Source: Pseudomonadota bacterium | Lineage (GTDB): Bacteria; Pseudomonadota; Gammaproteobacteria; Burkholderiales; JABEVD01 | Direction: 5' to 3' | NCBI GenBank assembly: GCA_021802545.1 | Contig: JAJZRS010000010.1 | Coordinates: 6,801-70,800, forward strand | DNA length: 64,000 nt | Part shown: one piece after another, positions 1 to 64,000 of the stretch | Layout of the letters: the number at the start of each line of letters is the position of its first letter | How positions within the stretch are numbered: the stretch's first letter is position 1 | Position numbers and translations under genes: made by a program | The notes under the pieces: model-generated | What the model was told of the DNA's origin: nothing | The model's database searches: none | The model's input: only the letters and a program-made list of their open reading frames with translations

Positions 1-654
1 GTCGCGCCCCAGGGAATAATGCTTGTTGAAGGGATCGTAATTCATGCCGACCAGATCCTCGACTTCGAGCCCGTACCTCCGCGCGTGTCGCGCGAGCTCG
101 GAGGGCTTGATGAATTTCGCATAGTCGTGCGTGCCGCGCGGCAGCATGCTGAGCAGGTATTCGGCGCCGAGGACGGCGTAAAGATAGGATTTCGGGTTCC
201 TGTTCAAGGTGGAAAAGAACACATGCCCGCCGGGTTTGACCAGGGCTGCGCACGATGCGACGATGCTTGCAGGATCGGGCACATGCTCGAGCATCTCCAT
301 GCAGGTCACGATGTCGTAATGATGGGGGCGCTCGAGCGCGAATTCCTCGACAGGCTTCCTCACATATTCGACTTCCAGCCCGCTCTCGAAAAGGTGCAGT
401 TTCGCGACGTTGAGCGCCTTTTCCGCCATGTCGATTCCCGTCACTTTCGCGCCTCTTCCCGCCATCGACTCTGAAAGGATCCCTCCCCCGCAGCCGACGT
501 CGAGGACAGTCTTGCCTTGAAGGGCAGCGTTCCTGTCGACGTAGTCGAGCCTCAACGGATTGATGTCGTGAAGCGGCTTGAATTCACCGTTTCTGTCCCA
601 CCAGTGGTGGGCATTGTGGCTGAATTTCTCTATTTCGATCTGATCAACGTTCAT
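1..654 (-). CDS. ubiG: Ubiquinone biosynthesis O-methyltransferase UbiG (C-terminus runs off the window)
   Basis: Own minus-strand translation from ATG at 654: [52 protein letters not shown] (SAM-binding motif)..[11 protein letters not shown]. Absent from ORF track because no stop lies inside the window. ATGA overlap with stop of upstream gene (651-653). Confidence 0.85.
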
Positions 655-2009
655 GTCGCCCCTCCTTGCGCGATTTTTTCCTTCCACCAGGCCGCCTTGG
701 CGACCAATGCAGCCTCGTCGAGGGACACAAGCTTCCCGTCCTCGACAGCAATTTCTCCTTCCACCCAGACATGGCTGACATGCTCCCTGCCCGTGCAGTA
801 CACGATGTGCGATATGGGGTCGTATACGGGCGAGAGCTCTGCGCCAGAGAGCTCGATGGCGATCATGTCGGCAAGCTTGCCTTTTTCGAGCGAGCCGATC
901 TCGTTCTCCATGCCCAGCGCAGCCGCGCCGCCCAGGGTGGCCATTTCGAGCGCGCGCATCGCAGGCAAAGCCTCCGCCTTGCCGCTCACCCCCTTCGCAA
1001 GCAATGCTGCGAGCCTCAATTCGGAGAGCATGTCCGAGCGGTTGTTGCTCGCAGCCCCGTCCGTGCCGAGCGCGACATTGATTCTTGCATCCATCAATTC
1101 ATTGACTGGAGCCAGTCCGCTGGCGAGCTTCAGGTTCGAGGTCGGGCAGTGGACGACATGGCATCCCTGCACGGCCAGCATTTCGATTTCTTCCCTGTCC
1201 GCATGAACCATGTGCACCGCGATGAGATTGGGTCCCAAAAGCCCGAGCCTGGAAAGCCGCTTCACGGGCCCCATGCCGTGCTTCTCCATGCTCTCCTTCA
1301 CTTCGTGCATGGTCTCGTTCAGATGGATATGGATGGGCAGATCCAGCTCTTCCGCATAGGTCAGCACCTTGGAAAAAGACTTGTCGCTCACCGTGTAGGG
1401 GGCGTGCGGGGCGAAGAAGAAGGAAAGACGGGAATCGCTCCCGTGCTCGTCGCGCGCTTGCAGCCCCTTGGCGAGGTAATCGTCGCAGTCGGAAGCGTAG
1501 GGGGTGGAAAAATCGAACACGACCATGCCGATCGCAGCGCGCATGCCGGCTTCCTTCGCAGCGCGCGCTGCCGCCTCGGGATGGAAATACATGTCATTGA
1601 AGGTGGTGGTTCCCCCCTTCAGCATCTCTGCGCAGGCGAGCTTCGTCCCGTCATAGACGAATTCGCTGCCGACATGCTTCTTCTCGGCGGGCCAGACATG
1701 ATCGGAGAGCCATTCCATCAGGGGAAGGTCGTCGGCCATGCCGCGCATCAGCGCCATGGCTGCATGGGTATGCGCATTGACGAATCCAGGAAGGAGCGCA
1801 TGGTTCCTGAGCACGTATTGTTTCTTCGGCGAATAGAGGCGGTGCGCGTCGACGGTCGGCAGGACAGCCAGAATCCTCCCGCGGTGAACTGCGACGGAAT
1901 GGCTTTCGAGAGCGCCTTCAGGCTCGACCGGGATCACCCACCTCGCTTCGACCAGCAAATCGATCTGTTCGGGCATGAATAGAACCTGGAGGGGCCGTTT
2001 CCGGAACAC
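651..2009 (-). CDS. Amidohydrolase, TRZ/ATZ (MtaD-like methylthioadenosine/SAH deaminase) family
   Basis: 452-aa ORF with the amidohydrolase metal motif [12 protein letters not shown], then HLNET and [10 protein letters not shown] more likely start is [13 protein letters not shown] at 1976. Confidence 0.8.
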
Positions 2010-2120
2010 TTAAAGTGGCCATCATAACATAAAAAAACGTGCATGCAATTTGGTGCGGCTGGTGTTAGAATCGAGGATTGATTCGAGACCGAAACATAAT
2101 AAATCAAGATCCTGCAGTCG

Positions 2121-4648
<2,528 letters not shown>

Positions 4649-4652
<4 letters not shown>

Positions 4653-5716
4653 GGGTTTACAATTTCAGCGCAGGTCCCGCGGTATTGCCCGAGGAAGTCC
4701 TTGAAATCGCCCAGCGCGAGATGATCGACTGGCACGGCTCCGGCATGTCGGTCATGGAAATGAGCCACCGAGGCAAGGAATTCATGGGCATCGCCGCCGA
4801 GACGGAAGCGGATCTCAGGGAGCTCCTTTCCATCCCCCAGAACTACAAGGTGCTTTTCCTCCAGGGCGGCGCATCCGCCCAGTTCTCGATGATTCCGATG
4901 AATCTCTTGAGGGGAAAGACCTCGGCCGACTACGTCAACACGGGCGAATGGTCGAAGAAGGCGATCAAGGAAGCCAAGAAATATTGCACCGTGAACATCG
5001 CGGCAAGCTCGGAGGACAGGAACTTCACCTATGCGCCCAAGGAACTGAAGCTCGACAGACAAGCGGCCTATGTCCATTACACCCCCAACGAGACGATAGG
5101 CGGCGTCGAATTCGGCTGGGTTCCCGAGACGGGAGACGTGCCGCTGGTTGCGGACATGTCGTCCAACATCCTCTCCAGGCGCATCGACGTATCGAAATAC
5201 GGCCTCATCTATGCGGGCGCGCAGAAGAATATCGGGCCCGCCGGGCTCACCATCGTGATCGTCAGGGAAGACCTGATCGGCAACCCGCTGGCCGGCATCC
5301 CGACGATGCTAGACTACAAGATCCATGCCGACAACGAGTCGATGTACAACACCCCGCCGACCTACGGCATCTACATTGCCGGGCTCGTCTTCAAATGGCT
5401 GAAGCAGAACGGCGGGTTGGACGCGATGGAGAAGAAGAACATCGAAAAGGCGAATGTCCTCTACGATTACCTCGACAAGAGCGAATTCTTCGTGAGCCCG
5501 GTAGCTGTTGATGACCGTTCCAGGATGAACGTACCCTTCACCCTCAAGGACGCATCGCGCGACGAGGAATTTTTGAAGGGCGCGAAAGCCAGGAACATGG
5601 TCCAGCTGAAAGGCCATCGTTCGGTGGGCGGCATGCGCGCATCGATCTACAATGCCATGCCGATCGAGGGAGTGCGCGCGCTCGTCGAATACATGAAGGA
5701 ATTCGAGCATGCCTGA
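4649..5716 (+). CDS. serC: Phosphoserine aminotransferase
   Basis: 355-aa [30 protein letters not shown] typical of SerC. ATGA overlap with gyrA stop. Confidence 0.95.
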
Positions 5717-6884
5717 CAGGCGCAAGGTCCTCACCCTGAACTCGATCTCCTCCCTCGGGCTGGAGCGCTTTTCGTCCGACCGCTATCAGGTCGGCTCGAA
5801 GGTCGATCAGCCCGAGGCCATCCTGCTGCGCTCGTTCAAGATGCACGACATGGAAATTCCCTCCTCCGTGCTCGCAGTCGGGCGCGCAGGCGCGGGAACG
5901 AACAACATCCCCGTCCCGAAAATGACGGAAAGAGGCATCCCTGTCTTCAACACGCCAGGGGCGAACGCCAATGCGGTGAAGGAGCTCGTGCTCGCCGCTA
6001 TGCTGATGGGCGCGAGGAACCTGATTCCGGCGATCAAATTCGCCGATGGTCTTCAAGGTGAAGACATCGGAAAGCAGGTCGAGGAAGGCAAGAAGGCCTA
6101 CGCCGGTTCCGAGCTCCCCGGGCACACCCTGGGCATCATCGGGCTCGGCGCGATCGGCAGGCTGGTGGCGGACGCAGCGATCAGGCTCGGCATGAAGGTC
6201 AAGGGCTACGACCCTGAAATCACGGTCGATGCAGCATGGAGCCTGCCCTCCCAGGTCACCCGGGCCTACAGCATCGAAGACCTCTTGAAGGGCAGCGATT
6301 TCGTCTCGCTGCACATCCCGCTGCTCGATTCGACCCGGAACCTGATCGACGAGGCGCGCATCGCATCGATGAAGAAAGGCGCGATCTTGCTCAATTTCGC
6401 GCGAGAAGGCATCGTCGACGAGGATGCGGTGATCGGGGCGGTCCAATCAGGAAAGCTCAAATCCTACATCTGCGACTTCCCGAGCGCGAAGCTGAAAGGC
6501 CAGCCGAACATCGTGACGCTTCCCCATCTTGGCGCATCCACGAAGGAAGCCGAGGACAACTGCGCGATCATGGTCGCAGACCAGGTCATGGACTACCTCG
6601 AGAACGGCAACATCCGCAACACGGTGAATTTCCCGAACATCGAGATGCCCAGGGAATCCGCATTCAGGATTGCGATCGTGAACGCCAACGTGCCCAACAT
6701 GCTCGGCCAGATATCGACCGCATTCGCGGAGAGCGGCATCAACATCCACAACATGGCGAACAAGTCCCGCGGCGAGATCGCCTATACCCTCGTCGACATC
6801 GACTCCCCTTCTTCCGATGCGCTGCTCGACAAGATCGCGTCCATTCCAGGCGTGGTCAGGGTCAGGGACCTGACTCAGAAATGA
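5709..6884 (+). CDS. D-3-phosphoglycerate dehydrogenase-like 2-hydroxyacid dehydrogenase with C-terminal ACT-like domain
   Basis: 391-aa ORF. NAD-binding [13 protein letters not shown] and catalytic-region LPHLGAST. The C-terminal ~80 aa resemble an ACT domain. Overlaps the serC stop by 8 nt. Confidence 0.8.
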
Positions 6885-7942
6885 GCGATGACGCCCTGAA
6901 AAGGCTGAGGGAGGCGATCGATTCGATCGACCTCGACATCCTCGCGCTCGTCAGCCGGCGCGCCGAGCACGCGCGCGAAATAGGCAGAATCAAGAGCGGC
7001 GCGATCTACAGGCCCGAGCGGGAAGCCCAGGTGCTGAGAAGGCTCAGGGAAAAGAATCCCGGCCCTCTTTCCGACGATTCGATCACGCGCCTTTTCGTCG
7101 AGATCATCTCGGCATGCAGGGCGCTCGAGGAAGGATTGAGAATCGCCTATCTCGGGCCTGAAGGCACATTCACCCAGCAGGCGGCGCACAAGCATTTCGG
7201 CCACGAATCCAGGACCCTTCCCTGCCCCTCGATCGACGATATCTTCAGGGAAATCGAATCAGGAAATGCGGACTATGGCGTCGTTCCGGTCGAGAACACG
7301 ACAGGCGGCTCGATCCCGAGGACGCTCGACCTGCTCCTCAAGTCCCCCCTCAAGATCTGCAGCGAAGTGCTGCTCAGGGTCCACCAGAACCTGCTGGGCC
7401 GCGACATGGCAAACATCAAGCGAATCTATTCCAAGGACCAGTCGCTTGCGCAGTGCCACGAATGGCTCAATGCGAACCTGCCCCAGGCCGAGCGCATTGC
7501 CGTGGCGAGCAATGCCGAAGGCGCAAGGCTTGCCTCAATGGAAGAAAATTCGGCCGCGATCGGGCCGGAAGCTGCAGCCGAAGTCTACAAGCTTCAGCTG
7601 CTCGCGAAGAACATCGAGGACGAGCCCAACAACACGACGCGCTTCCTGGTGATAGGCAGGGAAGACGCACCGCCTTCGGGATGCGACAAGACGTCCCTGG
7701 CCTTCTCCGCGAAGAACAAGCCCGGCGCAGTTCACGAGCTGATTTCGCCGTTCGCCCGGTATGGCGTGGACATGACGAGATTCGAGTCGCGCCCTGCCGG
7801 AACGGGTCTCTGGGAATACGTCTTCTTCGTCGACATCGAAGGCCACCAGAGCGACCCCAACGTGGCAAAATCGCTTCTTGAGCTCGAGGCAGCTTCCGCC
7901 TTTCTGAAAATATTCGGCTCCTATCCTGCGGCATCCTGCTGA
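6881..7942 (+). CDS. pheA: Bifunctional chorismate mutase / prephenate dehydratase (P-protein)
   Basis: In-frame ATG at 6881 (ATGA overlap with preceding stop) gives [35 protein letters not shown] (chorismate mutase). This is followed by the prephenate dehydratase and ACT regions (TRFLVIG, ESRP). The longer track ORF from 6236 overlaps the upstream gene and is rejected. Confidence 0.92.
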   Translation: MSDDALKRLREAIDSIDLDILALVSRRAEHAREIGRIKSGAIYRPEREAQVLRRLREKNPGPLSDDSITRLFVEIISACRALEEGLRIAYLGPEGTFTQQAAHKHFGHESRTLPCPSIDDIFREIESGNADYGVVPVENTTGGSIPRTLDLLLKSPLKICSEVLLRVHQNLLGRDMANIKRIYSKDQSLAQCHEWLNANLPQAERIAVASNAEGARLASMEENSAAIGPEAAAEVYKLQLLAKNIEDEPNNTTRFLVIGREDAPPSGCDKTSLAFSAKNKPGAVHELISPFARYGVDMTRFESRPAGTGLWEYVFFVDIEGHQSDPNVAKSLLELEAASAFLKIFGSYPAASC

Positions 7943-7949
7943 GTTCGAC

Positions 7950-9044
7950 ATGGACATCTGCGAAATCACCCCATCCCACATCCGGACCATTTCACCCTAT
8001 GCACCGGGAAAACCCATATCGGAGCTCGAGCGCGAACTGGGGCTGAAGGACATCGTCAAGCTCGCATCGAATGAGAATCCGCTCGGGACGAGTCCCAAGG
8101 CATTGAAGGCCGCCCAGGATGCGCTCATGGACGCCTCGCGCTATCCGGACGGGAACGGCTTCGAACTGAAGGCCGCGATATCCGACAGGTACGGCGTGCA
8201 AGTCGAATCGATCGTGCTCGGCAACGGCTCGAACGACCTGCTCGAACTCGCCGCCCGCGCCTTCCTCGAACCCGGGCTTTCCGCCGTTTATTCGAAGCAT
8301 GCCTTTGCCGTCTATGCGCTCGCCGTCCTCGCCGTGGGGGCACAAGGCATCGAGACCGAAGCGAAACACTGGGGGCATGACCTGGACCTCATGCTGGCCA
8401 ATGTAGCAAAGGACACGCGCGTCGTGTTCATCGCCAACCCCAACAATCCCACGGGAACATTGCTTTCGAAGGCAGAAATCGAATCGTTTTTGAAAAGACT
8501 GCCTTCTTCGGTCGTCGTCGTGCTGGATGAAGCCTACAACGAATACCTGCCGGAAGGGATGGATACGGAAAGCGTGAAATGGCTCTCGCAATTCCCCAAC
8601 CTGATCATCACCCGCACTTTCTCCAAGGCATACGGTCTTGCCGGGCTCAGGGTGGGATTCGCGCTTGCCAATCCGGAGCTTGCCGACATGATGAACAGGG
8701 TCAGGCAGCCTTTCAATGTCAACAGCATCGCGCAGGCCGCTTCGATCGCTGCCCTCACCGACACTGCCTTTCTCGAGCAAAGCAGGGAAGTGAATTTTTC
8801 GGGGATGGAACAGATCATCGAAGGATTGAACAGGCTCGGGCTCGAGCACATCCCTTCCTTCGGCAATTTCCTCACCTTCCATGTCGGAAATGCGGGGGAA
8901 ATCTACCAGAAGCTGCTGAGGCTCGGCGTCATCGTGAGGCCGATTGCGGGATACGCCATGCCTGAGCACCTCAGGGTCAGCATCGGACTCGAACACGAAA
9001 ACGAAAAATTTTTGAAAGCCCTCGAGCGGGCCATCGGAGCATGA
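7950..9044 (+). CDS. hisC: Histidinol-phosphate / aromatic aminotransferase
   Basis: 364-aa ORF. NENPLG, the PLP-lysine region RTFSKAYGLAGLRVG, and the typical position after pheA. Confidence 0.9.
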   Translation: MDICEITPSHIRTISPYAPGKPISELERELGLKDIVKLASNENPLGTSPKALKAAQDALMDASRYPDGNGFELKAAISDRYGVQVESIVLGNGSNDLLELAARAFLEPGLSAVYSKHAFAVYALAVLAVGAQGIETEAKHWGHDLDLMLANVAKDTRVVFIANPNNPTGTLLSKAEIESFLKRLPSSVVVVLDEAYNEYLPEGMDTESVKWLSQFPNLIITRTFSKAYGLAGLRVGFALANPELADMMNRVRQPFNVNSIAQAASIAALTDTAFLEQSREVNFSGMEQIIEGLNRLGLEHIPSFGNFLTFHVGNAGEIYQKLLRLGVIVRPIAGYAMPEHLRVSIGLEHENEKFLKALERAIGA

Positions 9045-9045
9045 A

Positions 9046-10062
9046 ATGATCATAGTGATGGGCAAGGACGTCACCGACGCCGAAATCGGCGCGGTGGTCA
9101 AGAAACTGGAATCGGCGGGACTGCAGGCCAACATCTCCCGCGGCATAGAGCGCACCGTGATCGGTGCTATAGGAGACGAGCGCAGTCTCGATCCCGAAAT
9201 GTTCACTCCGCTGCCTGGCGTCGAGTCGGCGATGCACATCGCCAAGCAGTACAAGATCGTCTCGCGCGAGTCGCACAAGGAAAGCACGGTCATCGACATA
9301 GCGGGCGTTCCCCTGGGCGGCAAGACCGTCCAGATCATCGCCGGTCCCTGCTCTGTCGAAACCCAGGAGCAGATGGATCTTTCCGCCCAATACGTATTCG
9401 AGGCGGGCTGCAGGCTGATGCGCGGCGGCGCCTTCAAGCCGAGGACAAGCCCCTACACCTTCCAGGGCAAGGGCAAGGAAGGCCTAGACATCTTCCGTTC
9501 TGCAGCAAGCAAGCACAAGCTCCCCATCGTCACCGAACTGATGGACATCCGCATGCTGGACACCTTCCTCGAATACGATGTGGACGTCATCCAGATCGGC
9601 ACGCGCAACATGCAGAACTTCGATCTCCTGAAGGAAGTCGGGCGCATCAACAAGCCAGTCATCCTGAAGCGCGGCATGTCGGCGACCATTTCCGAATGGC
9701 TGATGGCCGCCGAATACATCGCGGCGGGCGGAAACCACAACATCATCTTCTGCGAGCGCGGCATCAGGACCTTCGAAACCTATTACCGCAACGTGCTCGA
9801 CGTCACGGCGATTCCCGTACTGAAGCGCGAAACCCATCTTCCCGTGATCGTCGATCCTTCCCATGCGGGCGGAAAGGCATGGATGGTCCCGGCGCTCTCG
9901 AGAGCAGCGGTCGCGGCAGGCGCTGACGGACTGCTCGTCGAGATGCATCCCAATCCGTGCGAAGCATGGTGCGACGCCGACCAGGCCTTGAACCCCAATG
10001 AGCTCAAGGACCTGATGGGCACTTTGAAGCTGATCGCCCAGGCAATAGGGCGGGATATCTAG
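9046..10062 (+). CDS. 3-deoxy-7-phosphoheptulonate (DAHP) synthase, type I-beta with N-terminal regulatory domain
   Basis: 338-aa ORF. A small N-terminal ferredoxin-like domain is followed by IIAGPCSVE and MRGGAFKPRTSPY, as in KDO8P/DAHP-synthase type I-beta enzymes. Confidence 0.87.
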   Translation: MIIVMGKDVTDAEIGAVVKKLESAGLQANISRGIERTVIGAIGDERSLDPEMFTPLPGVESAMHIAKQYKIVSRESHKESTVIDIAGVPLGGKTVQIIAGPCSVETQEQMDLSAQYVFEAGCRLMRGGAFKPRTSPYTFQGKGKEGLDIFRSAASKHKLPIVTELMDIRMLDTFLEYDVDVIQIGTRNMQNFDLLKEVGRINKPVILKRGMSATISEWLMAAEYIAAGGNHNIIFCERGIRTFETYYRNVLDVTAIPVLKRETHLPVIVDPSHAGGKAWMVPALSRAAVAAGADGLLVEMHPNPCEAWCDADQALNPNELKDLMGTLKLIAQAIGRDI

Positions 10063-10064
10063 GC

Positions 10065-10499
10065 ATGGAAGGCGGCTTCTCGGTCGAACTCGAAGAGATC
10101 GGGAACTACAGGTTCAGGGTTGATTTCGGCAATTCAGAACTCATCGTCGACGAGCCGCCCCCCCTGGGGGAAGGCGCAGGTCCCAATGCATCCAGGATGC
10201 TCGCTGCGGCCGTTGCGAACTGCCTCTCCGCGAGCCTGGTGTTCTGCCTCAGGAAATTCAAGAACGAAGTGACGGGCATCAGGACGAAGGCTTCCGGCAC
10301 CCTGGTCAGGAACGAAAAGGGAAGGCTCAGGATCGGCAGCATGGACGTCGAAATCAGGCTTGATGCGGATTACGATCATCTGGACAGATGCCTGTTGCAG
10401 TTCGAGGATTTCTGCGTCGTCACGGCGAGCGTGAGGCAGGGCATTCCCGTATCGGTCAGGGTTTTCGGCAAGGAAGGGAATCTTCTCCATGAAAGCTGA
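10065..10499 (+). CDS. OsmC/Ohr family protein
   Basis: 144-aa ORF. GPNASRMLAAAVANCLSASLVFCL and the C-terminal FCVVTASV match the two-Cys OsmC layout. Confidence 0.72.
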   Translation: MEGGFSVELEEIGNYRFRVDFGNSELIVDEPPPLGEGAGPNASRMLAAAVANCLSASLVFCLRKFKNEVTGIRTKASGTLVRNEKGRLRIGSMDVEIRLDADYDHLDRCLLQFEDFCVVTASVRQGIPVSVRVFGKEGNLLHES

Positions 10500-11370
10500 A
10501 GCGATTAATTTCGAGATGCGAGCCGTCGCCTTCCTAGACATTCTCGGATTTACAGATTTCGTTCGACAGGCAGAAGACCAGGCATCAGAAGAATATCGAA
10601 CGCTTTGTGAGTTAAAGGCGGTCGTCGAAGCGGAACTGGATGTTTCTGAATTTCATATAAAGCTGAAACCGACCTGTACCTACATCTCGGACAGCATCAT
10701 CCTGTCGGCGCCAGTTTCCAGCGAGGACTACAGCGGGCTTGTCGGCGTTGCGATCAAGTCGATCCAGATAGCGCACCAGCTTCTTGGCATGGGATTTCTT
10801 CTGCGAGGCGGCATATCTGTGGACAAAGCGGCCCACAACGCCAGCAACATCTATGGGTCTGGATATAACAACGCATACGAAACCGAAAAAGACAAGGCCA
10901 TCAACCCGCGGATTCTTCTGGATGAGGAAGCGGCAAAAGTACTCGATAATGACAATGCGTATCAAGGGCGAAAAATTCGTGAGTTATCCACCTTTCTCAA
11001 AGAAGGCGACGACTGGATCGTGGATACCCTGAATCCGCATTCAAGTTATATTGGCGACAATACACAGGATCCATCCAGGCTGTTCGAAGACTACAGAAAT
11101 ATCATTGTTGAAAATCTTCAGAAATTCCCCTTGGGAAATAAAGTACGAGGAAAGTGGGAATGGATGGCTGGCTTTTTCAATGACAGACTGGAACGTTACA
11201 GGGTTGGTATTGGCGATGTAGAGAAAATTGCTTTACCTATGCCGCCCACACATTTTCGACAAGGCGATGCTGACGAAATACCCGATCCTAACTGGATGAG
11301 ACCCTACCATGCTCCGGGCGGCACAGCTAGGATAAACCCAACTCCCGAAAAAAAACCGGGAAAATCATGA
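10489..11370 (+). CDS. Hypothetical protein with nucleotidyl-cyclase / Palm-domain-like motifs (class III cyclase, GGDEF or mCpol-like), unknown C-terminal half
   Basis: 293-aa ORF in a visibly AT-richer stretch. Motifs appear in the order expected for the cyclase/Palm fold: FLDILGFTDF, YISDSIIL, RGGIS, GSGYNNAYETEK. There is an 11-nt overlap with the osmC-like stop and an ATGA overlap with the tyrA start. Confidence 0.5.
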   Translation: MKAEAINFEMRAVAFLDILGFTDFVRQAEDQASEEYRTLCELKAVVEAELDVSEFHIKLKPTCTYISDSIILSAPVSSEDYSGLVGVAIKSIQIAHQLLGMGFLLRGGISVDKAAHNASNIYGSGYNNAYETEKDKAINPRILLDEEAAKVLDNDNAYQGRKIRELSTFLKEGDDWIVDTLNPHSSYIGDNTQDPSRLFEDYRNIIVENLQKFPLGNKVRGKWEWMAGFFNDRLERYRVGIGDVEKIALPMPPTHFRQGDADEIPDPNWMRPYHAPGGTARINPTPEKKPGKS

Positions 11371-12263
11371 CTGAACCAAAACCTCAAAAGATCGTCGTTT
11401 TCGGGGTGGGACTCATCGGCGGCTCCTTTGCGCTCGCGCTGAAGAAGGCAAATGTATCGAGAGAGATTGTCGGTTATTCGCGTACCCAGACGACTCTAGA
11501 TAAAGCCCTACAACTAGGCATTATCGATCGCAAAGGGGGAAAATTTCCCGATGAGTTAAAGGATGCTGATCTAGTGTTGTTGGCCACGCCTGTTGGGCAA
11601 ATGGAAAAGCGTTTGGGCGGTGAATCAGGAATGACGATGGAGATGATAGGTTCCCTTCTTGAACCTCATACCATCGTTATCGATGCAGGAAGCACCAAAA
11701 GTGATGTAGTTAAAATCATGCGAATTATTTTGGGCAAAAGAATAAAGCAGTTCGTCCCAGCGCACCCCATTGCAGGCGCCGAAAAAAGCGGCCCGGCAGC
11801 GGCATACGCAGAGCTTTTCGCAGGGAAAAAGGTCGTCCTGACCCCTCTTCCGGAGAATCCGCCCGAATTCGTCGAAAAGGCAAGAAAAATCTGGGAAGCA
11901 TGCGGCGCCAAGGTCGAGGAAATGAGCCCTGAAGAACACGATCATGTCTTCGCCGCGGTGAGCCATCTCCCCCATCTGCTTTCATTCGCCCTGGTCCACG
12001 ACCTGTCGAACAGGGAAAACCGCGATCAGCTCCTTTCCTTCGCTGCCTCGGGCTTCAGGGATTTCACGCGCATCGCCGCGAGTTCCCCCGAGATGTGGCG
12101 GGACATATGCATGGCCAACCGGGATGCATTGATCAATGAACTCGACCGCTACATGAAGGAACTCGAAGGCATCAGGCAAGCGCTCGATGAACAGGATTCC
12201 GGGATGCTCGAGGAAATCTTCTCGGAGGCCAGACAAGTGAGAAGCAATTGGACCCAGCAATGA
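11367..12263 (+). CDS. tyrA: Prephenate dehydrogenase
   Basis: 298-aa ORF. Rossmann motif [16 protein letters not shown], then DAGSTK, HPIAG and [11 protein letters not shown]. Confidence 0.9.
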
Positions 12264-14209
12264 AGAAAGCCTACCTGGACCTTCCCCCCATGATGGGCGC
12301 GAAGGGAGAGATTACCCTTCCCGGATCGAAAAGCATCTCCAACCGGGTCCTGCTCCTTTCCGCCCTCTCGGAAGGCAGCACTGACATTTTCGACCTGCTC
12401 GAATCCGACGACACGGAAAGAATGCTGGATGCATTGAAAACCCTTGGCGTCGAAATCACGCCTTTGGGGAACAATGCCTATCGCGTAAAGGGTTGCGGAG
12501 GAGATTTCCCTGTCAAGGACGCAAAGCTTTTCCTCGGAAACGCGGGAACCGCTTTCAGGCCGCTCACCGCTGCGCTGGCCTTGTCGAACGGGCATTACGA
12601 ATTATCGGGGGTGCCCAGAATGCACGAGCGGCCCATAGGGGACCTCGTCGACGCTTTGAGGCAAATCGGCGCGCAGATCAGCTACCTCGGCAACGAAGGC
12701 TATCCGCCTCTGGAGATCAACCCTGCGAAAATCGACGGTCATTCCCTTGCTGTGAAGGGGAACGTCTCCAGCCAATTCCTCACGGGTCTCCTGATGGCCC
12801 TCCCCCTTCTGAAAAGCAGAATCGAATTGAATGTCGAAGGGGAATTGATCTCGAAACCCTATATCGAAATCACGCTCTCCATGATGGAACGATTCGGCGT
12901 GAAGGTGGAGAAGACGGGCTGGTCCAGATTCGTCATTGCTGAAGACAGCCGCTATCTTTCCCCGGGGAAGATCCATGTCGAGGGAGATGCCTCATCGGCC
13001 TCCTATTTCCTCGCCGCAGGCGCGATAGGAAAAGGGCCCGTCAGGGTCTACGGCGTGGGCAAGGACAGCATCCAGGGGGACGCCAGGTTTTCGGAGGCGC
13101 TCGAAAAAATGGGCGCGAAAATCGAGACGGGTGAAAACTGGATCGAAGCATGCGCGCCAGAAAACGGATTGAAAGGCATCGACCTCGACTGCAACCACAT
13201 TCCTGATGCGGCGATGACCCTTGCGGTCGCGGCACTTTTCGCGAAGGGAAAGACGACCCTGAAGAACATCGCGAGCTGGAAGGTGAAGGAAACCGACAGG
13301 ATAGAGGCGATGGCGAAAGAGCTCGAAAAGCTGGGCGCCAGGGTCGAAAAAGGGGACGACTTCCTCATCGTCGAAGCCCCTGAGCGGCTCGATTACGCCG
13401 AAATCGACACCTACGACGACCACAGGATGGCGATGTGCTTTTCACTGGCCTCTTTCGGCACTCACGTCAGGATCAACGACCCCGAATGCGTCGCCAAAAC
13501 CTTCCCCGCCTATTTCGAGAAATTCATGAAAATAGCCGAGCCCATCCCGGTGATCGCGATAGACGGCCCATCCGCATCGGGAAAGGGAACGGTGGCCGGC
13601 CTCGTCGCAAAGGCGCTGGGCTACCATTATCTCGACAGCGGCGCGCTGTACAGGATAACCGCGCTCGCCTCATTGAGGGCGAATATCGATCTGGAAGACG
13701 AGCAAAAAGTCTACGATCTCGCGAGGCGCATCGCCATCTCGTTCGAAAACGGCGAAATCCTGCTGAACGGTGAAACCGTGACCGAGGATATCCGGCGCGA
13801 GGCCTGTTCGAATGGCGCATCCAAGGTGGCGGCCCATCCTGCCGTCAGATCGGCATTGCTTGAGCTGCAGAAGCGTTTCAGGCGGCTTCCCGGACTCGTT
13901 GCCGACGGCCGCGACATGGGATCGACCGTGTTTCCCGATGCGACCCTGAAGGTTTTCCTCACCGCAAGCGCCGAAGAACGCGCAAAAAGAAGGTATAAAC
14001 AGTTGATTGAAAAAGGAGTCGATGTTAGAATCGACACTCTTTTGCAGGATATCAGGGAGCGCGACGAGCGCGACAGCAAACGAAGCGTCGCCCCACTGCA
14101 GAAAAACGAGGACGCACAACTCCTCGACACGACCGGAATGAGCATTCAGGACGCCGTGTCCAGCGTGCTCGAATGGTACGAAAGCGCCGGAAAAAACCGG
14201 ATTGATTAA
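12260..14209 (+). CDS. aroA: Fused 3-phosphoshikimate 1-carboxyvinyltransferase (EPSP synthase) / cytidylate kinase
   Basis: One ORF. N-terminal ~430 aa are AroA ([34 protein letters not shown]). C-terminal ~220 aa are Cmk ([22 protein letters not shown]-like). ATG at 12260 forms an ATGA overlap with the tyrA stop; the track start at 12248 is a TTG. Confidence 0.92.
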
Positions 14210-14248
14210 CCAACCCCCGCCCGTCGGGATATTTTAGGTATTTTAAAG

Positions 14249-15958
<1,710 letters not shown>

Positions 15959-15967
15959 GGATTTGAC

Positions 15968-16252
15968 ATGACGAAGTCCGATCTGATCAACCGACTTGCC
16001 GAAAAACATCCGCAGCTCGTCCTCAAGGACGCGGAAATGGCCGTCAAGATGGTCCTGGAAGTGATGGCGACCAGCCTCGCTAGCGGGCAAAGGATAGAGA
16101 TCAGGGGGTTCGGCAGCTTCAGCCTGAATCACCGTCCGGCAAGAATGGGCAGAAACCCCAAATCGGGCGAAAAGGTCATGGTTCCGGAAAAGCATGTACC
16201 GCATTTCAAGGCCGGAAAAGAGCTGAGAGAACGGGTCGACGCCAAGAAATAA
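15968..16252 (+). CDS. ihfB: Integration host factor subunit beta
   Basis: 94-aa [46 protein letters not shown]. Confidence 0.95.
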
Positions 16253-16282
16253 CCAGTGACCCGCAGTATCGGTTAAAATGAT

Positions 16283-16317
16283 GGCGGCAGGCCGAAAGGC
16301 GATGCCGCCTTTTTTTT
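16283..16317 (+). terminator. Rho-independent terminator after ihfB
   Basis: Stem GGCGGCA (16283-16289) pairs with TGCCGCC (16303-16309), followed by T8 (16310-16317). Confidence 0.8.
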
Positions 16318-16328
16318 ACAGGTTGACC

Positions 16329-16571
16329 ATGCGTTATCTGCTCTGGATCTCAAGAATATCGCTGTTCCTTCTTCTTTTCGGCTTCGCTCTGAAGAACGAT
16401 ACGCCTACCGTATTGCATTATTATCTCGGATACGAATGGCATGCCCCCCTCGCGCTGATCCTGCTCATCTTTTTCGCGATCGGCGTCGGCGTCGGACTGA
16501 TGGCCGGTTTCACCACGATATTCCGGCAGAGAAGGGAAATCGCCCAGCTGAAGAGCAAAGAAAAAGCCTGA
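16329..16571 (+). CDS. lapA: Lipopolysaccharide assembly protein LapA (YciS-like)
   Basis: 80-aa two-TM protein MRYLLWISRISLFLLLFGFAL..LILLIFFAIGVGVGLMAG directly upstream of lapB. The start is placed after the terminator; the track ORF from 16278 would span the terminator. Confidence 0.7.
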   Translation: MRYLLWISRISLFLLLFGFALKNDTPTVLHYYLGYEWHAPLALILLIFFAIGVGVGLMAGFTTIFRQRREIAQLKSKEKA

Positions 16572-16572
16572 A

Positions 16573-17736
16573 ATGGAAATCCAGTATTGGTGGTTTCTCG
16601 CCCTCCCCTTCTTCTTCGGCCTGGGATGGACGGCTGCAAGAATAGACCTCAAGCATCTGCTCTCGGAATCGCGCGCGCTTCCCCAGTCCTATTTCAAGGG
16701 ACTCAATTTCCTCATGAACGAACAGCCAGACAAGGCGATCGAGGCCTTCGTCGACGTGATCAAGGTCGAACCCCAGACCATCGAACTGCATTTCGCCCTC
16801 GGCAACCTGTTCAGGCGGCGCGGCGAAATCATGAGGGCGATCAAGATGCATCAGTCCCTGCTCGAGCGAGACGATCTCGACGAGGAACAGAAGCTCTACA
16901 CCCTTTTCGAAATCGCGCAGGATTATCTCAAGGCGGGACTCTTGGACAGGGCAGAGGAATCTTTCTCCAAGCTCGAAGGCACGATGTACGCCGAGTCGTC
17001 CCTGAAATTTCTGCTGGAAATCTTCGAACAGGAAAAGGACTGGCTGAAAGCGGTCACGACCGCCGAAAGGCTGGCCAAGCTTTCCGGGCAATCCTATCAG
17101 AAGGAAATCGCCAATTTCTATTGCGAACTCGCCAGCCAGGAAATGATGAATTCAAGGACGGACGATGCTCGCATGCATCTCGACGACGCATTGTCCGTGC
17201 ACAGGCGCTGCGTCCGGTCGAATGTGCTGCTGGGCGACCTTGAAGCGGGGCAAGGGCACTTCGAAGAAGCCATCTCGGCGTGGAAGCGCATCGAATCGCA
17301 GAGCCCGGACCATCTTTGCCTGGTGTCGAGCAAGATGCTGGACGCCTTTGGCAGGGCGGAAAGATTCGAAGAGGGGCTGCGCCTGCTGAAGGGCTATCTC
17401 TCGAATTACCCTTCAGTCGAACTGCTGAACGTCGTTTTCGACGCCGAACTCAAGTCGCACGGCATGGAAGCCGCCTATCATCTCGTCCGGGACGAACTCA
17501 GGCGTCATCCCAGCCTCATGGGCCTCGACAGGCTGCTCGAGGCCCAGCTGATGGAGGCGCCGATCGAGCGCAGGAAGGATCTGGAACTCATCAAGAACCT
17601 CGTGCACCAGCATGCCCAGAATCTCGCACAGTACCGCTGCGAATCCTGCGGATTCAACGCGAAGCAATTCTATTGGCATTGCCCCGCATGCGGCGGATGG
17701 GAAACATTCCCGCCCAAACAATCGGAAGAAAGATAA
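16573..17736 (+). CDS. lapB: Lipopolysaccharide assembly protein LapB (YciM), TPR plus rubredoxin-like zinc finger
   Basis: 387-aa ORF. N-terminal TM segment, TPR repeats, and C-terminal CESCGF..WHCPACGGW. Confidence 0.88.
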   Translation: MEIQYWWFLALPFFFGLGWTAARIDLKHLLSESRALPQSYFKGLNFLMNEQPDKAIEAFVDVIKVEPQTIELHFALGNLFRRRGEIMRAIKMHQSLLERDDLDEEQKLYTLFEIAQDYLKAGLLDRAEESFSKLEGTMYAESSLKFLLEIFEQEKDWLKAVTTAERLAKLSGQSYQKEIANFYCELASQEMMNSRTDDARMHLDDALSVHRRCVRSNVLLGDLEAGQGHFEEAISAWKRIESQSPDHLCLVSSKMLDAFGRAERFEEGLRLLKGYLSNYPSVELLNVVFDAELKSHGMEAAYHLVRDELRRHPSLMGLDRLLEAQLMEAPIERRKDLELIKNLVHQHAQNLAQYRCESCGFNAKQFYWHCPACGGWETFPPKQSEER

Positions 17737-18420
17737 ATGCATTCACCCCTCATCATCGCCCTTGATTTTCACGAAGGCGAACAGGCCATCCGATTCTCGG
17801 AGAAGCTCGACCCATCGCTTTGCAGGCTGAAGGTAGGCAAGGAGCTTTTCACGAGTTCCGGACCTGCTCTCGTCGAAACCCTGATGAAGAAGAATTTCGA
17901 AATCTTCCTGGACCTGAAATTCCACGACATTCCGAACACGGTCGCATCCGCCTGCAGGGCCGCCGCCAAACTCGGCGTCTGGATGGTCAATGTCCATGCC
18001 CTGGGCGGGTCCAGGATGATGATGGCCGCAAGGGAAGCCTTGGCAGGCACTGGAACCAAGCTCATCGCAGTCACCCTGCTGACCAGCATGGGGAGCGAAG
18101 ACATTCGTGAAATCGGCCTCGAGGGCGAGCCTGCCCAGGTCGTCAAGCGCCTGGCCTCCCTTGCCCATGCCTGCCAGCTCGACGGGGTGGTTTGCTCGGC
18201 CATGGAAGCCTCCATGCTCAAGTCGCAATTCGGGGCAGCATTCCAGCTCGTCACCCCCGGCATCAGGCCCAAAGGCGCATCGAACGACGACCAGAAAAGG
18301 ATCATGACGCCAAGGGAGGCGATCGAGGCCGGATCGGATTATCTCGTGATCGGAAGGCCCATCAGGGAAGCCGCTGACCCTAACCGCGCGATGGAAGCCA
18401 TACTCGAGGAGCTGAAATGA
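17737..18420 (+). CDS. pyrF: Orotidine 5'-phosphate decarboxylase
   Basis: 227-aa ORF. IIALDF, the [12 protein letters not shown] motif, and LVIGRPI. Confidence 0.93.
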
Positions 18421-19349
18421 GCCTTCCCCCCTTTTCCGATGCGAAAGTGCTGATCGTCGGGGATGTCATGCTCGACCGCTACTGGTTCGGGGATGTCGAC
18501 CGTATTTCCCCCGAAGCGCCTGTTCCGGTCATCAAGGTGAACAGCGTGGAGGAACGCGCAGGAGGAGCTGCCAATGTCGCGCGGAACGTGGCTTCCCTCG
18601 GCGCCAAGGCCACCCTTCTTTCCGTCGTGGGGATGGACGAGCCAGGCAGCACCCTCGAATCCCTGATGCGCACTGAAGGCGTCAGAGCCCTCTTTCACCG
18701 CGACGCCGGCATTTCGACGACGATCAAGCTGCGCGCCGTGGCCAGGCACCAGCAGCTCCTCAGGATAGACTTCGAAACGCAGCCCAGCTTCGAGATACTG
18801 GAATCAGTCCTCGCGGATTTTTCGCGGGAAGTGGGGCACACGGACGCCGTCGTCCTTTCAGACTACGGCAAGGGGGGGCTTCATCACATCGAGAAGATGA
18901 TAGCGATCGCGAGGGAAGCGGGAAAGCCGGTTTTCGTCGACCCGAAGGGAGACGACTATGCGCGATACCGGGGAGCTACCATGATCACCCCGAACAGGAG
19001 CGAATTCAGGCAGGTTGCGGGCAGCTGGAAGAGCGAAAAAGAGCTCGAGGAAAAGGCCCAGAATTTAAGGCGGCAGCTCGAACTCGATGCGCTGCTCCTG
19101 ACCAGGAGCGAGGAAGGCATGAGCCTTTACCGTGAAGAAGGCGTTCTGCACGAAGGCGTGAAGGCAAGGGAAGTGTTCGACGTCAGCGGCGCGGGAGACA
19201 CGGTGATCGCGGCTTTCGCGACCATGGCCGCATCCGGCGCCTCGTTCGCCGATGCGATGCGCGTGGCGAACAGGGCCGGCGGCATCGTCGTTGGCAAGCT
19301 CGGCACTGCCGTTGCGACAAGAGAAGAACTGGAAAATCTGGAGGAATGA
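18417..19349 (+). CDS. rfaE1: D-glycero-beta-D-manno-heptose-7-phosphate kinase (RfaE domain I only)
   Basis: 310-aa [31 protein letters not shown] and the C-terminal GAGDTVIA ribokinase motif. No fused adenylyltransferase domain. Confidence 0.9.
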
Positions 19350-20335
19350 TGGTTTACATTGTGACCGGGGCAGCAGGGTTTATCGGATCGAACATCGTGA
19401 AGGGGCTCAATGAGCGCGGCATCACGAACATCATCGCAGTCGACAACCTGAAGCATGCCCAGAAATTCAGGAACCTGACGGACTGCGAAATCGCCGATTA
19501 TTTCGACAAATCCGAATTCCTGGAGAATCTCCCGAGCCTCGGAAAAATAGCGGCCGTCCTGCACCAGGGCGCCTGTTCGGACACGATGGAGTCCGACGGC
19601 CGCTACATGATGGAGAACAACTACCGCTATTCGCTCGCGCTGCTCGACCATTGCCAGGAAAATTCCGTGCCCTACATCTATGCCTCTTCCGCTTCCGTCT
19701 ACGGATCGGGCACCGTATTCAGGGAAAGCCGCGAGTTCGAATCCCCGCTCAACGTGTACGGCTATTCGAAATTCCTGTTCGACCAGATCGTGAGGAAAAG
19801 GATGGCGAAAAAGACCGCGCAGATCGCCGGTTTCCGCTATTTCAACGTGTACGGCCAGAGGGAGACGCACAAGGGCAGGATGGCTTCCGTCGCCTTCCAT
19901 TTCTTCAACCAGTACAGGGAAAACGGGTGCGTGAAGCTTTTCGAGGGCTCAGGCGGCTTTGGCGCCGGCGAGCAGCGCCGCGATTTCGTCTCGGTGGAGG
20001 ACGTGACCCGGGTCAACCTGTTTTTCCTGGACCATCCGGAAATTTCGGGCATCTACAATGTCGGGACCGGTGCGTCAGAGCCTTTCAATTCGGTGGCCGT
20101 GGCGGCCATCAATGCATGCCTTGCGCATGACGGAAAAGAGCCGATGACCCTTGCAGAAATGAAGGAAAAGAACGTGATCCAGTACATTCCCTTCCCCGAA
20201 GGACTGAAGAAGCAGTACCAGAGCTATACCGAGGCGGATGTCGGCGCATTGCGGCAAGCCGGATACGACACGCCTTTCCTGACGGTCGAGCAGGGCGTAT
20301 CCCGCTACATCGAGCATCTCTTCAAGGGACAGTGA
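19346..20335 (+). CDS. rfaD: ADP-L-glycero-D-manno-heptose 6-epimerase
   Basis: 329-aa [15 protein letters not shown], the YGYSKFLFD catalytic YxxxK, and RDFVSVEDV. Confidence 0.93.
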
Positions 20336-21467
20336 ATACGGGGGCGAATCCGCCCCCTTCCGTCCTGAAATTGGTCGCCTGCCCCTGGTAGAGCCTGGCT
20401 GCAAGAAGCTGGACCTTCCCGTCGTAGGCGAAATTCCTGTAATCGTATTTCAGGACTCTGCCTTCGATTTCGAATTCCATGGCCGGCACGTATTCCTGAT
20501 AGACGTACTGCCCATCCAGTATCTCTTCCCAGACCCTTCTCGTCAGCTTCTCACCCCGATACACCGCCTTCGCCCCGTATCCCGCATGCGGCTTGAAGAA
20601 CAGCCTTCTTCTTTCCGACCAGAGCGCATCCGGATCCGCTTCCCTCACGATCCCTGTCCACGCTATGCCCCGGGTCAACAGCCTGGCGGTTTCTTCGTCG
20701 ACGCCCATCGATTCCAGTGCATCCCGGCTCGAAAGGATGGCAAGGTTGCGCTTGTCGGCGAAGAGCGCATGCGCCTTCGGATGGGGGGTGATCACGGCCG
20801 CATCCTCGAGATAGGCTTGCCGCAACGCATCATGGCGTTCGAAGGAGAAATCGGTCAGCCTGTTGTAGACGAGATCGATCGTCTTGTCTTCGAATTGAAG
20901 CTTGCCGCTCCCATATTCCAGACCGGATGCGTCGATAACGGATGCCGCGATGCCTCGATTTTCGAACAGCTTCTTGAACAGGCAGAATTCAGGGTAGAGG
21001 AACTGGGAGGCGCAGTCTTCGTCGACGATCGCGACCCGCTTTAGAGGCTTGTCTCCCCGCTTCATCCGCCATTCGTTCATGAACATGTCGAAGAAGACAT
21101 CTTCGAGATTCGTTTTCACGCCCCATGCGCGCAGGAGCAATACATTGAGGTAGGCCCCGCCTGCATTGGTGTTGATCTCGATCAGCTTTGGGCCGGTCTC
21201 GCCGATGTGGAAATCGTATCCGAAAAAAACGCCTTTCGTTCCCGGTTCGAATTTCGCTATGTCAGGCGCCCATTGCAGCACCCTGTCCCGATAAGCATCG
21301 AGGGCTGACACGCGCTCGATAGCGCGGACGATTTCGGCCATCTTTTCGGCATGATCCCTCGAAACCTCGACCTTGCAGGGGGAAAACATGGCCTCGGGAA
21401 AGGCGACCCCTTCAGACTCGCATTCGCGCCTGATCCTCGAAAAATCGGGAATCAATTCGCCAGCCAC
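20322..21467 (-). CDS. Conserved hypothetical, ATP-grasp-like fold
   Basis: 381-aa [26 protein letters not shown] resembles the Mg/ATP-binding E-x-N strand of ATP-grasp ligases. No more specific family recognised. Confidence 0.45.
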
Positions 21468-21796
21468 TCCTCCGCCTTGTGCATGTCGTGGAAGACCTTG
21501 ACCTCTCCGTCAGTAAACATGTTGGAAATCCAGGCGAGAGAGCCTATCCAGCTGCTGTCGGTGAGGACGGCGATCTTCTTGAAGGCGTAGGGATGGTTTT
21601 TCCCGAACTTGATTTCCTCCCAGACCATGTCAACGGTGTACTTGATCATTTCCCTGAGATCGAGCAGGAGATTCACCTGTCCCTTGAATTCCAGCCTGTA
21701 ACTGACCGCGTCTTCGAACTCCTTGAAATCGGAGAGCGTGAATTCCCCGAATACGGTTGCGCAAAGCCGCCTTTCGTTGTGTTCAGTGGTGATCAT
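21452..21796 (-). CDS. STAS/SpoIIAA-like (DUF3478-type) small protein
   Basis: Start MITTEHNERRL at 21796 forms an ATGA overlap with the rlmB stop. The ~114-aa sequence (FKKIAVLTDSSWIGSLAWISNMF) resembles SpoIIAA-like domains. The upstream extension of the track ORF overlaps rlmB and is rejected. Confidence 0.55.
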   Translation of the reverse strand: MITTEHNERRLCATVFGEFTLSDFKEFEDAVSYRLEFKGQVNLLLDLREMIKYTVDMVWEEIKFGKNHPYAFKKIAVLTDSSWIGSLAWISNMFTDGEVKVFHDMHKAEEWLAN

Positions 21797-22533
21797 GCCT
21801 TTTCCTTCGCTATTCGCCGCTGACGGCGTGTTTCGAACATCACAATGCCGCTTGTCACTGAAAGGTTGAGGCTTTCCACCATGCCTTCCATGGGTATTCT
21901 GACAAGTCTGTCGCAATTTTCACGGGTGAGCCGCCTCATTCCCGAGCCTTCCGCGCCGAGCACCCAGGCGACCGGTCCTGCGAGCTTCATATCGAAAATG
22001 TCGTCCTCGCCGTCCTCGGCCGTGCCTATGATCATTATTCCCGCATCCTGCATCTGCCTCAAGGCTCTCGCGAGATTCGTCACGGTGATATAAGGCACGG
22101 TCTCTGCAGCGCCGCTCGCAACCTTGGCTGCGGTCGCGTTCAATCCGACGGCCCTGTCCTTGGGCGCGATCACGGCATGCACACCGAATGCGTCAGCAAC
22201 CCGCAAACAAGCGCCAAGATTGTGAGGATCCTGGACGCCGTCGAGGACGAGCAGCAGCGCATCGTCTTCCAGGGTATCTAGCAGGTCTTCCAGCGCAAGG
22301 TATTTGCGAACATCCTCGACCTTCGCGACCACGCCCTGGTGCCTCGCGTTGCCGGCCATGCCGGTAAGCCGAGCGGAATCGAGATAATGCAATTTGATTT
22401 TATGCGCTTCCAGAAGCGATGCAAGCTGCTTGATTCTCGGGTCTCTTCTGGAGGAGTCGAGATAAACTTCGAGCACGCTCTGGGGGTGCTGCCTGATTCT
22501 GGAAGACACCGCGTGGAAACCGAAAAGCAGCAT
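21793..22533 (-). CDS. rlmB: 23S rRNA (guanosine-2'-O)-methyltransferase RlmB
   Basis: 246-aa ORF. SpoU/TrmH motifs LVLDGVQDPHNLGACLR, VLGAEGSGMR and PMEGMVESLNLSV. Follows rnr as is usual. Confidence 0.9.
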   Translation of the reverse strand: MLLFGFHAVSSRIRQHPQSVLEVYLDSSRRDPRIKQLASLLEAHKIKLHYLDSARLTGMAGNARHQGVVAKVEDVRKYLALEDLLDTLEDDALLLVLDGVQDPHNLGACLRVADAFGVHAVIAPKDRAVGLNATAAKVASGAAETVPYITVTNLARALRQMQDAGIMIIGTAEDGEDDIFDMKLAGPVAWVLGAEGSGMRRLTRENCDRLVRIPMEGMVESLNLSVTSGIVMFETRRQRRIAKEKA

Positions 22534-24722
22534 TATTTCTTCTTGCGCGTTTTCTTGGGCGAATCGGGCTCGCCGTCCAGGACGAAATCGATCTTGCTCG
22601 TCTCGAGATCGACCCTGACGACCTTGATCCTGGCGCGGTCGCCCAGGCGGAAACGCTTGCCAGTCCGCTCACCGATGATCTGGTGCAATGCCTGGTCGAA
22701 ATGGAAATAATCGCTTCCAAGCTCTGAAATATGGACGAGCCCTTCGACGTAGACGTCGTCGAGGGCGATGAAAAGACCGAATCCAGTCACGCCGCTGATC
22801 GATCCCTCGAAGCTCATGCCGATCTTGTCCATCATCCAGTAGCATTTGAGCCAGGATTCGACGTCCCGGGTCGCCTCGTCAGCGCGCCGCTCCGTCATGG
22901 AGCAGTGGGCGCCGAGTTCGCTCCAGCTTCCCGGAGTGTATTTCGCGCCCTCCAGCACTGACCTGATCGCCCGATGGATCAAGAGATCCGGGTAGCGCCT
23001 GATCGGGGAAGTGAAATGCGTATAGGATTCGTAGGCAAGCCCGAAATGCCCGACGTTCTCCGGGCTGTAAATGGCCTGCTGCAGCGAGCGGAGCATCACG
23101 GTCTGGAGCAGCTGCGCGTCCGGCCTGTCCTTGATTTTAGAGAGCAGCGCCGCATAATCCTTTGCATGGGGATCGTCCCCTCCCTTCAGGTCAAGTCCGA
23201 ACTCCTTCAGGAAACTGCGCAGGTTCTCGAGCTTTTCCGGCGTCGGGCCTTCGTGAATGCGGTAAAGGGCGGCCTGGTGATGCTTCTTCAGAAATTCAGA
23301 TGCGCAGACATTCGCTGCAAGCATGCATTCCTCGATGAGGCGGTGGGCATCGTTGCGCGTTATGGGAACGATCCTGTCGATCTTGCCCTGGTCGTTGAAA
23401 ACCATCTGCGTTTCGATGGTCTCGAAATCGATCGCGCCTCGCAAGACGCGCGCCTTCGCCAGCACCTTGTAGAGGGTATAGAGGAGCTGGACATGGGGAA
23501 GCAGCGCTGCATGCTCCCCGGCTTCTTCCGGATTTTCCAGCATGGCCGCCACCTTCGTGTAGGTGAGCCTGGCATGGGAATACATGACCGCAGGATAGAA
23601 CTTGTATGCCTTGAATTCGCCATGGGCGTCGAGATCCATTTCGCAGACCATGCAGAGCCTGTCGACATGGGGATTCAAGGAACACAGTTCGTTCGAGAGC
23701 GCTTCGGGCAGCATGGGAATGACGCGCCTCGGGAAATAGACCGAGTTGCCGCGCTTCAGCGCCTCGACATCGAGCGCATCCTTCGGCCTCACGTAATGGC
23801 TGACATCCGCGATGGCGACATACAGTTTGTATCCACGCCCCTTCTTTTCGCAATACACGGCATCGTCGAAATCCCTGGCCGTCTCGCCGTCTATGGTCAC
23901 GAGAGGAAGATGCCTGATGTCCACCCTGCCCTCTATTTCGGATTTCTTGACCTTCTTCGGGAATTTCGAAGCGGCCTTCTCGACGTCTTGAGGGAACACA
24001 TTGGGCAGATCGTGCTTTCTCAGGGCGATCTCGATTTCCATGCCTGGATCTGCGTAATTGCCCAGTATTTCGACGACCCGTCCGATGGGCTGCATGCGCT
24101 TGGAAGGCTGCTCGATGATTTCGATCATCACCACCTGCCCCGGCTGCGCCCCCATGTGCTCGCCGGGGGGGACCAGGATGTCCTGATTGATGCGCCTGTT
24201 TTCGGCCACCACGAAAAGGACGGAATGCTCGACATAGAGCCTGCCGACGAGGCGCGAATTGGCGCGCTCGAGCACCTCGACGATGCTCGCCTCCCTGCGC
24301 CCTCGCCTGTCCATGCCGATTTCCCTCGCCATGACCCTGTCGCCGTGGAAGACCTTGTGCATTTCCTTGGGGCCGAGAAACAGGTCCGGGCTTCCGTCGT
24401 CAGGCGTCAGGAAACCGAATCCGTCCGGATGTCCCTGCACGACTCCCTTGACGAGATCGAGCTTCTCGACGACGCAGATCGCCCCTTTCCTGTTGCGCAT
24501 GACCTGGCCGTCGCGCTCCATGGCGCGCAGCCTGTGCCCGAACGCATCGAATTCGTGATCCTCGATCTCGAGGGATTCGGACAGCTTCTCGATCGAAACC
24601 GGGACACCGAAACCCGAGAGGGTTTCGAGTATGAATTCCCTGCTCGGCAAGGGGTGCTGATAATTCTGTTTTTCCCGTTCGAGATAGGGATCCTTGGCTC
24701 TGGCTTTCTTATTCATTGACAA
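22533..24722 (-). CDS. rnr: Ribonuclease R
   Basis: 729-aa ORF. Cold-shock-like N-terminus (GHPDGFGFL), RNB domain (TIDGETARDFDDAV), C-terminal S1 domain and lysine-rich tail. Confidence 0.95.
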   Translation of the reverse strand: MSMNKKARAKDPYLEREKQNYQHPLPSREFILETLSGFGVPVSIEKLSESLEIEDHEFDAFGHRLRAMERDGQVMRNRKGAICVVEKLDLVKGVVQGHPDGFGFLTPDDGSPDLFLGPKEMHKVFHGDRVMAREIGMDRRGRREASIVEVLERANSRLVGRLYVEHSVLFVVAENRRINQDILVPPGEHMGAQPGQVVMIEIIEQPSKRMQPIGRVVEILGNYADPGMEIEIALRKHDLPNVFPQDVEKAASKFPKKVKKSEIEGRVDIRHLPLVTIDGETARDFDDAVYCEKKGRGYKLYVAIADVSHYVRPKDALDVEALKRGNSVYFPRRVIPMLPEALSNELCSLNPHVDRLCMVCEMDLDAHGEFKAYKFYPAVMYSHARLTYTKVAAMLENPEEAGEHAALLPHVQLLYTLYKVLAKARVLRGAIDFETIETQMVFNDQGKIDRIVPITRNDAHRLIEECMLAANVCASEFLKKHHQAALYRIHEGPTPEKLENLRSFLKEFGLDLKGGDDPHAKDYAALLSKIKDRPDAQLLQTVMLRSLQQAIYSPENVGHFGLAYESYTHFTSPIRRYPDLLIHRAIRSVLEGAKYTPGSWSELGAHCSMTERRADEATRDVESWLKCYWMMDKIGMSFEGSISGVTGFGLFIALDDVYVEGLVHISELGSDYFHFDQALHQIIGERTGKRFRLGDRARIKVVRVDLETSKIDFVLDGEPDSPKKTRKKK

Positions 24723-24770
24723 AAACTCAAAATCCTATAAAATTCGGAACTTCCGTCGCGAGACGGAAAT

Positions 24771-24855
24771 GCCCAGATGGCGGAATTGGTAGACGCGCAC
24801 GGTTCAGGTCCGTGTGCCGCAAGGTGTGGAGGTTCGAGTCCTCTTCTGGGCACCA
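24771..24855 (+). tRNA. tRNA-Leu (anticodon CAG)
   Basis: GCCCAGATGGCGGAATTGGTAGACGCGCACGGTTCAGGTCCGTGTGCCGCAAGGTGTGGAGGTTCGAGTCCTCTTCTGGGCACCA. The 7-bp acceptor stem pairs, the anticodon stem CACGG/CCGTG has loop TTCAGGT, there is a long variable arm, the T-loop is GGTTCGAGTCC, and CCA is encoded. Confidence 0.95.
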
Positions 24856-24861
24856 AACACC

Positions 24862-24898
24862 AAAAATCGCACTGCCGCAAGGCAAGTGCGATTTTTTT
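24862..24898. terminator. Bidirectional intrinsic terminator between tRNA-Leu and the convergent peroxidase gene
   Basis: AAAAATCGCACT..AGTGCGATTTTTTT: a 7-12 bp stem flanked by an A-run on one side and a T-run on the other. Confidence 0.7.
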
Positions 24899-24952
24899 CG
24901 CCCGCCTTGTCAGCAGCGGGCATTCTAACACAGTTCACGCCCCGAAAGGTTT

Positions 24953-25960
24953 CTAGGGAAGCTTCGGCTCGGCGATCCTGTCCAGACGAGGATCGGTGAG
25001 CGTCTTCAGGAACGCGATCAGATCGTCCTTTTCCTTCGCATTCAGGTTGAGCTTGTTGATCATGGGATCCTGGTTTTTCACATTCGGGTTGCCTCCCTGA
25101 TTGTAATGGTTGACCACCTGCTCGAGCGTGGAATATGCGCCGTCGTGCATGTAGAAGGAGAAAGCGCCGGCATTGTAGAGCGAAGGCGTCTTGAATCTGC
25201 CCTTGTCCTCATCCTTCTTCGTGACCTCATACCTGCCCAGGTCTTCCTTGAGCGGTCCCACCTGGGGAACGCCGATGTTGTGGAAAGCGTTGTCCGTCAA
25301 GAGCGGCGGCGTATGGCAAATGACGCATTGCCCCTTGCCCTGGAAAATGGCGAAACCGCGCTTGGCTGAAGCCGAGATCGCTTTCTTGTCCCCCCTGACA
25401 AAACGCTGGAAGGGAGATTGAGTCGCATTGAGCGTCCTTTCATAGGAAGCAATCGCCTTCGCGATATTGGGGCCGGACGCGCCTTCGCCGAACGCCTTCT
25501 CGAATTCCTGCTTGTATCCTGGTATCGAATTGAGCCTGTCGACGATTTCCTTCACGTCACCGCCCATCTCGCCGGGCGCGCTGATCGGGCCCATGTGTTC
25601 TGGCATGGCGCCGGTCTGCTGCTCGAGCGAATCGGCCCTTCCATCCCAGAAAAGAGAAGTGTAGTAGCCGGAATTCACCCAGGATGGCGCCCACCGCCCG
25701 AGTTCCCCGCCGTGTCCGAAGGCTCTCGGCGTGGGTCCGGCGCCGCCCGTGGCTGGCAGATGGCAGCTCGCGCAATTCATGGAATCGTTCTTGGAAAGCC
25801 GATTGTCGAAAAGCAGCTGGTGACCGAGCGCTTCCTTGGCGGCGCTCTGCGGATTGTCCCTGGGAACTGGCACGGGCGGCAGCTTCCATGAGGAAAGATC
25901 CTCTGCCCGGGTAAGCGACGCCATGCCTATCATGGCGAGGAAAAGAAACGATTTTTTCAT
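24953..25960 (-). CDS. Di-haem cytochrome c peroxidase (CcpA/MauG family)
   Basis: 335-aa ORF with signal peptide MKKSFLFLAMIGMASLTRA and two haem c motifs, CASCH and CVICH. Confidence 0.88.
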   Translation of the reverse strand: MKKSFLFLAMIGMASLTRAEDLSSWKLPPVPVPRDNPQSAAKEALGHQLLFDNRLSKNDSMNCASCHLPATGGAGPTPRAFGHGGELGRWAPSWVNSGYYTSLFWDGRADSLEQQTGAMPEHMGPISAPGEMGGDVKEIVDRLNSIPGYKQEFEKAFGEGASGPNIAKAIASYERTLNATQSPFQRFVRGDKKAISASAKRGFAIFQGKGQCVICHTPPLLTDNAFHNIGVPQVGPLKEDLGRYEVTKKDEDKGRFKTPSLYNAGAFSFYMHDGAYSTLEQVVNHYNQGGNPNVKNQDPMINKLNLNAKEKDDLIAFLKTLTDPRLDRIAEPKLP

Positions 25961-26191
25961 GTTGCCTCCTTGTTGTTCGTCTACAAACTATAGTCAAGGC
26001 GCTCCTCATTATCAAAATGTATTTTTTTATCGACCCGATAGCCTTGTTGCATAAAAGCAACAATCGAGACGAACATTAAATATATTTCACAATTCTGAAA
26101 TATTTGTGATATCTAATACGGGCTGCACTTTTCAAGTGTACGCAAAAGAGGAAGGTCTTCTTTTTTCGTTTATTCAAATAGGGGTAAAACC

Positions 26192-27556
26192 ATGCGAAAG
26201 CAAAAGTTCTTCACCCGGACCGTGATCAGCGCGCTGATCGCATCCGGCCTCGCAGCACCCGCCTTTGCGGACACCTCGGTCCCGGTCGGCGGCGTCGACG
26301 TGACCCTGGGCGGCTTCCTGGCTTCTGAAACCGTATACCGCTCCAAGAGCCTGCAATCGGATATCTCTTCGCCATTCAGCAAGATTCCGTTTGCGCCAAG
26401 CACCACCGCCATTACAAATGCAGCGCAAGGTTACCAAGCCTACAATAATTCTGAATTCCGCGGCACTGAAAGGCAGTCCAGGTTCTCGATCGAAGCCAAG
26501 GGACACTTCAGCCCCAGCGTCGTCGTGACCGGCTACTACGAAATGGACTTCCTTGCCGCTCCCAACACGGCCAACCCCAACCAGAGCAATTCGTTCAGCC
26601 CCAGGACCCGCCACGTCTTCGGCAACATCGACTGGCTCAATTCCGGCACCCACCTGCTGTTCGGCCAGACATGGTCGCTCGCCACCCTTGAGACCAAGGG
26701 ACTCGACGGCAAGAATGCATGGACCCCGCTCACCATCGACGCGCAGTACGTCGTGGGCTTCAACTGGGTTCGTCAATGGCAGATGCGCCTGTCCCAGGAA
26801 TTCGGCAGCGGCCTTTGGGGTGCTATTTCTTTGGAAAATTCTCAGACCCTCGGCGCAACCGGAACCACAACTGCCGGTACCTACAACGTCGACACACTCA
26901 TAACGCCTGGAGGCTCGCTGTTCAGTGCTGGGGCAGCAATGTCGACCAACAAGTATCCCGACATCGTCGCAAAGCTTGCTTCCGACAACAGCTTCGGCCA
27001 CTTCGAAATCTATGACCTGGCCCGCAATTTCCAGAGCACTTATGGAACAGGCCCTGCTGCTGCACCTACGACCATCAACAATCAGAAAACCTGGACCAAC
27101 GCGATCGGCCTCGGAGCTTACATTCACCTCGTGCCCAAGGTGCTTGACATCCAAGCTACCTACCTCTCCGGCAAGGGTGCAGGCCGCTATGCCACCTCTC
27201 AGCTTGCCGACGTGACCTATGCTGCTGACGGCAGTCTGGACGTGATCAAGGGTACAGACTACCTTCTCGGCGCCACCTGGAACGCAACGCCCGATTGGCA
27301 GATCTACGGCAACGTGGGTCAGGAGAAGATGAGCGCGACCGGAAACTTTGGTGATGGCTTTGGCGGCCTGAAAGATGCCAAGGAATCCGTGATCGGCTTC
27401 TGGTGGGATGCCTACAAGGGCAACGCTGGCAAGGTCAAGTTCGGCATGCAATTTTCCAAAGTCACGCTTGATTCTTTCGCAACTGCAGCTGCTGCCGGCG
27501 CAAGCACCGACGACAACATGTGGTTCACGTCCCTGCGCTACTATCCCGGATATTAA
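26192..27556 (+). CDS. Outer-membrane porin-like beta-barrel protein
   Basis: 454-aa ORF. Signal peptide ending AAPAFA-D, alternating-hydrophobicity strands, aromatic C-terminus (RYYPGY). The family is not recognised. Confidence 0.6.
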   Translation: MRKQKFFTRTVISALIASGLAAPAFADTSVPVGGVDVTLGGFLASETVYRSKSLQSDISSPFSKIPFAPSTTAITNAAQGYQAYNNSEFRGTERQSRFSIEAKGHFSPSVVVTGYYEMDFLAAPNTANPNQSNSFSPRTRHVFGNIDWLNSGTHLLFGQTWSLATLETKGLDGKNAWTPLTIDAQYVVGFNWVRQWQMRLSQEFGSGLWGAISLENSQTLGATGTTTAGTYNVDTLITPGGSLFSAGAAMSTNKYPDIVAKLASDNSFGHFEIYDLARNFQSTYGTGPAAAPTTINNQKTWTNAIGLGAYIHLVPKVLDIQATYLSGKGAGRYATSQLADVTYAADGSLDVIKGTDYLLGATWNATPDWQIYGNVGQEKMSATGNFGDGFGGLKDAKESVIGFWWDAYKGNAGKVKFGMQFSKVTLDSFATAAAAGASTDDNMWFTSLRYYPGY

Positions 27557-27584
27557 TTCTCGGGAAGAGATGTAACGCAATCGA

Positions 27585-27609
27585 CCCCTCGCCTCGGCGA
27601 GGGGTTTTT
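27585..27609 (+). terminator. Rho-independent terminator after the porin gene
   Basis: CCCCTCG..CGAGGGG stem followed by TTTTT. Confidence 0.7.
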
Positions 27610-27612
27610 ATT

Positions 27613-27676
27613 TGTACTTGGCCTGTACTAAGACTCATTGCCTAATCCATGCAAGTTATGTACAATTATTTGTACA
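27613..27676 (+). promoter_or_regulatory. yefM-yoeB promoter/operator with TGTAC(A) core repeats
   Basis: TGTACA at 27659-27664 and 27671-27676, a 12-bp centre-to-centre distance. That is the arrangement described for the E. coli yefM-yoeB operator. Two further TGTAC cores lie at 27613 and 27624. SD GAGGA precedes the ATG at 27692. Confidence 0.6.
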
Positions 27677-27691
27677 AACTGAGGATAAACC

Positions 27692-27952
27692 ATGAAGGCA
27701 GTCAGCTACAGCCATACCCGGCAGCATCTTGCGGAAATCATGAACGAAGTCACCGATGATCGGGCACCCGTCCTGATCACGCGCCAGAGCGGCAACCCTG
27801 TCGTCATGATGTCCCTGCAGGACTACAATGCGCTGGAAGAAACAGCCTATCTTCTGCGCAGCCCGAAAAATGCAAAGCGGCTTATCGAATCCATAGAGCA
27901 ATTGTTTACCCAAGGCGGCACGCAACGAGCACTGATCGAAGATGCCGATTAA
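27692..27952 (+). CDS. yefM: Type II antitoxin YefM (Phd/YefM family)
   Basis: 86-aa ORF, MKAVSYSHTRQHLAEIMNEVTDDRAPVLITRQSGNPVVMMSLQDYNALEETAYLLRSPKNAKRL. Confidence 0.92.
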   Translation: MKAVSYSHTRQHLAEIMNEVTDDRAPVLITRQSGNPVVMMSLQDYNALEETAYLLRSPKNAKRLIESIEQLFTQGGTQRALIEDAD

Positions 27953-28196
27953 GTTCTCCGATCAGGCTTGGGAAGACTACCTGTTCTGGCAAGCGAATGA
28001 CAAGACGACCCTGAAGCGAATCAATGCGCTGCTGAAAGACATACGGCGAACACCATATGACGGCATAGGAAAACCCGAACCGCTCAAGCACCACCTGTCC
28101 GGATTCTGGTCTCGCCGCATCGACGAGGAGCACAGGCTGGTTTACACGGTCAGCGACGACGCCATCCTTGTCGCCATGTGCCGTTATCATTACTGA
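27942..28196 (+). CDS. yoeB: Type II toxin YoeB (Txe/YoeB mRNA interferase)
   Basis: 84-aa ORF, FSDQAWEDYLFWQANDKTTLKRINALLKDIRRTPYDGIGKPEPLKHHLSGFWSRRIDEEHRLVY..CRYHY. 11-nt overlap with yefM. Confidence 0.92.
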   Translation: MPIKFSDQAWEDYLFWQANDKTTLKRINALLKDIRRTPYDGIGKPEPLKHHLSGFWSRRIDEEHRLVYTVSDDAILVAMCRYHY

Positions 28197-28223
28197 TCTT
28201 ATAGAAAAGATATATCCGCTGAT

Positions 28224-28487
28224 TCATCTCCGTCCTTTCAGCTGATCGATCTCCTCGAGCAGATCGGCGACGAGCGCGGCCAGTTCGACGGATGCATCGA
28301 AATTGCGCTCGATCTCGATCATTCTTCTCGCGCGCAAGAGGCTTTTAGCTGGAAAGATGTCCATATCGACGCCGGGGAAAAAGCCTTCCTGTATCCGGCA
28401 GGCCAGCCAATCGACTTCGACCCTGCAGATTCTCGCGGCTTCATCGAGCGTCACTTCCTCGACAAGAACACCAGTCAGTTCTTCCAT
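28224..28487 (-). CDS. cbpM: Chaperone modulatory protein CbpM-like (MerR-type HTH)
   Basis: Start MEELTGVLVEEVTLDEAARICRV at 28487, 1 nt after the cbpA stop. The size (87 aa) and the position downstream of cbpA fit CbpM. Confidence 0.72.
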   Translation of the reverse strand: MEELTGVLVEEVTLDEAARICRVEVDWLACRIQEGFFPGVDMDIFPAKSLLRARRMIEIERNFDASVELAALVADLLEEIDQLKGRR

Positions 28488-28488
28488 A

Positions 28489-29373
28489 TTACCCTCTCTT
28501 CCTCGGATCGAACGCGAGTTCCCTGGCCATGGTTTCATAAAGATCCCTGGCTTTCGGGGTGTCAGCCGGGGGGAGCACGACGAGCAGTTCCAGCAGCAGA
28601 TCTCCGGGCGGATCGCACGGTATTCCGCGTCCCTTCACGCGCAACAGCTTGCCGCTCTGTGCGCCGAAGGGAACCCGGACTTTCAGTGATCCTGAAGGCA
28701 ATTCGACAGAAACAACGCCGCCCAATGCCGCTTCCCAGGGCGCAAGCGGCAGCGTCAAATATAGATCGCGTCCCTCGACGCGAAGCGTTTCATGAGACCT
28801 GAAATGCACTTCGAGAAGGAGATCACCGGCCTCTCCGCCAGCCCCACTGCTTCCCTGTCCGGCAAGCCTGATGATCTGCCCTTCGCGCACCCCCTTGGGT
28901 ATCCTGACGTTGAGCGAATGCTTCTGCATGACAGGCCTGCCATACCCGTCTGCTTTCGGCACGCGCAGGCTGATTTGGCGCACGGCGCCATTGAAGGCAT
29001 CCTCAATGTCCAGCATGATCTTGGCATGATGATCCTCCCCCCTGCGGCCCATGCGTCCGAACAGCTCGGAAAAGAAATCGCTGAAATCGCCGCCGCGGCC
29101 CGAAAACTCGAACCCCGCATCCCAGCCGGGAGGCGCCCTGAATTCCTGCCCCTGACTGTACCCGCTCCCGAGTTGATCGTATGCCGCGCGCTTCTCTGCA
29201 TCAGAAAGGACGGCATACGCCTCGTTGACTTCCTTCATGCGGTGCTCGGCGTCCCGCTCCTTCGACACGTCAGGATGATATTTCCTGGCGAGCTTGCGGA
29301 ACGCCTTCTTGATCTCGTCGAAGGACGCGTCCCGGCCTACGCCAAGGATTTCGTAGTAGTTCTTGAATTCCAT
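28489..29373 (-). CDS. cbpA: Curved-DNA-binding protein CbpA (DnaJ-like co-chaperone lacking the zinc finger)
   Basis: J-domain MEFKNYYEILGV..KKAFRKLARKYHPDVSKE from the ATG at 29373, followed by the DnaJ C-terminal domains. Confidence 0.88.
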   Translation of the reverse strand: MEFKNYYEILGVGRDASFDEIKKAFRKLARKYHPDVSKERDAEHRMKEVNEAYAVLSDAEKRAAYDQLGSGYSQGQEFRAPPGWDAGFEFSGRGGDFSDFFSELFGRMGRRGEDHHAKIMLDIEDAFNGAVRQISLRVPKADGYGRPVMQKHSLNVRIPKGVREGQIIRLAGQGSSGAGGEAGDLLLEVHFRSHETLRVEGRDLYLTLPLAPWEAALGGVVSVELPSGSLKVRVPFGAQSGKLLRVKGRGIPCDPPGDLLLELLVVLPPADTPKARDLYETMARELAFDPRKRG

Positions 29374-29444
29374 GAATTCCCCCCTTGCAATCAAGCATAG
29401 TCAAGGAGTGAACCGGAAGGCAAGGGGCGGCCACGCCGCCCTTT

Positions 29445-30077
29445 TCAGCGCTGGGGAACCAGGGAACCGTATGCGGAATGGCTGACGGATTCCGCCTGAA
29501 ATTTCACCGTTCTGCGCTCGACAGGACCGCCCATGATGGCCACGCCTAGCGCCGAACCGGACACCACTTTCGTGCCCGCAAGCGCGATGTTCGGGAAATC
29601 GTGAAGGGTCTTGCCTTCGCCCATGCCCGCATATTTCCTCACAGGCGCATGGTCTCCCGTGAGAGCGGACTGGTCGAGCAAAAAGTCCTTGCACGAAAGC
29701 AGCCTGACGTCCGCAGGCACGGTGTCTCCGGACTTCAGTTCGACAAGGTCGCCAGGCACGAGTTCATTCGCCGGGATTTCCCTCAGTTGCGGCGCATCAG
29801 GCGAAATGTGCACGCCGAAATCGGCTGCAACGGCTTTCGGCACGGCAGAGCGCCTGCCGCGGCGCAATACGGTCGCCTTCAAGCCTTTTGCAGATTTCCT
29901 GCAGAACTTGACGCGGTCTTCCGCTTCACGGTCGAGCAGTCCGTCTTCTGTCGTGGCGAGTTTTTCAAGCAGGGCTTCTCGCTCGAGACGTGCAGCAGCG
30001 ACTACCCATGCATGGTACGAGCGCCCATCGATGAGGCGCGAGAACGCTTCGAAAAGCGCGCGAAATTTCAGGATCAT
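29445..30077 (-). CDS. P-type ATPase N-terminal/actuator-domain-like protein without transmembrane segments (fragment or domesticated remnant)
   Basis: LVPGDLVELKSGDTVPADVRLL..LLDQSALTGDHAPV..NIALAGTKVVSGSA matches the A-domain of cation P-type ATPases. TM1/TM2 and everything after the A-domain are missing, and TGES is changed to TGDH. ATG at 30077 is preceded by the AAGGAG SD. Confidence 0.5.
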   Translation of the reverse strand: MILKFRALFEAFSRLIDGRSYHAWVVAAARLEREALLEKLATTEDGLLDREAEDRVKFCRKSAKGLKATVLRRGRRSAVPKAVAADFGVHISPDAPQLREIPANELVPGDLVELKSGDTVPADVRLLSCKDFLLDQSALTGDHAPVRKYAGMGEGKTLHDFPNIALAGTKVVSGSALGVAIMGGPVERRTVKFQAESVSHSAYGSLVPQR

Positions 30078-30424
30078 TTCAGTCTCCTTCGGCAGGCGCA
30101 CGGCCGCCATTAAACGACGGAAACGGAAGACTGAAGAGGGGTGTTGCTTCGGCCTTCCCGCTTTTGCCCAGCGGAAAGAGCCTCTACAGGATGGAAGGGG
30201 CTTTCGCTAGGCGTTCAGATTACTGCAACTGTCCAAGGCGAATGCCTCCTTTTCTAATGAACATGGGGATATTCTAAAATATTAGAAATACAAAATCAAG
30301 ATCCGAGCCTGAGAAGGGCATCGGTGGTGCACGAAGGGAATTCTGCGCATCATCCTGGGGCGCATTGCCCGGCACGTCAGCCAGGAAAAAACGCAATCCA
30401 TTGATATTGAAAGATATGTTAACC

Positions 30425-30440
30425 TGGCACCAATATTGCT
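30425..30440 (+). promoter_or_regulatory. Sigma-54 type -24/-12 promoter element
   Basis: TGGCAC-CAATA-TTGCT. GG at 30426-27 and GC at 30438-39 have the canonical 12-nt register (consensus TGGCACG-N4-TTGCW). Confidence 0.5.
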
Positions 30441-30449
30441 ATAAAAAAG

Positions 30450-30514
30450 GGTGAGAGCATATTATGCTTTCACCCTCCTCCAACTTTCGGGCGCCTCTGG
30501 CGCCCGCTTTTTTT
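30450..30514 (+). ncRNA. Candidate ~65-nt sRNA (hairpin - CACCCUCCUCC - intrinsic terminator), convergent with small ORF 1
   Basis: Starts ~11 nt after the -12 GC. A 12-bp hairpin spans 30449-30475; it has a G-U pair on this strand that would be a C-A mismatch on the other. A single-stranded CCCUCCUCCAACUUUC follows. The terminator is GGGCGCC-UCU-GGCGCCC plus U7 (30489-30514). Confidence 0.4.
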
Positions 30515-30624
30515 CACTTGCCTTTTCTTTTGAAATTGCCGTCGTCAGCCAGCAGAATCACGGCCGGGAGAATAATGTTGGTGATGAAAAAAAGTATGTA
30601 CCAGGCATGAACGTCCATTTGCAT
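30514..30624 (-). CDS. Small hydrophobic peptide, 36 aa (paralog 1)
   Basis: Own translation: MQMDVHAWYILFFITNIILPAVILLADDGNFKRKGK. SD AAGGAG lies 4 nt upstream. Followed by hairpin plus U6 (30475-30443 on minus). Too short for the ORF track. Confidence 0.55.
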   Translation of the reverse strand: MQMDVHAWYILFFITNIILPAVILLADDGNFKRKGK

Positions 30625-30836
30625 TGCTCCTTCCTAATCGGTTTTTGCGTTGTTTTGACGCTTGAACGACTGAATCGACACGAGCGCCGGCCGCTAAGGC
30701 TATGAGAAGTATGCACAAAAGACGAGTCTAAATCAAGGTCTTTGGGACGCTTGATCGGCTGATACATCGACTTTCGACGCGGTGAAGACTCATTGATCGT
30801 CTTCACCCGCCCCGGCGCTTGAAGCGCCGTCTGAAA

Positions 30837-30941
30837 TTATTTGTTTTTTCTTTTGAATGTGCCGTCATCCAGCAGGAGAATCAGCCCAGGAAGGGCGAAA
30901 GTCGTGATGAAAAAGATGACGTACCAGGTTTGCACTTCCAT
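30837..30941 (-). CDS. Small hydrophobic peptide, 34 aa (paralog 2)
   Basis: MEVQTWYVIFFITTFALPGLILLLDDGTFKRKNK, with SD GGAGGA 5 nt upstream of the ATG at 30941. It is the C-terminal part of track ORF 30837-31028. Aligns with paralog 1 along its full length (WY-I-FFIT...P..ILL-DDG-FKRK-K). Confidence 0.55.
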   Translation of the reverse strand: MEVQTWYVIFFITTFALPGLILLLDDGTFKRKNK

Positions 30942-31030
30942 TTCTATCCTCCTTTTTATCGAGTTGAGCCAGTTTCCAGCGGGCGACAGATTCATGTCGA
31001 AACACCCTGAAATCGGCCATTCATCCACAA

Positions 31031-31107
31031 TACCATGATTATATTATGGTTATTTTGACGGAACAAGGCATCGCCGAAATCCAATAACCATAATAGAAAG
31101 ATGGTAA
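31031..31107. promoter_or_regulatory. Two operator-like palindromes T(A)ACCAT-N9-ATGGT(T)A upstream of small ORF 2
   Basis: Pair 1: TACCAT 31031-36 / ATGGTTA 31046-52. Pair 2: TAACCAT 31085-91 / ATGGTAA 31101-07. Both have 9-nt spacers. In addition, ATTATGGTTATT and AATAACCATAAT form a perfect 12-bp inverted repeat. Confidence 0.4.
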
Positions 31108-31136
31108 TTGCAGTATGACCCAGACCCGGACTTAAA

Positions 31137-31490
31137 TCAAGTGGGATGAGTGACTTGGAGATTCTCTTTGAGGAATTGTCTCAGCCAGTGCTCGGGTTTT
31201 GCGCCGGAGAAGCGCCCCATTTCCTCGCCGTTCGAGAAGAGGATCACGGTGGGAAAACCGCGGAGCTTGTAATGGCCGGCGAGCTTCATGTTCGAGCCCT
31301 CGTCCACTTCCACCTTGGCCAGCAGCAATGCGCCTGCATAGACATGCACCACGCGCTCCAGGACGGGCGTCAGCGTTTTGCAGGGCGGGCACCAGTCCGC
31401 CCAGAAATCGACAAGGATAGGGCTGTGTCTGGAGGCCTCGATGACCTCCTTCTCGAAATTGTGCAGATCGGTATCGAATACGAACTTCAT
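31137..31490 (-). CDS. Thioredoxin-fold protein with CPPC active site, last gene of the dsr operon
   Basis: MKFVFDTDLHNFEKEVIEASRHSPILVDFWADWCPPCKTL..GFPTVILF from the ATG at 31490 (ATGA overlap with the dsrN stop). The longer track ORF to 31913 overlaps dsrN and is rejected. Confidence 0.85.
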   Translation of the reverse strand: MKFVFDTDLHNFEKEVIEASRHSPILVDFWADWCPPCKTLTPVLERVVHVYAGALLLAKVEVDEGSNMKLAGHYKLRGFPTVILFSNGEEMGRFSGAKPEHWLRQFLKENLQVTHPT

Positions 31491-32896
31491 GCCTGAATGC
31501 GCTCCTCGGATTTCCCGTTCAAATTGCGCTTGATGCGGGCCACGGAAGAAACGAAGCGCGCTGCCCAGTAGCAGCCGCCTATGCTGCGCTGGTGCGTAAA
31601 CTGGGCGAGGACATTGTTCAACATGATCCCGTCGTTTATTCCGTCGATGCCGTGCCCTCTTGCGACCTTGTAGGCAAATCTGGCGTCTGGCGGCACGTTC
31701 TCGAGACTCGAATAATGGAATTCGTGCGCCTTCTGCACAGACTTCTTGGGCGCCGAGCAGGGCCATGGATGATCGGCATTCTCGACCAGATGGACGAATC
31801 CGCGTCCTACGGGCTTTTCGTGCATCACGACATCTCCTGGAATCGCCCCGACCATCTCGCAGGTCTTCCCCTGATAGGTGAGCGATTTCGCGAGGTACAT
31901 CAGGCCGCCGCATTCGGCATATATCGGCATACCCGATTCGGCCTTCGACCTGATCTCGCCTCTCAATGAAGCGTTCGCTTCCAGTTCGCGCGCAAATAGT
32001 TCTGGAAATCCGCCGCCGATGAAAAGCGCGTCGACATCAGGCAGGCGCGCATCCTTCATCGTGTCGAACTCCACGAGTTCAGCCCCAGCGGATTCCAGGG
32101 CCTCGATGTCGTCTATGTAGTAGAAGCCGAAAGCCCTGTCCTTCGCGATGCCGATCCTCACCTTCTCCCTGACGGGAAGGGGGGCGACGTCGAAGCTTCC
32201 TTTTTCTTCAAGCGCGGGGCGCTCTGAGAGCTGGAGCAGGCTGTCGAGATCGACCTGCGACGTCACGGCATCGCCTATTCCGGCAATGCGCTCCGCGGAT
32301 TCGCTGGATTCGTTGCTGGGCATGAGGCCGAGATGGCGCTCGACAATCTCTAGGCGTTCGTCGTGATGCACCGCGCCGATCACTGGCACATCCGTATAGT
32401 GCTCGATCACTGCCCTGAGCTTGGATTCGTGGCGGGACCCGCCGAGATTGTTGAGGATCACGCCGGCTATCGAAATCTCCTTGTCGAAAGCCTGGTATCC
32501 GAGAATCAGCGGTGCGATGCCCCGGGTCATTCCCCGCGCATCGATCACCAGCACGACAGGCAGGTCGAGGAGCTTGGCGAGCGCCGCATTGCTGTTGCTG
32601 CCGTCGAGCGCAAGCCCATCGTAAAGCCCCTTGTTCCCTTCGACGATGCTGATGTCCGCACCAATTGAATGCCGCCTGAAGGTGGACACCACGTCATCAG
32701 GATTCATCAGATACAGATCGAGGTTCCTGCAGGATCTGCCCGAAGCTGCTCCCAACCACATCGGGTCGATGTAATCCGGGCCCTTCTTGAACGGCTGGAC
32801 GGCCAGCCCCTTGTTCTTCAGGGCCGCGCACAGGCCGATGCTGACTGTCGTCTTTCCTGAAGACTTGTGGGCGGCGGAAACAAGCACGCGGCGCAT
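31487..32896 (-). CDS. dsrN: DsrN, cobyrinic acid a,c-diamide synthase-like sirohaem amidase
   Basis: 469-aa ORF. Starts VLVSAAHKSSGKTTVSIGL..KGPDYIDP and carries a C-terminal glutamine amidotransferase domain (YAECGGLMYL). Sits after dsrP. Confidence 0.87.
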   Translation of the reverse strand: MRRVLVSAAHKSSGKTTVSIGLCAALKNKGLAVQPFKKGPDYIDPMWLGAASGRSCRNLDLYLMNPDDVVSTFRRHSIGADISIVEGNKGLYDGLALDGSNSNAALAKLLDLPVVLVIDARGMTRGIAPLILGYQAFDKEISIAGVILNNLGGSRHESKLRAVIEHYTDVPVIGAVHHDERLEIVERHLGLMPSNESSESAERIAGIGDAVTSQVDLDSLLQLSERPALEEKGSFDVAPLPVREKVRIGIAKDRAFGFYYIDDIEALESAGAELVEFDTMKDARLPDVDALFIGGGFPELFARELEANASLRGEIRSKAESGMPIYAECGGLMYLAKSLTYQGKTCEMVGAIPGDVVMHEKPVGRGFVHLVENADHPWPCSAPKKSVQKAHEFHYSSLENVPPDARFAYKVARGHGIDGINDGIMLNNVLAQFTHQRSIGGCYWAARFVSSVARIKRNLNGKSEERIQA

Positions 32897-32905
32897 GGGT
32901 CTGAC

Positions 32906-34090
32906 TTAATCCTTGCTGGATGCGTCGCGCGGCATAAGGGAATTGATCACGCGCACGCCGACGAGGGTGATCAGGAAAGCGATGCCCAGGCCGCCGAATC
33001 CCAGCAGAATTTCGGGAAGGCTGGGAGCGTAGTGGCCGATCTGCCCGTCGCCGAAGCTGCTGCTGAGCACCTGATACCCGGGAAATATATCGAGCGGGAA
33101 TGCCTGTCCGCCGATGATGAACACATAAAGGAAGGAGAAGCTGCCCAATATGATCAGTATCGAAGCAGCAATGACATGACAGTTCTTCTTGAAACCCGGA
33201 AGGAAAATCAGAAGAAGCGGCACGATGCTGCCCAGCACGACGTAACCCAGCCAGAACAGCCAGGAATAAATTCCGCCGTCTATCAGAATGAAATGCTCGA
33301 AAGCGGTCTGCTTGGCGAAATAGAGGTTCGTCAGGTGGTAAACGGCAACCAGGTAAAGCGTGCCGAGCACGAAGATGCCCAGCAGGTTCTTCATGCGTCC
33401 CATGACGACAGGATCGGGCGTGATTTGATTCCAGGCATACATCACGGACTGCACGACGAAGAATACGGCCATTCCCCAGCCGAAAGACATCACCAGGAAC
33501 ATGGGCGGCAAAATCGCCGAACCGTATGCCTGGCGTGCAACCAGGAATGCGAAAATGAGTCCAGTACCGGTTGTCAGCATGATGCGCCATGTGAACACGG
33601 CCAGCCCTGCCGGCTTGATCCAGGGATTCATGCGCCTTTCAAGCAAGGTCCACATGTAGATCGCAACCAGGGTGAACAGGCCGGTATAAAGCGGCAGGTT
33701 CCAGGCGAACATCGATGTCAGGTTCAAATGGGTGGCGGCGACGATGACGCGCTCCGGCCTGCCCAGGTCCAGCATGAGCACGCTGAGCCCGCCGGCCAGC
33801 ATCGCAATCGACAGCATGCCTGCGAGCGGCGCGCGCCCCTTGTACACGGCTTTGCCGAATACGGAACCGATGGAAGCAATGTTCAGCACACCGGAAGCGG
33901 AAATGATCAGGAAGATGGCGAAAACGTGCGGCATTCCCCAGACGATCTGGTTGTTCATGCCGGTCACGATGTGCCCGTGCTCCTCCATGTAGTGCGCTGC
34001 GGCCAGGCCCATCAGCACGACCATCGCCCCGAACAGGACGAGCAGGTAGAAATTGCGGAGATCCTTCTTCGCTTTCAGCAATGCATCCAT
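32906..34090 (-). CDS. dsrP: DsrP, NrfD/PsrC-like integral membrane quinone-interacting subunit
   Basis: 394-aa polytopic membrane ORF between dsrO and dsrN. Confidence 0.87.
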   Translation of the reverse strand: MDALLKAKKDLRNFYLLVLFGAMVVLMGLAAAHYMEEHGHIVTGMNNQIVWGMPHVFAIFLIISASGVLNIASIGSVFGKAVYKGRAPLAGMLSIAMLAGGLSVLMLDLGRPERVIVAATHLNLTSMFAWNLPLYTGLFTLVAIYMWTLLERRMNPWIKPAGLAVFTWRIMLTTGTGLIFAFLVARQAYGSAILPPMFLVMSFGWGMAVFFVVQSVMYAWNQITPDPVVMGRMKNLLGIFVLGTLYLVAVYHLTNLYFAKQTAFEHFILIDGGIYSWLFWLGYVVLGSIVPLLLIFLPGFKKNCHVIAASILIILGSFSFLYVFIIGGQAFPLDIFPGYQVLSSSFGDGQIGHYAPSLPEILLGFGGLGIAFLITLVGVRVINSLMPRDASSKD

Positions 34091-34815
34091 TACAACCCCT
34101 CGTAGTGGAGACCGGTGTCGAGTCCCAGGTCAGCCCTCAACTGCATCGAAGATACCTCCTTGATCCTCTTGGCGATTTCGCTGTTCGGATCGTTCAGGTT
34201 TCCGAAAAGAATCGCCTTGTGGCCCGCCTTCGCGCAGGCTTCGGCGCAAGCCGTGTTGGATTCCCCCCGGTCGATGCGCTGTACGCAAAGGGTGCAGCTT
34301 TCCACAGTGCCCTTGCCGCGCGGCACTTCCGCCTTCTGGTCGTGAATCGGCTCGTGGACGAAAGAGCGCGCCTTGTAAGGGCAGGCCATCATGCAGTAGC
34401 GGCAGCCTATGCAAAGATGCCTGTCGACCAGCACGATTCCGTCAGCCCGCTTGAAGGAAGCGCCAGTGGGGCAGACGTCGACGCAAGGAGGCTCAGCGCA
34501 ATGCTGGCACATCATGGGAAGCGAACTCACCTTCCCCGTCTTCAGATTCTTCAGCTCGACCTTCCTGATCCACTGCTCGTCCGTCGGGCCGGTTCCGCCA
34601 GGCAGGCCGTTCTCCTTGTTGCAGGCCTTGACGCACTCGTCGCAGCCCGCCTCGCATTGGCTCGTGTCGATCAGCATCCCCCATCTCACTGCGCTGGATG
34701 CGGGCCTGTTTTCGCCGTGCGCGAGGTCGTACAGCATCATGCCCGGCGCGATCGCAAGCCCGGCGAGCATCGCCGATCCCTTCAGGAAGTCGCGCCTACC
34801 GATTTCCTCGCTCAT
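34090..34815 (-). CDS. dsrO: DsrO, periplasmic 4Fe-4S ferredoxin-like subunit with Tat signal
   Basis: MSEEIGRRDFLKGSAMLAGLAIAPG (twin-arginine) from the ATG at 34815 (ATGA overlap with the dsrJ stop). Several CxxCxxCxxxCP clusters. Confidence 0.9.
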   Translation of the reverse strand: MSEEIGRRDFLKGSAMLAGLAIAPGMMLYDLAHGENRPASSAVRWGMLIDTSQCEAGCDECVKACNKENGLPGGTGPTDEQWIRKVELKNLKTGKVSSLPMMCQHCAEPPCVDVCPTGASFKRADGIVLVDRHLCIGCRYCMMACPYKARSFVHEPIHDQKAEVPRGKGTVESCTLCVQRIDRGESNTACAEACAKAGHKAILFGNLNDPNSEIAKRIKEVSSMQLRADLGLDTGLHYEGL

Positions 34816-35183
34816 TTCCCAATCTCCGTGAGGGTTTCGCTGACCGTCTCGGGACGGCTCGAATGGCATTCGAAGCAGTCGATCTTGACCGCGGCATACA
34901 CGTGGCAGCCCTGGCAGAAATTACTGTTCGTGCCCAGCACGCTGTTGTTGACGCGGCTCGCATGGCAGTTCACGCACTTGATCAGGCTGTACCTGCCGAT
35001 GACGCCCTGATGCACCGTGATGGTCCGCTGCTTCTTCAACAGATCGCCGTGGTTGATCTTCATGAATTTGGGATCGTTCACGCAATGCCCCCCCTTCCCG
35101 ATATCGAGATGGGGGACCGTCACCTCGGCACTGGCCGTGCCGCAAAAGAGCGCAAACAAGGCCAGGATAGCAAGCCGCTTCAT
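34812..35183 (-). CDS. dsrJ: DsrJ, periplasmic trihaem cytochrome c
   Basis: MKRLAILALFALFCGTASA signal from the ATG at 35183. Three haem motifs: CVNCH, CQGCH, CFECH. The upstream extension of the track ORF overlaps dsrL. Confidence 0.88.
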   Translation of the reverse strand: MKRLAILALFALFCGTASAEVTVPHLDIGKGGHCVNDPKFMKINHGDLLKKQRTITVHQGVIGRYSLIKCVNCHASRVNNSVLGTNSNFCQGCHVYAAVKIDCFECHSSRPETVSETLTEIGK

Positions 35184-35185
35184 CA

Positions 35186-37132
35186 CTATTCGCCCAGCCC
35201 CATCTGGATGTAGCCGGTCGGGCAGACGTCGTGGCAGATATGGCAGCCGATGCACTTGTTGTAGTCGGTGTCGACATAGCGCCCAGTCGTCGACTGGTTC
35301 TTCTTCACCTTGAACACGGCAGTCTGCGGGCAATAGACGACGCAGTTGTCGCATTCGAAGCACAGCCCGCAGCTCATGCAGCGCTTGGCTTCGTCGACGG
35401 CCTGTGATTCGGAGAGCGCTTCGATTCTTTCCTCGAAGTTGCCGAGCGCGGTTTCCTTGTCGAGCGTGATGATATTGCGCTTGTTCCTCTCCACGAAGCC
35501 GAAATGTCCCAGGAACATGTCGTCGTGGGGGATCACATAGCGTCCCGAACGGTTGTCATAATTGTGGACGGCCACATTCATGTGATCCGTTCCCCTGATC
35601 GGCTCGTGCACTTCTTCCACATCCAGCCCCTTCTCGACCATCTTTCTCATCAGGTCGAAGGTGTGGACGTCGATCTTGGGACGCTTTTCCTGCTCCTCGC
35701 CATTGAGGAACCTGTCTATGCCGTCTGCCGCGATAGAGCCGTGGCCGATCGCCGTGGTCAAGAGGTGGGGGCGGAGGACGTCGCCGCCGGCGAAAACGCC
35801 AGCCTTGCCCTGGACCTGATAATTCTTGTCCGCAGTGATCGTTCCCCTGCCGTTGTCGAATTCTTCGAGTCCGGTGAAGTCCACTGCCTGGCCGATCGCC
35901 GAAACGATGAGATCGGCTTCGATGTCGCGCTCGCTGCCCTCTTTCTTGACGATCTCGAGCTTGCCGCCGCTCATCTTGGCTTCGCATTCCATGACTCTCA
36001 GGGCAGTTGCGCGCCCATCGGATGCCTTCACGACGCCGACGGGAACAAGGCCGCCGAGAATCGCAATGCCTTCGGCAAGCGCCTGCTCGATTTCATGCTT
36101 GTTCGCCTGCATCTTGTCGACGGGGAATACGGAAGTGAGCGTGACATCGGCGCCATGCTTGACGGAAATCTCTGCGACGTCGTGCGCCATCTGGCCTGCG
36201 ATCGCACGCTCCAGGTCTGTCGGCTTGGCGTTCTCGATATGTCCCAGGCGCCTTGCAACGGTCGCAACGTCGATCGACGTGTCGCCGCCGCCGACCACCA
36301 CGACGCGCTTGCCCACGTAGCGCAGCCTGCCGTCGTTGAACGCGGAAAGAAACGCGGTTGCGGTTACGACGTTCGGCGCATCCGAGTCTGCAACGGGAAG
36401 CGCCCTGCCCGCCTGGGCACCGAGCCCCAGGAAAATCGCATCAAATTCGGAGCGGATCTGATCGAGCGTGACGTCCTTGCCTATCTTGCAGTTCATTCTC
36501 GTCTTGACGCCCAGATCGAGAATCCGCTGGATTTCGGCGTCGAGCACGTCGCGCGGCGTGCGGAATCCGGGGATGCCGTAGCGCATCATGCCGCCGAGGA
36601 GCTCGTGATCGTCGAAAATAGTGACTTCATGCCCCTTCATGGCCAGCTGGTAGGCGCAGGAAAGGCCTCCAGGCCCGCCGCCGATGACAGCGATCTTCTT
36701 GCCCGTCGAATTTTCCGGCTTCGCGAATTTCAGGTTGTTCGCGATCGCGTACTCGCCGAGGAAGTGCTCGACCGAGTTGATGCCGACATGGTCTTCGACC
36801 TCGTTCCTGTTGCATCCGGTCTCGCAAGGCGCCGGGCACACGCGTCCCATCACGGAGGGGAAGGGATTGGCTTCAGTCAGCCTTCTCCAGGCGTATTCCT
36901 GCCAATTCATGCCTGCGGGCGGCTTCTCGATGCCTCTGACGATCTGCAGGTAGCTTCTGATGTCCTCGCCTGCCGGGCAGCTTCCCTGGCATGGCGGAGT
37001 CGACTGGATATAGGTCGGGCATTTATGGGTATAGCTTGCCTGGAATATCTGGTCGCGCCATGATTTGACCGTGTGGTCGCCATCCTTGTAGCGCCTGAAT
37101 GTGAGCTTGTCGTCCATCATGGTTTCTGACAT
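35186..37132 (-). CDS. dsrL: DsrL, NAD(P)H:acceptor oxidoreductase (GltD-like, C-terminal ferredoxin domain)
   Basis: 648-aa ORF. N-terminal FeS region, FAD/NAD motifs IAVIGGGPGGLSCA and VVVVGGGDTSIDVA, and a C-terminal 2x[4Fe-4S] domain (CMSCGLCFECDNC..CIGCHICHDVCP). Confidence 0.9.
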   Translation of the reverse strand: MSETMMDDKLTFRRYKDGDHTVKSWRDQIFQASYTHKCPTYIQSTPPCQGSCPAGEDIRSYLQIVRGIEKPPAGMNWQEYAWRRLTEANPFPSVMGRVCPAPCETGCNRNEVEDHVGINSVEHFLGEYAIANNLKFAKPENSTGKKIAVIGGGPGGLSCAYQLAMKGHEVTIFDDHELLGGMMRYGIPGFRTPRDVLDAEIQRILDLGVKTRMNCKIGKDVTLDQIRSEFDAIFLGLGAQAGRALPVADSDAPNVVTATAFLSAFNDGRLRYVGKRVVVVGGGDTSIDVATVARRLGHIENAKPTDLERAIAGQMAHDVAEISVKHGADVTLTSVFPVDKMQANKHEIEQALAEGIAILGGLVPVGVVKASDGRATALRVMECEAKMSGGKLEIVKKEGSERDIEADLIVSAIGQAVDFTGLEEFDNGRGTITADKNYQVQGKAGVFAGGDVLRPHLLTTAIGHGSIAADGIDRFLNGEEQEKRPKIDVHTFDLMRKMVEKGLDVEEVHEPIRGTDHMNVAVHNYDNRSGRYVIPHDDMFLGHFGFVERNKRNIITLDKETALGNFEERIEALSESQAVDEAKRCMSCGLCFECDNCVVYCPQTAVFKVKKNQSTTGRYVDTDYNKCIGCHICHDVCPTGYIQMGLGE

Positions 37133-37162
37133 TTCCTGCCTCCGATGTATTTTGAGTAAGAG

Positions 37163-38695
37163 CTATTTGTCGCCAAGCCTGATCGCGTTGCTCACCAGTT
37201 GGTGCACGCCGCCTATCATGCGCATGTTGAATCCGTAATAGGGAAGAACCTTGGTGAACTGCGTCTTGCATATGGCGCATATCGCCGCCATGAAGTTGAC
37301 CCCATCCTTTTCGACGACTTCCTTCAGGGCCTCCATCCTGGGCAACGCCCCTTTCACCCTGAGATCCATCAGGTCGTCCGTCAACAGGCCGCCGCCTCCG
37401 CCACAGCAGAAGGTCTTCTCCATTATCGTGGCCTCGTTCATGTCGACGAACTTGTTGGCTGCGGCCCTGATGATGTTTCTCGGGATTTCGAATTGCCCGC
37501 CCGGCATGTCGCCCATGCGCGAGGCTCTCGCCACGTTGCACGAATCGTGGAAGGTGACGACGTAATGGTCGTTCGCCTCCGGGTCGAGCGTGATCGCCTG
37601 TTTCTGGATCAGGTCCCAGGTCACTTCGCATATGTGGGATGGCTGCTTGTAACGCTGGTCGAGCTGCTTCTGGAGCTGTATCGCGAAACGGTCGTTGGGA
37701 TCGGCCCCGTCGCCGATACCTGTCAGCGTATTCCAGAAACTGTACGCGACGCGCCATGCATGCCCGCATTCTCCGACGACGATGCGCTTCACGCCGAGTT
37801 CCAGCGCCGCTTCGCGAATGCGCAATGCAATCTGACGAAGCTGGTCGTAGCTGCCGATGAAAAGACCGAAGTTGCCGCCTTCAGACGCCTTCGAAGAAAG
37901 CGTCCAGGAGATTCCTGCAGCATGGAACACCTTGGCATAACCCACCAGGCTGTCGATATGGGGTTCCGCGAAGAAATCAGCGGATGGGGTGATCAGCAGT
38001 ACTTCAGCGCCCTTCACGTCGAGCGGGAAACGGATGTCTATCCCCGTGTCCTCCTTGACATCCTCCTCGAGTCCTTCGAGCGTATCGGTCAGCGCAGGTC
38101 CCGGAAGTCCCAGGTTGTTGCCTATCTTGTGGACCTTGCCGATGATCTCGTTGGCATATTTCTGTCCGTAGCCAACCGAATCGAGAATCTCACGGGCTGC
38201 CATCGTGACTTCGGCGGTATCGATCCCGTAGGGGCAGAAAACCGAGCAGCGACGGCATTCGGAACATTGATGGTAGTAGCTGTACCATTCGTCCAGCACT
38301 TCGCGCGTCAGGTCGCGCGCACCGACGAGCTTGGGAAAAAGCTTGCCCGGGATCGTGAAATAGCGCCTGTAGACGCTTCTCAGGAGATCCTGGCGGGCGA
38401 CCGGCATGTTCTTCGGATCCTGAGTGCCGATGAAGTAATGGCATTTGTCCGAGCATGCGCCGCAATGCACGCACGCATCCAGATAGACCTTGAGGGAGCG
38501 GTATTTCTTGAGCAGTTCGCCCATCTTGGCGATCGCGCGCTCTTCCCAGTCCTCTACCAACTCTCCAGGGAAACCGAGTGCTTCCTGGATCTTGTCGCTG
38601 GCGACGAAAGGCTTCAGGCCTTCCATCGCTCCGGGCTTGATTGAGGGAATGATGGGAATGACCCGGTAGGGTGGAGCTGTAATCTCTGCAGCCAT
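37163..38695 (-). CDS. dsrK: DsrK, HdrD-like catalytic FeS subunit
   Basis: 510-aa ORF. CVHCGACSDKC and CSECRRCSVFCP ferredoxin motifs plus CCG-domain cysteines (CCGGGGG). Confidence 0.92.
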   Translation of the reverse strand: MAAEITAPPYRVIPIIPSIKPGAMEGLKPFVASDKIQEALGFPGELVEDWEERAIAKMGELLKKYRSLKVYLDACVHCGACSDKCHYFIGTQDPKNMPVARQDLLRSVYRRYFTIPGKLFPKLVGARDLTREVLDEWYSYYHQCSECRRCSVFCPYGIDTAEVTMAAREILDSVGYGQKYANEIIGKVHKIGNNLGLPGPALTDTLEGLEEDVKEDTGIDIRFPLDVKGAEVLLITPSADFFAEPHIDSLVGYAKVFHAAGISWTLSSKASEGGNFGLFIGSYDQLRQIALRIREAALELGVKRIVVGECGHAWRVAYSFWNTLTGIGDGADPNDRFAIQLQKQLDQRYKQPSHICEVTWDLIQKQAITLDPEANDHYVVTFHDSCNVARASRMGDMPGGQFEIPRNIIRAAANKFVDMNEATIMEKTFCCGGGGGLLTDDLMDLRVKGALPRMEALKEVVEKDGVNFMAAICAICKTQFTKVLPYYGFNMRMIGGVHQLVSNAIRLGDK

Positions 38696-39424
38696 TTATT
38701 TCTCCACTTCCATTTTTGCAGCCCAGGGCGCGATATGGCGCTTTTCCCTGGGATTGTCCGGCATGACGCGCGTTGGCGAGAAGAACAGTCCTGGCGCATG
38801 CAAGAGCTTGCTGAAAGGAAATATGATCATCAGGGTCGCAACCAGGGACAGATGGACGTAAAGCAGGCCATTCGTCGAGGGCAAGGGCTGCCAATCGAAA
38901 GCCATGAGGCCCAGGAAAAACGCCTTGACGCCGATGATATCGACATGATCAAGGAATTTCATCGAAAGGCCGGAAATCGCGATGAGGATCAGGAGCGCGA
39001 GCATCAGATGGTCGGAAGGGGTCGAAATGTATCTCACCCTGTCGACGAAAAGCCGCCTGCCCCAAAGTCCCAGGAGCCCCACCGCCATCACCATTCCCGC
39101 ATAGATGCCGAAGGGCTGAACCAGATCCACCCATCCCCAGACGGGCTCGGTGAAATAGCGCAGATGGCGCATCAGCACCAGCGCCAGGCCGCCATGGAAA
39201 AGCATTGCGAATCCCCATGTCCAAAGGCTGCCCTTGAACAGGCTCTCGAAGAATACGACTTCCCTGGTTATGCGCAACGCCACGCCCCCTTTTGTCGTGG
39301 GGGCCGGCGTCGTGGGAATCACCAGAGGTGCCGGCGTACGCGCATAATCATATATACGGTATCCGACACCCCCAACCAGGCACAGGGCCGCCACGTAGAA
39401 GACTACCGCAAACAAGACACTCAT
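38696..39424 (-). CDS. dsrM: DsrM, NarI-like dihaem cytochrome b membrane subunit
   Basis: 242-aa ORF with five predicted TM helices and conserved His residues, placed between dsrC and dsrK. Confidence 0.9.
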   Translation of the reverse strand: MSVLFAVVFYVAALCLVGGVGYRIYDYARTPAPLVIPTTPAPTTKGGVALRITREVVFFESLFKGSLWTWGFAMLFHGGLALVLMRHLRYFTEPVWGWVDLVQPFGIYAGMVMAVGLLGLWGRRLFVDRVRYISTPSDHLMLALLILIAISGLSMKFLDHVDIIGVKAFFLGLMAFDWQPLPSTNGLLYVHLSLVATLMIIFPFSKLLHAPGLFFSPTRVMPDNPREKRHIAPWAAKMEVEK

Positions 39425-39454
39425 GACGATTCCCTTATGCCTGCCCTGCGTCGA

Positions 39455-39790
39455 TCAGATGCAGCCTGTCGGCTTCGGAAGACCTGCGACCTTGCAAGCC
39501 TGCTTGCCGGGGCCGTAAGGGAAAAGTTCGTAAAGATACTGGCTGTTTCCCTTCTCAGGCCCGAGCTTCTTGCCGATCGCCTTGGTCAGGACGCGGACAG
39601 CGGGGGCGATCTGGAATTCGTCGTAATATTTCCTCAGAAAATCGATCACTTCCCAGTGCTGCTCGGTCATGTTCAGATTTTCGGTCTTGGCGATATAGTT
39701 GGCAACATCCATGTTCCAGTCTGCCAGATTGACGAGGTAGCCTTCCTCGTCTGTTTCATAGGATTTGCCGTTGACTTCGATTTGTGGCAT
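39455..39790 (-). CDS. dsrC: DsrC, sulfur-carrier substrate protein of DsrAB
   Basis: 111-aa ORF ending GKQACKVAGLPKPTGCI, so both conserved C-terminal-arm cysteines are present. Confidence 0.95.
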   Translation of the reverse strand: MPQIEVNGKSYETDEEGYLVNLADWNMDVANYIAKTENLNMTEQHWEVIDFLRKYYDEFQIAPAVRVLTKAIGKKLGPEKGNSQYLYELFPYGPGKQACKVAGLPKPTGCI

Positions 39791-39816
39791 TTCAATCTCC
39801 TTATATTAATAGTGGT

Positions 39817-40113
39817 TCAAAGCCAGGATTGGCAATTACTGTTGGCAACGACGAGATCGACGAAACCGTCGTAACCCACTGTCGACACGCCCTCCAAAAC
39901 GCGGTCGGCAAGTCCTCTAGCTTCGATGTCTGGCATCAGCGCGTAGACTTTGAAGCGGCTCATGGCTTCCTTGATTTTCGCCTCATAGGCATTGCCTGCC
40001 GTCGCGGCATAGATGGCATCTTCAATCAGAAGAATGTCGCCGCCGGTCGCCACGTTGAGGCAGGTGTCCAGCGTCGAACTGGACATCGGGCTTTGGTTGA
40101 TGATGTGCAGCAT
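39817..40113 (-). CDS. dsrH: DsrH, sulfur-transfer complex DsrEFH subunit
   Basis: 98-aa ORF, MLHIINQSP..GGDILLIEDAIYAA, following dsrF. Confidence 0.88.
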   Translation of the reverse strand: MLHIINQSPMSSSTLDTCLNVATGGDILLIEDAIYAATAGNAYEAKIKEAMSRFKVYALMPDIEARGLADRVLEGVSTVGYDGFVDLVVANSNCQSWL

Positions 40114-40123
40114 ATTCCCCTTC

Positions 40124-40495
40124 CTAGAAACTCAGCAGGACGTCCTGCTCATCCATAAGTGCGCCCATTTCAGCCCGAGTCAGGACAGTCACGTCGACCA
40201 GCAGGTCGTCTTCGGTCAATCCCCTTGCCTCCATGGCTTCCTTTTCGACATAAAGCTTCTCGATGTCATAGCCTTCGAGGGCACGATAGGTGGGTGAAAA
40301 ATTCTTGGTTTCGATCCCCTTGGTTTGCTGCCCTTTCTTCAACTGATAGACGCCATCGTCGAGAAAAGCCAGGGAAACGTCCTGATCGAACGCAGCCGTG
40401 ATCAGCACCACCTCAAGCGACTCCAGCGCGTAGACCGTGCCGTAGGGCGCCTTGCGGTTGACGAACATGAATTTCTTGATGCCTTCTTCGCTCAT
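40124..40495 (-). CDS. dsrF: DsrF, sulfur-transfer complex DsrEFH subunit
   Basis: MSEEGIKKFMFVNRKAPYGTVYALESLEV from the ATG at 40495 with an upstream GAGGGG SD. The track start at 40507 is a TTG. Confidence 0.87.
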   Translation of the reverse strand: MSEEGIKKFMFVNRKAPYGTVYALESLEVVLITAAFDQDVSLAFLDDGVYQLKKGQQTKGIETKNFSPTYRALEGYDIEKLYVEKEAMEARGLTEDDLLVDVTVLTRAEMGALMDEQDVLLSF

Positions 40496-40503
40496 TTTTC
40501 CCC

Positions 40504-40863
40504 TCAATCGCCGAATGTGACCAGACGGTCCGCCTGGATGCCCGCCTCGACCAACTGGCCGAGACCGGAAATCCTGAAGCCGGCAGCAAGATTCTCATCA
40601 CGGATGCCGCGCCGGAGCGCGGCTGCCACGCAAACGACCAGATCGACACCGTGTTCCTCGGCCAGCTTGCTCCAGCGGTTCACGATATTCCTGTCGTCCT
40701 GGGGAGGCTCCGTCAGTTTGGTGGCATTGTTCACGCCGTCGTGATAGAAAAAGACGCGCGAGACTTCATGCCCCTTTTCGATCGCCGCCTTGCAGAACAG
40801 GTAGGCGGAATCGCTGGCCTGATGCTGATAGGGCCCCTCGTTCACTACGATGCCGAATTTCAT
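40504..40863 (-). CDS. dsrE: DsrE, sulfur-transfer complex DsrEFH subunit (active-site Cys)
   Basis: MKFGIVVNEGPYQHQASDSAY..DLVVCVAAALRRG from the ATG at 40863 (SD GAGG 6 nt upstream). The track start at 40869 is a GTG. Confidence 0.9.
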   Translation of the reverse strand: MKFGIVVNEGPYQHQASDSAYLFCKAAIEKGHEVSRVFFYHDGVNNATKLTEPPQDDRNIVNRWSKLAEEHGVDLVVCVAAALRRGIRDENLAAGFRISGLGQLVEAGIQADRLVTFGD

Positions 40864-40870
40864 GGCCACC

Positions 40871-41947
40871 TCAGAAGCGGATGTGCGTCGAAGCGTTCAG
40901 GTTGGCGCGCGAGCCTCTCCAGTCGTCCACCAGGTACTTGGTGAAAGGCAGGTCGGTCTTTTCGAAGAAGCGCGGCCAGCCGATGCGATCGATCCAGTCC
41001 GAAAGCCTCTCCCAGGGCCTGGCGTCGTCCTTGTAGACGTGCAGGATATTCTTCACGACCTCAGCCACTTCGGTCCAGCGCGGCGGATTGTTGGGAAGAC
41101 CCGAGGCCACCATCTTCATGAAGGTCGGCTTTGCCCTCGCGTTCGAATTCTTTCCGCCCACCCAGATCGCGATCTTGGAATATTCCGGATCGTTGATCTG
41201 CATCGGGGGGCAGGGAGGATAGCACGCGCCGCAGCACACGCATTTCGTTTCGTCGACTTCCAGCGAAGGCTTGCCGTTGACGAGCGCAGGCCTGATCGCA
41301 GCGACCGGACAACGGGCGACCACGGCGGGACGCTCGCACACGTTGGCGACGAGATCGTGATTGATCTTCGGCGGCTTGGTGTGCTGGACGATGATCGCGA
41401 TGTCGGCCTGGCCACCGCAGTTGATCTCGCAGCAGGAGGTCGAAAGATGAACGCGATTGGGCATTTCCTCGCGCTTGAACTCGACGATCAGTTCGTCCAT
41501 CAAGGACTTCACCACGCCGGACGCGTCCGTTCCGGGAATGTCGCAATGCAGCCATCCCTGGGTATGGGCGATCATGGAAACGGAATTTCCCGTTCCGCCC
41601 ACGGGGAAGCCGTTCGCCTCGAGCTCGGAAATGAGCGGCGCAACCTTGGACTCGTCGGACACCATGAACTCGATGTTCGAGCGGATGGTGAAGCGGACAT
41701 GCCCTTCTGCGAACTTGTCTGCGATTTCGCAAAGCTTCCTGATCGTGTAGACGTCCATCTGGCGCTGCGTGCCTGCGCGAACCGACCAGACCTGATCCCC
41801 GCTGTAGGAAACATGGTGCAACACGCCAGGACGGGGACGATCATGGTACTTCCAGTTGCCGTAGTTCTTGAGCAGCGTGGGATGCATGAACTGCTTGTTG
41901 TCGGGAACGCCACTCTCGACAGGACGGCGCAATTGTGCTTGTGACAT
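40871..41947 (-). CDS. dsrB: Reverse-type dissimilatory sulfite reductase beta subunit
   Basis: 358-aa ORF. Sirohaem/FeS motifs (CCEINCGGQ, CVCCGACYPPCP). Follows dsrA. Confidence 0.95.
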   Translation of the reverse strand: MSQAQLRRPVESGVPDNKQFMHPTLLKNYGNWKYHDRPRPGVLHHVSYSGDQVWSVRAGTQRQMDVYTIRKLCEIADKFAEGHVRFTIRSNIEFMVSDESKVAPLISELEANGFPVGGTGNSVSMIAHTQGWLHCDIPGTDASGVVKSLMDELIVEFKREEMPNRVHLSTSCCEINCGGQADIAIIVQHTKPPKINHDLVANVCERPAVVARCPVAAIRPALVNGKPSLEVDETKCVCCGACYPPCPPMQINDPEYSKIAIWVGGKNSNARAKPTFMKMVASGLPNNPPRWTEVAEVVKNILHVYKDDARPWERLSDWIDRIGWPRFFEKTDLPFTKYLVDDWRGSRANLNASTHIRF

Positions 41948-41959
41948 ACTCTATTCTCC

Positions 41960-43255
41960 TCAGGCAGCCTGCTTCTTGGCTTTGATTTTCGCCACTTCCT
42001 CGTCCCATCCGTCAGTTCTGACATAGGGATTCATCCGCGGGTTCGATACCATGTTCGGATCGACATCGATTCCCATTGCGTCAAGGAAGTTGACCAGACC
42101 GATACGCTCGATCATCTCGCCGGTACGCTCGTGCTCGAGTGCATTCTCGGCAAAGAAATCGATGATGCGCTGACCGAGATCGACGAGCTCGTCCATGGCC
42201 TCGTCAGTATCAAGCTTCATGAAAGGAATGACCACGGTACCCATCAGGTCGCCGATCTTCAGCGTGCGCTTTCCGCCCACCAGAACCGTAGCGCCCTTGT
42301 CTTGGCCCGGGGACAGCGCGCCGGTCATGACATTGATGCAATGCATGCAGCGCACGCAGTCGTGGTTGTCGATCTCGACGGCATGGGTGTCGCTGATGGC
42401 AACGCTGGAAATATGCTCGTCTTTCTTCACATCCTTGATTTCCTTCAGCTGGAAGGCCTTGGTCGGACAGCGGGCAACGACGTCGTTGACGAGCTCGTTC
42501 ATGCCGTGCTTGGCGAACCACTTCTTGGCCAGCGCTTCGTCGGTCCTGATGTTGTCGCGCCAGGTTCCGATGACGGCCATGTCTGCACGCTGAATCGAGT
42601 TCATGCAGTCATTGGGGCAGCCGGAAAACTTGAACTTGAACTTGTAGGGCAGCGAAGGACGATGGATGTCATCGACGAAAGTGTTGAGCATCAGGCGGTG
42701 AGCCTTTGCTTCATCATAGCAGGACTGCTCGCAGCGGGCCGCGCCGACGCAGGACATGGAAGTGCGCACCGCAGGGCCCGCACCGCCGAGATCGAAACCC
42801 ATCTCGTTGAGCTCGTCGAAAGCGCCCTGGACATTGTCCGTCGTCGCACCCTGGAACATGATGTCGCCCGACTGGCCGTGGAAGGCGATCAGGCCGGAAC
42901 CGTGCCGCTCCCAAATGTCGCACATCTTGCGCAGCACATCGGTGTTGTAATGCATGCCTGCAGGAGGCTGGACGCGCAACGTGTGGAATTCCGCAGCGTC
43001 CTTATAGATGGGTTCTCCGTTCTCGTCCTTGAGTTCGGTAAAACGCGGAATGATGCCGCCGCCGTAACCGAAGACACCGACCGTGCCCCCCTTCCAGTAC
43101 CCTTTCTTGGTCTTGTATGACGTTTCGAGCTGACCCAGCAGGTCAACCGCCATGTCATTGTCTTTCGCCAAACGCTTCAGTCCGGTCACGAAGCTGGGCC
43201 AGGGACCTTTCTCGAGTTCATCGAGATTCGGCGTATCATGCAGTTTCTTAGCCAT
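41960..43255 (-). CDS. dsrA: Reverse-type dissimilatory sulfite reductase alpha subunit
   Basis: 431-aa ORF, MAKKLHDTPNLDELEKGPWPSFV. Cys motifs SMSCVGAARCE, FSGCPNDC and CVRCMHC. Co-occurrence with dsrEFH indicates the oxidative type. Confidence 0.96.
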   Translation of the reverse strand: MAKKLHDTPNLDELEKGPWPSFVTGLKRLAKDNDMAVDLLGQLETSYKTKKGYWKGGTVGVFGYGGGIIPRFTELKDENGEPIYKDAAEFHTLRVQPPAGMHYNTDVLRKMCDIWERHGSGLIAFHGQSGDIMFQGATTDNVQGAFDELNEMGFDLGGAGPAVRTSMSCVGAARCEQSCYDEAKAHRLMLNTFVDDIHRPSLPYKFKFKFSGCPNDCMNSIQRADMAVIGTWRDNIRTDEALAKKWFAKHGMNELVNDVVARCPTKAFQLKEIKDVKKDEHISSVAISDTHAVEIDNHDCVRCMHCINVMTGALSPGQDKGATVLVGGKRTLKIGDLMGTVVIPFMKLDTDEAMDELVDLGQRIIDFFAENALEHERTGEMIERIGLVNFLDAMGIDVDPNMVSNPRMNPYVRTDGWDEEVAKIKAKKQAA

Positions 43256-43382
43256 GAATCCTCCTACACATAAAAAGTTATGGAAAGGTCCTTTCGAACC
43301 GTGGCGATCTTGGCCGCCTGTCTATCTAGACGCTCCGCCAAATGAGGTATATTAGACAAGCCTGATGGTCATGTGTAAACTA

Positions 43383-43452
43383 CCCTTACGGGTTATAACC
43401 CAACCCCCCCCGATTGGCTATAGACTCCAGAGCCTTGCATCGCGCTCAATAT
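43383..43452 (+). promoter_or_regulatory. Conserved tripartite upstream module, copy A (in front of the 43501 operon)
   Basis: CCCTTAC-GGGTTAT (43390-96), N19, GGCTATAGAC (43416-25), N21, CAATAT (43447-52). Same boxes, spacing and orientation as copies B and C. GGGTTATAACCC (43390-43401) is a perfect 12-bp palindrome. Confidence 0.6.
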
Positions 43453-43500
43453 GGATTAATATTTATAGCAGATTTTCCCGATCTTCGCAGGCTTTGAACC

Positions 43501-43716
43501 ATGACGCAAATCAATATGCTGGAGAAATTCAATATACCCCTTGGCGGGCAAGAAATCGAGTTGCAGCAGATCGATTATGCCGAGGGCGGCATGAGTCTTT
43601 TGCGCATACGCATCAGGGAAGGCAAGCGCTTCACCATTTTCGACATTGACCCCGTGACAGCGAAACAGTGGTCGGACGCGATGGGAAAATGGGCGGATTC
43701 GGTCAATGGAAAGTGA
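43501..43716 (+). CDS. Hypothetical 71-aa protein
   Basis: ORF MTQINMLEKFNIPLGGQEIELQQIDYAEGGMSLLRIRIREGKRFTIFDIDPVTAKQWSDAMGKWADSVNGK. Overlaps the next gene by 11 nt. No clear SD and no family recognised. Confidence 0.5.
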   Translation: MTQINMLEKFNIPLGGQEIELQQIDYAEGGMSLLRIRIREGKRFTIFDIDPVTAKQWSDAMGKWADSVNGK

Positions 43717-44299
43717 GATGACGGATATCGTATTTGATATCAAGGGCGATCTCGTCCCCCTTGGCTATCCTTTCCTGCTCTGGGACGAAATCACGAAGAC
43801 GCTGCCCTGGCTGAATGAAGAGGCGCATGCCGGGATACTCCCGCTGAAGGGCGCCGCGAGCAATGAAGGCATGCTGCTTCCGAAACGGACGAAGCTCGCA
43901 ATCAGGATTCCGGAAAAGTTCGCGCAGCAGGCTTTGCCGCTTTCCGGGAAAAGACTGGATATAGAAGGTCACTTCCTCGAGGTCGGCCAAGGAAAAAAAC
44001 GGGCGATCGAGGCCTATCCCACCCTGAAAGCCCATATCGTGGAAAGCGAGAAGATTGAAGCTTCCTTCATGGAAGACGTGGAGCGGGAGCTGGGAGAACT
44101 CGGCATCCTATGCAAATTGATCTGCGGCAAGCGGCAAAGCCTGAAATACGGGAATGAAACCATTTCGGGCTACGGCCTCGTGGTTCACGACCTCAAGCCG
44201 GAAGCCTCGATCAGGCTGCAGCAGGTTGGGCTCGGCAATTTCCGTCGTTTTGGTTGCGGCATTTTCGTTCCGCACAAGACGATAGCCGGATTGGATTGA
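43706..44299 (+). CDS. Orphan Cas6/Cmx6-like RAMP protein
   Basis: 197-aa ORF. C-terminal GLGNFRRFGCG (nt 44228-44260) fits the Cas6 glycine-rich loop G-h-G-x5-G-h-G exactly. The size and the N-terminal DIVFDIKG..LP..Y...LW..I...LPWL pattern recall subtype I-MYXAN Cas6/Cmx6. Confidence 0.6.
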   Translation: MESEMTDIVFDIKGDLVPLGYPFLLWDEITKTLPWLNEEAHAGILPLKGAASNEGMLLPKRTKLAIRIPEKFAQQALPLSGKRLDIEGHFLEVGQGKKRAIEAYPTLKAHIVESEKIEASFMEDVERELGELGILCKLICGKRQSLKYGNETISGYGLVVHDLKPEASIRLQQVGLGNFRRFGCGIFVPHKTIAGLD

Positions 44300-44320
44300 A
44301 GCATTTTTTAGGAGGAAAAG

Positions 44321-44650
44321 ATGACGTATCATATCAACGGTGTCGACTTCGAAACGGACGGTGACGGTTATTTGCTGGAGCCCGATTACAGCAACGAGGC
44401 GGTCGAAGTGATTGCTGCAGCAGAAGGCATCACGCTCACCCCAGAGCACTGGAAGATCATCGACTACATGCGCGAGGAATATCGCGAAAACGGCCATACG
44501 CCCAACTTCAGGAACATGGTGAAGGGCGTCCAGGAATTCTGGCCCGAAGCGGACAGCAAGGCGCTCTATGACCTCTTCCCCATGGGACCGGCAAAGCAAG
44601 GCGCGAAAATCGCCGGCCTGCCCCAACCCTACGGCAAGGGCGGTTACTGA
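44321..44650 (+). CDS. DsrC/TusE-family protein lacking both C-terminal cysteines
   Basis: 109-aa ORF that aligns with dsrC at 39455-39790 (TPEHWKIIDYMREEY vs TEQHWEVIDFLRKYY). It ends AKQGAKIAGLPQPYGKGGY where DsrC has GKQACKVAGLPKPTGCI. Strong SD AGGAGG. Confidence 0.85.
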   Translation: MTYHINGVDFETDGDGYLLEPDYSNEAVEVIAAAEGITLTPEHWKIIDYMREEYRENGHTPNFRNMVKGVQEFWPEADSKALYDLFPMGPAKQGAKIAGLPQPYGKGGY

Positions 44651-44660
44651 GGATATCGTG

Positions 44661-45140
44661 ATGGAAAAATTGATTGCCAATGTCGTACTGAACATGAAGG
44701 GCCTCACCTGCCCCGGCCCGCTTCTCGGCGCAAAAAGGATGGTCGACGACCTCGAGAGCGGCCAGATCCTGCTCCTGATCTCCGACTGCCCCGGTACCCA
44801 GGACGACCTGTTTTCCTGGACCAAGCAGACCGACAACCAGGTTCTGCATACCGAAAAGCAGCCTGACGGCGGCATGGGCTATTACATCATGAAGGGCAAG
44901 GGGCACGAGTACAAAGCCAACGTGCTGCTCGACATCAGGGGCGTGCTATGCCCGGGCCCCATCGTCGAAGCCAAGAAACTCCTGAACGGCATGCAGTCCG
45001 GTGAAATCCTGAAGCTGACCAGCAACTGCCCCGGAATCAGGTCAGACATCGAAGGCTGGGCCAAGGCAACCGGGATGGACATCCTGGAATCGGTCGAAGT
45101 CGGTCCCGGCGAGTACGACTTTTTCATCCGGAAAGGCTGA
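44661..45140 (+). CDS. Tandem TusA-TusA (SirA-like) sulfur-carrier fusion protein
   Basis: 159 aa from the ATG at 44661. Two TusA modules each carry the Cys motif: NMKGLTCPGPLLGAKR and DIRGVLCPGPIVEAKK. Confidence 0.85.
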   Translation: MEKLIANVVLNMKGLTCPGPLLGAKRMVDDLESGQILLLISDCPGTQDDLFSWTKQTDNQVLHTEKQPDGGMGYYIMKGKGHEYKANVLLDIRGVLCPGPIVEAKKLLNGMQSGEILKLTSNCPGIRSDIEGWAKATGMDILESVEVGPGEYDFFIRKG

Positions 45141-45733
45141 TGCGGGTCAAGAGCCGCTGGTTCAAGGCCGACCGGGAAAAAACGCCCAAGGAAATCGCGG
45201 GCGCGGCGTCTTTCATTCTTTGGAAAATCGCCCAGAATGCGCTCAAGAACATGCGCGGCGCGGATTACGAGATCGAAGCGGGGCCGCGCTATTTCGATTA
45301 CCTGAGGGAATTCCTGATCTTCCTGATCCTGGTTGCTGACAGGATCGCCTTTGAAAAGATGGAGAACGAATCGAGGGCGTCCTTTACCCTCGAGCTCGCC
45401 TTGAGGGTCGCCGACAATTTGGCGGAAAACCAGAGCGCCCTCCTCGGCCTGCCTTTTCCCGATTCGAAAAACGCCTTCATCGACAAGTTCAACGAGCGGT
45501 CGGATGTCTACGCGCAGTGCGGCTTCGACGAGAACGGCCCGGATTTTGCCTTCATGCGCTATCTCGGGCTTTGCCTGCTCGAATACTGCGATGAACGGGA
45601 CAGAAGCTGGGTCGTCGATCGCGTCATGCAAATCGATGCGATCGAAGCGGTCGCTACTGTCAAGCGCGCCATGAAGGGACTGCTCGACACCGAGCCGGAA
45701 CATCGTCTGGGCTCCGGTATCGGTCCGGACTGA
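45140..45733 (+). CDS. Hypothetical protein
   Basis: 197-aa ORF whose ATG overlaps the preceding TGA by 1 nt. No family recognised. Confidence 0.55.
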   Translation: MRVKSRWFKADREKTPKEIAGAASFILWKIAQNALKNMRGADYEIEAGPRYFDYLREFLIFLILVADRIAFEKMENESRASFTLELALRVADNLAENQSALLGLPFPDSKNAFIDKFNERSDVYAQCGFDENGPDFAFMRYLGLCLLEYCDERDRSWVVDRVMQIDAIEAVATVKRAMKGLLDTEPEHRLGSGIGPD

Positions 45734-45734
45734 A

Positions 45735-46544
45735 ATGGATTATCCATCCTTCAGGAATAGAAAGTTTCTTGACGCGCCGATTTCTGCCGATGCGCTCATC
45801 GTCGAGGTCAATGATCCGGCCTCATTGACCCGTTCCGAATTATCTGCCATGTCCGAACGGATCGGAAAATGCAACATGGCGATCTACAAAAGCAGGATTG
45901 CCCACCCCGACATGAAGGCTGTCGGGCGCCAGTACGGCCTGGAAAACCTGGATGCCAACTGGCTCGCCGGCGAAGACGGCATTTCCGAAATCAAGATCTC
46001 GGAATCCGGGAAGGGATACATTCCGTATACCAACAAGCCGATCAAGTGGCACACCGACGGCTACTACAATCCGCCAGAGCGCAAAATCCGCGCAATGCTT
46101 CTGCATTGTGCCCAGGATGCCACTGAAGGCGGGGAGAACAGGCTGATGGACCACGAGCTCCTGTATTGCCTCCTGATGGATCAAAATCCAGACCTTGTGC
46201 GCGCCTTGTCACAAGTTGACGCGATGCTCATCCCCGAACGTCAGGATGAGAACGGCATTGCAAGAGCGGCCGAATCCGGACCGGTGTTTTCAAGCGACGG
46301 TGGGTTTCTGCACATGCGCTATACGGCGCGGACCCGATCGATTGCCTGGAAGCAGGATGAAGCCACGCGGGCCGCAGTCTCCGCAATAGAGACCATCCTT
46401 TCATCCCCTTCTCCTTACATGTACACAATAAAGCTGGAGCCCGGCATGGGCATCGTCTGCAACAACGTGCTGCATGACCGCTCGGCTTTCACAGGCAACG
46501 CAAGGTTGCTTTACCGGGCACGCTATTACGACCGCATCAAATAA
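45735..46544 (+). CDS. TauD/TfdA-family Fe(II)/2-oxoglutarate dioxygenase-like protein
   Basis: 269-aa ORF. The HxD in KWHTDGYY, a distal His in NNVLHDRSAF and Arg in LLYRARY fit the facial-triad layout of the family. Confidence 0.7.
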   Translation: MDYPSFRNRKFLDAPISADALIVEVNDPASLTRSELSAMSERIGKCNMAIYKSRIAHPDMKAVGRQYGLENLDANWLAGEDGISEIKISESGKGYIPYTNKPIKWHTDGYYNPPERKIRAMLLHCAQDATEGGENRLMDHELLYCLLMDQNPDLVRALSQVDAMLIPERQDENGIARAAESGPVFSSDGGFLHMRYTARTRSIAWKQDEATRAAVSAIETILSSPSPYMYTIKLEPGMGIVCNNVLHDRSAFTGNARLLYRARYYDRIK

Positions 46545-46546
46545 AA

Positions 46547-46572
46547 GCCCCTCGCCTTTTCAGGCGAGGGGC
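46547..46572. terminator. Hairpin between convergent genes (A-run upstream, so a better terminator for the minus-strand fadL-like gene)
   Basis: GCCCCTCGCC-TTTTCA-GGCGAGGGGC, a 10-bp stem. It is preceded by AATAAAA on the plus strand. Confidence 0.6.
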
Positions 46573-46598
46573 AAAGGGTGTTACAGGTATCTCTGAAC

Positions 46599-47876
46599 TT
46601 ACCAGCCGTAGGAAATGCCGAGCGAATCCTCGGAAAGGGTATTGTTCGCCAGTCCGCCGCCCATGCCTGCAGGCGGGAACCCGGGGGAAATTGAAACATT
46701 GTTTATGCCATTCACGGTGCTGCTGAATGCGTGCATGTAGAACACCGTCACCTCGGATTTGTTCGCCAGTTTCCAGGTCGCGCCGAGGGTCACGTTGTCC
46801 TTCACGACGCCGGGAGCCAAAATGTTGAACAGCGTCTCGGTGGAAGGATAGGGCACGTTGTTGTGTGTCCATCCTGCTCTCACGGTCAGGTTTGAATCGT
46901 ACTGATGGGAGACGCCCAGCTTGTAGACAGTCAGGTTGCCCCAGCCAAAACCTGCGCCCGCGCTTGCACCCAAGGCGCCGGTTGCGCCCAGTCCCAAATT
47001 CGAAATTGGATCAGCTATTGCAGCCACATCACCGTACATGATGCGCTGGATGTCGAATGCGACGGTCGTAGCGGGAGTAGCCTTCACCGAGATGCCCACG
47101 CCGTAGGTCGCAGGAATGTCGAACGAGCCCTGCTGGGCAAAAAGACCGCTGTACTTGCTGAGCTTGCCCATCTTGGTCTTGGTCTGGTAGGTCGCGCCCA
47201 GCGTGACGGTGGGAGAAACCTGACCCATCCAGCCGATGTGCAGTCCGTAGCCGGTGTCGGAATCGGTGCCGGGATTGTTGAATCCATTGGCCGCGGCGGA
47301 AGAAAATCCTGCAAAGGGCTGTATGCCCTTGGCCGAGAAGCGCTGATAGGCGAGGTTCAGCGCAACGCCGATGGAATTGCTTGCATTGAGCTTCTTCGAC
47401 CAGGTCGGCGCAATGAAGAGCTGCTCGAGGTTCACCCCGGCATTGCCAGTCGCACCAAAGCGGGCGTAGGGGTTAGTTGCGTAGTCGGTGTTCATCCCGC
47501 CGTTGCCGTATATGGAGACACCGAGAGAGGAATCCGGCCCCATCATCTTGTTGTAGCCGAAATTGGGGATGAAGAAATTCTGCTTGTCGTTGCCGTCGTA
47601 GGTCGCATTCGCCCCGAACGCATTGCCGATGATCGAAGAACTCCGGCTCGGCCTGAACCATTCGAGGCCGAAATCGATCCTGTCGCCGACCATCACCATG
47701 CCTGCCGGGTTGGTCGCTGCAGCCAGAGCGTCCTGCGGGAGTGCGATCCCCACTCCGCCCATGCCTTCGGACTTCGCGCCATAGCCGTGTGAAAAATAGC
47801 CATTCGTGGCGTAGGCTGCAGGCGCGACAAGGCCGCCAGCAATCAACATCGAAACAAGCAATTTCCTCTTTATCAT
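46599..47876 (-). CDS. FadL/TodX-family outer-membrane transporter for hydrophobic compounds
   Basis: 425-aa ORF. Signal peptide ..VAPAAYA, N-terminal hatch motif NGYFSHGYGAKSEGMGGVG, C-terminal ..GISYGW. Confidence 0.83.
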   Translation of the reverse strand: MIKRKLLVSMLIAGGLVAPAAYATNGYFSHGYGAKSEGMGGVGIALPQDALAAATNPAGMVMVGDRIDFGLEWFRPSRSSSIIGNAFGANATYDGNDKQNFFIPNFGYNKMMGPDSSLGVSIYGNGGMNTDYATNPYARFGATGNAGVNLEQLFIAPTWSKKLNASNSIGVALNLAYQRFSAKGIQPFAGFSSAAANGFNNPGTDSDTGYGLHIGWMGQVSPTVTLGATYQTKTKMGKLSKYSGLFAQQGSFDIPATYGVGISVKATPATTVAFDIQRIMYGDVAAIADPISNLGLGATGALGASAGAGFGWGNLTVYKLGVSHQYDSNLTVRAGWTHNNVPYPSTETLFNILAPGVVKDNVTLGATWKLANKSEVTVFYMHAFSSTVNGINNVSISPGFPPAGMGGGLANNTLSEDSLGISYGW

Positions 47877-47914
47877 GGTGTTGCCCCTCTCTCCTATTAA
47901 TTAGTGGTACAGCT

Positions 47915-48382
47915 TCAAACAAACAGACAGATATCGGTTTCCCCGGCGAATTCCATGAAGGTCGCGGCGCCGCCGAATTCGATCCCTTCGATGAAATCGC
48001 TCTTGTCGAATTCGAAAAGGTCTACGGTCATCTGGCAGGCAACGAACTTGACGTCCGCCTCCAGGCACATGCTCCTCAGCTCCTCGAGGGATGCAACGCC
48101 CTTCTTCTTCAGCTTGTCCTTCATCATCATCGTCGCCATGGATTCCATGCCAGGCAGCATCTGCACGAAAACAGGCATGGGAACAGGCATGGGCATCGCC
48201 GGGTTGGCCAGCGGACTGATCTTGACGTCGGACAGATCCTTTTTCAGGAGCTGAAGTCCGTAGAAGGTGAAGAAAATCTGAACATCGTACCCCAGTGCAG
48301 CTGCAGTGGATCCCAGGATGAACGGGGGATAGGCCATGTCGAGCGTGCCCTTTGTGGCGATGATCGCCATTTTTTTTGTCAT
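47915..48382 (-). CDS. DsrE-family sulfurtransferase-like protein (DsrE3-like)
   Basis: 155-aa ORF, MAIIATKGTLDMAYPPFILGSTAAALG..VKFVACQMTVDLF, with a conserved Cys as in DsrE2/DsrE3-type proteins. Sits 10 nt downstream of tusA. Confidence 0.78.
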   Translation of the reverse strand: MTKKMAIIATKGTLDMAYPPFILGSTAAALGYDVQIFFTFYGLQLLKKDLSDVKISPLANPAMPMPVPMPVFVQMLPGMESMATMMMKDKLKKKGVASLEELRSMCLEADVKFVACQMTVDLFEFDKSDFIEGIEFGGAATFMEFAGETDICLFV

Positions 48383-48392
48383 GTCAGATCCC

Positions 48393-48620
48393 TCACTTCT
48401 TCTTCATGAAGAAGACATATTCGCCGTTTGACTCGCTCTGCTCAAGCAGTTCGTTGCCCGTCTGCTTGGCGAAGGCCTGCATATCCTTGACGGAACCGCA
48501 ATCGGTCGAGACGACCTTGAGCACCTGACCGGGATTCATGTCGGCCAGCGATTTTTTCGTCTTCAGGATGGGAAGCGGACAGTTGAGGCCGCGTGCGTCG
48601 AGTTCTTTCTGAAATTCCAT
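48393..48620 (-). CDS. tusA: TusA-family sulfur carrier
   Basis: MEFQKELDARGLNCPLPILKTKKSLADM from the ATG at 48620 (75 aa), with the canonical Cys-Pro-x-Pro motif. Confidence 0.87.
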   Translation of the reverse strand: MEFQKELDARGLNCPLPILKTKKSLADMNPGQVLKVVSTDCGSVKDMQAFAKQTGNELLEQSESNGEYVFFMKKK

Positions 48621-48674
48621 GTTGGTCTCCGTAAAAAACGTTTCACTTGCTTGAAACACATTCTCAATATAATG

Positions 48675-48743
48675 CTATTAGGCGGAATTTGTGATTCAAC
48701 CGTCTATAGCCGAAATGGGTCATGCCAGGATAACCCTCATGGG
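48675..48743 (-). promoter_or_regulatory. Conserved tripartite upstream module, copy B (in front of tusA-dsrE3-like)
   Basis: Plus-strand reading: CTATTA (48675-80), N21, GTCTATAGCC (48702-11), N18, ATAACCC (48730-36), TCATGGG. This is the reverse complement of copy A, i.e. the same orientation relative to the downstream gene. Confidence 0.6.
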
Positions 48744-48754
48744 TTACGTGGTTA

Positions 48755-49546
48755 TCATCGCACGACCAGAACCGGCATTTCCGACCGCTCCACCACGCGC
48801 CTGGCTGTCCCGAGAGAGCGGACATCCGACATGCCGACGACGGTCAGATCGGCATCTATGGGCGAGGCCAGAATTTCGTCACAGGGCTGTCCAATCCTCA
48901 CCAGAGTTTTCGCGGAAACACCGGATTCCTCGGCGATTTTCTTGGCATCCGAAACGATGCGTTCGGCATCCATCCTTTTTTCCTCGTTCGCTGCAACGCA
49001 GAGCAGATGGAGCGGCAGACCGCACTCGGATGCAATCTTGGCGGAAATGATTGCAACCCGTTCCGTTTTCGAAGAGCCGTCGACTGAAGCCAGAATTCCC
49101 TTCGACCACATCCGGCAGGCGCGAGGCACCATCAGCACCGAACAGGGTGAATTCGACACGACTTGGCTCACCATTTCTCCGATGAGGAGCTTCGCAATAA
49201 AACCACGCCTGCCGCGGCGCCTGATGACGATGAGGTCGGATTTTCTCTCGAGCGCCTCCCTGACGATCTCTTCAGCTGCGACCCCGCGCCTTGCCCTGAT
49301 GGCAAGCGACACCCCTGCATCCTTCGCAATTCTTTCGAGATCGGCCATTCTCGATGCGGTTTCCTGCTCGGCACGCCCGGCAAGGGTCTGTGCGGCAGCC
49401 TCGAATTCGGGATTGCTGGATACGGGCACGACGACGGAAAGGGGAAGCCCGCACGCTTTCGCCATTTCGAGCGCAACGCGCTCGGAGCCCGAGTCGAACT
49501 CGGTATGCTCTGTGGCGAGGAGAATGTTCCCGAAGGGATGGCTCAT
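48755..49546 (-). CDS. Tandem universal stress protein (UspA family)
   Basis: 263-aa ORF with two USP domains (NILLATEHTEFS.., LIVIRRRGRRG, VLMVP, PVLVV). Confidence 0.83.
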   Translation of the reverse strand: MSHPFGNILLATEHTEFDSGSERVALEMAKACGLPLSVVVPVSSNPEFEAAAQTLAGRAEQETASRMADLERIAKDAGVSLAIRARRGVAAEEIVREALERKSDLIVIRRRGRRGFIAKLLIGEMVSQVVSNSPCSVLMVPRACRMWSKGILASVDGSSKTERVAIISAKIASECGLPLHLLCVAANEEKRMDAERIVSDAKKIAEESGVSAKTLVRIGQPCDEILASPIDADLTVVGMSDVRSLGTARRVVERSEMPVLVVR

Positions 49547-49547
49547 G

Positions 49548-49964
49548 TCAATGCCTCGATATCATGCCCGATGCAGCCAGAACGAGTATGGCGATTTCGA
49601 GCGCGCATATGGCGAAATAGACCCAGTCTCGACGCTTCGCATAGATGGGCATGACCGCGAAGATGCAGAAGATCGAGCAGCCCGAAAGGATTGCGATCCC
49701 CAGAAAGCTCGCGAGATCGCCATTTCCAAGCATGGTGATCCAGTCCCATCCCTTGGGCATGCCCGTCACCTTCAGGTATTCCGGAGCTGGAAGGCTCCAG
49801 ACCTGGGGCAATTTCGCGAGCGGGATCCTGGGAGGCAGGATGTTGAACACGTAGGCCACGAAAGTGGCGATCAGCATCAGGAAACCTGCGAGCGTGCTCC
49901 AGTGCAGCCATGCGGCATAGCGCAGCTGCTCGGTGTCGAACCGTTTGGAATCATTCATGTCCAT
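49548..49964 (-). CDS. DUF1634-like membrane protein (usual partner of TauE/SafE)
   Basis: 138-aa ORF with three to four TM segments. Overlaps the tauE-like stop by 10 nt. Confidence 0.65.
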   Translation of the reverse strand: MDMNDSKRFDTEQLRYAAWLHWSTLAGFLMLIATFVAYVFNILPPRIPLAKLPQVWSLPAPEYLKVTGMPKGWDWITMLGNGDLASFLGIAILSGCSIFCIFAVMPIYAKRRDWVYFAICALEIAILVLAASGMISRH

Positions 49965-50875
49965 ATCCCGAGCCCCTTGAGCAGCGCGCCAATCCCCGAG
50001 ATCAGCAGCATGGCAATGACCAGCTTGCGTATCACCGAGGCATTGAGCACGGAAAGAAGATGCGCCCCTATTCTCGCACCGATCATCATGCCGACGACGG
50101 AGGGAACCGCGACAACTGGAAGTATCGCACCGTTGTCAAGATAATACCATGTCGCAGAAGAACTCGCCGTGGTCAGAATCAGGCTGGAAGTCCCGGCTGC
50201 GACCTTCAGGGGAACGCCCATCAGGAGATTGAGGACGGGCACGTTGGCCCAGCCTGCTCCCACGCCGAACAGGCCGCCCAGGAAGCCGATCACCAGAAAC
50301 ATGCCCATCCCGAGCGGCGTTCTGTGAACCTGCCAATTCATGTCCTTTCCGGAAATCACGTCGCGAAAGATGCCGTGGATGGACAGCATCCTGGAAAGAT
50401 TGTCGGACGCGGGCACATGGGGAAACTCCGACTTCTTGGCCATCGCCATCAGCGCGACGATGCCGAGGATGGTGACGCCAAGCGCGATCTGAACCACATT
50501 CGCTGGCAGCGCAAGGCCCAGCATGGCTCCCCCTATCGCGCTGATGGATGCCCCGAAGGCGAGCGGCATGGCCAGCCTCAGATTGGCCAGCCCCCCCTTC
50601 AGAAGGGAAGGGCCTGCGGCAAGGGAACTCGCGAGCGCAACCAGGAGACCGGCTCCCCTCACGAAATCGAGATGAAAGGGGAAGAAGCTGCCCACGATGG
50701 GCACGAACAGCACACCTCCGCCCACTCCTGCTGGAACGGCCACGATGCCGAGGAAGAAGCAGACGACGAAGAGCGCGAGCGGCCATACCCACCATGCGCC
50801 TGTCGCCGCTACAGCCCCTGCGGCGAAGGCCGGGTGGGCGAAAAGAAGAAGAAAGAATGGCATCCAGCGCATCAT
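49955..50875 (-). CDS. TauE/SafE-family anion (sulfite/sulfonate) exporter
   Basis: 306-aa polytopic ORF with the family-typical repeats GVGGGVLFVPI and G.GAGWANVP. Confidence 0.82.
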   Translation of the reverse strand: MMRWMPFFLLLFAHPAFAAGAVAATGAWWVWPLALFVVCFFLGIVAVPAGVGGGVLFVPIVGSFFPFHLDFVRGAGLLVALASSLAAGPSLLKGGLANLRLAMPLAFGASISAIGGAMLGLALPANVVQIALGVTILGIVALMAMAKKSEFPHVPASDNLSRMLSIHGIFRDVISGKDMNWQVHRTPLGMGMFLVIGFLGGLFGVGAGWANVPVLNLLMGVPLKVAAGTSSLILTTASSSATWYYLDNGAILPVVAVPSVVGMMIGARIGAHLLSVLNASVIRKLVIAMLLISGIGALLKGLGIWT

Positions 50876-50877
50876 GG

Positions 50878-51855
50878 TCAGCCTATGCTCTGATAATAAA
50901 GATTCTGGGGATGATTGGCCTCTGCAAAGAAATACCAGCGCTCTGCGAGAAGTCCGCCGTACTGCACGATGAAAGCGAATCCCGCCAGCATCGCTGAAGC
51001 AACACTGAAGCTTGCTGCAAGCAGTGCGAGCGGAAGAACGAAAGCGAAAACCAGAAAGGCTGGCTTCAGCATCTTGAAAAAGGCTTCGCTTTTGCCGTGG
51101 AAAAATTCACGGGTATTGAAGGAGCCGCCCATGAATCCCACGGATTTCTGGACGATCTTAGGATGCTTCACCCCGATGGCGGTCTGGATAGTCGATTTCG
51201 GCCTCAGGCGCTTGTTCCTGACCAGGGAAGCGATGCGCCCCAGGAGGCCGAGGAAGGTGATGATGAACGCCCAGCCCGAAAAGAATTTCGTCAATTCAGG
51301 CGCAGCAACCGATGCATAGAAGGCCGCAAGGACGAACCCCGATGCTCCGCCGAGCAGAATGTAATTGACGACGGTGAGCGGGCTGTTCCATTCCCTCAGG
51401 AATTTCAGACACGCATAGATCATGGCCGTGCACCCGAAAAGCACGAAGGCGAGCATGGTGCCGAATATGCCGAACAGATCGGACAGATCGACAGGCACCC
51501 CGCTCGGCAGCGTCGCGACCTGGGGTTTCCAGTGCAGGAAATGCATGAGGCCGTAGCAGAACACGACGCCCATGAAGGTCGGCAGCACGATGACTTCGCG
51601 CGAAAGCCAGGAAGTGCGCCACTGGCTAGCCGCGCGCCAGGCGCGCTCGGGATGCCCAAGATGGAAGAACGAGGCGACGAGGCCTAGCGCGAGGAACGCC
51701 AGCGCGATCAAGCTGCCGGTCGCGTAAAAGCCGTCCGCTTCCTTGGGAAGCAGGCCGAATGCAGCATAGGACTGCAGGGTGAAGAGGGCGAGAAAAAGCC
51801 CCTGACCTGCGCCGATCAGCGTGGTGAGAAAGATGACTGAGAACGCTGGATTCAT
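50878..51855 (-). CDS. soeC: SoeC, DmsC/NrfD-like membrane anchor of cytoplasmic sulfite:quinone oxidoreductase
   Basis: 325-aa polytopic ORF directly after soeB. Confidence 0.78.
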   Translation of the reverse strand: MNPAFSVIFLTTLIGAGQGLFLALFTLQSYAAFGLLPKEADGFYATGSLIALAFLALGLVASFFHLGHPERAWRAASQWRTSWLSREVIVLPTFMGVVFCYGLMHFLHWKPQVATLPSGVPVDLSDLFGIFGTMLAFVLFGCTAMIYACLKFLREWNSPLTVVNYILLGGASGFVLAAFYASVAAPELTKFFSGWAFIITFLGLLGRIASLVRNKRLRPKSTIQTAIGVKHPKIVQKSVGFMGGSFNTREFFHGKSEAFFKMLKPAFLVFAFVLPLALLAASFSVASAMLAGFAFIVQYGGLLAERWYFFAEANHPQNLYYQSIG

Positions 51856-51859
51856 ACTG

Positions 51860-52591
51860 TTACCATGAAGTGATGTCGTCGAGCGAAGGCTCGCTCTTGG
51901 CCGGCTTGGGCAGAAGTCCGTCCACCTTGAGCGGATTGTCTGCGCGCTCCAGCTCGTCCTCGTGGATCTTGATGTTCGTCTTCCTGCGCGGCAGATAATG
52001 GTTCGATGGATGGGTTCCCCATTCTGGCATCAACGCATAGCCGCCGTTTTCCCTGATCGCTATCGACACATTGGATTCGGGATCATGAATGTCGCCGAAC
52101 AGCCGCGCGCTCGTCGGACATGCCTTGACGCAGGACGGTTTCCTGTCGATTTCGGCGAGAGACTGGTCGTAGATGCGGTCCACGCAAAGCGTGCACTTCT
52201 TCATCACCTTCGATTTCTCGTCGATCTCGCGCACGCCGTAGGGGCACGCCCAGGAGCAGTACTTGCATCCGATGCACTTGTCGTAGTCGACCAGCACGAT
52301 GCCATCTTCCTTGCGCTTGTAGGATGCCCCGGTCGGGCATACCGGAACGCAGGGCGGATCCTCGCAGTGCAGGCAGGATTTGGGGAAGTGGACCGTTTCC
52401 GTGTTCGGGAATTCCCCCACTTCAAAGGTCTGCACCCGGTTGAAAAATGTGCCGGTCGGGTCCGCGCCATAAGGTCGCTCGTCCACCAGGGGACCTGCCG
52501 ACCCAGAAGTATTCCATTCCTTGCAGCTCGTCACGCAGGCATGGCAGCCGACGCAGACGTTGAGATCGATCACGAGGGCGAGCTGAGTCAT
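51860..52591 (-). CDS. soeB: SoeB, four-cluster FeS subunit
   Basis: MTQLALVIDLNVCVGCHACVTSCKEWN from the ATG at 52591 (ATGA overlap with the soeA stop). Four ferredoxin-type Cys groups. Confidence 0.86.
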   Translation of the reverse strand: MTQLALVIDLNVCVGCHACVTSCKEWNTSGSAGPLVDERPYGADPTGTFFNRVQTFEVGEFPNTETVHFPKSCLHCEDPPCVPVCPTGASYKRKEDGIVLVDYDKCIGCKYCSWACPYGVREIDEKSKVMKKCTLCVDRIYDQSLAEIDRKPSCVKACPTSARLFGDIHDPESNVSIAIRENGGYALMPEWGTHPSNHYLPRRKTNIKIHEDELERADNPLKVDGLLPKPAKSEPSLDDITSW

Positions 52592-55479
52592 TTGTTCTTC
52601 CCTCCGAAATAGGCGATCCATGAAGGCCTGGCCTTCATGCCCGGATAAGGCTTCATCGGCTCGAACTGTGGCGAACTCACTTCTTCGCCCGCTTCGGCCT
52701 TGTAGATGCGCACGCGCACATCATACCAGGCAGCCTGCCCCGTGATCGGATCGGAATTGGAATAACGCGCGCCCTCCCTGTTCTCGGGCAATTCCTCGGA
52801 AATCAGATGGTTGAGCAGGAAGCCCTGCTGCGATTCGTTTGCGTCCGGCGTGAGGTTCCATGCCCCCGCCGCCTTGCCTATGGCATTCCATGTCCACACC
52901 GTTCCCGGTTCGACCGCCTCGGAATAGCGCGCCATGCAGCGCACCTTGCCCCATTGCGATTCGACCCAGATCCAGTCGCCGTCCGCAATTCCAGACGACT
53001 TTGCGGTGGCGGCGTTCACGTACAGGTAATTGTATGTATGGATCTGGCGCAGCCATGCGTTCTGCGAATCCCACGAATGGTACATCGCCATGGGACGCTG
53101 GGTCACGGCGGCAAGCGGGTACTTGCCCTTGTCGCTCATCTGCGCTTCGAGCGGCTCGTAATAGAAGGGCAGCGGATCGAAATAGCTCTCCACCCGCTTT
53201 GCAAGATGCGCAGGCGGCTTCCGGGTGATTCCCCTGCCCTGGGCGGCCAGCTTGAACTTCTGCAGCACTTCCGAATAAAGATGGATCAGGATGGGCTCGG
53301 AATAGCGCGTGATCCTGTTGCGCTGCGACCAGTCGAGGTAACCCTTGTTCCAGTTGCGCATGAACTGGTACGAGCGCGGCAGCTCGTAATGAAACACGCA
53401 ATTGTTCTGCGCATACATTTCCCACTGCTTCGGGTTGGGTTCGCCGCGCATGAATTTCTCTCCCCCCTTCCCTCTCCATCCGGAAAGGAAGCCGATTCCC
53501 GAGCCGGGTTCGGTTTCGAAATTCACGATGAAGTCGGGATAATCGCGGTATTTCCGCCTGCCTTCGGGGGTGACGAAAGCGGGAAACTTGAGCCTCGAGC
53601 CGAGTTCGATCAGCACTTCCTGGAAAGGCTTGCAGTCCCCGGTGGGCGGCATGATCGGAATCCTGACCGAATCGACCGGTCCGTCGAATTCGGAAATCGG
53701 ACGGTCCAGCATGGACATCACGTCGTAGCGCTCGAGATAGGTCGTGTCGGGCAGAATCAGATCGGCGAAAGCGGTCATCTCGGAATGGAAGGCATCGCAG
53801 ACGACGAGGAAGGGAATCTTGTATTCTCCATTCTCCTTCTTGTCGTTCAGCATTTCCCTGACTTCCTGGGCGTTCATGGTCGAATTCCAGGACATGTTGG
53901 CCATGAAGATCAGGAGCGTGTCGATCTCGTAGGGGTCCCCTCGCCAGGCATTGGTGATGACATTGTGCATGAGGCCATGCACAGAAAGCGGATATTCCCA
54001 GGAGAAGGCCTTGTCTATCCTGACAGGTTCCCCATTCTCGTCGACGAACAGGTCGTCAGGATCGGCCGGCCAGCCGAGCGCAAGGCCGTCGAGCGGATGA
54101 TTGGGCTTCACCGCGAGGGGGCTGTTGGGCGTTCTCGCGCAGGGCGGAATCGGGCGCGGGAAAGGCGCCTTGTGGCGGAATCCGCCGGGCCTGTCTATGG
54201 TGCCCAGGATGGTCATCAGGATGGACATCGCCCTGATCGTCTGGAAGCCGTTCGAATGGGCCGCGAGCCCCCTCATGGCATGGAAGGCCACCGGATTGCC
54301 GACGACGGTATCGTGCTCCTTCCCCCATGAATCGGTCCAGGCGATCGGCAGCTCGATCTTCTGGTCGCGCGCCGTGATGCCCATTTCATGCGCGAGGCGC
54401 TTGATGGTTTCGGCCGGTATGCCGGTGATCGCGCTCGCCCATTCCGGAGTATAGTCCTTCACCCGCTCCTTCAGGAGCTGGAAGGCGGGCTTGACCGACG
54501 TGCCGTCGGGCAAAGCGAATTCCCCGAAAAGATAGGGATCCGCCCCCTCGGTGTGCGTGACGACGGGCTTGTTGGTATTCCTGTCCCACCACAGCTTGTT
54601 CTGGGGATCGTAGCAGCCCTCTTCCTGAGGCACTTCGGTGCGCACGAACATGCCGAATTCGTCGTGCGCGTCGTCTAGATTCACGAGCTGCCCGGAATTC
54701 GTGTAGCGCACCAGGAAGTCCCTGTCGTAGAGGCCAAGCGCGATGATCTCGTGGATCAGCGCGAGAAACAGCGCGCCATCTGTGCCCGGCCTGATCGGCA
54801 CCCATTCGTCCGCAATCGCGGAATAGCCGGTCCTGACGGGGTTGATGGAAATGAATCGCCCGCCTTCCCGCTTGAACTTGGAAATCGCGATCTTGAGCGG
54901 ATTCGAGTGATGGTCCTCTGCGGTGCCGATCATGATGAACAGCTTGGAGCGCTCCAGATCCGGCCCGCCGAATTCCCAGAAGGATCCGCCTATCGTGTAG
55001 ATCATCCCTGCAGCCATGTTCACGGAACAGAAACCGCCGTGCGCCGCGTAATTGGGCGTACCGAACTGGCGAGCGAAAAGCCCGGTCAGGGCCTGCATCT
55101 GGTCGCGCCCGGTAAAGAGGGCGAATTTCTTGGGGTCGGTCGAACGGATTTTTCCGAGGCGATCGGAAAGGATGCCGAAGACTTCCTCCCATTCAATTTC
55201 CTCGAATTCCCCTGCTCCGCGTTCTGCACCGGCCTTTCTTCTGAGCGGCTTGGTGAGGCGGGCGGGCGAATACTGTTTCATGATTCCGGACGAACCCTTG
55301 GCGCAGATCACCCCGCCGTTCAGCGGATGGTCAGGATTGCCGTCTATGTATCGGACTTCCCCGTCCCTGATATGGACGCGTATGCCGCAGCGGCAGGCGC
55401 ACATGTAGCAGGTTGTGTTGCGTATTTCGGATTTCGCTCCCGGGACTGTAGGATCGTGAAGCGGGGTTGATGATGACAT
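52588..55479 (-). CDS. soeA: SoeA, molybdopterin (DMSO-reductase family) catalytic subunit without Tat signal
   Basis: 963 aa from the ATG at 55479: MSSSTPLHDPTVPGAKSEIRNTTCYMCACRCGIRV (N-terminal FeS Cys cluster, no twin-arginine leader). Subunit sizes of 963/243/325 aa fit SoeABC. The track ORF extension to 55620 covers the promoter module and is rejected. Confidence 0.85.
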   Translation of the reverse strand: MSSSTPLHDPTVPGAKSEIRNTTCYMCACRCGIRVHIRDGEVRYIDGNPDHPLNGGVICAKGSSGIMKQYSPARLTKPLRRKAGAERGAGEFEEIEWEEVFGILSDRLGKIRSTDPKKFALFTGRDQMQALTGLFARQFGTPNYAAHGGFCSVNMAAGMIYTIGGSFWEFGGPDLERSKLFIMIGTAEDHHSNPLKIAISKFKREGGRFISINPVRTGYSAIADEWVPIRPGTDGALFLALIHEIIALGLYDRDFLVRYTNSGQLVNLDDAHDEFGMFVRTEVPQEEGCYDPQNKLWWDRNTNKPVVTHTEGADPYLFGEFALPDGTSVKPAFQLLKERVKDYTPEWASAITGIPAETIKRLAHEMGITARDQKIELPIAWTDSWGKEHDTVVGNPVAFHAMRGLAAHSNGFQTIRAMSILMTILGTIDRPGGFRHKAPFPRPIPPCARTPNSPLAVKPNHPLDGLALGWPADPDDLFVDENGEPVRIDKAFSWEYPLSVHGLMHNVITNAWRGDPYEIDTLLIFMANMSWNSTMNAQEVREMLNDKKENGEYKIPFLVVCDAFHSEMTAFADLILPDTTYLERYDVMSMLDRPISEFDGPVDSVRIPIMPPTGDCKPFQEVLIELGSRLKFPAFVTPEGRRKYRDYPDFIVNFETEPGSGIGFLSGWRGKGGEKFMRGEPNPKQWEMYAQNNCVFHYELPRSYQFMRNWNKGYLDWSQRNRITRYSEPILIHLYSEVLQKFKLAAQGRGITRKPPAHLAKRVESYFDPLPFYYEPLEAQMSDKGKYPLAAVTQRPMAMYHSWDSQNAWLRQIHTYNYLYVNAATAKSSGIADGDWIWVESQWGKVRCMARYSEAVEPGTVWTWNAIGKAAGAWNLTPDANESQQGFLLNHLISEELPENREGARYSNSDPITGQAAWYDVRVRIYKAEAGEEVSSPQFEPMKPYPGMKARPSWIAYFGGKNK

Positions 55480-55541
55480 AGCCTTGATTTTCAAAATTCG
55501 ATTCTCCCATTGTAGCCAAGAACGACCACTCGGGAACCCCG

Positions 55542-55610
55542 CTATTAAGCGCAATCGACGCCCCAGGTGTCTATAACCGTATCGGGTGAGAAAGGCATAA
55601 CCCGCATGGG
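55542..55610 (-). promoter_or_regulatory. Conserved tripartite upstream module, copy C (in front of soeA)
   Basis: Plus-strand reading: CTATTA (55542-47), N21, GTCTATAACC (55569-78), N18, ATAACCC (55597-603), GCATGGG. It aligns base-for-base with copy B. Confidence 0.6.
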
Positions 55611-55633
55611 GGATAACCACTCAACTATAAGTG

Positions 55634-55661
55634 TTGCAAGGCGTAACAAATAATTTATAAT
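55634..55661 (+). promoter_or_regulatory. Sigma-70 type promoter of the histidine kinase gene (probably leaderless mRNA)
   Basis: TTGCAA (55634-39), N16, TATAAT (55656-61). The ATG at 55669 lies 8 nt after the -10 box and has no SD. Confidence 0.45.
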
Positions 55662-55668
55662 CGTTCAA

Positions 55669-56793
55669 ATGAGCGCAGCCGTGAAGGAATCCGTTCCAGA
55701 AAACAAGCCCTCGAACAGAGACGAATGCTCGACGCTGGCAGAAGGATTTCTGGGGACGATAGCAAAAATGACCGGCGCCATAGCTGGCGCGGTGCGCGTC
55801 CTTTCCGACGATGGAAAGGAGATGCGTCTCATAGGCTCCTTTGGCCTGGAGGAAGAGGTCGTCGAATGCGAAAGCACCACCGACAGTAGCTGCGGCGCCT
55901 GCGGCGCAGCCTTGCGCGAGCTGGAGGCCAGGTTTGCAGGCGTGAAGACCTGCATGCTCCGCAACGGCAGAAACTTTTTCGGCAAAGGATGCAAAAGCAT
56001 GGTTGCCGTCCCGCTCGTGGCCAGAGGAGAAACAATAGGCATCTTCAACCTCTTTTTTTCCTCCCCGAAGACGATTCCCGAAGAAGCCGAAAAGAATCTC
56101 TATTTCCTGGGCGAACTGCTCGCCATCGCGCTGGACAATTCGAGGCGCGCCAGGGAAAGCCGGCGAGCCGGCATCGTGACCGAGCGCCGCTGCATGGCCA
56201 ACGAGATCCACGATTCCCTGGCCCAGAATCTTGTATTCGCGAGAATGCGCATGAGCCTGCTGAACGAGGCGATCAGAACAAACAATGACGAACTCGCCGG
56301 AAAATACGTGAACGATGTCACCGAGGCGCTTTCTTCCGGTCAGCGTGCAGTTCGCGAGCTGATCACCCATTTCCGCAGCCCCATGGATCCGCTCGGACTC
56401 GAGCACGCGTTGCGCGAACTCGTCGAGGAATTCAAGAAGCGCAGCGGAATACCCCTGGAATTCAGCAACCGCGTCGGAGAATTCGATCTCCCCGTCGAGT
56501 ACGAGCTACAGGCATTCAACATCGTGCGCGAAGTGCTTGCCAACATCGCCGCGCATTCCAGCGCAACCCGCGCACACCTTGCCGTTTGTCGCAACTCGGG
56601 ACAATTCGTGTTCGTCATCGAAGACAACGGCTCTGGCATTCCCGACACACTGCCCTGCGAAGGGCATTACGGCCTCACGATCATGCGCGAACGCGCCATG
56701 AGAATGGGCGGAACGCTCGAGGTTGAAAGCGCTTGCGGCCAGGGCACCAAAGTGAAGCTGAGCATCCCCTGCAGTCCGGAGACATTATCATGA
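55669..56793 (+). CDS. Soluble GAF-domain sensor histidine kinase (HisKA_3 / NarX-type)
   Basis: 374-aa ORF with no TM segment. N-terminal GAF-like domain with a Cys-rich insert, H-box MANEIHDSLAQNL, and an ATPase domain (IEDNGSGIP, GHYGLTIMRERA). Confidence 0.85.
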   Translation: MSAAVKESVPENKPSNRDECSTLAEGFLGTIAKMTGAIAGAVRVLSDDGKEMRLIGSFGLEEEVVECESTTDSSCGACGAALRELEARFAGVKTCMLRNGRNFFGKGCKSMVAVPLVARGETIGIFNLFFSSPKTIPEEAEKNLYFLGELLAIALDNSRRARESRRAGIVTERRCMANEIHDSLAQNLVFARMRMSLLNEAIRTNNDELAGKYVNDVTEALSSGQRAVRELITHFRSPMDPLGLEHALRELVEEFKKRSGIPLEFSNRVGEFDLPVEYELQAFNIVREVLANIAAHSSATRAHLAVCRNSGQFVFVIEDNGSGIPDTLPCEGHYGLTIMRERAMRMGGTLEVESACGQGTKVKLSIPCSPETLS

Positions 56794-57464
56794 CCGAAAC
56801 CATCCGACTTGTTCTCGTCGACGACCATTGCCTCTGTCGGCGTGGACTCACCGAACTTTTCGATCATTGCTATGGCATTTCCGTGGTCGGCGGGACAGGA
56901 AATGCATCGGAAGTCATTCCCATCCTTCAGGATACGCACCCCGACCTTCTGATCATGGACTTGCGCATGGAGCCCGTTGACGGCCTGGCGATTCTCGACC
57001 AGATCAGGAAAGCGGCCATAGACACGCCCGTCGTCATCCTGACGATGAGCGACTCGGAATCCGATCTTGCCGCGGCAATGCGACTCGGAGCGAAGGGCTA
57101 TCTTCTGAAGGACATGGATCCCGAGGACGTCGTCAATGCGGTGAGGCGCATCGCAGCAGGAGAACTGGTCGTCGCGCCCGCCATGACCGTGAAGCTGATG
57201 AATTTTCTGCAGCACGGCCAGCAGGAGCAGGTGCGCAAGAATTCACTGGAGCTTCTGACTGAACGGGAGCGTGAAATCCTTCAGCATCTGGCGCGCGGAG
57301 AAAGCAACAAGGTCATCGCCAGGACGCTCGACATCAGCTACGACACCGTCAAGCAGCATGTCAGGCACATTCTCTTCAAGCTCAAGCTCGCATCACGCGT
57401 CGAAGCTGCCGTGTTCGCCGTCGAGCAGCGCGCGAGCGAAAACAGGGTCTCCACCGGCCACTAG
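56790..57464 (+). CDS. NarL/LuxR-family response regulator
   Basis: MTETIRLVLVDDHCLCRRGL from the ATG at 56790 (ATGA overlap with the kinase stop). Receiver Asp in LLIMDLRMEP and a C-terminal LuxR HTH (LTEREREILQHLARGESNKVIARTLDISYDTVKQHV). Confidence 0.9.
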   Translation: MTETIRLVLVDDHCLCRRGLTELFDHCYGISVVGGTGNASEVIPILQDTHPDLLIMDLRMEPVDGLAILDQIRKAAIDTPVVILTMSDSESDLAAAMRLGAKGYLLKDMDPEDVVNAVRRIAAGELVVAPAMTVKLMNFLQHGQQEQVRKNSLELLTEREREILQHLARGESNKVIARTLDISYDTVKQHVRHILFKLKLASRVEAAVFAVEQRASENRVSTGH

Positions 57465-57997
57465 GCCTTGAATCTTTCAGGAAATTTTTCCCGGAATTTT
57501 CCAAGCTTGGGTTCGATCGCGAACATGCAGTAAGGCTGGTTCCTGTTCCGGTCGAAATAACGCCAATGATATTCTTCCGCGGGATGAAATGCCTCGATCG
57601 GGGCGACCTCGGTCACGACGGGATGGTCCCAATGCGCTGCAGCCTCTTCAATCGCCTTTTCGGCGGCTTCCTTCTGCGCATCGGAATGATAGAAGATGGC
57701 CGACCTGTACTGAGTCCCGATGTCGTTTCCCTGGCGGTTCAAGCTGGTCGGATCGTGGATTGAGAAGAACACGGCCAGGATCTCGGCATAGGATGCGATC
57801 GAAGGGTCGAAAGTCACCTGCACCACTTCCGCATGTCCAGTATCCCCCGCGCAGACCGCATCGTAATCCGGATGGTCCACATGCCCGCCGCTGTATCCGG
57901 GAACGACGCCGGCCACCCCATTCATCCTGGAAAAGATCGCCTCGAGGCACCAGAAGCACCCCCCGCCCAGCGTCGCAACCTCCACCTCTTCAACCAT
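57461..57997 (-). CDS. msrA: Peptide-methionine (S)-S-oxide reductase
   Basis: MVEEVEVATLGGGCFWCLEAIF from the ATG at 57997, with the GCFWC active site. Confidence 0.93.
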   Translation of the reverse strand: MVEEVEVATLGGGCFWCLEAIFSRMNGVAGVVPGYSGGHVDHPDYDAVCAGDTGHAEVVQVTFDPSIASYAEILAVFFSIHDPTSLNRQGNDIGTQYRSAIFYHSDAQKEAAEKAIEEAAAHWDHPVVTEVAPIEAFHPAEEYHWRYFDRNRNQPYCMFAIEPKLGKFREKFPERFKA

Positions 57998-58089
57998 AAG
58001 CACCTCGCGAAATGCCGTCCATCTGCCCAATCATACCATTTGTCGGATGGCGCATTGACAATAAAGCGCTCATGGTTTTTGATTGAATC

Positions 58090-58150
58090 GTGAGCCTCTT
58101 GAAGGCTCCCACCCTCCTCCTTACGGCCGGATCATTCCGGCCTCTTTTTT
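58090..58150 (+). ncRNA. Candidate sRNA 2 (hairpin - CACCCUCCUCC - intrinsic terminator), sibling of the 30450-30514 candidate
   Basis: Possible promoter TTGACA (58055-60), N17, TTTGAT. Hairpin GAGCC-N7-GGCTC (58092-58108). CACCCTCCTCC at 58110-58120 is identical to 30471-30481. Terminator GGCCGGA-TCA-TTCCGGCC plus TCTTTTTTT (58125-58150). Confidence 0.35.
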
Positions 58151-58761
58151 TATTTCACCTGCAGCCTGAAGCGGATGTCCTGGGTTGAGGGAACGGGCTT
58201 GCCGTCCTGCAATGCAGGAAAGAATTTCCAGGTGTTCAGAGTATCGAGAACGGCCTGATTCAAGCCGGGAAGCGGCGTTGCGATGATGAGCTCGACCTTG
58301 GTCGAACCGTCTTCGGCGATGTGGAATCTCGCCACGACCAGGACATCCATCGCATCCTGCCTGAATTCGTCCGGAATCACGGGCTTCGGGTTGTAAATGG
58401 CGCGCGCGCCCATTGCGTTGCCATCCTGCATCGGCGCCTGAGGTGGCGCAGGAGGAGCGGGTTTTGCAGGCGGCGCGGGCTTGGCTTGAGGCGCAGGTTT
58501 TTCAGGCGGTGCAGGCCTTGCAGCAGGTTTCGAAGGCTGAGGCCTGGGGGCAATCCTGGGCCCTGGGGCCGCTCTGACAGGCGCAGGCTTGGGCGCAGGC
58601 ATCTCGATCAGCTTCGCGTCGATCGGCTTTTGTTTCAAGGGGGCAGTCTGCGGCCTGGACAGGAATGTCCCGAACAGCCACATCAGCGTGAGCCATGCGA
58701 GCAGCGCGCCGCCCAATGTCCATGGCAGGCGATGCCAGGGATTGTCCAATTCACTGCCCAT
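58150..58761 (-). CDS. tonB: Energy transducer TonB
   Basis: 203-aa ORF. N-terminal anchor, Pro-rich spacer (KPAPVRAAPGPRIAPRPQPSKPAARPAPPEKPAPQAKPAPPAKPAPPAPP), C-terminal TonB domain. Confidence 0.85.
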   Translation of the reverse strand: MGSELDNPWHRLPWTLGGALLAWLTLMWLFGTFLSRPQTAPLKQKPIDAKLIEMPAPKPAPVRAAPGPRIAPRPQPSKPAARPAPPEKPAPQAKPAPPAKPAPPAPPQAPMQDGNAMGARAIYNPKPVIPDEFRQDAMDVLVVARFHIAEDGSTKVELIIATPLPGLNQAVLDTLNTWKFFPALQDGKPVPSTQDIRFRLQVK

Positions 58762-59155
58762 CTTTGACTGCGATCAGGAAATGCTCGGCTCCGGCCTGTT
58801 TCGCGCGCAGCATGGCTTGAACCACGATGCCGTGCTGCGCCGCAGTGTCGGCGGAGACGATGATGCTGGCATCGGGTTTTTTCAGCATTTTCTGCAGAGT
58901 CGCCTGCAGCGTATCCAATGTCACCTGCGTCTTGTCCAGGAAGATTTTTCCTTCCTTCGTGACGGTCAGCGTGACAGGCGTCTTGGGCTGCATGGGGGCA
59001 GCCTGCCCCTTGGGCAGATTGACTGGAAGGGAATGCAGGTTCTGCATGGACAAGGACGCCAGCATGAAGGTGGCCAGCAGGAAGAACATCACGTCGATCA
59101 TCGGTATGATCTCGATTCTCCCCCGCTTCGATGCCCTGCTCTTACGCAGCTTCAC
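58751..59155 (-). CDS. exbD: Biopolymer transport protein ExbD/TolR
   Basis: 134-aa ORF, IEIIPMIDVMFFLLATFML. Confidence 0.9.
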   Translation of the reverse strand: MKLRKSRASKRGRIEIIPMIDVMFFLLATFMLASLSMQNLHSLPVNLPKGQAAPMQPKTPVTLTVTKEGKIFLDKTQVTLDTLQATLQKMLKKPDASIIVSADTAAQHGIVVQAMLRAKQAGAEHFLIAVKDGQ

Positions 59156-59789
59156 TGGCCGCCCCTTCCTGATCCATCCTGATGTGGTCGATCAGCCGCG
59201 TTCCCAGCCTTTCCATCTCGTCCAATGCCTGGGACTGGAGGCGAGAGAAATAATTGAAGGCGAACAGGCAGATGAGCGCGATGAAGAGGCCGAGCGCGGT
59301 TGCGATCAGCGCCTGGGCAACGCCTGCAGTGACACCGCTCGGATCGACCAGCCCGGCTCCTCCGATCAGCTTGAATGCGTGCATCATTCCCGTGATGGTG
59401 CCGAGAAGCCCGAGCAGGGGCGCTGCGGTCACCACGGTTTCGAGTATCCAGAGCCCCCGGCTCATCGATTTCTCGATCTGCTGCGCCTCGTCGGACGCGC
59501 GCGATTCGACCCACCAGACGGGCTTTTCCCTGTTTTCCATGATGGGCCTGAAGAATCGCCCGAAGTAATGCTTCGAGCCAAGCACCCCGACCTCACGCTC
59601 GAGCTCTTCCCATGAAAAACCGTAGGTCTCGACAAGCTTGAGCAGATTCTCCGGCAGCTTCACGTATTTCAAATGGACGTAAGCCTTGTCGATCATGATG
59701 GCGAAGGCGAGCACGCCGAGCGCCAGGAGCGGGTAGACCATGATCCCGCCGTAATGTATCGCTTCCCATGTCTCGTTGATTCCCTGCAT
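59142..59789 (-). CDS. exbB: MotA/TolQ/ExbB proton channel protein
   Basis: MQGINETWEAIHYGGIMVYPLLAL from the ATG at 59789, with the conserved APLLGLLGTITGM. The upstream extension of the track ORF overlaps the receptor gene. Confidence 0.9.
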   Translation of the reverse strand: MQGINETWEAIHYGGIMVYPLLALGVLAFAIMIDKAYVHLKYVKLPENLLKLVETYGFSWEELEREVGVLGSKHYFGRFFRPIMENREKPVWWVESRASDEAQQIEKSMSRGLWILETVVTAAPLLGLLGTITGMMHAFKLIGGAGLVDPSGVTAGVAQALIATALGLFIALICLFAFNYFSRLQSQALDEMERLGTRLIDHIRMDQEGAASEAA

Positions 59790-59802
59790 TCTCAGCTCCT
59801 TG

Positions 59803-62103
59803 TTAAAATCCCTTGTCCATGCCGACGTAAAAACCCCGCCTCGGTCCGTACTGCGGCGCGCCCACGCCGATGCCCGAGCCGTCCCTGATTTCATAGCTGT
59901 GGTCGAACAGGTTGATTACCGCGAACCTTCCTTCCACCTTGCCGATTCGAGGCAATGCGAATTTCCTGGTCATGCCCAGATTGACCTGCATGTAGCCAGG
60001 CATCTTGGCCGTGTTGGCGAATCCCCTGCGCATCCCGCTCGCAAGCAGCATGTCCATGCTGTAGTTCGTCCCGCGCCAGAAATAGGACACGCCTGTCGAT
60101 CCCGTGTAGGCCTGGTCGTGGTCGAGATGGACCCAGTTGTTCGAAATGTAGGCCAGCTCGTCGGCCGAAAAATTGTACTGCCCGGAAACGATGTTCTTTC
60201 CCATCGCGCGTGATGCGGCCAGATTCAGGTAGGCCGAGAATTCCCCCTTCTTGTAATTGCCGGTGAATTCCAGCCCGTAAATCTTTCCTTTCCCGTAGTT
60301 GAACGGTGAAAAGACGAGCGCCTGACCGAACTGCCCTTCGTCGAGGAGATCCTGGACCAGCCTGTAATAGCCGTCTATGCCCAGGTTGAGCGCCTGGGTG
60401 AACTGGTGCGAGATTCCTAAATCGAAATAATGGCTGCGCTCCGGCAGAACGTTCGTATTGCCGTTCGATGGCAGGGCATTGGTCGTGCCGGCGAATTTCG
60501 CGATGCTCGTCGGCGCGATCAATTCGGTCGCAGGCGGCGTGAAATAGCGCGCATATCCGGCATGCAGCGTGGTCCTCTTCGTCGCCTGGTAGACAAGCCC
60601 GACCCTGGGGCTCAATTGGTCGGCGTTCACATAGGCGTTCATCACGTCGAGGCGCGCGCCGTAATTGACGGTGAGGCGCTTTGCCGGATGCCATTCGTCG
60701 TTCAGGTACGCGCCGTAGAGCCATGCCGTTTTCGAATGGTTGTCGACGATGGAAAAGGGATTGGCGCTTGTCTGGTTGCCCAGCGCGTCGGCTGGAAAGA
60801 CCGCAGAAGTGTTGTCTGAGACGGCATGTTCGCCGCTCGTGAAGAACCCCGCATGCAGGGTATGCGTCCCGCTCAATCTCAGGCTGCCGTCTCCCTGGAC
60901 GCCGTTCGCGAAGCTGCTCCTGAACACGGTCGACGCGACCCCGCTGTAGATCAGATCGCCGTAAGGGTCGGGATTGTAGGCCACGCTCGAATAGCGCGTG
61001 AAAAGCGAAATCTGGTAATCGGTTCTTTCCTTCGATTTCTTCAGGGCGAGGATGCCGTAGCGGTTGACTTCCCTCTGGGTCTCGTTGAGGTTGGCGGAAG
61101 GATAGCCGGGCACGCCCGCGAGCGCGTATTGCTGGGGAAGACCGGGCGTATTGGGAATCTGGAAACGGCTGTCCGAATTGCCGAGGATGAGGTTGAGGCT
61201 CGTCGTCGGATTCGCCAGATAGGAAAGATAGCCGAATCCCTTCGTCTGTCTCGTCGTATCGTGCAGCGGGTTCGCATCAGGGGTGTGCCCCTGTATGCCG
61301 AGATCGTTTTGCAGGAAGGAGCCGCTCAGGTAGTAATTGAATTTGCCGCTCGATCCGCCGTACTGGATGGACGGCTCGTAGGTATTGCGGCTGCCCCCGT
61401 AGAACCCGACATTTCCTCCTTGCTGGAACGCGCCGCTCTTGGTGCGAATGTCGACCACCCCTGCCGTCCTGTAGCCGTACTGGGCGGGCAGCACGCCCGT
61501 CAGCAGATCCATGCTTTCGGCGAATCGGGTATCCAGCGTCTGGCCGAATCCGCTGATCCCCTCGGGCAGCATGATGCCGTTGATCCTGTACTGCAGGTCG
61601 GCATGGTCGCCGCGCACATGGATCTGGCCGAAGGAATCCTGGACCACGCCGGGTGCCCTGAGCAGCACCTGGTTGAGCTGGGTATTTTCCCCCTGCGGAA
61701 GCGACTTGATCTCGGCATGGCCCATTCTGTAGACGCTGCTGCCGTCGATCGAGGCATTGCGCGCGATTCTTGTTTCGACCACGCTCACCTCGAGCGCCTT
61801 GTGCGCTGCCAGCGTGATCGAAGCCGTGGCCGTTCCAGATTTCACCACGACGATCGCCGTTCCGACGGAAAATCCCTTCTTTTGTGCCAGAACGGCGTAA
61901 ATCCCTGCAGGCACTTCGTGAAAACGGAAACTTCCGTCGGATGCGGCAATCGCTTTGCCGATCACCTTGCCCCGCGCATTCTGCAGACCAATTCTCGCTG
62001 CAGGAACGGGGCGGCCCAGGGTATCCTTCACCTCCCCGCGCACTTCGAATGCGTGGGCTGCGACGGGAAAAACAATCCCGGCCAGCAGAAACAGCCTTTT
62101 CAT
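59803..62103 (-). CDS. TonB-dependent receptor with N-terminal carboxypeptidase-regulatory-like domain
   Basis: 766-aa ORF. Signal peptide, CarboxypepD_reg-like region (RGEVKD..GRPVPAARIGL), plug, a 22-strand-type barrel, and C-terminal ..YVGMDKGF. Confidence 0.9.
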   Translation of the reverse strand: MKRLFLLAGIVFPVAAHAFEVRGEVKDTLGRPVPAARIGLQNARGKVIGKAIAASDGSFRFHEVPAGIYAVLAQKKGFSVGTAIVVVKSGTATASITLAAHKALEVSVVETRIARNASIDGSSVYRMGHAEIKSLPQGENTQLNQVLLRAPGVVQDSFGQIHVRGDHADLQYRINGIMLPEGISGFGQTLDTRFAESMDLLTGVLPAQYGYRTAGVVDIRTKSGAFQQGGNVGFYGGSRNTYEPSIQYGGSSGKFNYYLSGSFLQNDLGIQGHTPDANPLHDTTRQTKGFGYLSYLANPTTSLNLILGNSDSRFQIPNTPGLPQQYALAGVPGYPSANLNETQREVNRYGILALKKSKERTDYQISLFTRYSSVAYNPDPYGDLIYSGVASTVFRSSFANGVQGDGSLRLSGTHTLHAGFFTSGEHAVSDNTSAVFPADALGNQTSANPFSIVDNHSKTAWLYGAYLNDEWHPAKRLTVNYGARLDVMNAYVNADQLSPRVGLVYQATKRTTLHAGYARYFTPPATELIAPTSIAKFAGTTNALPSNGNTNVLPERSHYFDLGISHQFTQALNLGIDGYYRLVQDLLDEGQFGQALVFSPFNYGKGKIYGLEFTGNYKKGEFSAYLNLAASRAMGKNIVSGQYNFSADELAYISNNWVHLDHDQAYTGSTGVSYFWRGTNYSMDMLLASGMRRGFANTAKMPGYMQVNLGMTRKFALPRIGKVEGRFAVINLFDHSYEIRDGSGIGVGAPQYGPRRGFYVGMDKGF

Positions 62104-62164
62104 TCAATTCTCCAGAAAAATCAAGCAAGCCCCGAACGAGATTCGCTCAGGGTTGAGAGGACAT

Positions 62165-62440
62165 TCAGAAAGAAGCCGGAGGAGAACGGGAACGGGGACG
62201 AAGGGAGATGAGGCTGGAAAAGGCGGCTAATTCTGGAATCGCCGCAAGGAAAAGCAGGAGCAGCGAAAAAGCGGGAACGGAAAGCGGCGCAGGCGCATCC
62301 GCTGCCGAATGCGCTGCGACATGGCAGACGGCGCAGGCCATCTCGTCCGCTTCCTTGACGTGGTGATGCGATGCCTCCAGCCCGTAAAGGCCGATAAAGC
62401 ACAGCAGCACTGCAATCAGGATCAAATGGCGCTTTTGCAT
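62165..62440 (-). CDS. Small membrane protein with HHH and CxxCH motifs (DUF2946-like?)
   Basis: 91-aa ORF, MQKRHLILIAVLLCFIGLYG..ASHHHVKEADEMACAVCHVAAH. First gene of the receptor-exbBD-tonB operon. The family assignment is tentative. Confidence 0.45.
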   Translation of the reverse strand: MQKRHLILIAVLLCFIGLYGLEASHHHVKEADEMACAVCHVAAHSAADAPAPLSVPAFSLLLLFLAAIPELAAFSSLISLRPRSRSPPASF

Positions 62441-62499
62441 TTTTTCATTCTGCTTTCGATTGCTTCACCGGTCAAGAGACAGGCTCCTCCCCTGAAAGT

Positions 62500-63087
62500 T
62501 CATCGGGAATCGAGGATGCGCTCCACATACCTTGCCAGCATGTCGGCCTCAAGATTCACCGGGCTGCCCGATGCAAGATTCTTCAGGTTGGTATTGAAGA
62601 GGGTATGCGGGATCAGGTTGATGTGGAAGACGTCGCCCTCGACGGCATTCACCGTGAGGCTCACGCCGTTCACGGTGACCGAACCCTTTGCGGCGATGAA
62701 TTTGGAAATCGATTTCGGGCTGCGAATCGCAAGATGCATGCATTCGCCTTCCCGTTCGAAAGACACCACCTCCCCCACCCCGTCCACATGCCCGCTGACG
62801 AGATGGCCGCCCAGCCTGTCGGAGAGCCGCAGGGCCTTTTCCAGATTCACTTCACGCCCCGCTTCGAGCCCCGTCGTGCAATCCAGGGTTTCCTTCGAGA
62901 CATCCACCTTGAAAAGGCGGCCTTCCATTTCGATGACGGTGAGGCAGACGCCGCTCACCGCGATGCTGTCTCCGATGGCCACATCGGAAAGATCGAGATT
63001 GGCCGAATCGATGACAAGGCGTATTCCCTTTTCCGCATCCTTCGAACTTTCGATTTTTCCGACTGCTGCGATGATCCCGCTAAACAT
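62500..63087 (-). CDS. ribE: Riboflavin synthase (alpha chain)
   Basis: 195-aa ORF, MFSGIIAAVGKI..GDSIAVSGVCLTV, and a second repeat GSVTVNGVSLTV. Confidence 0.93.
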   Translation of the reverse strand: MFSGIIAAVGKIESSKDAEKGIRLVIDSANLDLSDVAIGDSIAVSGVCLTVIEMEGRLFKVDVSKETLDCTTGLEAGREVNLEKALRLSDRLGGHLVSGHVDGVGEVVSFEREGECMHLAIRSPKSISKFIAAKGSVTVNGVSLTVNAVEGDVFHINLIPHTLFNTNLKNLASGSPVNLEADMLARYVERILDSR

Positions 63088-64000
63088 GCCTTCTCCCCAA
63101 AATTCTCAAATCCTTGCCGAGCATTTCCACGTCCGAGATTTCAAGCGCATGCCGATCTTCCATTTTTTGAAGCGCTGGAATGTCGAACATGCCCTTTGCC
63201 CGCTTCCCCAGCAGGCAGGGCGCGAGATAGAAAACGAATTCGTCGACGAGCCCCGCTTCCAGCAGAGCCCCATTGAGCTTCTCTCCCGCCTCGACATGAA
63301 GTTCGTTGATCCCGCGCCTGCCGAGCTCATTGAGCAGCGCATGAAGATCGACGCTTCCCTTTTCGTCAGGCAGAAAGACCACTTCAGCCCCCGCTTTTTC
63401 CAGCACCTTCCGCTTGCCTGGATTTTCTTCGGCAGCGACGACAAGCAAATTGCCTCCGACGATCTTCGCATCCTCAGGAATCCTCAGACGGCTGTCGAGC
63501 ACGATTTTCAAGGGCTGGCGGGATATCTCCACGTCCCGCACGGTGAGCCTCGGATCGTCGGCGAGCACGGTGCCTATGCCGGTCAAGATCGCGCAGGCCC
63601 GAGCGCGAAACCGATGCCCGTCCTGCCGTGCCTCATCTCCCGTGATCCATTGGCTCGTTCCATCTTCGAGCGCAGTTTTTCCGTCCAGGCTCGCTGCGAT
63701 CTTCAGCCTGACCCAGGGTCGCCCCCGCTTCATTCTCGAGACGAATCCGGGATTCAAGGCCATGGCTTCCATCTCAAGCAGCCCGCATTCCACATTGACT
63801 CCCGCATCCATGAGGCGCTTCAATCCGCGTCCCGCCACGAGCGGATTGGGATCCTGCATGGCGAAGACGACGCGAGAGATGCCAGATGCGACCACCGCAT
63901 CGGCGCAGGGCGGCGTCCTGCCGTGATGGCTGCACGGCTCCAGCGTGACGTAGAGGGTGGCGTCCCGGCAAAGCGATCCGGCGTCCTTGATCGCGTGAAT
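63080..64000 (-). CDS. ribD: Bifunctional riboflavin biosynthesis protein RibD (deaminase/reductase), N-terminus runs off the window
   Basis: The reductase domain lies in track ORF 63080-63895. My upstream in-frame translation to the window edge reads ..ATLYVTLEPCSHHGRTPPCADAVVASG, which is the deaminase zinc motif. Confidence 0.92.
   Translation of the reverse strand: MHAIKDAGSLCRDATLYVTLEPCSHHGRTPPCADAVVASGISRVVFAMQDPNPLVAGRGLKRLMDAGVNVECGLLEMEAMALNPGFVSRMKRGRPWVRLKIAASLDGKTALEDGTSQWITGDEARQDGHRFRARACAILTGIGTVLADDPRLTVRDVEISRQPLKIVLDSRLRIPEDAKIVGGNLLVVAAEENPGKRKVLEKAGAEVVFLPDEKGSVDLHALLNELGRRGINELHVEAGEKLNGALLEAGLVDEFVFYLAPCLLGKRAKGMFDIPALQKMEDRHALEISDVEMLGKDLRILGRRHV

Follow-up and report, generated by a model that had tools for sequence, protein, structure and literature searches.

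A 64,000-nt window, the whole stretch of DNA analyzed here, carries on its plus strand an element of ~66 nt (30449–30514) that, judged by its fold and conservation, is a real and conserved small regulatory RNA (sRNA) gene in its own right, with a predicted sigma-54 promoter. The element represents a new family, absent from Rfam, of a known kind: anti-Shine-Dalgarno (anti-SD) sRNAs and sigma-54-dependent sRNAs are each a well-known class. We consider it likely that the gene encodes an independent, trans-acting anti-SD sRNA driven by sigma-54, and that the two small peptide genes beside it on the opposite strand are separate genes. The first-pass annotation had read the same locus as a type I toxin-antitoxin-like module; that the sRNA and the peptides form a toxin-antitoxin pair is, on the evidence below, very unlikely.

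The promoter (30425–30439, plus strand), read from the sequence, comprises TGGCAC at −24 and TTGC at −12 separated by a 5-nt spacer, and thus has the GG at −24, the GC at −12 and the canonical spacing of a sigma-54-dependent promoter. This TGGCAC-N5-TTGC element, already pointed out in the first-pass annotation, is kept in all eight orthologs from the genus; TGGCA...TGCT is invariant in these eight and in 36 of 36 aligned members of the sRNA family. The 2.77-Mb genome contains only 40 TGGCAY-N5-YTGC sites, including the promoters of nifH, pilin and flagellar genes, so the match at the sRNA gene is more than chance. With the same type of promoter before those genes, this genome seems to have an active sigma-54 regulon, and the sRNA promoter would be expected to depend on sigma-54 in vivo. 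Such promoters are silent without an activated enhancer-binding protein.

Upstream of the promoter lie candidate sites for an activator. A GGTGC box inside GGTGGTGCAC (30326–30330, plus strand), 99 nt 5′ of the −24 element, is a putative upstream activator half-site. Scored across genera, 18 of 31 family promoters have a GGTGC/GCACC box at about −99 (within 3 nt), many of the 31 have a second such box at −69 or −79, and the mean density is 2.0 boxes per 180 nt, versus 0.77 in background windows from the same loci. A further box read from the sequence, CAATCCATTGATA (30394–30406), is the reverse of WATCAA-N4-TTR and lies ~30 nt 5′ of the −24 element, where we interpret it as a candidate IHF site. 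An IHF-like box is found at −30/−31 in 12 of the 31 promoters, and ATTGATATT is kept in six of the eight genus orthologs. Taken across the sRNA family, the position-conserved upstream boxes and the IHF-like box would provide the activator sites of a sigma-54 promoter.

Comparable boxes occur elsewhere in this genome. Canonical GCACC-N5-GGTGC palindromes stand at −89 to −99 of the sigma-54 promoters of two nitrogen-assimilation-type genes, one for an ANTAR response regulator and one of the NMT1_2 (NrtA-like) type; in the promoter of a HisKA/HATPase (NtrB-like) gene, GCACC boxes stand singly at −102 and −176. The window’s own sRNA promoter has a single GGTGC half-site and not the full NtrC palindrome. 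From the GGTGC-type boxes we would guess that the activator is NtrC or a close paralog, and NtrC-type boxes would make nitrogen limitation a likely signal for the sRNA. If the activator is NtrC, the sRNA would let its carriers link nitrogen status directly to the repression of translation, and its recognition would also be an easy annotation gain in thousands of genomes.

The sRNA gene itself is delimited by its fold, a covariance model and covariation. We place the predicted 5′ end at 30449, on the basis of the usual spacing of 11–13 nt from the −12 GC to a transcription start, and expression from there would yield an RNA of ~66 nt. The predicted fold (−35.8 kcal/mol, z = −8.4) was not equaled in stability by any of 200 shuffles, and it contains every part described earlier: a hairpin, a linker, and a GC hairpin with U7 ending at 30514. 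The 5′ hairpin (30449–30475, plus strand) has 12 bp and a 3-nt loop. In the family alignment its outer stem (GARRGCNN / NNGYUUUC) has 96.5% of cells paired, with compensatory changes at three of eight pairs, and its loop and inner part differ in length among genera. The putative anti-SD seed, CCCUCCUCCAACUUU (30473–30487, plus strand), lies in the linker of the predicted fold: the 12 nt of UCCUCCAACUUU at 30476–30487 are unpaired between both hairpins, and the seed core CCTCCTCC is invariant in all 36 aligned family members. The GC hairpin and U7 (30488–30514) form the intrinsic terminator of the sRNA, with 8 bp, all of them GC, at 30488–30506 and the U-run at 30508–30514. A terminator scan gives the same site, and 96.2% of the hairpin’s cells are paired in the family alignment, with compensatory changes at six of eight pairs. 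A second double-hairpin candidate in the window (58085–58151) is unconserved in the genus at the BLAST level.

At all eight same-genus loci, that is, those recovered around an ortholog of peptide 1, the promoter, hairpins, CCUCCUCC stretch and terminator are kept, although the synonymous sites of the adjoining peptide gene differ by ~56% on average among the eight orthologs (pS 0.56); the unit is therefore conserved beyond chance. A covariance model, R1, scores 102 bits at the window element and 75–104 bits within the genus. At E ≤ 0.01, it detects this unit, with promoter, hairpin, CCUCCUCC and terminator, in 48 of 301 genomes of the order (Betaproteobacteria), representing 28 of 142 genera. 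Searched for in 185,579 species genomes, an exact promoter-plus-core pattern matches 40 loci, of which roughly 30 either are betaproteobacterial or clearly represent this RNA; by a rough estimate, ~8 matches would be expected by chance. Across 36 sequences both helices covary, with 96.3% of cells paired versus 42–53% in slid-partner controls and a covariation score of 0.455 versus 0.10–0.15; none of 500 shuffles was as good. Pattern matches in Hoeflea, which resembled an alphaproteobacterial relative, were rejected: they proved to be guanidine-I riboswitches preceded by a sigma-54-like motif.

The form found in the genus is shortened (66 nt versus ~85–90 nt in other genera), and the 3′ flank of its seed is changed, reading AACUUU versus UUUGG elsewhere. 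Outside the genus, the sRNA gene is usually flanked by a PLD/cardiolipin-synthase-like gene on one side and an ABC-exporter gene on the other. Its carriers, mostly uncultured MAGs, are widespread among environmental Betaproteobacteria and include sulfur and iron oxidizers, Pelomicrobium, and many lake and groundwater MAGs. In a search of Rfam, neither the window element nor typical family members matched any family, and in the searchable literature we found no account of a conserved family of sigma-54-driven anti-SD sRNAs.

We infer an anti-SD mechanism, and with it the kind of target, from the sequence. RNA polymerase with sigma-54 would sit at the −24/−12 box, closed until activated, and an enhancer-binding protein at the GGTGC-type boxes ~100 bp upstream, helped by a bend at the IHF-like box, would open the promoter. 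In the transcript, the 5′ hairpin and the terminator hairpin would keep the invariant CCUCCUCC stretch single-stranded between them. This stretch would mimic the 3′ end of 16S rRNA and pair, in a set of mRNAs, with the GGAGG Shine-Dalgarno sequence and a few adjoining bases; such pairing would block translation initiation and probably speed decay of the target mRNAs. Characterized RNAs of the same design, the Burkholderia double-hairpin RNAs ncS03/05/27/62 (PMC5688073) and Bordetella S17S (PMC11722255), act by anti-RBS pairing, which we count in favor of an anti-SD function here. Target prediction with the seed against all SD-bearing start regions was uninformative: anti-SD pairing is generic, and many of the top matches were spurious ORFs.

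These characterized RNAs belong to Rfam family RF02278, Betaproteobacteria toxic small RNA (B. cenocepacia ncS03/ncS05/NcS27 (bdhR1)/ncS62 and B. pertussis S17S). Like the sRNA, they are ~57–70 nt long, come from betaproteobacterial hosts, and have two hairpins, the second a terminator, with an unpaired C/U-rich stretch complementary to ribosome-binding sites; for them, occlusion of the ribosome-binding site on many mRNAs has been demonstrated or proposed (PMC5688073, PMC11722255). We would read the common two hairpins and CU-rich stretch as a likeness of design, not as proof of common descent. With the RF02278 model, whose gathering score is 50 bits, the window element reaches 15.2 bits; across the genome the model has no match above the cut-off, the best being 22.7 bits at another locus. 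S17 is made from a sigma-A promoter as a 190-nt precursor that is cut by RNase E (PMC11722255), whereas the sigma-54 promoter of the present sRNA is positioned so that transcription would begin at the hairpin. Moreover, the sRNA element is single-copy per genome, whereas RF02278 RNAs are present in three to five copies.

In its promoter the sRNA resembles a different set of RNAs. Vibrio Qrr (activated by LuxO), enterobacterial GlmY (GlrR), Pseudomonas NrsZ (PMC4253122) and Campylobacter CJnc230 (PMC11187230) are likewise sRNA genes that have their own −24/−12 promoter with upstream activator sites and often an IHF site; NrsZ is under NtrC/nitrogen control (PMC4253122). Sequence and structure gave no match to the Rfam families of Qrr, GlmY, NrsZ and CJnc230, and the seed here is a plain anti-SD CCUCCUCC, in contrast to the specific seeds of Qrr, the protein decoy GlmY and the processed repeats of NrsZ. 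Burkholderia NcS25 was considered as a sigma-54-dependent sRNA and rejected, as there is no sigma-54 motif upstream of ncS25 (PMC10117139).

Two hairpins around a CU-rich linker or loop are also found in cyanobacterial Yfr1 (RF01116) and rhizobial MmgR/suhB (RF00519), and alphaproteobacterial cuckoo/CcsR (CCUCCUCCC; PMC4615179) and Neisseria NmsR have the same physical design; the same action is presumed for all four, which come from other phyla or classes and have other promoters. The window element scores below the gathering score with both Yfr1 (20.4 bits; gathering score 38) and suhB (19.7 bits; gathering score 41). One member of the sRNA family, L066, reaches 28.6 bits with suhB/MmgR, again below 41, and we rejected a link to rhizobial MmgR through this weak match because the scores are far under threshold. 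The likeness to other anti-SD sRNAs is convergence of design rather than shown homology.

Opposite the sRNA gene, the minus strand carries peptide gene 1 (MDVHAWYILFFITNIILPAVILLADDGNFKRKGK, 34 aa; 30514–30618), identified by translation and purifying selection, and peptide gene 2 (MEVQTWYVIFFITTFALPGLILLLDDGTFKRKNK, 34 aa; 30837–30941; SD AAGGAGGA), identified by translation and ortholog comparison. The two are 62% identical, in agreement with the paralogy first proposed for them. The ORFs originally described, of 36 codons (30514–30624) and 34 codons (30837–30941), translate as quoted, but the first is probably two codons shorter. Peptide 1 has two in-frame ATGs, at 30624 (36 aa) and 30618 (34 aa); its SD, GGAAGGAG, lies 8 nt before the ATG at 30618 and only 2 nt before that at 30624, and all peptide orthologs begin M-D/E-V/A, so the product probably has 34 aa, like peptide 2. 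The peptides have one predicted hydrophobic helix and a basic tail, together with a short acidic N-terminus, a W-Y helix start, an internal proline and a conserved DDGNF-KRK tail; they are predicted to be single-pass membrane peptides with this tail in the cytoplasm. The dN/dS of peptide 1 is 0.07–0.33 among eight orthologs, with 15/10/24 variable sites by codon position, which indicates that both mini-ORFs are real genes under purifying selection.

The proposal of a ~65-nt plus-strand sRNA gene convergent to peptide gene 1 was borne out, and the sRNA gene in fact abuts the stop codon: the last U of the sRNA overlaps the TGA of peptide 1 (30514–30516), with 1 nt common to the U-run and the stop. 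In eight of eight genus orthologs the stop is followed directly by A5–7 and the GC hairpin, which serves back-to-back as the sRNA terminator and as the A-run and hairpin 3′ of peptide gene 1. In other genera the sRNA has no convergent small ORF and a different neighborhood, and peptides occur without the sRNA; the sRNA is thus independent of the peptide. We envisage that in this genus the sRNA gene came to sit tail-to-tail with peptide gene 1, with one bidirectional terminator between them, and that antisense cross-talk with that gene would not be what the sRNA exists for. The shared terminator may nevertheless give local antisense cross-talk in this genus, and the kept adjacency would leave room for a functional local link between sRNA and peptide, which we treat as secondary. 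Tentatively, one could go further and see in the sRNA an old, unrecognized family of sigma-54/NtrC-type-activated anti-SD RNAs that forms the post-transcriptional arm of a nitrogen or other enhancer-binding-protein regulon and is antisense-coupled to the dsr-linked peptide here. Firing of the activator would then make the RNA repress translation of a group of mRNAs, and the family would extend through Betaproteobacteria, with look-alikes of the unit occurring in further orders of Gammaproteobacteria as defined by GTDB.

We think it unlikely that the locus is explained by cis-antisense cross-talk confined to the genus and free of toxicity. By this account, a read-through 3′ UTR of peptide 1 would be complementary to the whole sRNA, each transcript would reduce the level of its counterpart, whether through RNase III cleavage, through sponging, or through collision of polymerases over the sigma-54 promoter, and expression of a dsr-tail membrane peptide would be tied to the signal that switches on the sRNA. 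Read on the strand of the peptide gene, the GC hairpin has an A-run before it and AAAGUUGG in place of a U-tract after it, so that leaky termination is expected, and the shortened sRNA of the genus (66 nt versus ~88 nt) with its changed seed flank is also consistent with a local role. All eight genus loci keep the adjacency, whereas the set of genes upstream of the sRNA promoter varies among species; the adjacency may, however, reflect simple inheritance within one genus. A candidate minus-strand terminator, read from the sequence, is formed by the 5′ hairpin of the sRNA (30449–30477) followed by T6 (30448–30443), and could possibly end a peptide-1 mRNA if transcription continued past the shared GC hairpin; this T-run is seen in the window only and is unconserved in other members of the genus. 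Moreover, such cross-talk would be an addition to the trans-acting role of the sRNA, not an alternative to it.

We give still less credence to the type I toxin-antitoxin account, in which peptide 1, and perhaps peptide 2, would be a membrane-damaging toxin and the sRNA its dedicated antitoxin, acting by 3′ overlap, SD pairing, or both. The 34-aa peptides resemble many type I toxins in their single hydrophobic helix and basic tail, and the sRNA gene abuts the stop codon at all eight genus loci. The Bacillus pairs txpA/RatA and bsrG/SR4 are convergent, 3′-overlapping type I pairs, and as in these B. subtilis loci a small hydrophobic peptide gene here meets a convergent RNA gene at the 3′ ends. 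In the window, a read-through peptide mRNA ending at the 5′ hairpin and T6 would form a 66-nt perfect duplex with the sRNA. However, this overlap is putative, as it requires read-through of a hairpin that has no U-tract on that strand, and the T-run that would end the mRNA is unconserved. Unlike the Bacillus pairs, RNA and peptide here are not inherited together as one module: at least 28 genera have a member of the sRNA family with no convergent small hydrophobic ORF, and peptide paralogs in the same genomes, as well as distant relatives elsewhere, lack the sRNA. The complementarity first noted between the sRNA’s CCUCCU and the AGGAGG SD of peptide gene 2 is present but amounts to generic SD pairing. 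The seed pairs with the SDs of peptides 1 and 2 no better than with a typical SD-bearing start region, and they rank 5,948 and 10,328 of 16,091 predicted sRNA targets. Because a sigma-54 promoter fires only with an activated enhancer-binding protein, the supposed antitoxin would usually be missing, which fits poorly with the continuous synthesis required of an antitoxin. Purifying selection and the DDGNF-KRK motif fit any small membrane protein, and together with the stable synteny they suggest a small membrane protein with a housekeeping role rather than a mobile toxin. The layout is better explained by two unrelated genes with a common terminator.

That there is no RNA gene at all, but a bidirectional terminator beside a motif that resembles a sigma-54 site by chance, or else the leader of a longer transcript made with sigma-54, can be set aside almost entirely: GC hairpins with flanking A/T runs are common between convergent genes and the promoter scan is a consensus match only, but the box, its fixed distance to the hairpin, the CCUCCUCC stretch and the upstream boxes recur in dozens of genera and in different gene contexts, the 5′ hairpin covaries, and no conserved plus-strand ORF follows the strong terminator (8 GC pairs and U7).

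The peptides form a family of three to four copies per genome, three in this one, that is nearly confined to the genus; only one copy per genome adjoins the sRNA, and the tandem copy is also found in one other genus member, G008. The suggestion that they might be CydX- or KdpF-like subunits of a known complex found no support: a Pfam and NCBIfam search gave no match at E ≤ 10, and known small membrane-protein families (KdpF, CydX, CcoQ and others) offered neither a curated-model match nor a constant neighboring partner. The neighbors of the paralogs differ, being the dsr tail, an alpha/beta hydrolase gene and a tRNA, or a peptidase S9 and GGDEF-EAL pair. We also rejected the peptides as subunits or leaders of an adjacent P-type ATPase-like ORF, which is a stand-alone 221-aa actuator-domain protein and is missing at that position in half of the genus loci, and a third mini-ORF on the peptide strand (GGAGGAGGG in the 3′ flank, then ATG), whose ATG is unconserved. 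In this genome, the dsrAB...OPN-thioredoxin gene row has two of the peptide genes at its tail, and the host genus is sulfur-oxidizing; as an unannotated, selected family at the end of the dsr operon in one genus, the 34-aa DDGNF-KRK peptides are a lead for the small-protein biology of sulfur oxidation.

The plus-strand element comprises a sigma-54 box, TGGCAC-N5-TTGC (30425-30439), followed in the predicted fold by a 12-bp 5′ hairpin (30449-30475), an unpaired stretch, UCCUCCAACUUU (30476-30487), and an 8-bp, all-GC hairpin (30488-30506) running into a U7 tract that ends at 30514; each of these parts had been claimed in the first-pass annotation. The 66-nt RNA has a fold energy of -35.8 kcal/mol (z = -8.4), and a terminator scan picked the same GC hairpin and U7 site. 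The final U of this tract coincides with the opening base of the peptide 1 stop codon (TGA on the reverse strand). Beyond the stop of the peptide-1 ortholog, 8/8 genus genomes show, in the direction of the sRNA, the order CTGGCAY-N5-TTGCT, ~10 nt, hairpin, CCTCCTCCA, GC hairpin and T7. In contrast, synonymous sites in the adjoining peptide-1 gene differ by ~56% on average; judged by sequence comparison, conservation of the plus-strand element far exceeds the neutral expectation. The best explanation is that the element encodes a trans-acting, sigma-54-dependent anti-Shine-Dalgarno (anti-SD) sRNA of a new family, for which we infer both the activator and the targets.

A covariance model of the promoter and RNA (R1) matched 48 of 301 genomes and 28 of 142 genera in a sample of the order at E <= 0.01, with one strong copy in the window's own genome. 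Scanning 185,579 species genomes for an exact pattern (TGGCAY-N6-TGCT, a gap of 19-49, then TTCA-N1-2-CCTCCTCC) yielded 40 loci in total. About 30 of these come from betaproteobacterial or Burkholderiales MAGs, Pelomicrobium, UBA6910 or mis-binned contigs with the same RNA, and the rest agrees with a rough estimate of ~8 chance matches. The carriers are mostly uncultured organisms. Outside the genus, the sRNA is longer (~88 nt), with a near-invariant core, UUUUCAUCCUCCUCCUUUGG.

The structure test used 36 distinct sequences aligned with MAFFT, without fitting to any structure; from this alignment RNAalifold predicted both the 5′ hairpin and the terminator. Standard pairs occupy 96.3% of cells in the proposed structure versus 42-53% in controls with partners slid by 1-3 columns, the covariation score is 0.455 versus 0.10-0.15 in these controls, and none of 500 shuffles attained the observed value. 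Both-sided changes occur in 9 of 16 pairs, and the CCUCCUCC stretch between the two helices is invariant. Applied to 400 genomes that belong to the class but not to this order, a broader model (R2) picked up units of like design in 44, none of them matching an Rfam family at its gathering score. The combination of sigma-54 box, hairpin, unpaired stretch and terminator may be spread much more widely than the order; these units may be homologs or repeated inventions. Loci L111-L121, recovered from other orders, hold units of 90-128 nt with a sigma-54 box, a 5′ hairpin, an unpaired (C)UCCUCC(C/U)UU and a terminator, and score 38-46 bits with R2. The window itself holds a second RNA candidate of like design at 58085-58151 (+), with a hairpin (GAGCCUCUUGAAGGCUC), an unpaired CCACCCUCCUCCUUAC and a GC hairpin plus U7. 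This candidate lacks a sigma-54 box, has a fold z of -3.8 and an R1 score of 25 bits, and a BLAST-level search found no counterpart in other genus genomes.

The window element matches no Rfam family: its highest scorers are Yfr1 (RF01116), at 20.4 bits against a gathering score of 38, suhB/MmgR (RF00519), at 19.7 against 41, and RF02278, at 15.2 against 50. Literature text searches returned no fitting sigma-54/RpoN-dependent anti-SD sRNA in Betaproteobacteria. Qrr and GlmY are sigma-54-dependent sRNAs. Others described elsewhere are NrsZ (PMC4253122) and CJnc230 (PMC11187230). By design and host, its nearest characterised counterparts are betaproteobacterial RNAs of the double-hairpin, or "toxic small", type: ncS03/05/27/62 (PMC5688073, PMC4603805) and Bordetella S17S. 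S17S represses many genes by pairing with ribosome-binding sites, and has a sigma-A promoter and RNase E maturation (PMC11722255); NcS25 has no sigma-54 motif (PMC10117139).

The sRNA gene is real by sequence comparison, and so are the paralogous peptide genes. Two minus-strand mini-ORFs lie at 30514-30624 (peptide 1) and 30837-30941 (peptide 2), with translations identical to those first quoted. Peptide 2 has the 34 residues originally assigned to it, but peptide 1, read at first as 36 codons, most likely has 34 as well, since of its two in-frame ATGs the second (30618) has the SD GGAAGGAG 8 nt ahead of it and all orthologs start M-D/E-V/A. The eight peptide-1 orthologs have pairwise dN/dS values of 0.07-0.33 and a mean pN of 0.19 versus a pS of 0.56, and their variable sites fall 15/10/24 by codon position over 31 codons; on these substitution patterns, peptide 1 is a coding sequence under purifying selection. 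Between the peptide genes (30625-30836, minus strand), two hairpins follow the peptide 2 stop, GGCGCTTCAAGCGCC and GGTGAAGACGATCAATGAGTCTTCACC, neither with a U-tract.

Six-frame searches recovered the peptide family in 8/8 other genus genomes and gave one marginal match (E = 0.7) in 32 genomes sampled from the order's other genera. No Pfam or NCBIfam model covers the family, and querying 1.84 billion representative proteins with a profile brought back only 12 clusters. A third copy in the window's genome, MDNPDWWYWIFFITTFLLPGVILLLDDGNFSRKSKH, lies on another contig beside an alpha/beta-hydrolase gene and a tRNA, and each genus genome has a distant 30-aa paralog, MQAVPWLVLFVFIMPA...GNIKKKQ. 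The distant clusters from the profile search occur singly amid unrelated neighbours, such as a peptidase S9 gene on one side and a GGDEF-EAL gene on the other. Common features are a W-Y start to a ~20-residue helix, an internal proline, D-D-G-N-F and a K/R tail, which by the positive-inside rule should be cytoplasmic. Loci L012 and L016-L021, one per genus genome, form a second, more distant subfamily of 29-31 aa (MQA[VL]PWL[VI]LFVFIMPA..I.L.D.GNIK.K) with its own SD, an ordinary terminator and always the same convergent gene after it. P0009, a predicted 74-aa protein in the representative library, has three tandem VLLPSIILLEDD units resembling the family's helix end and acidic motif; a repeat artefact is one possible origin, a fusion of several peptide units another.

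Is the sRNA tied to the peptide? Across the genus, gene order is kept on the peptide side, whereas different species have different genes ahead of the sRNA promoter; the RNA has thus remained beside the peptide gene. The common GC hairpin lacks a U-tract on the peptide strand, so transcription of peptide 1 may continue into the sRNA gene; a further minus-strand hairpin plus T6 is present in the window only. A local antisense interaction between the peptide-1 mRNA and the sRNA may therefore exist as a secondary layer, although we consider it unlikely. We also compared seed pairing across the window's genome, using 16,091 candidate start regions that carry an SD (median duplex energy -11.2 kcal/mol). 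The CCUCCU-AGGAGG match to the peptide 2 SD exists but is generic, as the start regions of peptide 2 (-12.5 kcal/mol, rank 5,948) and peptide 1 (-9.9, rank 10,328) fall on either side of the median; that of the third copy, on contig C1, ranks 712 (-18.4). In other genera, no matched RNA had a convergent small hydrophobic ORF behind it, and many lie between a PLD/cardiolipin-synthase-like gene (before) and an ABC-exporter gene (after); an R1 search found no RNA adjoining other peptide-family members, in the genus or elsewhere. A sigma-54 promoter is off until its activator fires. A true type I toxin-antitoxin module, the original reading of this layout, is hence very improbable: RNA and peptide are not co-inherited, their SD pairing is ordinary, and an activator-dependent promoter is ill-suited to an antitoxin. 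The trans-acting anti-SD sRNA is best explained as lying, in the window's genus, back-to-back with an unrelated small membrane-peptide family at the dsr operon tail. The two peptide copies stand at the extreme end of a dsr gene row with thioredoxin, CobB/CbiA-type amidase (DsrN-like) and NrfD (DsrP-like) genes.

TGGCAY-N5-YTGC sites are rare in the window's genome (40), and include nifH, pilin and flagellar gene promoters, indicating that sigma-54 is in use. The regions ahead of the sRNA promoters are enriched in GGTGC/GCACC boxes (2.0 per 180 nt versus 0.77 in the same loci), and these are fixed in position: most family members have one at -99 relative to the -24 element (30326-30330 in the window), and a second lies ~30 bp nearer the promoter, at -69 or -79. 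Of 31 promoters, 12 also have an IHF-like box, at -30/-31 (30394-30406 in the window). Full GCACC-N5-GGTGC palindromes, the NtrC site type, lie at -89 to -99 of sigma-54 promoters of an ANTAR response-regulator gene and an NMT1_2 (NrtA-like) gene in the window's genome; the sigma-54 promoter of a HisKA/HATPase (NtrB-like) gene has two lone GCACC boxes, at -102 and -176. The sRNA promoters lack the full palindrome and have half-sites or variant pairs, so NtrC or a close paralog is inferred as the activator only at about even odds.

Sigma-54 promoters with GCACC-N5-GGTGC at -56 to -99 in the same genome lie on contigs C12 (~30822 and ~32917), C32 (177887), C10 (52497) and C40 (19500, with the arrangement reversed to GGTGC-N5-GCACC). 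The genes behind them encode an ANTAR response regulator, an NrtA-like protein, 886-aa and 583-aa proteins and an OmpL-like porin, a putative NtrC regulon for this organism. On Hoeflea sp. MAG chromosomes, guanidine-I riboswitches (RF00442, 80-83 bits; L076 1014-1157 and L081 3481-3623) directly follow a TGGCAC-N5-CTGCT sigma-54-type box, a pairing that may be worth attention.

Among neighbouring genes in the window, 29445-30110 (-) encodes a stand-alone 221-aa protein that matches E1-E2 ATPases over the actuator portion only (PF00122, 63 bits). Two other genus members have orthologs of 206-222 aa, so the gene has been kept and is no recent pseudogene. A YoeB-family type II toxin gene (27942-28196, +; PF06769, E = 1e-40) adjoins a cbpA-cbpM-like pair (28224-29394).

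Follow-up and report, generated by a model that had tools for sequence, protein, structure and literature searches.

Three sulfur operons in the window (the whole stretch of DNA that was analysed, 64,000 nucleotides long) are preceded by copies of a module of about 75 bp, which is conserved in dozens of related iron- and sulfur-oxidising bacteria, and each copy is likely to be a regulator-dependent promoter of a sulfur-oxidation regulon, bound by an adjacently encoded NarL-type regulator. The module is built from two 16-bp inverted repeats, a distal one (O1) and a proximal one (O2), followed by a -35-like and a -10-like element. An activator-dependent promoter shared by a common regulon had been suggested in a preliminary description of this DNA, and the suggestion agrees with every computational test that was run.

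The three copies were delimited with a profile of the module (nhmmer). Copy A (43378-43456, plus strand; 46.7 bits, E 1.5e-12) lies upstream of an operon that begins with a DUF6967 gene, copy B (48671-48748, minus strand; 52.4 bits, E 2.4e-14) upstream of tusA-dsrE2, and copy C (55537-55614, minus strand; 54.7 bits, E 4.7e-15) upstream of soeABC and divergent from a kinase gene. The pattern GGGTTAT-N{17,20}-GGYTATAGAC has exactly three matches in the window, at 43390-43425 (+), 48702-48736 (-) and 55569-55603 (-), and none in 100 dinucleotide-preserving shuffles of it; in the three copies the spacer between the 7-mer and the 10-mer is N18/19. All three exact copies of the 10-mer GGYTATAGAC in the window are at module sites, and allowing one mismatch adds two sites (35329 and 57014), for a total of five against 1.8 expected. 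The last box, 21 nt past the 10-mer in each copy, reads CAATAT in A (43447-43452) and TAATAG in B (48680-48675) and C (55547-55542), and it precedes the ATG by 48 nt in the case of DUF6967 (43501), 54 nt in that of tusA (48620) and 62 nt in that of soeA (55479). These measurements reproduce the preliminary description, which had placed three copies in sense orientation ahead of sulfur operons, with their last boxes 48-62 nt from the start codons, and whose coordinates and sequences all proved correct on re-reading. Alignment shows that the three copies also share an ACCC within the first spacer and an AT-N2-CGC immediately before the last box.

The genes around the modules are as follows. The dsr operon (dsrABEFHCMKL...N) occupies about 31487-43255 on the minus strand. 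Target operon A (43501-46544, plus strand) encodes DUF6967, a Cas6/Cmx6-like protein, a DsrC-like protein devoid of Cys, a TusA-TusA fusion, an unknown protein of 197 aa and a TauD-like protein. Target operon B (47915-48620, minus strand) comprises tusA (48393-48620) and dsrE2 (47915-48382), and is followed on the same strand by a FadL-like gene, so that the block extends over 46599-48620. Target operon C (48755-55479, minus strand) contains soeA, soeB, soeC, tauE, a gene for an unknown protein of 122 aa and usp. Divergent from soeA lies a kinase/regulator pair (55669-57464, plus strand), and the annotated genes from dsrN (31487) to about 62.1 kb of the window include no further regulator gene. 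No evidence was found in favour of the Cys-less DsrC-like protein as the factor that binds the module.

The wider occurrence of the module was examined in 80 loci (20 kb) around DsrE2 homologues of Gallionellaceae, Sideroxydans, Ferrovaceae and some Burkholderiales MAGs, which together with the window amount to 1.23 Mb. The profile HMM used with nhmmer was built from module instances, 67 of which make up the alignment. This alignment modifies the initial picture of the boxes: they are present as first stated, but neither the 7-mer nor the 10-mer stands by itself, each being the right half of a 16-bp inverted repeat. The distal repeat, O1, has the form (A)TAACCC-N4-GGGTTA(T) and is strongly symmetric, a symmetry that is also seen across the 67 aligned sequences. 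The proximal repeat, O2, has the form nnACCC-N4-nGGYTA and is less symmetric, its left half being weaker and poorly conserved.

A search of the window for TAACCC-N4-GGGTTA with at most two mismatches gave five matches, against 0.52 expected, and four of them are the O1 repeats of A, B and C and the O2 repeat of C. The fifth, at 24610, lies within an RNase R gene and was taken as a chance match. O1-A (CTACCCTTACGGGTTA, 43380-43395) carries two mismatches; O2-A (CCCCCCCGATTGGCTA, 43405-43420) is a weaker repeat, read from the sequence in register with the profile alignment, whose left half lies within a C8 run and whose centre is 25 bp from that of O1-A. In copy B, O1-B (TAACCCATGAGGGTTA, 48731-48746) is a perfect palindrome, and O2-B (TGACCCATTTCGGCTA, 48707-48722), identified from the sequence and the alignment, is centred 24 bp from it. 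Both repeats of copy C were returned by the palindrome search, O1-C as TCCCCCATGCGGGTTA (55598-55613) and O2-C as TCACCCGATACGGTTA (55574-55589), read on the minus strand and again 24 bp apart from centre to centre. In the tusA promoters of Gallionella-type relatives the corresponding distance is 22 bp; a range of 22-25 bp between lineages is loose for strict face-of-helix cooperativity. O1 conforms to the 7-2-7 operator as defined for NarL (PMC7419079; PMC10853779), that is, two inverted 7-bp elements 2 bp apart within 16 bp, and does so perfectly in copy B. Its half-site, TAACCCn, departs from the NarL heptamer consensus TACYYMT, with A for C at position 3 and an unconserved position 7. Judged by their sequence, O1 and O2 are thus not NarL sites in the strict sense.

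Directly abutting O2 is a hexamer, T(A/G)GACN, in which GAC is nearly invariant among the 67 aligned modules; the TAGAC end of the 10-mer looks like a -35 hexamer. It is separated by 19-20 bp from the -10-like element. In copy A the putative -35 is TAGACT (43421-43426, plus strand), next to O2-A, with CAATAT 20 nt further on. The equivalent elements, supported by sequence and alignment, are TAGACG (48706-48701), a 20-nt spacer and TAATAG in copy B (48675-48706, minus strand), and TAGACA (55573-55568), a 20-nt spacer and TAATAG in copy C (55542-55573, minus strand). The last box had been proposed to be a -10 hexamer, and Gallionella-type relatives speak for it: at the aligned position, always 19-21 nt from GAC, they have a perfect TATAAT (CCTATAATG). 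Of the A in second place and the T in sixth place that are usual in a -10 hexamer, CAATAT of copy A has both, and TAATAG of copies B and C is without the final T. An ATT(G/C)CGC block ahead of the -10 is also conserved. Two Ferrovaceae loci (L063, L065) have no room for a usual -10, their DUF6967 start codon following GAC by only about 22 nt.

The -35 and -10 elements of sigma-70 promoters are usually separated by 16-18 bp. No canonical -35 is found at this distance from the -10, the hexamer at the 17-bp position not being TTGACA-like, and the non-canonical spacing fits dependence on an activator. If transcription is assumed to start 7 nt past the -10, the centre of O2 would fall at about -46.5 and that of O1 at about -70.5 or -71.5.

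Other promoter classes were considered and set aside. A spacer of 19-20 bp fits a MerR-type promoter, but the palindromes are located upstream of the -35-like hexamer, not inside the spacer as a MerR operator would be, and there is no MerR gene nearby. The two-site layout resembles the RBS/ABS arrangement of LysR-type promoters, which have a T-N11-A site near -65, a weaker site near -35 and a divergent LysR gene, but the window has no LysR gene next to a module, and none recurs among the fetched loci. Of sigma-54 promoters, which have GG and GC at -24 and -12, the pattern TGGCAC-N5-TTGC is approached by copy C (TGGGGCGTCGATTGC) only, there being no GG at the right distance in copies A and B or in the relatives; moreover, sigma-54 requires an AAA+ domain, which NarL-type regulators do not have. 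An ECF-sigma promoter was rejected on the anatomy of the module and the absence of matching genes.

Across the 1.23 Mb the profile gave 96 matches, 71 of them strong (E<1e-5), and every strong match lies in sense, no more than about 180 nt ahead of a sulfur gene. The downstream gene is tusA in 49 cases, the DUF6967 operon in nine, soeA in five plus one split soeA, soxYZ in three, tauE in two and a sqr-like gene in another two. Weaker matches precede soeA, tusA, tauE, soxY and a rhodanese gene. A symmetrised matrix of O1 alone retrieved 70 further sites, mostly in the dsrA/DUF6967, soeA/sat and soxYZ promoter regions, together with a few that score at least 10 inside other genes or have no fetched sulfur gene nearby. 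Conservation in orthologous intergenic regions, one of the checks proposed at the outset, was therefore borne out: the module is kept in sense in many genomes, with strong matches solely at sulfur genes.

The candidate binder of O1 and O2 is the product of the second gene of the pair next to copy C (56790-57464, plus strand), a NarL-family response regulator with a receiver domain and a GerE/LuxR helix-turn-helix (NCBIfam NarL, E 4e-65), whose best match in the PDB is E. coli NarL (E 4.6e-48). The first gene (55669-56793, plus strand) encodes a soluble sensor histidine kinase with the Pfam architecture GAF-HisKA_3-HATPase_c, and its GAF domain carries four Cys conserved among 120 homologues in a CGxCG...C...C motif. 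The recognition helix of the regulator reads TVKQHVRH, against TVKVHVKH in NarL, and it is conserved in nearly all module-adjacent orthologues (two have TVKLHVRH). The base-contacting residues of NarL are Lys188, Val189 and Lys192 (PMC10853779), so that two of the three are changed (V189Q, K192R).

What connects this pair with the module is first of all linkage. Wherever a fetched locus includes enough upstream DNA, in 22 cases out of 22, the kinase/regulator pair diverges from a module; three near-duplicate pairs (L085/L086, L087/L088, L058/L059) reduce these to about 19 distinct loci, and the two kinase/regulator loci that show no module extend just 172 and 303 bp upstream. On the module side the neighbours are soeA, tauE, tusA, a rhodanese gene or a Metallophos_2-qmoAB-hdrCB-like operon. 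Six of the 22 are contexts of kinase homologues, about 50-57% identical, that were fetched independently, and in each the kinase gene is closely preceded by a module of full strength (30-55 bits), which is directed away from it, in most cases toward the Metallophos_2-qmoAB-hdrCB-like operon. The earlier nomination of the adjacent NarL-type regulator is strengthened by this genetic linkage, and on the strength of linkage and site geometry it is the most likely occupant of the repeats.

A different factor, encoded elsewhere, might instead bind what is a true promoter/operator, the kinase and regulator being members of the regulon or syntenic passengers. This is unlikely, although it deserves consideration: the tie between regulator and module consists of co-localisation and site geometry, most Gallionella-type loci with tusA modules are without the kinase/regulator pair within 10 kb, and in a single locus (L084) a LysR-type gene is found at a distance of 3.4 kb. 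Against it stands the fact that the pair keeps company with the module in every one of the 22 loci while the neighbouring operon changes, at least five different ones being represented, and that no second regulator gene recurs near modules among the fetched loci. In addition, the recognition helix is conserved together with the half-site, and NarL-family dimers are known to bind 16-bp inverted repeats with TAACC half-sites (PMC10853779).

With the adjacent regulator as the binding factor, the following mechanism can be proposed. The GAF histidine kinase would phosphorylate the NarL-type regulator, dimers of the phosphorylated protein would occupy O1 and O2, and the proximal dimer would recruit RNA polymerase to a promoter that is predicted to be poor on its own, given its over-long -35/-10 spacer and its weak -10. 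This is how NarL operates at yeaR and ogt of E. coli. The long spacer and the weak TAATAG would likewise explain the dependence on an activator.

The same regulator could also act mainly as a repressor, or in a dual manner, by occluding the -35-like hexamer or by looping O1 to O2, with sulfur causing derepression. There are precedents for it, in that the known regulators of sulfur oxidation SoxR and sHdrR are repressors (PMC10451225; PMC12423496) and NarL itself represses some promoters (PMC7419079), and O2 abuts or overlaps the predicted binding region of sigma region 4. Nevertheless, both repeats are upstream of the core promoter and not over the -10 or the start, a core with a 19-20 bp spacer and TAATAG seems too poor to fire unaided, and the layout mirrors that of the NarL-activated promoters yeaR and ogt. 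We therefore consider repression improbable as the main mode of action, and activation by the bound regulator the better prediction.

That the module is transcribed and works as a cis-regulatory leader RNA, its palindromes forming hairpins, is very improbable. The O1 repeat of copy B can form a 7-bp hairpin, and a weak sigma-70-like sequence (TAGACA-17-TAAACT) is present just upstream of copy A, but a search of 40000-58000 against Rfam had no match at E<=1, and the folds of the three copies with their leaders differ from one another and are no better than those of shuffled sequences (z -1.39, -0.50 and +0.07), for which reason this reading was dropped. The left half of O2 is, besides, poorly conserved. 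Downstream of the boxes TATAAT is conserved at a fixed distance, and the distances within the module are fixed, whereas the tusA start codon lies anywhere between 56 and 99 nt from the -10 box, a variation of about 45 nt; fixed internal distances combined with a variable distance to the start suit a promoter rather than a leader RNA. The notion that the copies are a dispersed repeat or the remnant of a mobile element, without regulatory role, is suggested by the occurrence of three copies within 12 kb and is hardly credible, since the 67-module alignment shows variable spacers between conserved half-sites, GAC and -10 boxes, and orthologous positions and sense orientation at sulfur-gene promoters are kept across genera.

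The promoter reading can be extended to the genes on the other side of the modules. On the dsrA strand a candidate promoter (43349-43379, minus strand) may be formed by TTTACA (43379-43374), 19 nt and TAATAT (43354-43349). Its TTTACA directly abuts O1-A (43395-43380), which is the geometry of O2, -35 and -10 on the opposite strand, and four close relatives (L030, L040, L041, L064) retain the two hexamers, with a variable spacer between them. The preliminary description held that copy A is directed away from dsrA; this is valid for the full module, but O1-A also adjoins the TTTACA-N19-TAATAT on the dsrA strand, and copy A probably serves dsrA too. When the surroundings of copy A were scanned with the sigma-70 consensus, a single 9/12 match was obtained, which lies on the plus strand and overlaps O1. 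This match is the complement of the candidate dsrA promoter reading.

In 19 Gallionella-type loci the dsrA/DUF6967 intergenic region contains a pair of O1-like palindromes spaced 23 bp apart and, about 23 nt beyond them, CGTAnnAT; the whole arrangement is directed toward dsrA. In view of this, the control region looks bidirectional, with its orientation reversed between clades, and may function in this manner. Something comparable may apply to copy C: a sigma-70-like promoter of the kinase gene, TTGCAA-N16-TATAAT (55634-55661, plus strand), is predicted by its match to the consensus, and O1-C is centred near -62.5 relative to the predicted kinase start. Thus O1-A, abutting the -35/-10 of the dsrA strand, may drive dsrAB, and O1-C, some 62 bp upstream of the kinase start, may autoregulate the kinase and the regulator.

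A broader proposal, which we advance tentatively and rate at slightly below an even prospect, is that in Gallionellaceae, Sideroxydans, Ferrovaceae and some Burkholderiales a dedicated kinase/NarL-type pair serves as master on-switch for cytoplasmic sulfur oxidation and acts through a bidirectional two-site module. Possibly, the CGxCG...C...C motif of the GAF domain would then serve as an Fe-S or persulfide sensor. If this were true, the targets would include the rDsr, TusA/DsrE2, SoeABC, TauE, SoxYZ, Sqr and Qmo/Hdr-like genes, and inversion of the module between clades would decide whether dsrAB or the DUF6967/Cas6-like/DsrC-like operon receives the full promoter.

Little is known about the way in which chemolithotrophs perceive reduced sulfur and induce the rDsr/Soe/TusA pathway. 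Described to date are repressors of the ArsR type in facultative Alphaproteobacteria and Cupriavidus, systems of the OmpR and sigma-54 types in Acidithiobacillus, and NreBC in Bacillus (PMC10451225; PMC12423496; PMC5093147; PMC9918477). In the literature searched, no regulator of sulfur oxidation was found for Gallionellaceae, organisms through which the iron and sulfur cycles of groundwater and wetlands are connected, nor was any published description found of the module, the kinase/regulator pair or DUF6967; as far as this search extends the regulon is undescribed, even if its mechanism would be of a familiar kind. The module offers an operator sequence that can be tested, together with a candidate regulator and a candidate sensor, and it permits membership of the regulon to be predicted from sequence alone. 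The predicted regulon moreover draws in two poorly understood operons, the one encoding DUF6967, the Cas6/Cmx6-like protein and the Cys-less DsrC-like protein, and the Metallophos_2-qmoAB-hdrCB-like one.

Among known systems, the closest in architecture are the NarL-activated promoters of E. coli. NarL sites are 16-bp 7-2-7 inverted repeats, and the natural site of yeaR, TAACCAATAAATGGTA, has its centre at -43.5, immediately ahead of the -35, from where the NarL dimer recruits polymerase via the alpha C-terminal domain (PMC10853779). The ogt promoter needs two NarL sites, one at -44.5, abutting the -35, and the other at -77.5, although -67.5 also works (PMC7419079). The module shares with these promoters the 7-2-7 operator, with the same TAACC half-site with which the yeaR site begins, and a proximal site that abuts the -35-like hexamer, and with ogt the second site upstream. 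It differs in its half-site (TAACCC rather than TACYYMT) and in the V189Q and K192R changes of the regulator helix, and, compared with ogt, in the separation of its sites (22-25 bp rather than 33) and in its core spacer of 19-20 bp. The sensor also departs from NarX, a membrane nitrate sensor, the kinase in question having a soluble GAF domain with four conserved Cys, and the predicted regulon is concerned with sulfur oxidation and not, as that of NarX/NarL, with nitrate respiration.

As regards function, a parallel is provided by NreBC of Bacillus licheniformis, a NarL-family pair that activates sqr-pdo upon a reduced sulfur signal and whose phosphorylated regulator binds the promoter region (PMC9918477). 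Like the pair proposed here, it is a NarL-family two-component system for sulfur-oxidation genes. It differs in sensing through PAS rather than GAF domains, in belonging to a Gram-positive heterotroph, in having one local target and in operating alongside a CsoR-type repressor. The DosS/DosT-DosR system of Mycobacterium tuberculosis likewise associates soluble GAF-HisKA_3 kinases with a NarL-family regulator; DosR binds a GC-rich palindrome and activates many promoters, and the GAF domain of DosS binds haem. The kinase studied here showed no detectable sequence match to the GAF domain of DosS, only the ATPase domain being matched, and it has the CGxCG...C...C motif instead; the regulon and the operator sequence differ as well. 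A response of DosS to H2S is also on record, according to the summary in PMC9918477.

The ArsR-type proteins SoxR and sHdrR of Hyphomicrobium denitrificans and Cupriavidus pinatubonensis control sox, tusA/dsrE-type and related genes according to the availability of sulfur (PMC10451225; PMC12423496; PMC13122954). The resemblance lies in the sulfur-responsive control of sulfur-oxidation genes, whereas the proteins belong to another family and are one-component repressors, in contrast with the two-component activator predicted here; no ArsR gene is found near the modules in the window. Lastly, the dsr and sox genes of Sideroxydans lithotrophicus ES-1 are induced by thiosulfate (PMC8788666), a behaviour that fits an inducible regulon.

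The operon that adjoins dsrAB in the window (43501-46544, plus strand) encodes DUF6967, a Cas6/Cmx6-like protein, a DsrC-like protein, a TusA-TusA fusion, a 197-aa protein of unknown type and a TauD-like dioxygenase, and its synteny with dsrAB is kept in more than 40 loci. The match to type I-MYXAN Cas6/Cmx6 reaches 145.5 bits, over the curated cutoff of 98.85, and CRISPR context is absent; the DsrC-like protein contains no Cys and ends in GKGGY.

On the minus strand, that of dsrA, TTTACA-N19-TAATAT (window 43349-43379) abuts the distal inverted repeat (O1) of copy A of the sulfur-gene promoter module and is a candidate dsrA promoter that would share this O1. The dsrA/DUF6967 intergenic region of Gallionella-type relatives carries two O1-like palindromes, ACTACCCATAAGGGTTAT and ATAGCCGCTAAGGGTGAT, 23 bp apart, followed by a CGTAnnAT box directed at dsrA (L017, 11547-11620, and 18 other loci), an arrangement whose orientation is opposite to that of copy A. 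Another O1-resembling palindrome, AAACCCGAGAGGGTTT, is found at window 24610-24625; it lies within the RNase R gene (22533-24722) and is probably a chance occurrence.

Window-type modules conserve an ATT(G/C)CGC(C/T) block directly 5' of the -10 box (43438-43446, 48681-48689 and 55548-55556, and also in related loci), and in the Gallionella-type modules the block at this place is ATTATTCC-like. Two Ferrovaceae MAGs (L063, 10085-10153; L065, 15075-15143) have O1 and the weaker proximal repeat O2 upstream of DUF6967, with the start codon only about 22 nt past the GAC of the -35-like hexamer, so that the start of the gene occupies the usual -10 position. The Gallionella-type soeA promoters of L006, L011, L019 and L020 present a variant module, in which TACCCC-TTAC-GGGTTAT is followed by CTCATCACGGCTATGG, 20 nt and CATACT, and a third O1-like site, about 24 bp farther upstream, faces a divergent sat-aprBA cluster.

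In several genomes (L087-L090, about 1500-7750) a module-driven operon is divergent from the kinase/regulator pair. It encodes Metallophos_2, a pair of HdrA/QmoA/QmoB-like flavoproteins and one protein each of the HdrC-like and the HdrB-like (CCG) type, and probably specifies an APS-reductase-linked complex of the Qmo/Hdr type.

The histidine kinase of the pair (window 55669-56793) is soluble, without a membrane segment, and has the domain order GAF-HisKA_3-HATPase_c. Its GAF domain contains four Cys (C75, C78, C95 and C108) in a CGxCG...C...C motif, kept in 100, 100, 100 and 93% of 120 homologues, respectively, and this suggests an Fe-S or thiol/persulfide sensor. The label 'NarX', given to homologues of the kinase by some sources, looks like a misnomer.

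Follow-up and report, generated by a model that had tools for sequence, protein, structure and literature searches.

A Cas6/Cmx6-Family Protein Encoded Outside CRISPR-Cas in a Conserved Cassette Divergent from the Oxidative dsr Operon

The gene at positions 43706–44299 (forward strand) of the window, which is the whole 64-kb stretch of DNA analyzed here, codes for a Cas6/Cmx6-family protein that is independent of CRISPR, and it is a fixed part of an accessory operon that diverges from the oxidative dsr operon. Sulfur metabolism seems to have recruited an entire branch of this “CRISPR” family.

Identity and Structure of the Cas6-like Protein

Regarding the identity of the 197-aa product, profile searches gave a full-length match above the curated cutoffs of both Pfam PF09559 “Cas6 Crispr” (186.2 bits, E = 8e-55; cutoff 26.7) and NCBIfam TIGR02807 cas6_cmx6 (145.5 bits; cutoff 98.85). 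The Cas6 models of PADLOC match the protein at E = 3e-55, and a sequence search of the PDB retrieved the Cas6 of a type I-B CAST (8fcj_B, E = 5e-15). The AlphaFold2 model (pLDDT 91.8) adopts the double ferredoxin-like (RRM) fold of Cas6, and its top Foldseek matches are 8fcu_B (E = 5e-18) and 8fcj_B with a TM-score of 0.87, ahead of more than 40 Cas6/Cse3 chains. The product is a full-length Cas6/Cmx6 homologue, and both the profile searches and the comparison of the predicted structure with Cas6 structures bear out the first-pass annotation of this DNA, which had proposed a Cas6/Cmx6-family protein of about 200 aa.

The start codon of the gene is ambiguous, as translation could begin at ATG 43706, which creates an overlap of 11 nt with the upstream gene, or at ATG 43718 (Met5), which lies 2 nt past the stop codon of that gene. 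Met5 aligns with a conserved Met of many homologues, and gene callers choose the 197-aa form in public contigs. An alignment of 28 homologues (44–81% identity) contains 28 invariant residues, which argues that the protein is under purifying selection. Residues that are specific to these homologues and invariant among them include W26, T106, E118, C140, and S168; H161 and D162 come close to invariance. Among known systems, the Cmx6 of type I-B (“I-MYXAN”, Dev-type), for example that of the cyanobacterial I-B CAST Cascade (8fcj and 8fcu), belongs to the same Pfam and NCBIfam families and is of similar length. The I-B CAST Cas6 has the same two-RRM fold at 27% identity, and a glycine-rich loop with a GCG motif, Asp7, and Arg67 are common to both proteins.

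Absence of a CRISPR-Cas Context

No CRISPR array was detected in the 64-kb window by TRF, a direct-repeat search, or Rfam, and comparison of its 147 ORFs of at least 131 aa with PADLOC revealed no other cas gene, the Cas models matching the Cas6-like protein alone. These searches agree with the earlier statement that the window holds neither a repeat-spacer structure nor a further cas gene. One PADLOC match, “CARF3”, was rejected because it corresponds to a helix-turn-helix of LuxR type in the NarL-type response regulator encoded at 56733–57461. The operon partners of type I-B/I-MYXAN systems, namely cas8b (devT), cas7 (devR), and cas5 (devS), are absent among the ORFs of the window, and no convincing CRISPR array was seen in 94 related loci with a total length of 1.5 Mb. 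In contrast, a control locus (L093) encoding the cyanobacterial Cmx6 P0148 contains TniQ, Cas6, DevT (Cas8b), Cas7, and Cas5 together with a two-repeat array. A weak three-copy repeat is present at locus L007.

The Gene Cassette Adjacent to dsrAB

In place of cas8b, cas7, cas5, TniQ, and an array, which accompany CRISPR Cmx6, the Cas6-like gene has a dsr-linked sulfur cassette around it. The order in the window is DUF6967, Cas6-like, Cys-less DsrC-like, TusA-TusA, all-helical protein, and TauD-like dioxygenase, all on the forward strand. On the reverse strand, dsrA (41960–43255) and dsrB (40871–41947), recognized among the ORFs and together spanning 40871–43255, are the first genes of an oxidative-type dsr operon that diverges from the cassette. 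At the orthologous loci, NIR_SIR domains are followed by DsrE, DsrE, DsrH, DsrC, and DsrMKLJOP, and the tblastn identity at dsrA/dsrB is 82–95%.

The first cassette gene encodes a DUF6967 small protein of 71 aa (43501–43716; PF22295, E = 2e-31), which has no significant sequence match in the PDB. In 87 of 90 loci it directly precedes the Cas6-like gene, and in 48 of these 87 the two genes overlap by 1–14 nt; in most loci DUF6967 either overlaps the Cas6-like start or directly adjoins it. As the DUF6967 gene overlaps the start of the Cas6-like gene, the two are probably translationally coupled. Downstream of the Cas6-like gene lies a gene for a DsrC/TusE/RspA-family protein without both C-terminal cysteines (44321–44650; PF04358, E = 1e-32). 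This protein is very acidic (pI 4.7) and terminates in GLPQPYGKGGY. The C-terminus G-L-P-Q-P-x-G-K-G-G-Y is strictly conserved among 79 distinct orthologues, 69 of which contain no Cys, and the counterpart in a second clade ends in RRKGGY. [quoted passage not shown] The following gene encodes a tandem TusA-TusA sulfur-carrier protein (44661–45140; two PF01206 domains, E = 1.5e-35), in which both CPxP cysteines are present and which is found in 71 of 90 loci. The neighbors are thus sulfur carriers, as the first-pass annotation had noted, with dsrAB lying divergently besides. They represent the families of the DsrC/TusE/RspA and TusA relay, to which the Cas6-like protein itself is unrelated.

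The fifth gene (45140–45733) encodes a conserved all-helical protein of 197 aa that belongs to no known family and has homologues in 80 of 90 loci, distant ones included. Its AlphaFold2 model (pLDDT 89.8) consists of six helices. Searches of Pfam and NCBIfam gave no match, and neither the sequence nor the fold has a match in the PDB (best fold E = 0.54). The idea of a degenerate mini-Cascade, in which this neighbor would be a Cas11/Cas5/Cas7-like subunit, was rejected for want of any such fold or sequence match. The last gene encodes a TauD-family Fe(II)/2-oxoglutarate dioxygenase-like protein (45735–46544; PF02668, E = 7e-16) that is present in both clades. Among NCBIfam models, those for trimethyllysine and gamma-butyrobetaine dioxygenases come nearest, but it scores far below their cutoffs. 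An 11-bp stem-loop at 46547–46572, between the convergent TauD-like and outer-membrane-protein genes, is likely the terminator that closes the cassette.

Conservation of the Arrangement

The comparison covered 84 genome or contig loci, 80 metagenome loci, and distant relatives, which fall into two divergent clades, and the definition of the cassette allowed either DUF6967 or another small protein in the first position. A Cas6-like gene beside divergent dsrAB recurs across about 170 genome and metagenome loci, in all that are informative. In the second clade, which is known from metagenomes, 23 loci extend at least 4.4 kb upstream, and 22 of them contain dsrA or dsrB. The synteny with dsrAB was seen in all of the 80 best species-genome loci of at least 586 relatives, and also in Sideroxyarcus emersonii, one JGI metagenome contig, and one Burkholderiales MAG. 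The relatives that retain the conserved His described below (P0245, P0247, P0263, P0267, and P0287) share it as well, as does the distant P0340. The window shows the full arrangement, in which the Cas6-like gene diverges from dsrAB and is collinear with the genes for DUF6967 and for the Cys-less DsrC-like, helical, and TauD-like proteins. This conservation is far stronger evidence than was available to the first-pass annotation, which had asked for the neighborhood of orthologs in other sulfur oxidizers.

Glycine-Rich Loop, Conserved Histidine, and Surface Charge

The glycine-rich loop characteristic of the Cas6 family is represented by GLGNFRRFGCG (residues 175–185, nt 44228–44260, forward strand), which, as had been noticed at the outset, is an exact instance of G-h-G-x5-G-h-G. 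It is not the end of the product, contrary to what had been stated, because 12 residues (IFVPHKTIAGLD) still follow. Within the loop, G175, G177, R180, G183, C184, and G185 do not vary among 28 homologues, and at least 130 of the 148 family representatives keep them.

The Cas6/Cmx6 family has a conserved His in the motif G-[IVL]-H-P after helix 1. Judging from its conservation and its position after helix 1, this His is presumably the catalytic residue of the Cmx6 family. In the alignment the site corresponds to position 45, where the protein encoded in the window has Leu (codon 43838–43840, forward strand). His occupies this position in 18 of 18 sampled cyanobacterial CRISPR Cmx6 proteins and in 109 of 148 (about 74%) dsr-type representatives, whereas in the clade of the window it is replaced by Leu, Ile, or Val and retained in almost none. 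Loss of this His is seen repeatedly among the dsr-linked proteins, in several subclades. The basic residues R61, K/R63 (K63 in the window), R67, R99, R180, and K191 are kept in at least 90% of the 148 representatives. In contrast, of the 14 positions that are consistently basic in CRISPR Cmx6, only 2 are conserved across the family and the other 12 are not, and the median pI is 6.3 for dsr-linked proteins versus 9.2 for CRISPR Cmx6. Most of the basic surface of a genuine CRISPR Cmx6 is missing from the dsr-linked proteins.

Control Region and Candidate RNA Targets

The divergent control region between dsrA and DUF6967 (43256–43500) contains the conserved palindrome ACCCTTACGGGT at 43382–43393, with which GGGTTATAACCC at 43390–43401 overlaps. 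Of 79 orthologous intergenic regions, 71 contain ACCC-N4-GGGT, versus 3.6 in shuffled sequences, and it sits 91–135 nt upstream of the ATG of DUF6967. No other element near the gene is as well conserved. As a 4-bp stem with a 4-nt loop, it has a superficial likeness to the GCC-GTTA-GGC hairpin of the cyanobacterial repeat. However, it lies between likely divergent −10 boxes at the Gallionellaceae loci and is widened to ATCCC-N4-GGGAT in the second clade, which makes a DNA operator situated between the two divergent promoters more likely than a hairpin that is transcribed and targeted by the Cas6-like protein. As a possible RNA substrate, the Gallionellaceae loci also have a dsrA leader of about 130–150 nt with one covarying hairpin (RNAalifold). 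As the dsrA leader of the window is short, different, and devoid of the Gallionellaceae hairpins, this hairpin cannot be claimed as a target of the Cas6-like protein. Neither the palindrome nor the dsrA leader yielded an RNA target. Regarding expression, a transcriptome paper on Sideroxydans lithotrophicus ES-1 describes induction of dsr on thiosulfate. In ES-1, dsrA is Slit_1686, so that the cassette would lie at about Slit_1687–1692, and the accessible portion of the supplement has no rows for these genes.

Possible Functions of the Cas6-like Protein

The explanation that we favor, giving it close to but not quite an even chance, is that an exapted Cas6 binds, but does not cut, RNA or some other anionic ligand and takes part in post-transcriptional or assembly-linked control of dsr or of the cassette. 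RNA binding by the protein is plausible because it retains the glycine-rich loop together with six basic residues that are conserved, and RNA cleavage by the protein of the window is doubtful. The first-pass annotation had suggested a factor that binds or processes hairpin RNA; the binding half of that suggestion remains plausible on the residues retained, and the processing half has lost ground with Leu45 and the loss of most of the basic surface. Given a two-RRM fold, a glycine-rich loop, and a basic cluster (R61, K63, R67, R99, R180, and K191) that are all kept, together with Leu45 instead of the presumed catalytic His, the ligand would be bound and not cleaved. The protein probably acts in a complex with the translationally coupled DUF6967 protein, its most likely role being control at the level of dsr or cassette expression, which may respond to the state of the sulfur carriers encoded next to it (TusA and the DsrC-like protein). 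The near-neutral pI, the 2 of 14 basic positions, the operator-like palindrome, and the short dsrA leader of the window count against this explanation.

Two known cases are comparable in part. Non-catalytic Cas6 paralogues still bind repeat RNA without cutting it. A Cas6-related protein of Pyrococcus furiosus (PDB 3ufc), which has the Cas6 fold without the catalytic His, is among the Foldseek matches of the Cas6-like model. The likeness would lie in the combination of the Cas6 fold with Leu45, provided that the replaced His is catalytic in the Cmx6 family. Such paralogues occur in genomes with CRISPR arrays and recognize CRISPR repeats, whereas the Cas6-like protein belongs to a metabolic operon with no evident repeat-like target. 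The second case is that of Allochromatium vinosum, in which dsr is reportedly under post-transcriptional control by an unknown mechanism. The dsr-operon accessory proteins DsrR and DsrS, of which DsrR is IscA-like, are implicated in this control. They resemble the Cas6-like protein in being encoded by dsr-linked accessory genes for which an effect on dsr expression, and not on catalysis, has been proposed, but they have no sequence or fold relation to it, and their genes close the dsr operon instead of lying in a divergent cassette.

A possible, though on balance unlikely, alternative is that the Cas6 fold has been repurposed for a role without RNA, as a protein- or small-anion-binding subunit that works with the DsrC-like, TusA-TusA, helical, and TauD-like proteins. 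The loss of positive charge and of most CRISPR-type basic positions would fit this alternative, as would the repeated loss of the conserved His in dsr-linked subclades. The cassette partners are all of protein- or sulfur-carrier types with no recognizable RNA protein among them, and the strictly conserved KGGY tail of the acidic DsrC-like protein suggests a specific docking partner. The fact that the nearest models of the TauD-like protein are lysine-derivative hydroxylases also fits. One variant of this alternative, a possibility only, is a sulfur/oxygen-sensing or protein-modifying module acting on the GKGGY tail of the DsrC-like protein, on DsrAB, or on DsrC. However, the glycine-rich loop and the six basic residues are almost invariant, and the retention of His45 in about three quarters of the dsr-linked representatives suggests that an ancestral activity persists in many lineages. 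To our knowledge, no Cas6-fold protein has a non-nucleic-acid ligand.

It is improbable that the protein is still an active endoribonuclease with a catalytic site built from different residues, such as His161 or His190 together with a Lys or Arg. Such an enzyme would cut the long polycistronic dsr mRNA or the cassette mRNA at a hairpin and in this way set subunit stoichiometry. Cas6 active sites are plastic, and several Cas6 enzymes without His cleave RNA. Close relatives in the same context retain His45, and in the clade of the window His161 is present in 29 of 30 members, with position 190 occupied by His in 15, Tyr in 12, and Phe in 3. His161 and His190 are, however, equally common in relatives that contain His45 and therefore do not represent a compensating change. 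In addition, the intergenic gaps in the dsr operon and the cassette are about 10–40 nt, leaving little space for a substrate hairpin.

The protein could also act in trans as the Cas6 of a type I-B/I-MYXAN-like CRISPR-Cas system elsewhere in the genome, in keeping with its score above the “equivalog” cutoff of TIGR02807 and with the 64 kb over which the genome was inspected. This is very unlikely, because those roughly 170 loci, which come from many species, keep the dsrAB/DUF6967 neighborhood and lack any cas gene or array within 8–10 kb; genuine Cmx6 sits inside its own cas operon, and His45 and the basic surface have been lost. That the gene is a functionless, decaying remnant of a lost CRISPR-Cas locus, for which nothing speaks apart from the absence of other cas genes, is refuted by its conservation, namely an intact ORF whose invariant residues hold down to 44% identity, hundreds of orthologues in fixed synteny, and a confidently predicted fold.

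Novelty and Implications

In the literature reached by full-text searches, including the accessible text of Cas classification papers and of the Gallionellaceae pangenome paper, no description of a dsr-linked Cas6-like protein was found, nor one of the DsrC-like subgroup with the GKGGY tail or of its constant association with a Cas6-family protein. The conserved five- or six-gene cassette beside dsrAB thus appears to be undescribed. Cas proteins outside CRISPR are rare and instructive on the origin and exaptation of these systems, and the dsr-linked proteins are a deep, species-rich, and strongly conserved case that concerns a core energy pathway instead of defense or mobile elements. A bolder interpretation, which we consider speculative and rather unlikely, is that this large Cas6/Cmx6 branch forms the RNA-recognizing core of a housekeeping riboregulatory module and is not a CRISPR component. 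Together with DUF6967, the KGGY-tailed DsrC-like protein, the helical protein, and the Fe/2OG dioxygenase, it would tune the expression or assembly of reverse dissimilatory sulfite reductase in response to sulfur-carrier and possibly oxygen status. If true, this would be the first Cas6 domesticated for the control of energy metabolism, and it would offer a way into the mechanism of post-transcriptional dsr control, which has long been noted. The cassette also offers candidates for dsr regulation or maturation, namely two proteins without known fold relatives or function and the GKGGY-tailed DsrC-like protein. Regarding annotation, the Cas6-like protein scores 40–60 bits below CRISPR Cmx6 against TIGR02807, and the public label “type I-MYXAN Cas6/Cmx6” attached to this NCBIfam equivalog is misleading for the dsr-linked proteins, so that naming by TIGR02807 can cause false CRISPR-Cas calls in hundreds of genomes and MAGs of sulfur oxidizers.

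Identity and annotation of the Cas6-like protein

The Cas6-like gene (43706-44299, + strand) encodes a 197-aa protein that is a true Cas6-fold member of the Cmx6 family, since both profile matches and the fold matches of its AlphaFold2 model lead to this assignment. Pfam PF09559 covers the full length (E = 8e-55, 186 bits), NCBIfam TIGR02807 (cas6_cmx6) scores 145.5 bits, well above its curated cutoff of 98.85, and the PADLOC Cas6 models match with E = 3e-55; the family proposed in the first-pass annotation is thus upheld at the HMM level. The only sequence-related solved structure is 8fcj_B, the Cas6 of a cyanobacterial type I-B CRISPR-associated transposon Cascade (E = 5e-15). Fold comparison pointed the same way: the model (28 homologues as input; pLDDT 91.8, pTM 0.85) found 8fcu_B and 8fcj_B as its top PDB matches (TM 0.87, rmsd ~2 A), and more than 40 Cas6, Cse3 and Cas6e chains ranked next. 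The glycine-rich loop GLGNFRRFGCG, read from the sequence as residues 175-185, lies exactly where it had been placed (44228-44260, + strand); it had also been described as the end of the product, beyond which 12 further residues are in fact encoded. The start codon is ambiguous, as ATG 43706, chosen in public gene calls, creates an 11-nt overlap with the upstream gene and ATG 43718 lies 2 nt past the stop codon of that gene.

Public records name dsr-linked proteins "type I-MYXAN CRISPR-associated protein Cas6/Cmx6" because the equivalog cutoff of TIGR02807 (98.85) admits the dsr type, which scores 97-145 bits compared with 186-205 bits for the CRISPR type. The label "CRISPR-associated" is misleading, and automated annotation spreads it through many sulfur-oxidiser genomes. 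The protein can be regarded as a branch of the Cas6 family exapted into a sulfur-oxidation gene cluster. No description of a dsr-linked Cas6 or of DUF6967 was found in the full-text literature searched, whose coverage is incomplete, so that an earlier mention is possible.

Absence of a CRISPR-Cas context

The Cas6-like gene is not part of any CRISPR-Cas locus, and in contrast to CRISPR-associated Cas6 it lacks the defining context of a cas operon and array. The earlier observation of no array and no other cas gene in 64 kb stands: neither Tandem Repeats Finder nor a direct-repeat search nor Rfam detected a CRISPR array in the window, and among 147 window ORFs of at least 131 aa, scanned in six frames against PADLOC, the Cas models matched the Cas6-like protein only. 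The region is ordinary chromosome, since the left half of the window contains housekeeping genes, among them gyrA, aroA, cmk, rpsA, pyrF and one that resembles RNase R. No convincing CRISPR-like array was found in 94 related loci (1.5 Mb), the sole signal being a weak three-copy repeat in one locus (L007:7259-7417), where three copies of CATACTCTCCCC have a CRISPR-like spacing but are too short for interpretation. The positive control, a cyanobacterial Cmx6 locus (P0148), displayed the gene order TniQ, Cas6, DevT (Cas8b), Cas7 and Cas5 together with two 36-nt repeats, 72 nt apart.

A PADLOC "CARF3" match (E = 5e-9) was rejected as a false lead, as it falls on the LuxR-type helix-turn-helix of a NarL-type response regulator (56733-57461); such a spurious match could pass for a CRISPR-accessory gene. 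This regulator and a GAF histidine kinase form a pair at 55669-57461.

Conserved linkage to the dsr operon

The Cas6-like gene is the second gene of a tight six-gene + strand operon, which comprises DUF6967 (43501-43716), the Cas6-like gene, a DsrC/TusE-family protein lacking both cysteines at its C-terminus (44321-44650), a TusA-TusA fusion whose two CPxP cysteines are present (44661-45140), a protein of 197 aa that has no family (45140-45733) and a TauD-family dioxygenase-like protein (45735-46544), and is closed by an 11-bp stem-loop (46547-46572). The sulfur-carrier neighbours noticed in the first-pass annotation are the two genes directly downstream. On the opposite strand, beyond a 245-nt control region, lie dsrA, dsrB and dsrEFH, and dsrC and dsrMKLJOP come next in orthologous loci.

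This cassette is physically linked with the oxidative dsr operon in two deep clades and hundreds of genomes, and the Cas6-like gene is not an accidental orphan because the arrangement is conserved across relatives. Its 120 closest database relatives (44-100% identity) belong to Burkholderiales, Gallionella and Sideroxyarcus, and Sideroxyarcus emersonii, a 244-kb JGI contig and a Burkholderiales MAG have the cassette divergent from dsrAB as in the window. When GTDB was scanned with one genome for each species, at least 586 genomes with a relative turned up. In the best 80 loci from these genomes, mostly from Gallionellaceae, Nitrosomonadales and Burkholderiales MAGs plus Ferriphaselus sp. R-1, dsrB and dsrA are on one strand and the cassette on the other in every locus whose contig is long enough, with the order DUF6967, Cas6-like, DsrC-like, (TusA-TusA), helical protein, TauD-like. 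Across 90 sequences, many of whose contigs end early, DUF6967 was present in 87, the helical protein in 80 and the TauD-like protein in 67; DsrC-like (83/90) and TusA-TusA (71/90) genes accompany the relatives as well, a point of orthologue context raised earlier. In one metagenome locus (L002:1-4602), a type I restriction-modification system, together with a PIN/MazE toxin-antitoxin pair, splits the dsr operon behind dsrM, and the cassette is intact except for TusA-TusA.

A HMMER search of 1.84 billion representative proteins returned 1,626 clusters at E <= 1e-3 and 269 at E <= 1e-30, and context was looked up for representatives of four other subclusters within the top 150. P0245 and P0287 are both dsr-divergent and both have DUF6967, helical and TauD-like proteins, to which P0245 adds TusA and P0287 a DsrC-like protein; in P0247, P0263 and P0267, DUF6967 directly precedes the Cas6-like gene. 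The distant P0340 (230 aa) shows the order TauD-like, small protein, Cas6-like and helical protein, divergent from dsrAB. A metagenome scan seeded with the 228-aa clade (the second, divergent clade, or clade 2) found at least 573 relatives, and among the best 80 loci, dsrA or dsrB occurs in 22 of the 23 whose upstream flank reaches 4.4 kb or more. The order in clade 2 is TauD-like, 65-aa protein, 235-aa putatively helical protein, Cas6-like, DsrC-like (RRKGGY end) and rhodanese.

Residue and charge differences from CRISPR Cmx6

The family alignment held 196 sequences, with 148 representatives and 18 cyanobacterial CRISPR proteins. In the motif G-[IVL]-H-P-[LIV] after helix 1, His is found in 18/18 of the cyanobacterial CRISPR proteins and 109/148 of the representatives. 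This residue (position 45) is likely the catalytic His of the Cmx6 family, because it is conserved and sits after helix 1 in the N-terminal RRM, as in other Cas6 enzymes; the H37A mutant of TTHA0078, among the PDB fold matches, exemplifies a Cas6 His in the same region. Unlike the family at large, members of the window's clade carry Leu, Ile or Val here (GILPL, Leu45 in the window), and other dsr-linked subclades show scattered independent losses.

The median pI of dsr-linked proteins is 6.3 (net charge about -2), in contrast to 9.2 for CRISPR Cmx6, and of 14 positions with at least 80% Lys/Arg in CRISPR Cmx6, only two (63, 67) remain basic across the whole family, compared with five in the window's clade. 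The glycine-rich loop, Asp7, R61, K/R63, R67, R99, R180 and K191 show conservation of 90% or more in the 148 representatives, and 28 positions are invariant in 28 homologues down to 44% identity. Taken together, the conserved loop and basic set, the invariant positions and the lost basic positions indicate, at the sequence level, that the protein is under strong constraint and keeps a compact putative anion-binding site, but not the extended surface by which its CRISPR relatives bind RNA.

Control region and leaders

Of 79 orthologous intergenic regions (L001-L084), 71 contain the palindrome ACCC-N4-GGGT (43382-43393 in the window; the whole element spans 43382-43401), compared with 3.6 after shuffling. 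It stands 91-135 nt ahead of the DUF6967 ATG. A wider palindrome, ATCCC-N4-GGGAT, occurs in 21 of 32 clade 2 regions (L095-L169) vs 7.9 expected. The simplest reading is a DNA operator, because the palindrome falls between apparent divergent -10 boxes in Gallionellaceae loci; it is probably the operator of some dsr regulator, for which a helix-turn-helix-bearing DsrC-like protein is one candidate. In the window, the element may be transcribed, as a weak promoter-like match places the transcription start at about the palindrome. Gallionellaceae dsrA leaders (~130-150 nt; e.g., L017:9479-9649, minus strand) contain at least one hairpin backed by compensatory changes (UA to CG, GC to AU); the window's dsrA leader is short (~90 nt), different and without these hairpins. 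No RNA target of the Cas6-like protein could be assigned from the palindrome, control region and dsrA leaders. Further apparent hairpins in Gallionellaceae leaders end beside the Shine-Dalgarno sequence.

Possible function

The hairpin-RNA processing envisaged in the first-pass annotation is disfavoured by the replacement of the likely catalytic His by Leu45: cleavage activity would have been lost in the window's lineage and the ligand-binding site retained. The protein likely works with DUF6967 and other cassette proteins, and it would most probably regulate dsr expression or assembly, or play an accessory part in them. Post-transcriptional RNA binding is our preferred mechanism, held tentatively at a little short of an even chance. 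The main rival is a non-RNA role, namely protein or anion binding in a complex of the DsrC-like, TusA and TauD-like proteins; we consider it less likely, and the charge loss of the dsr-linked proteins makes it a serious alternative. Service to a CRISPR system in trans is very improbable, being effectively excluded by synteny and conservation, and these same features leave a decaying remnant barely conceivable.

Partner proteins and flanking genes

DUF6967 is highly conserved (core RIRIREGKRFTIFDIDP), and a PDB sequence search found no relative. In most loci its gene abuts or overlaps the start of the Cas6-like gene, a sign that the two may be translationally coupled and that their products may form a complex. 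The DsrC-like protein belongs to the Cys-less DsrC/TusE class known as RspA (PMC8477390); Cys is absent in 69/79 distinct orthologues. Its C-terminal arm is full-length and its strict tail G-L-P-Q-P-x-G-K-G-G-Y differs from G-L-P-K-P-T-G-C-V of true DsrC. The protein is very acidic (pI ~4.7), and the KGGY end recurs in clade 2 (L100:8797-9135). The TauD-like protein has an H-x-D motif (WHTD) and a distant likeness to lysine-derivative hydroxylases only, from which modification of the KGGY tail might be speculated.

The 197-aa helical protein (six-helix model, pLDDT 89.8) has no family in Pfam and NCBIfam searches and no PDB fold match (best E = 0.54), which disfavours a hidden Cas11-like or other Cascade-like subunit. 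Its invariant residues include R2, W7, E57, D67, R68, R79, N118 and W157. At the matching position, clade 2 loci such as L100 (7255-7962) have a 235-aa ORF, helical by a guess from sequence, with no Pfam match and no detected homology to the 197-aa protein.

Downstream of the cassette and convergent with it, a Toluene_X-type outer-membrane channel and a DsrE2-like (DrsE_2) gene lie at 46599-48382 (minus strand). In relatives, a single-domain TusA follows the DsrE2-like gene, and the channel and DsrE2-like genes are syntenic in many loci; the sulfur-relay neighbourhood therefore reaches past the cassette.
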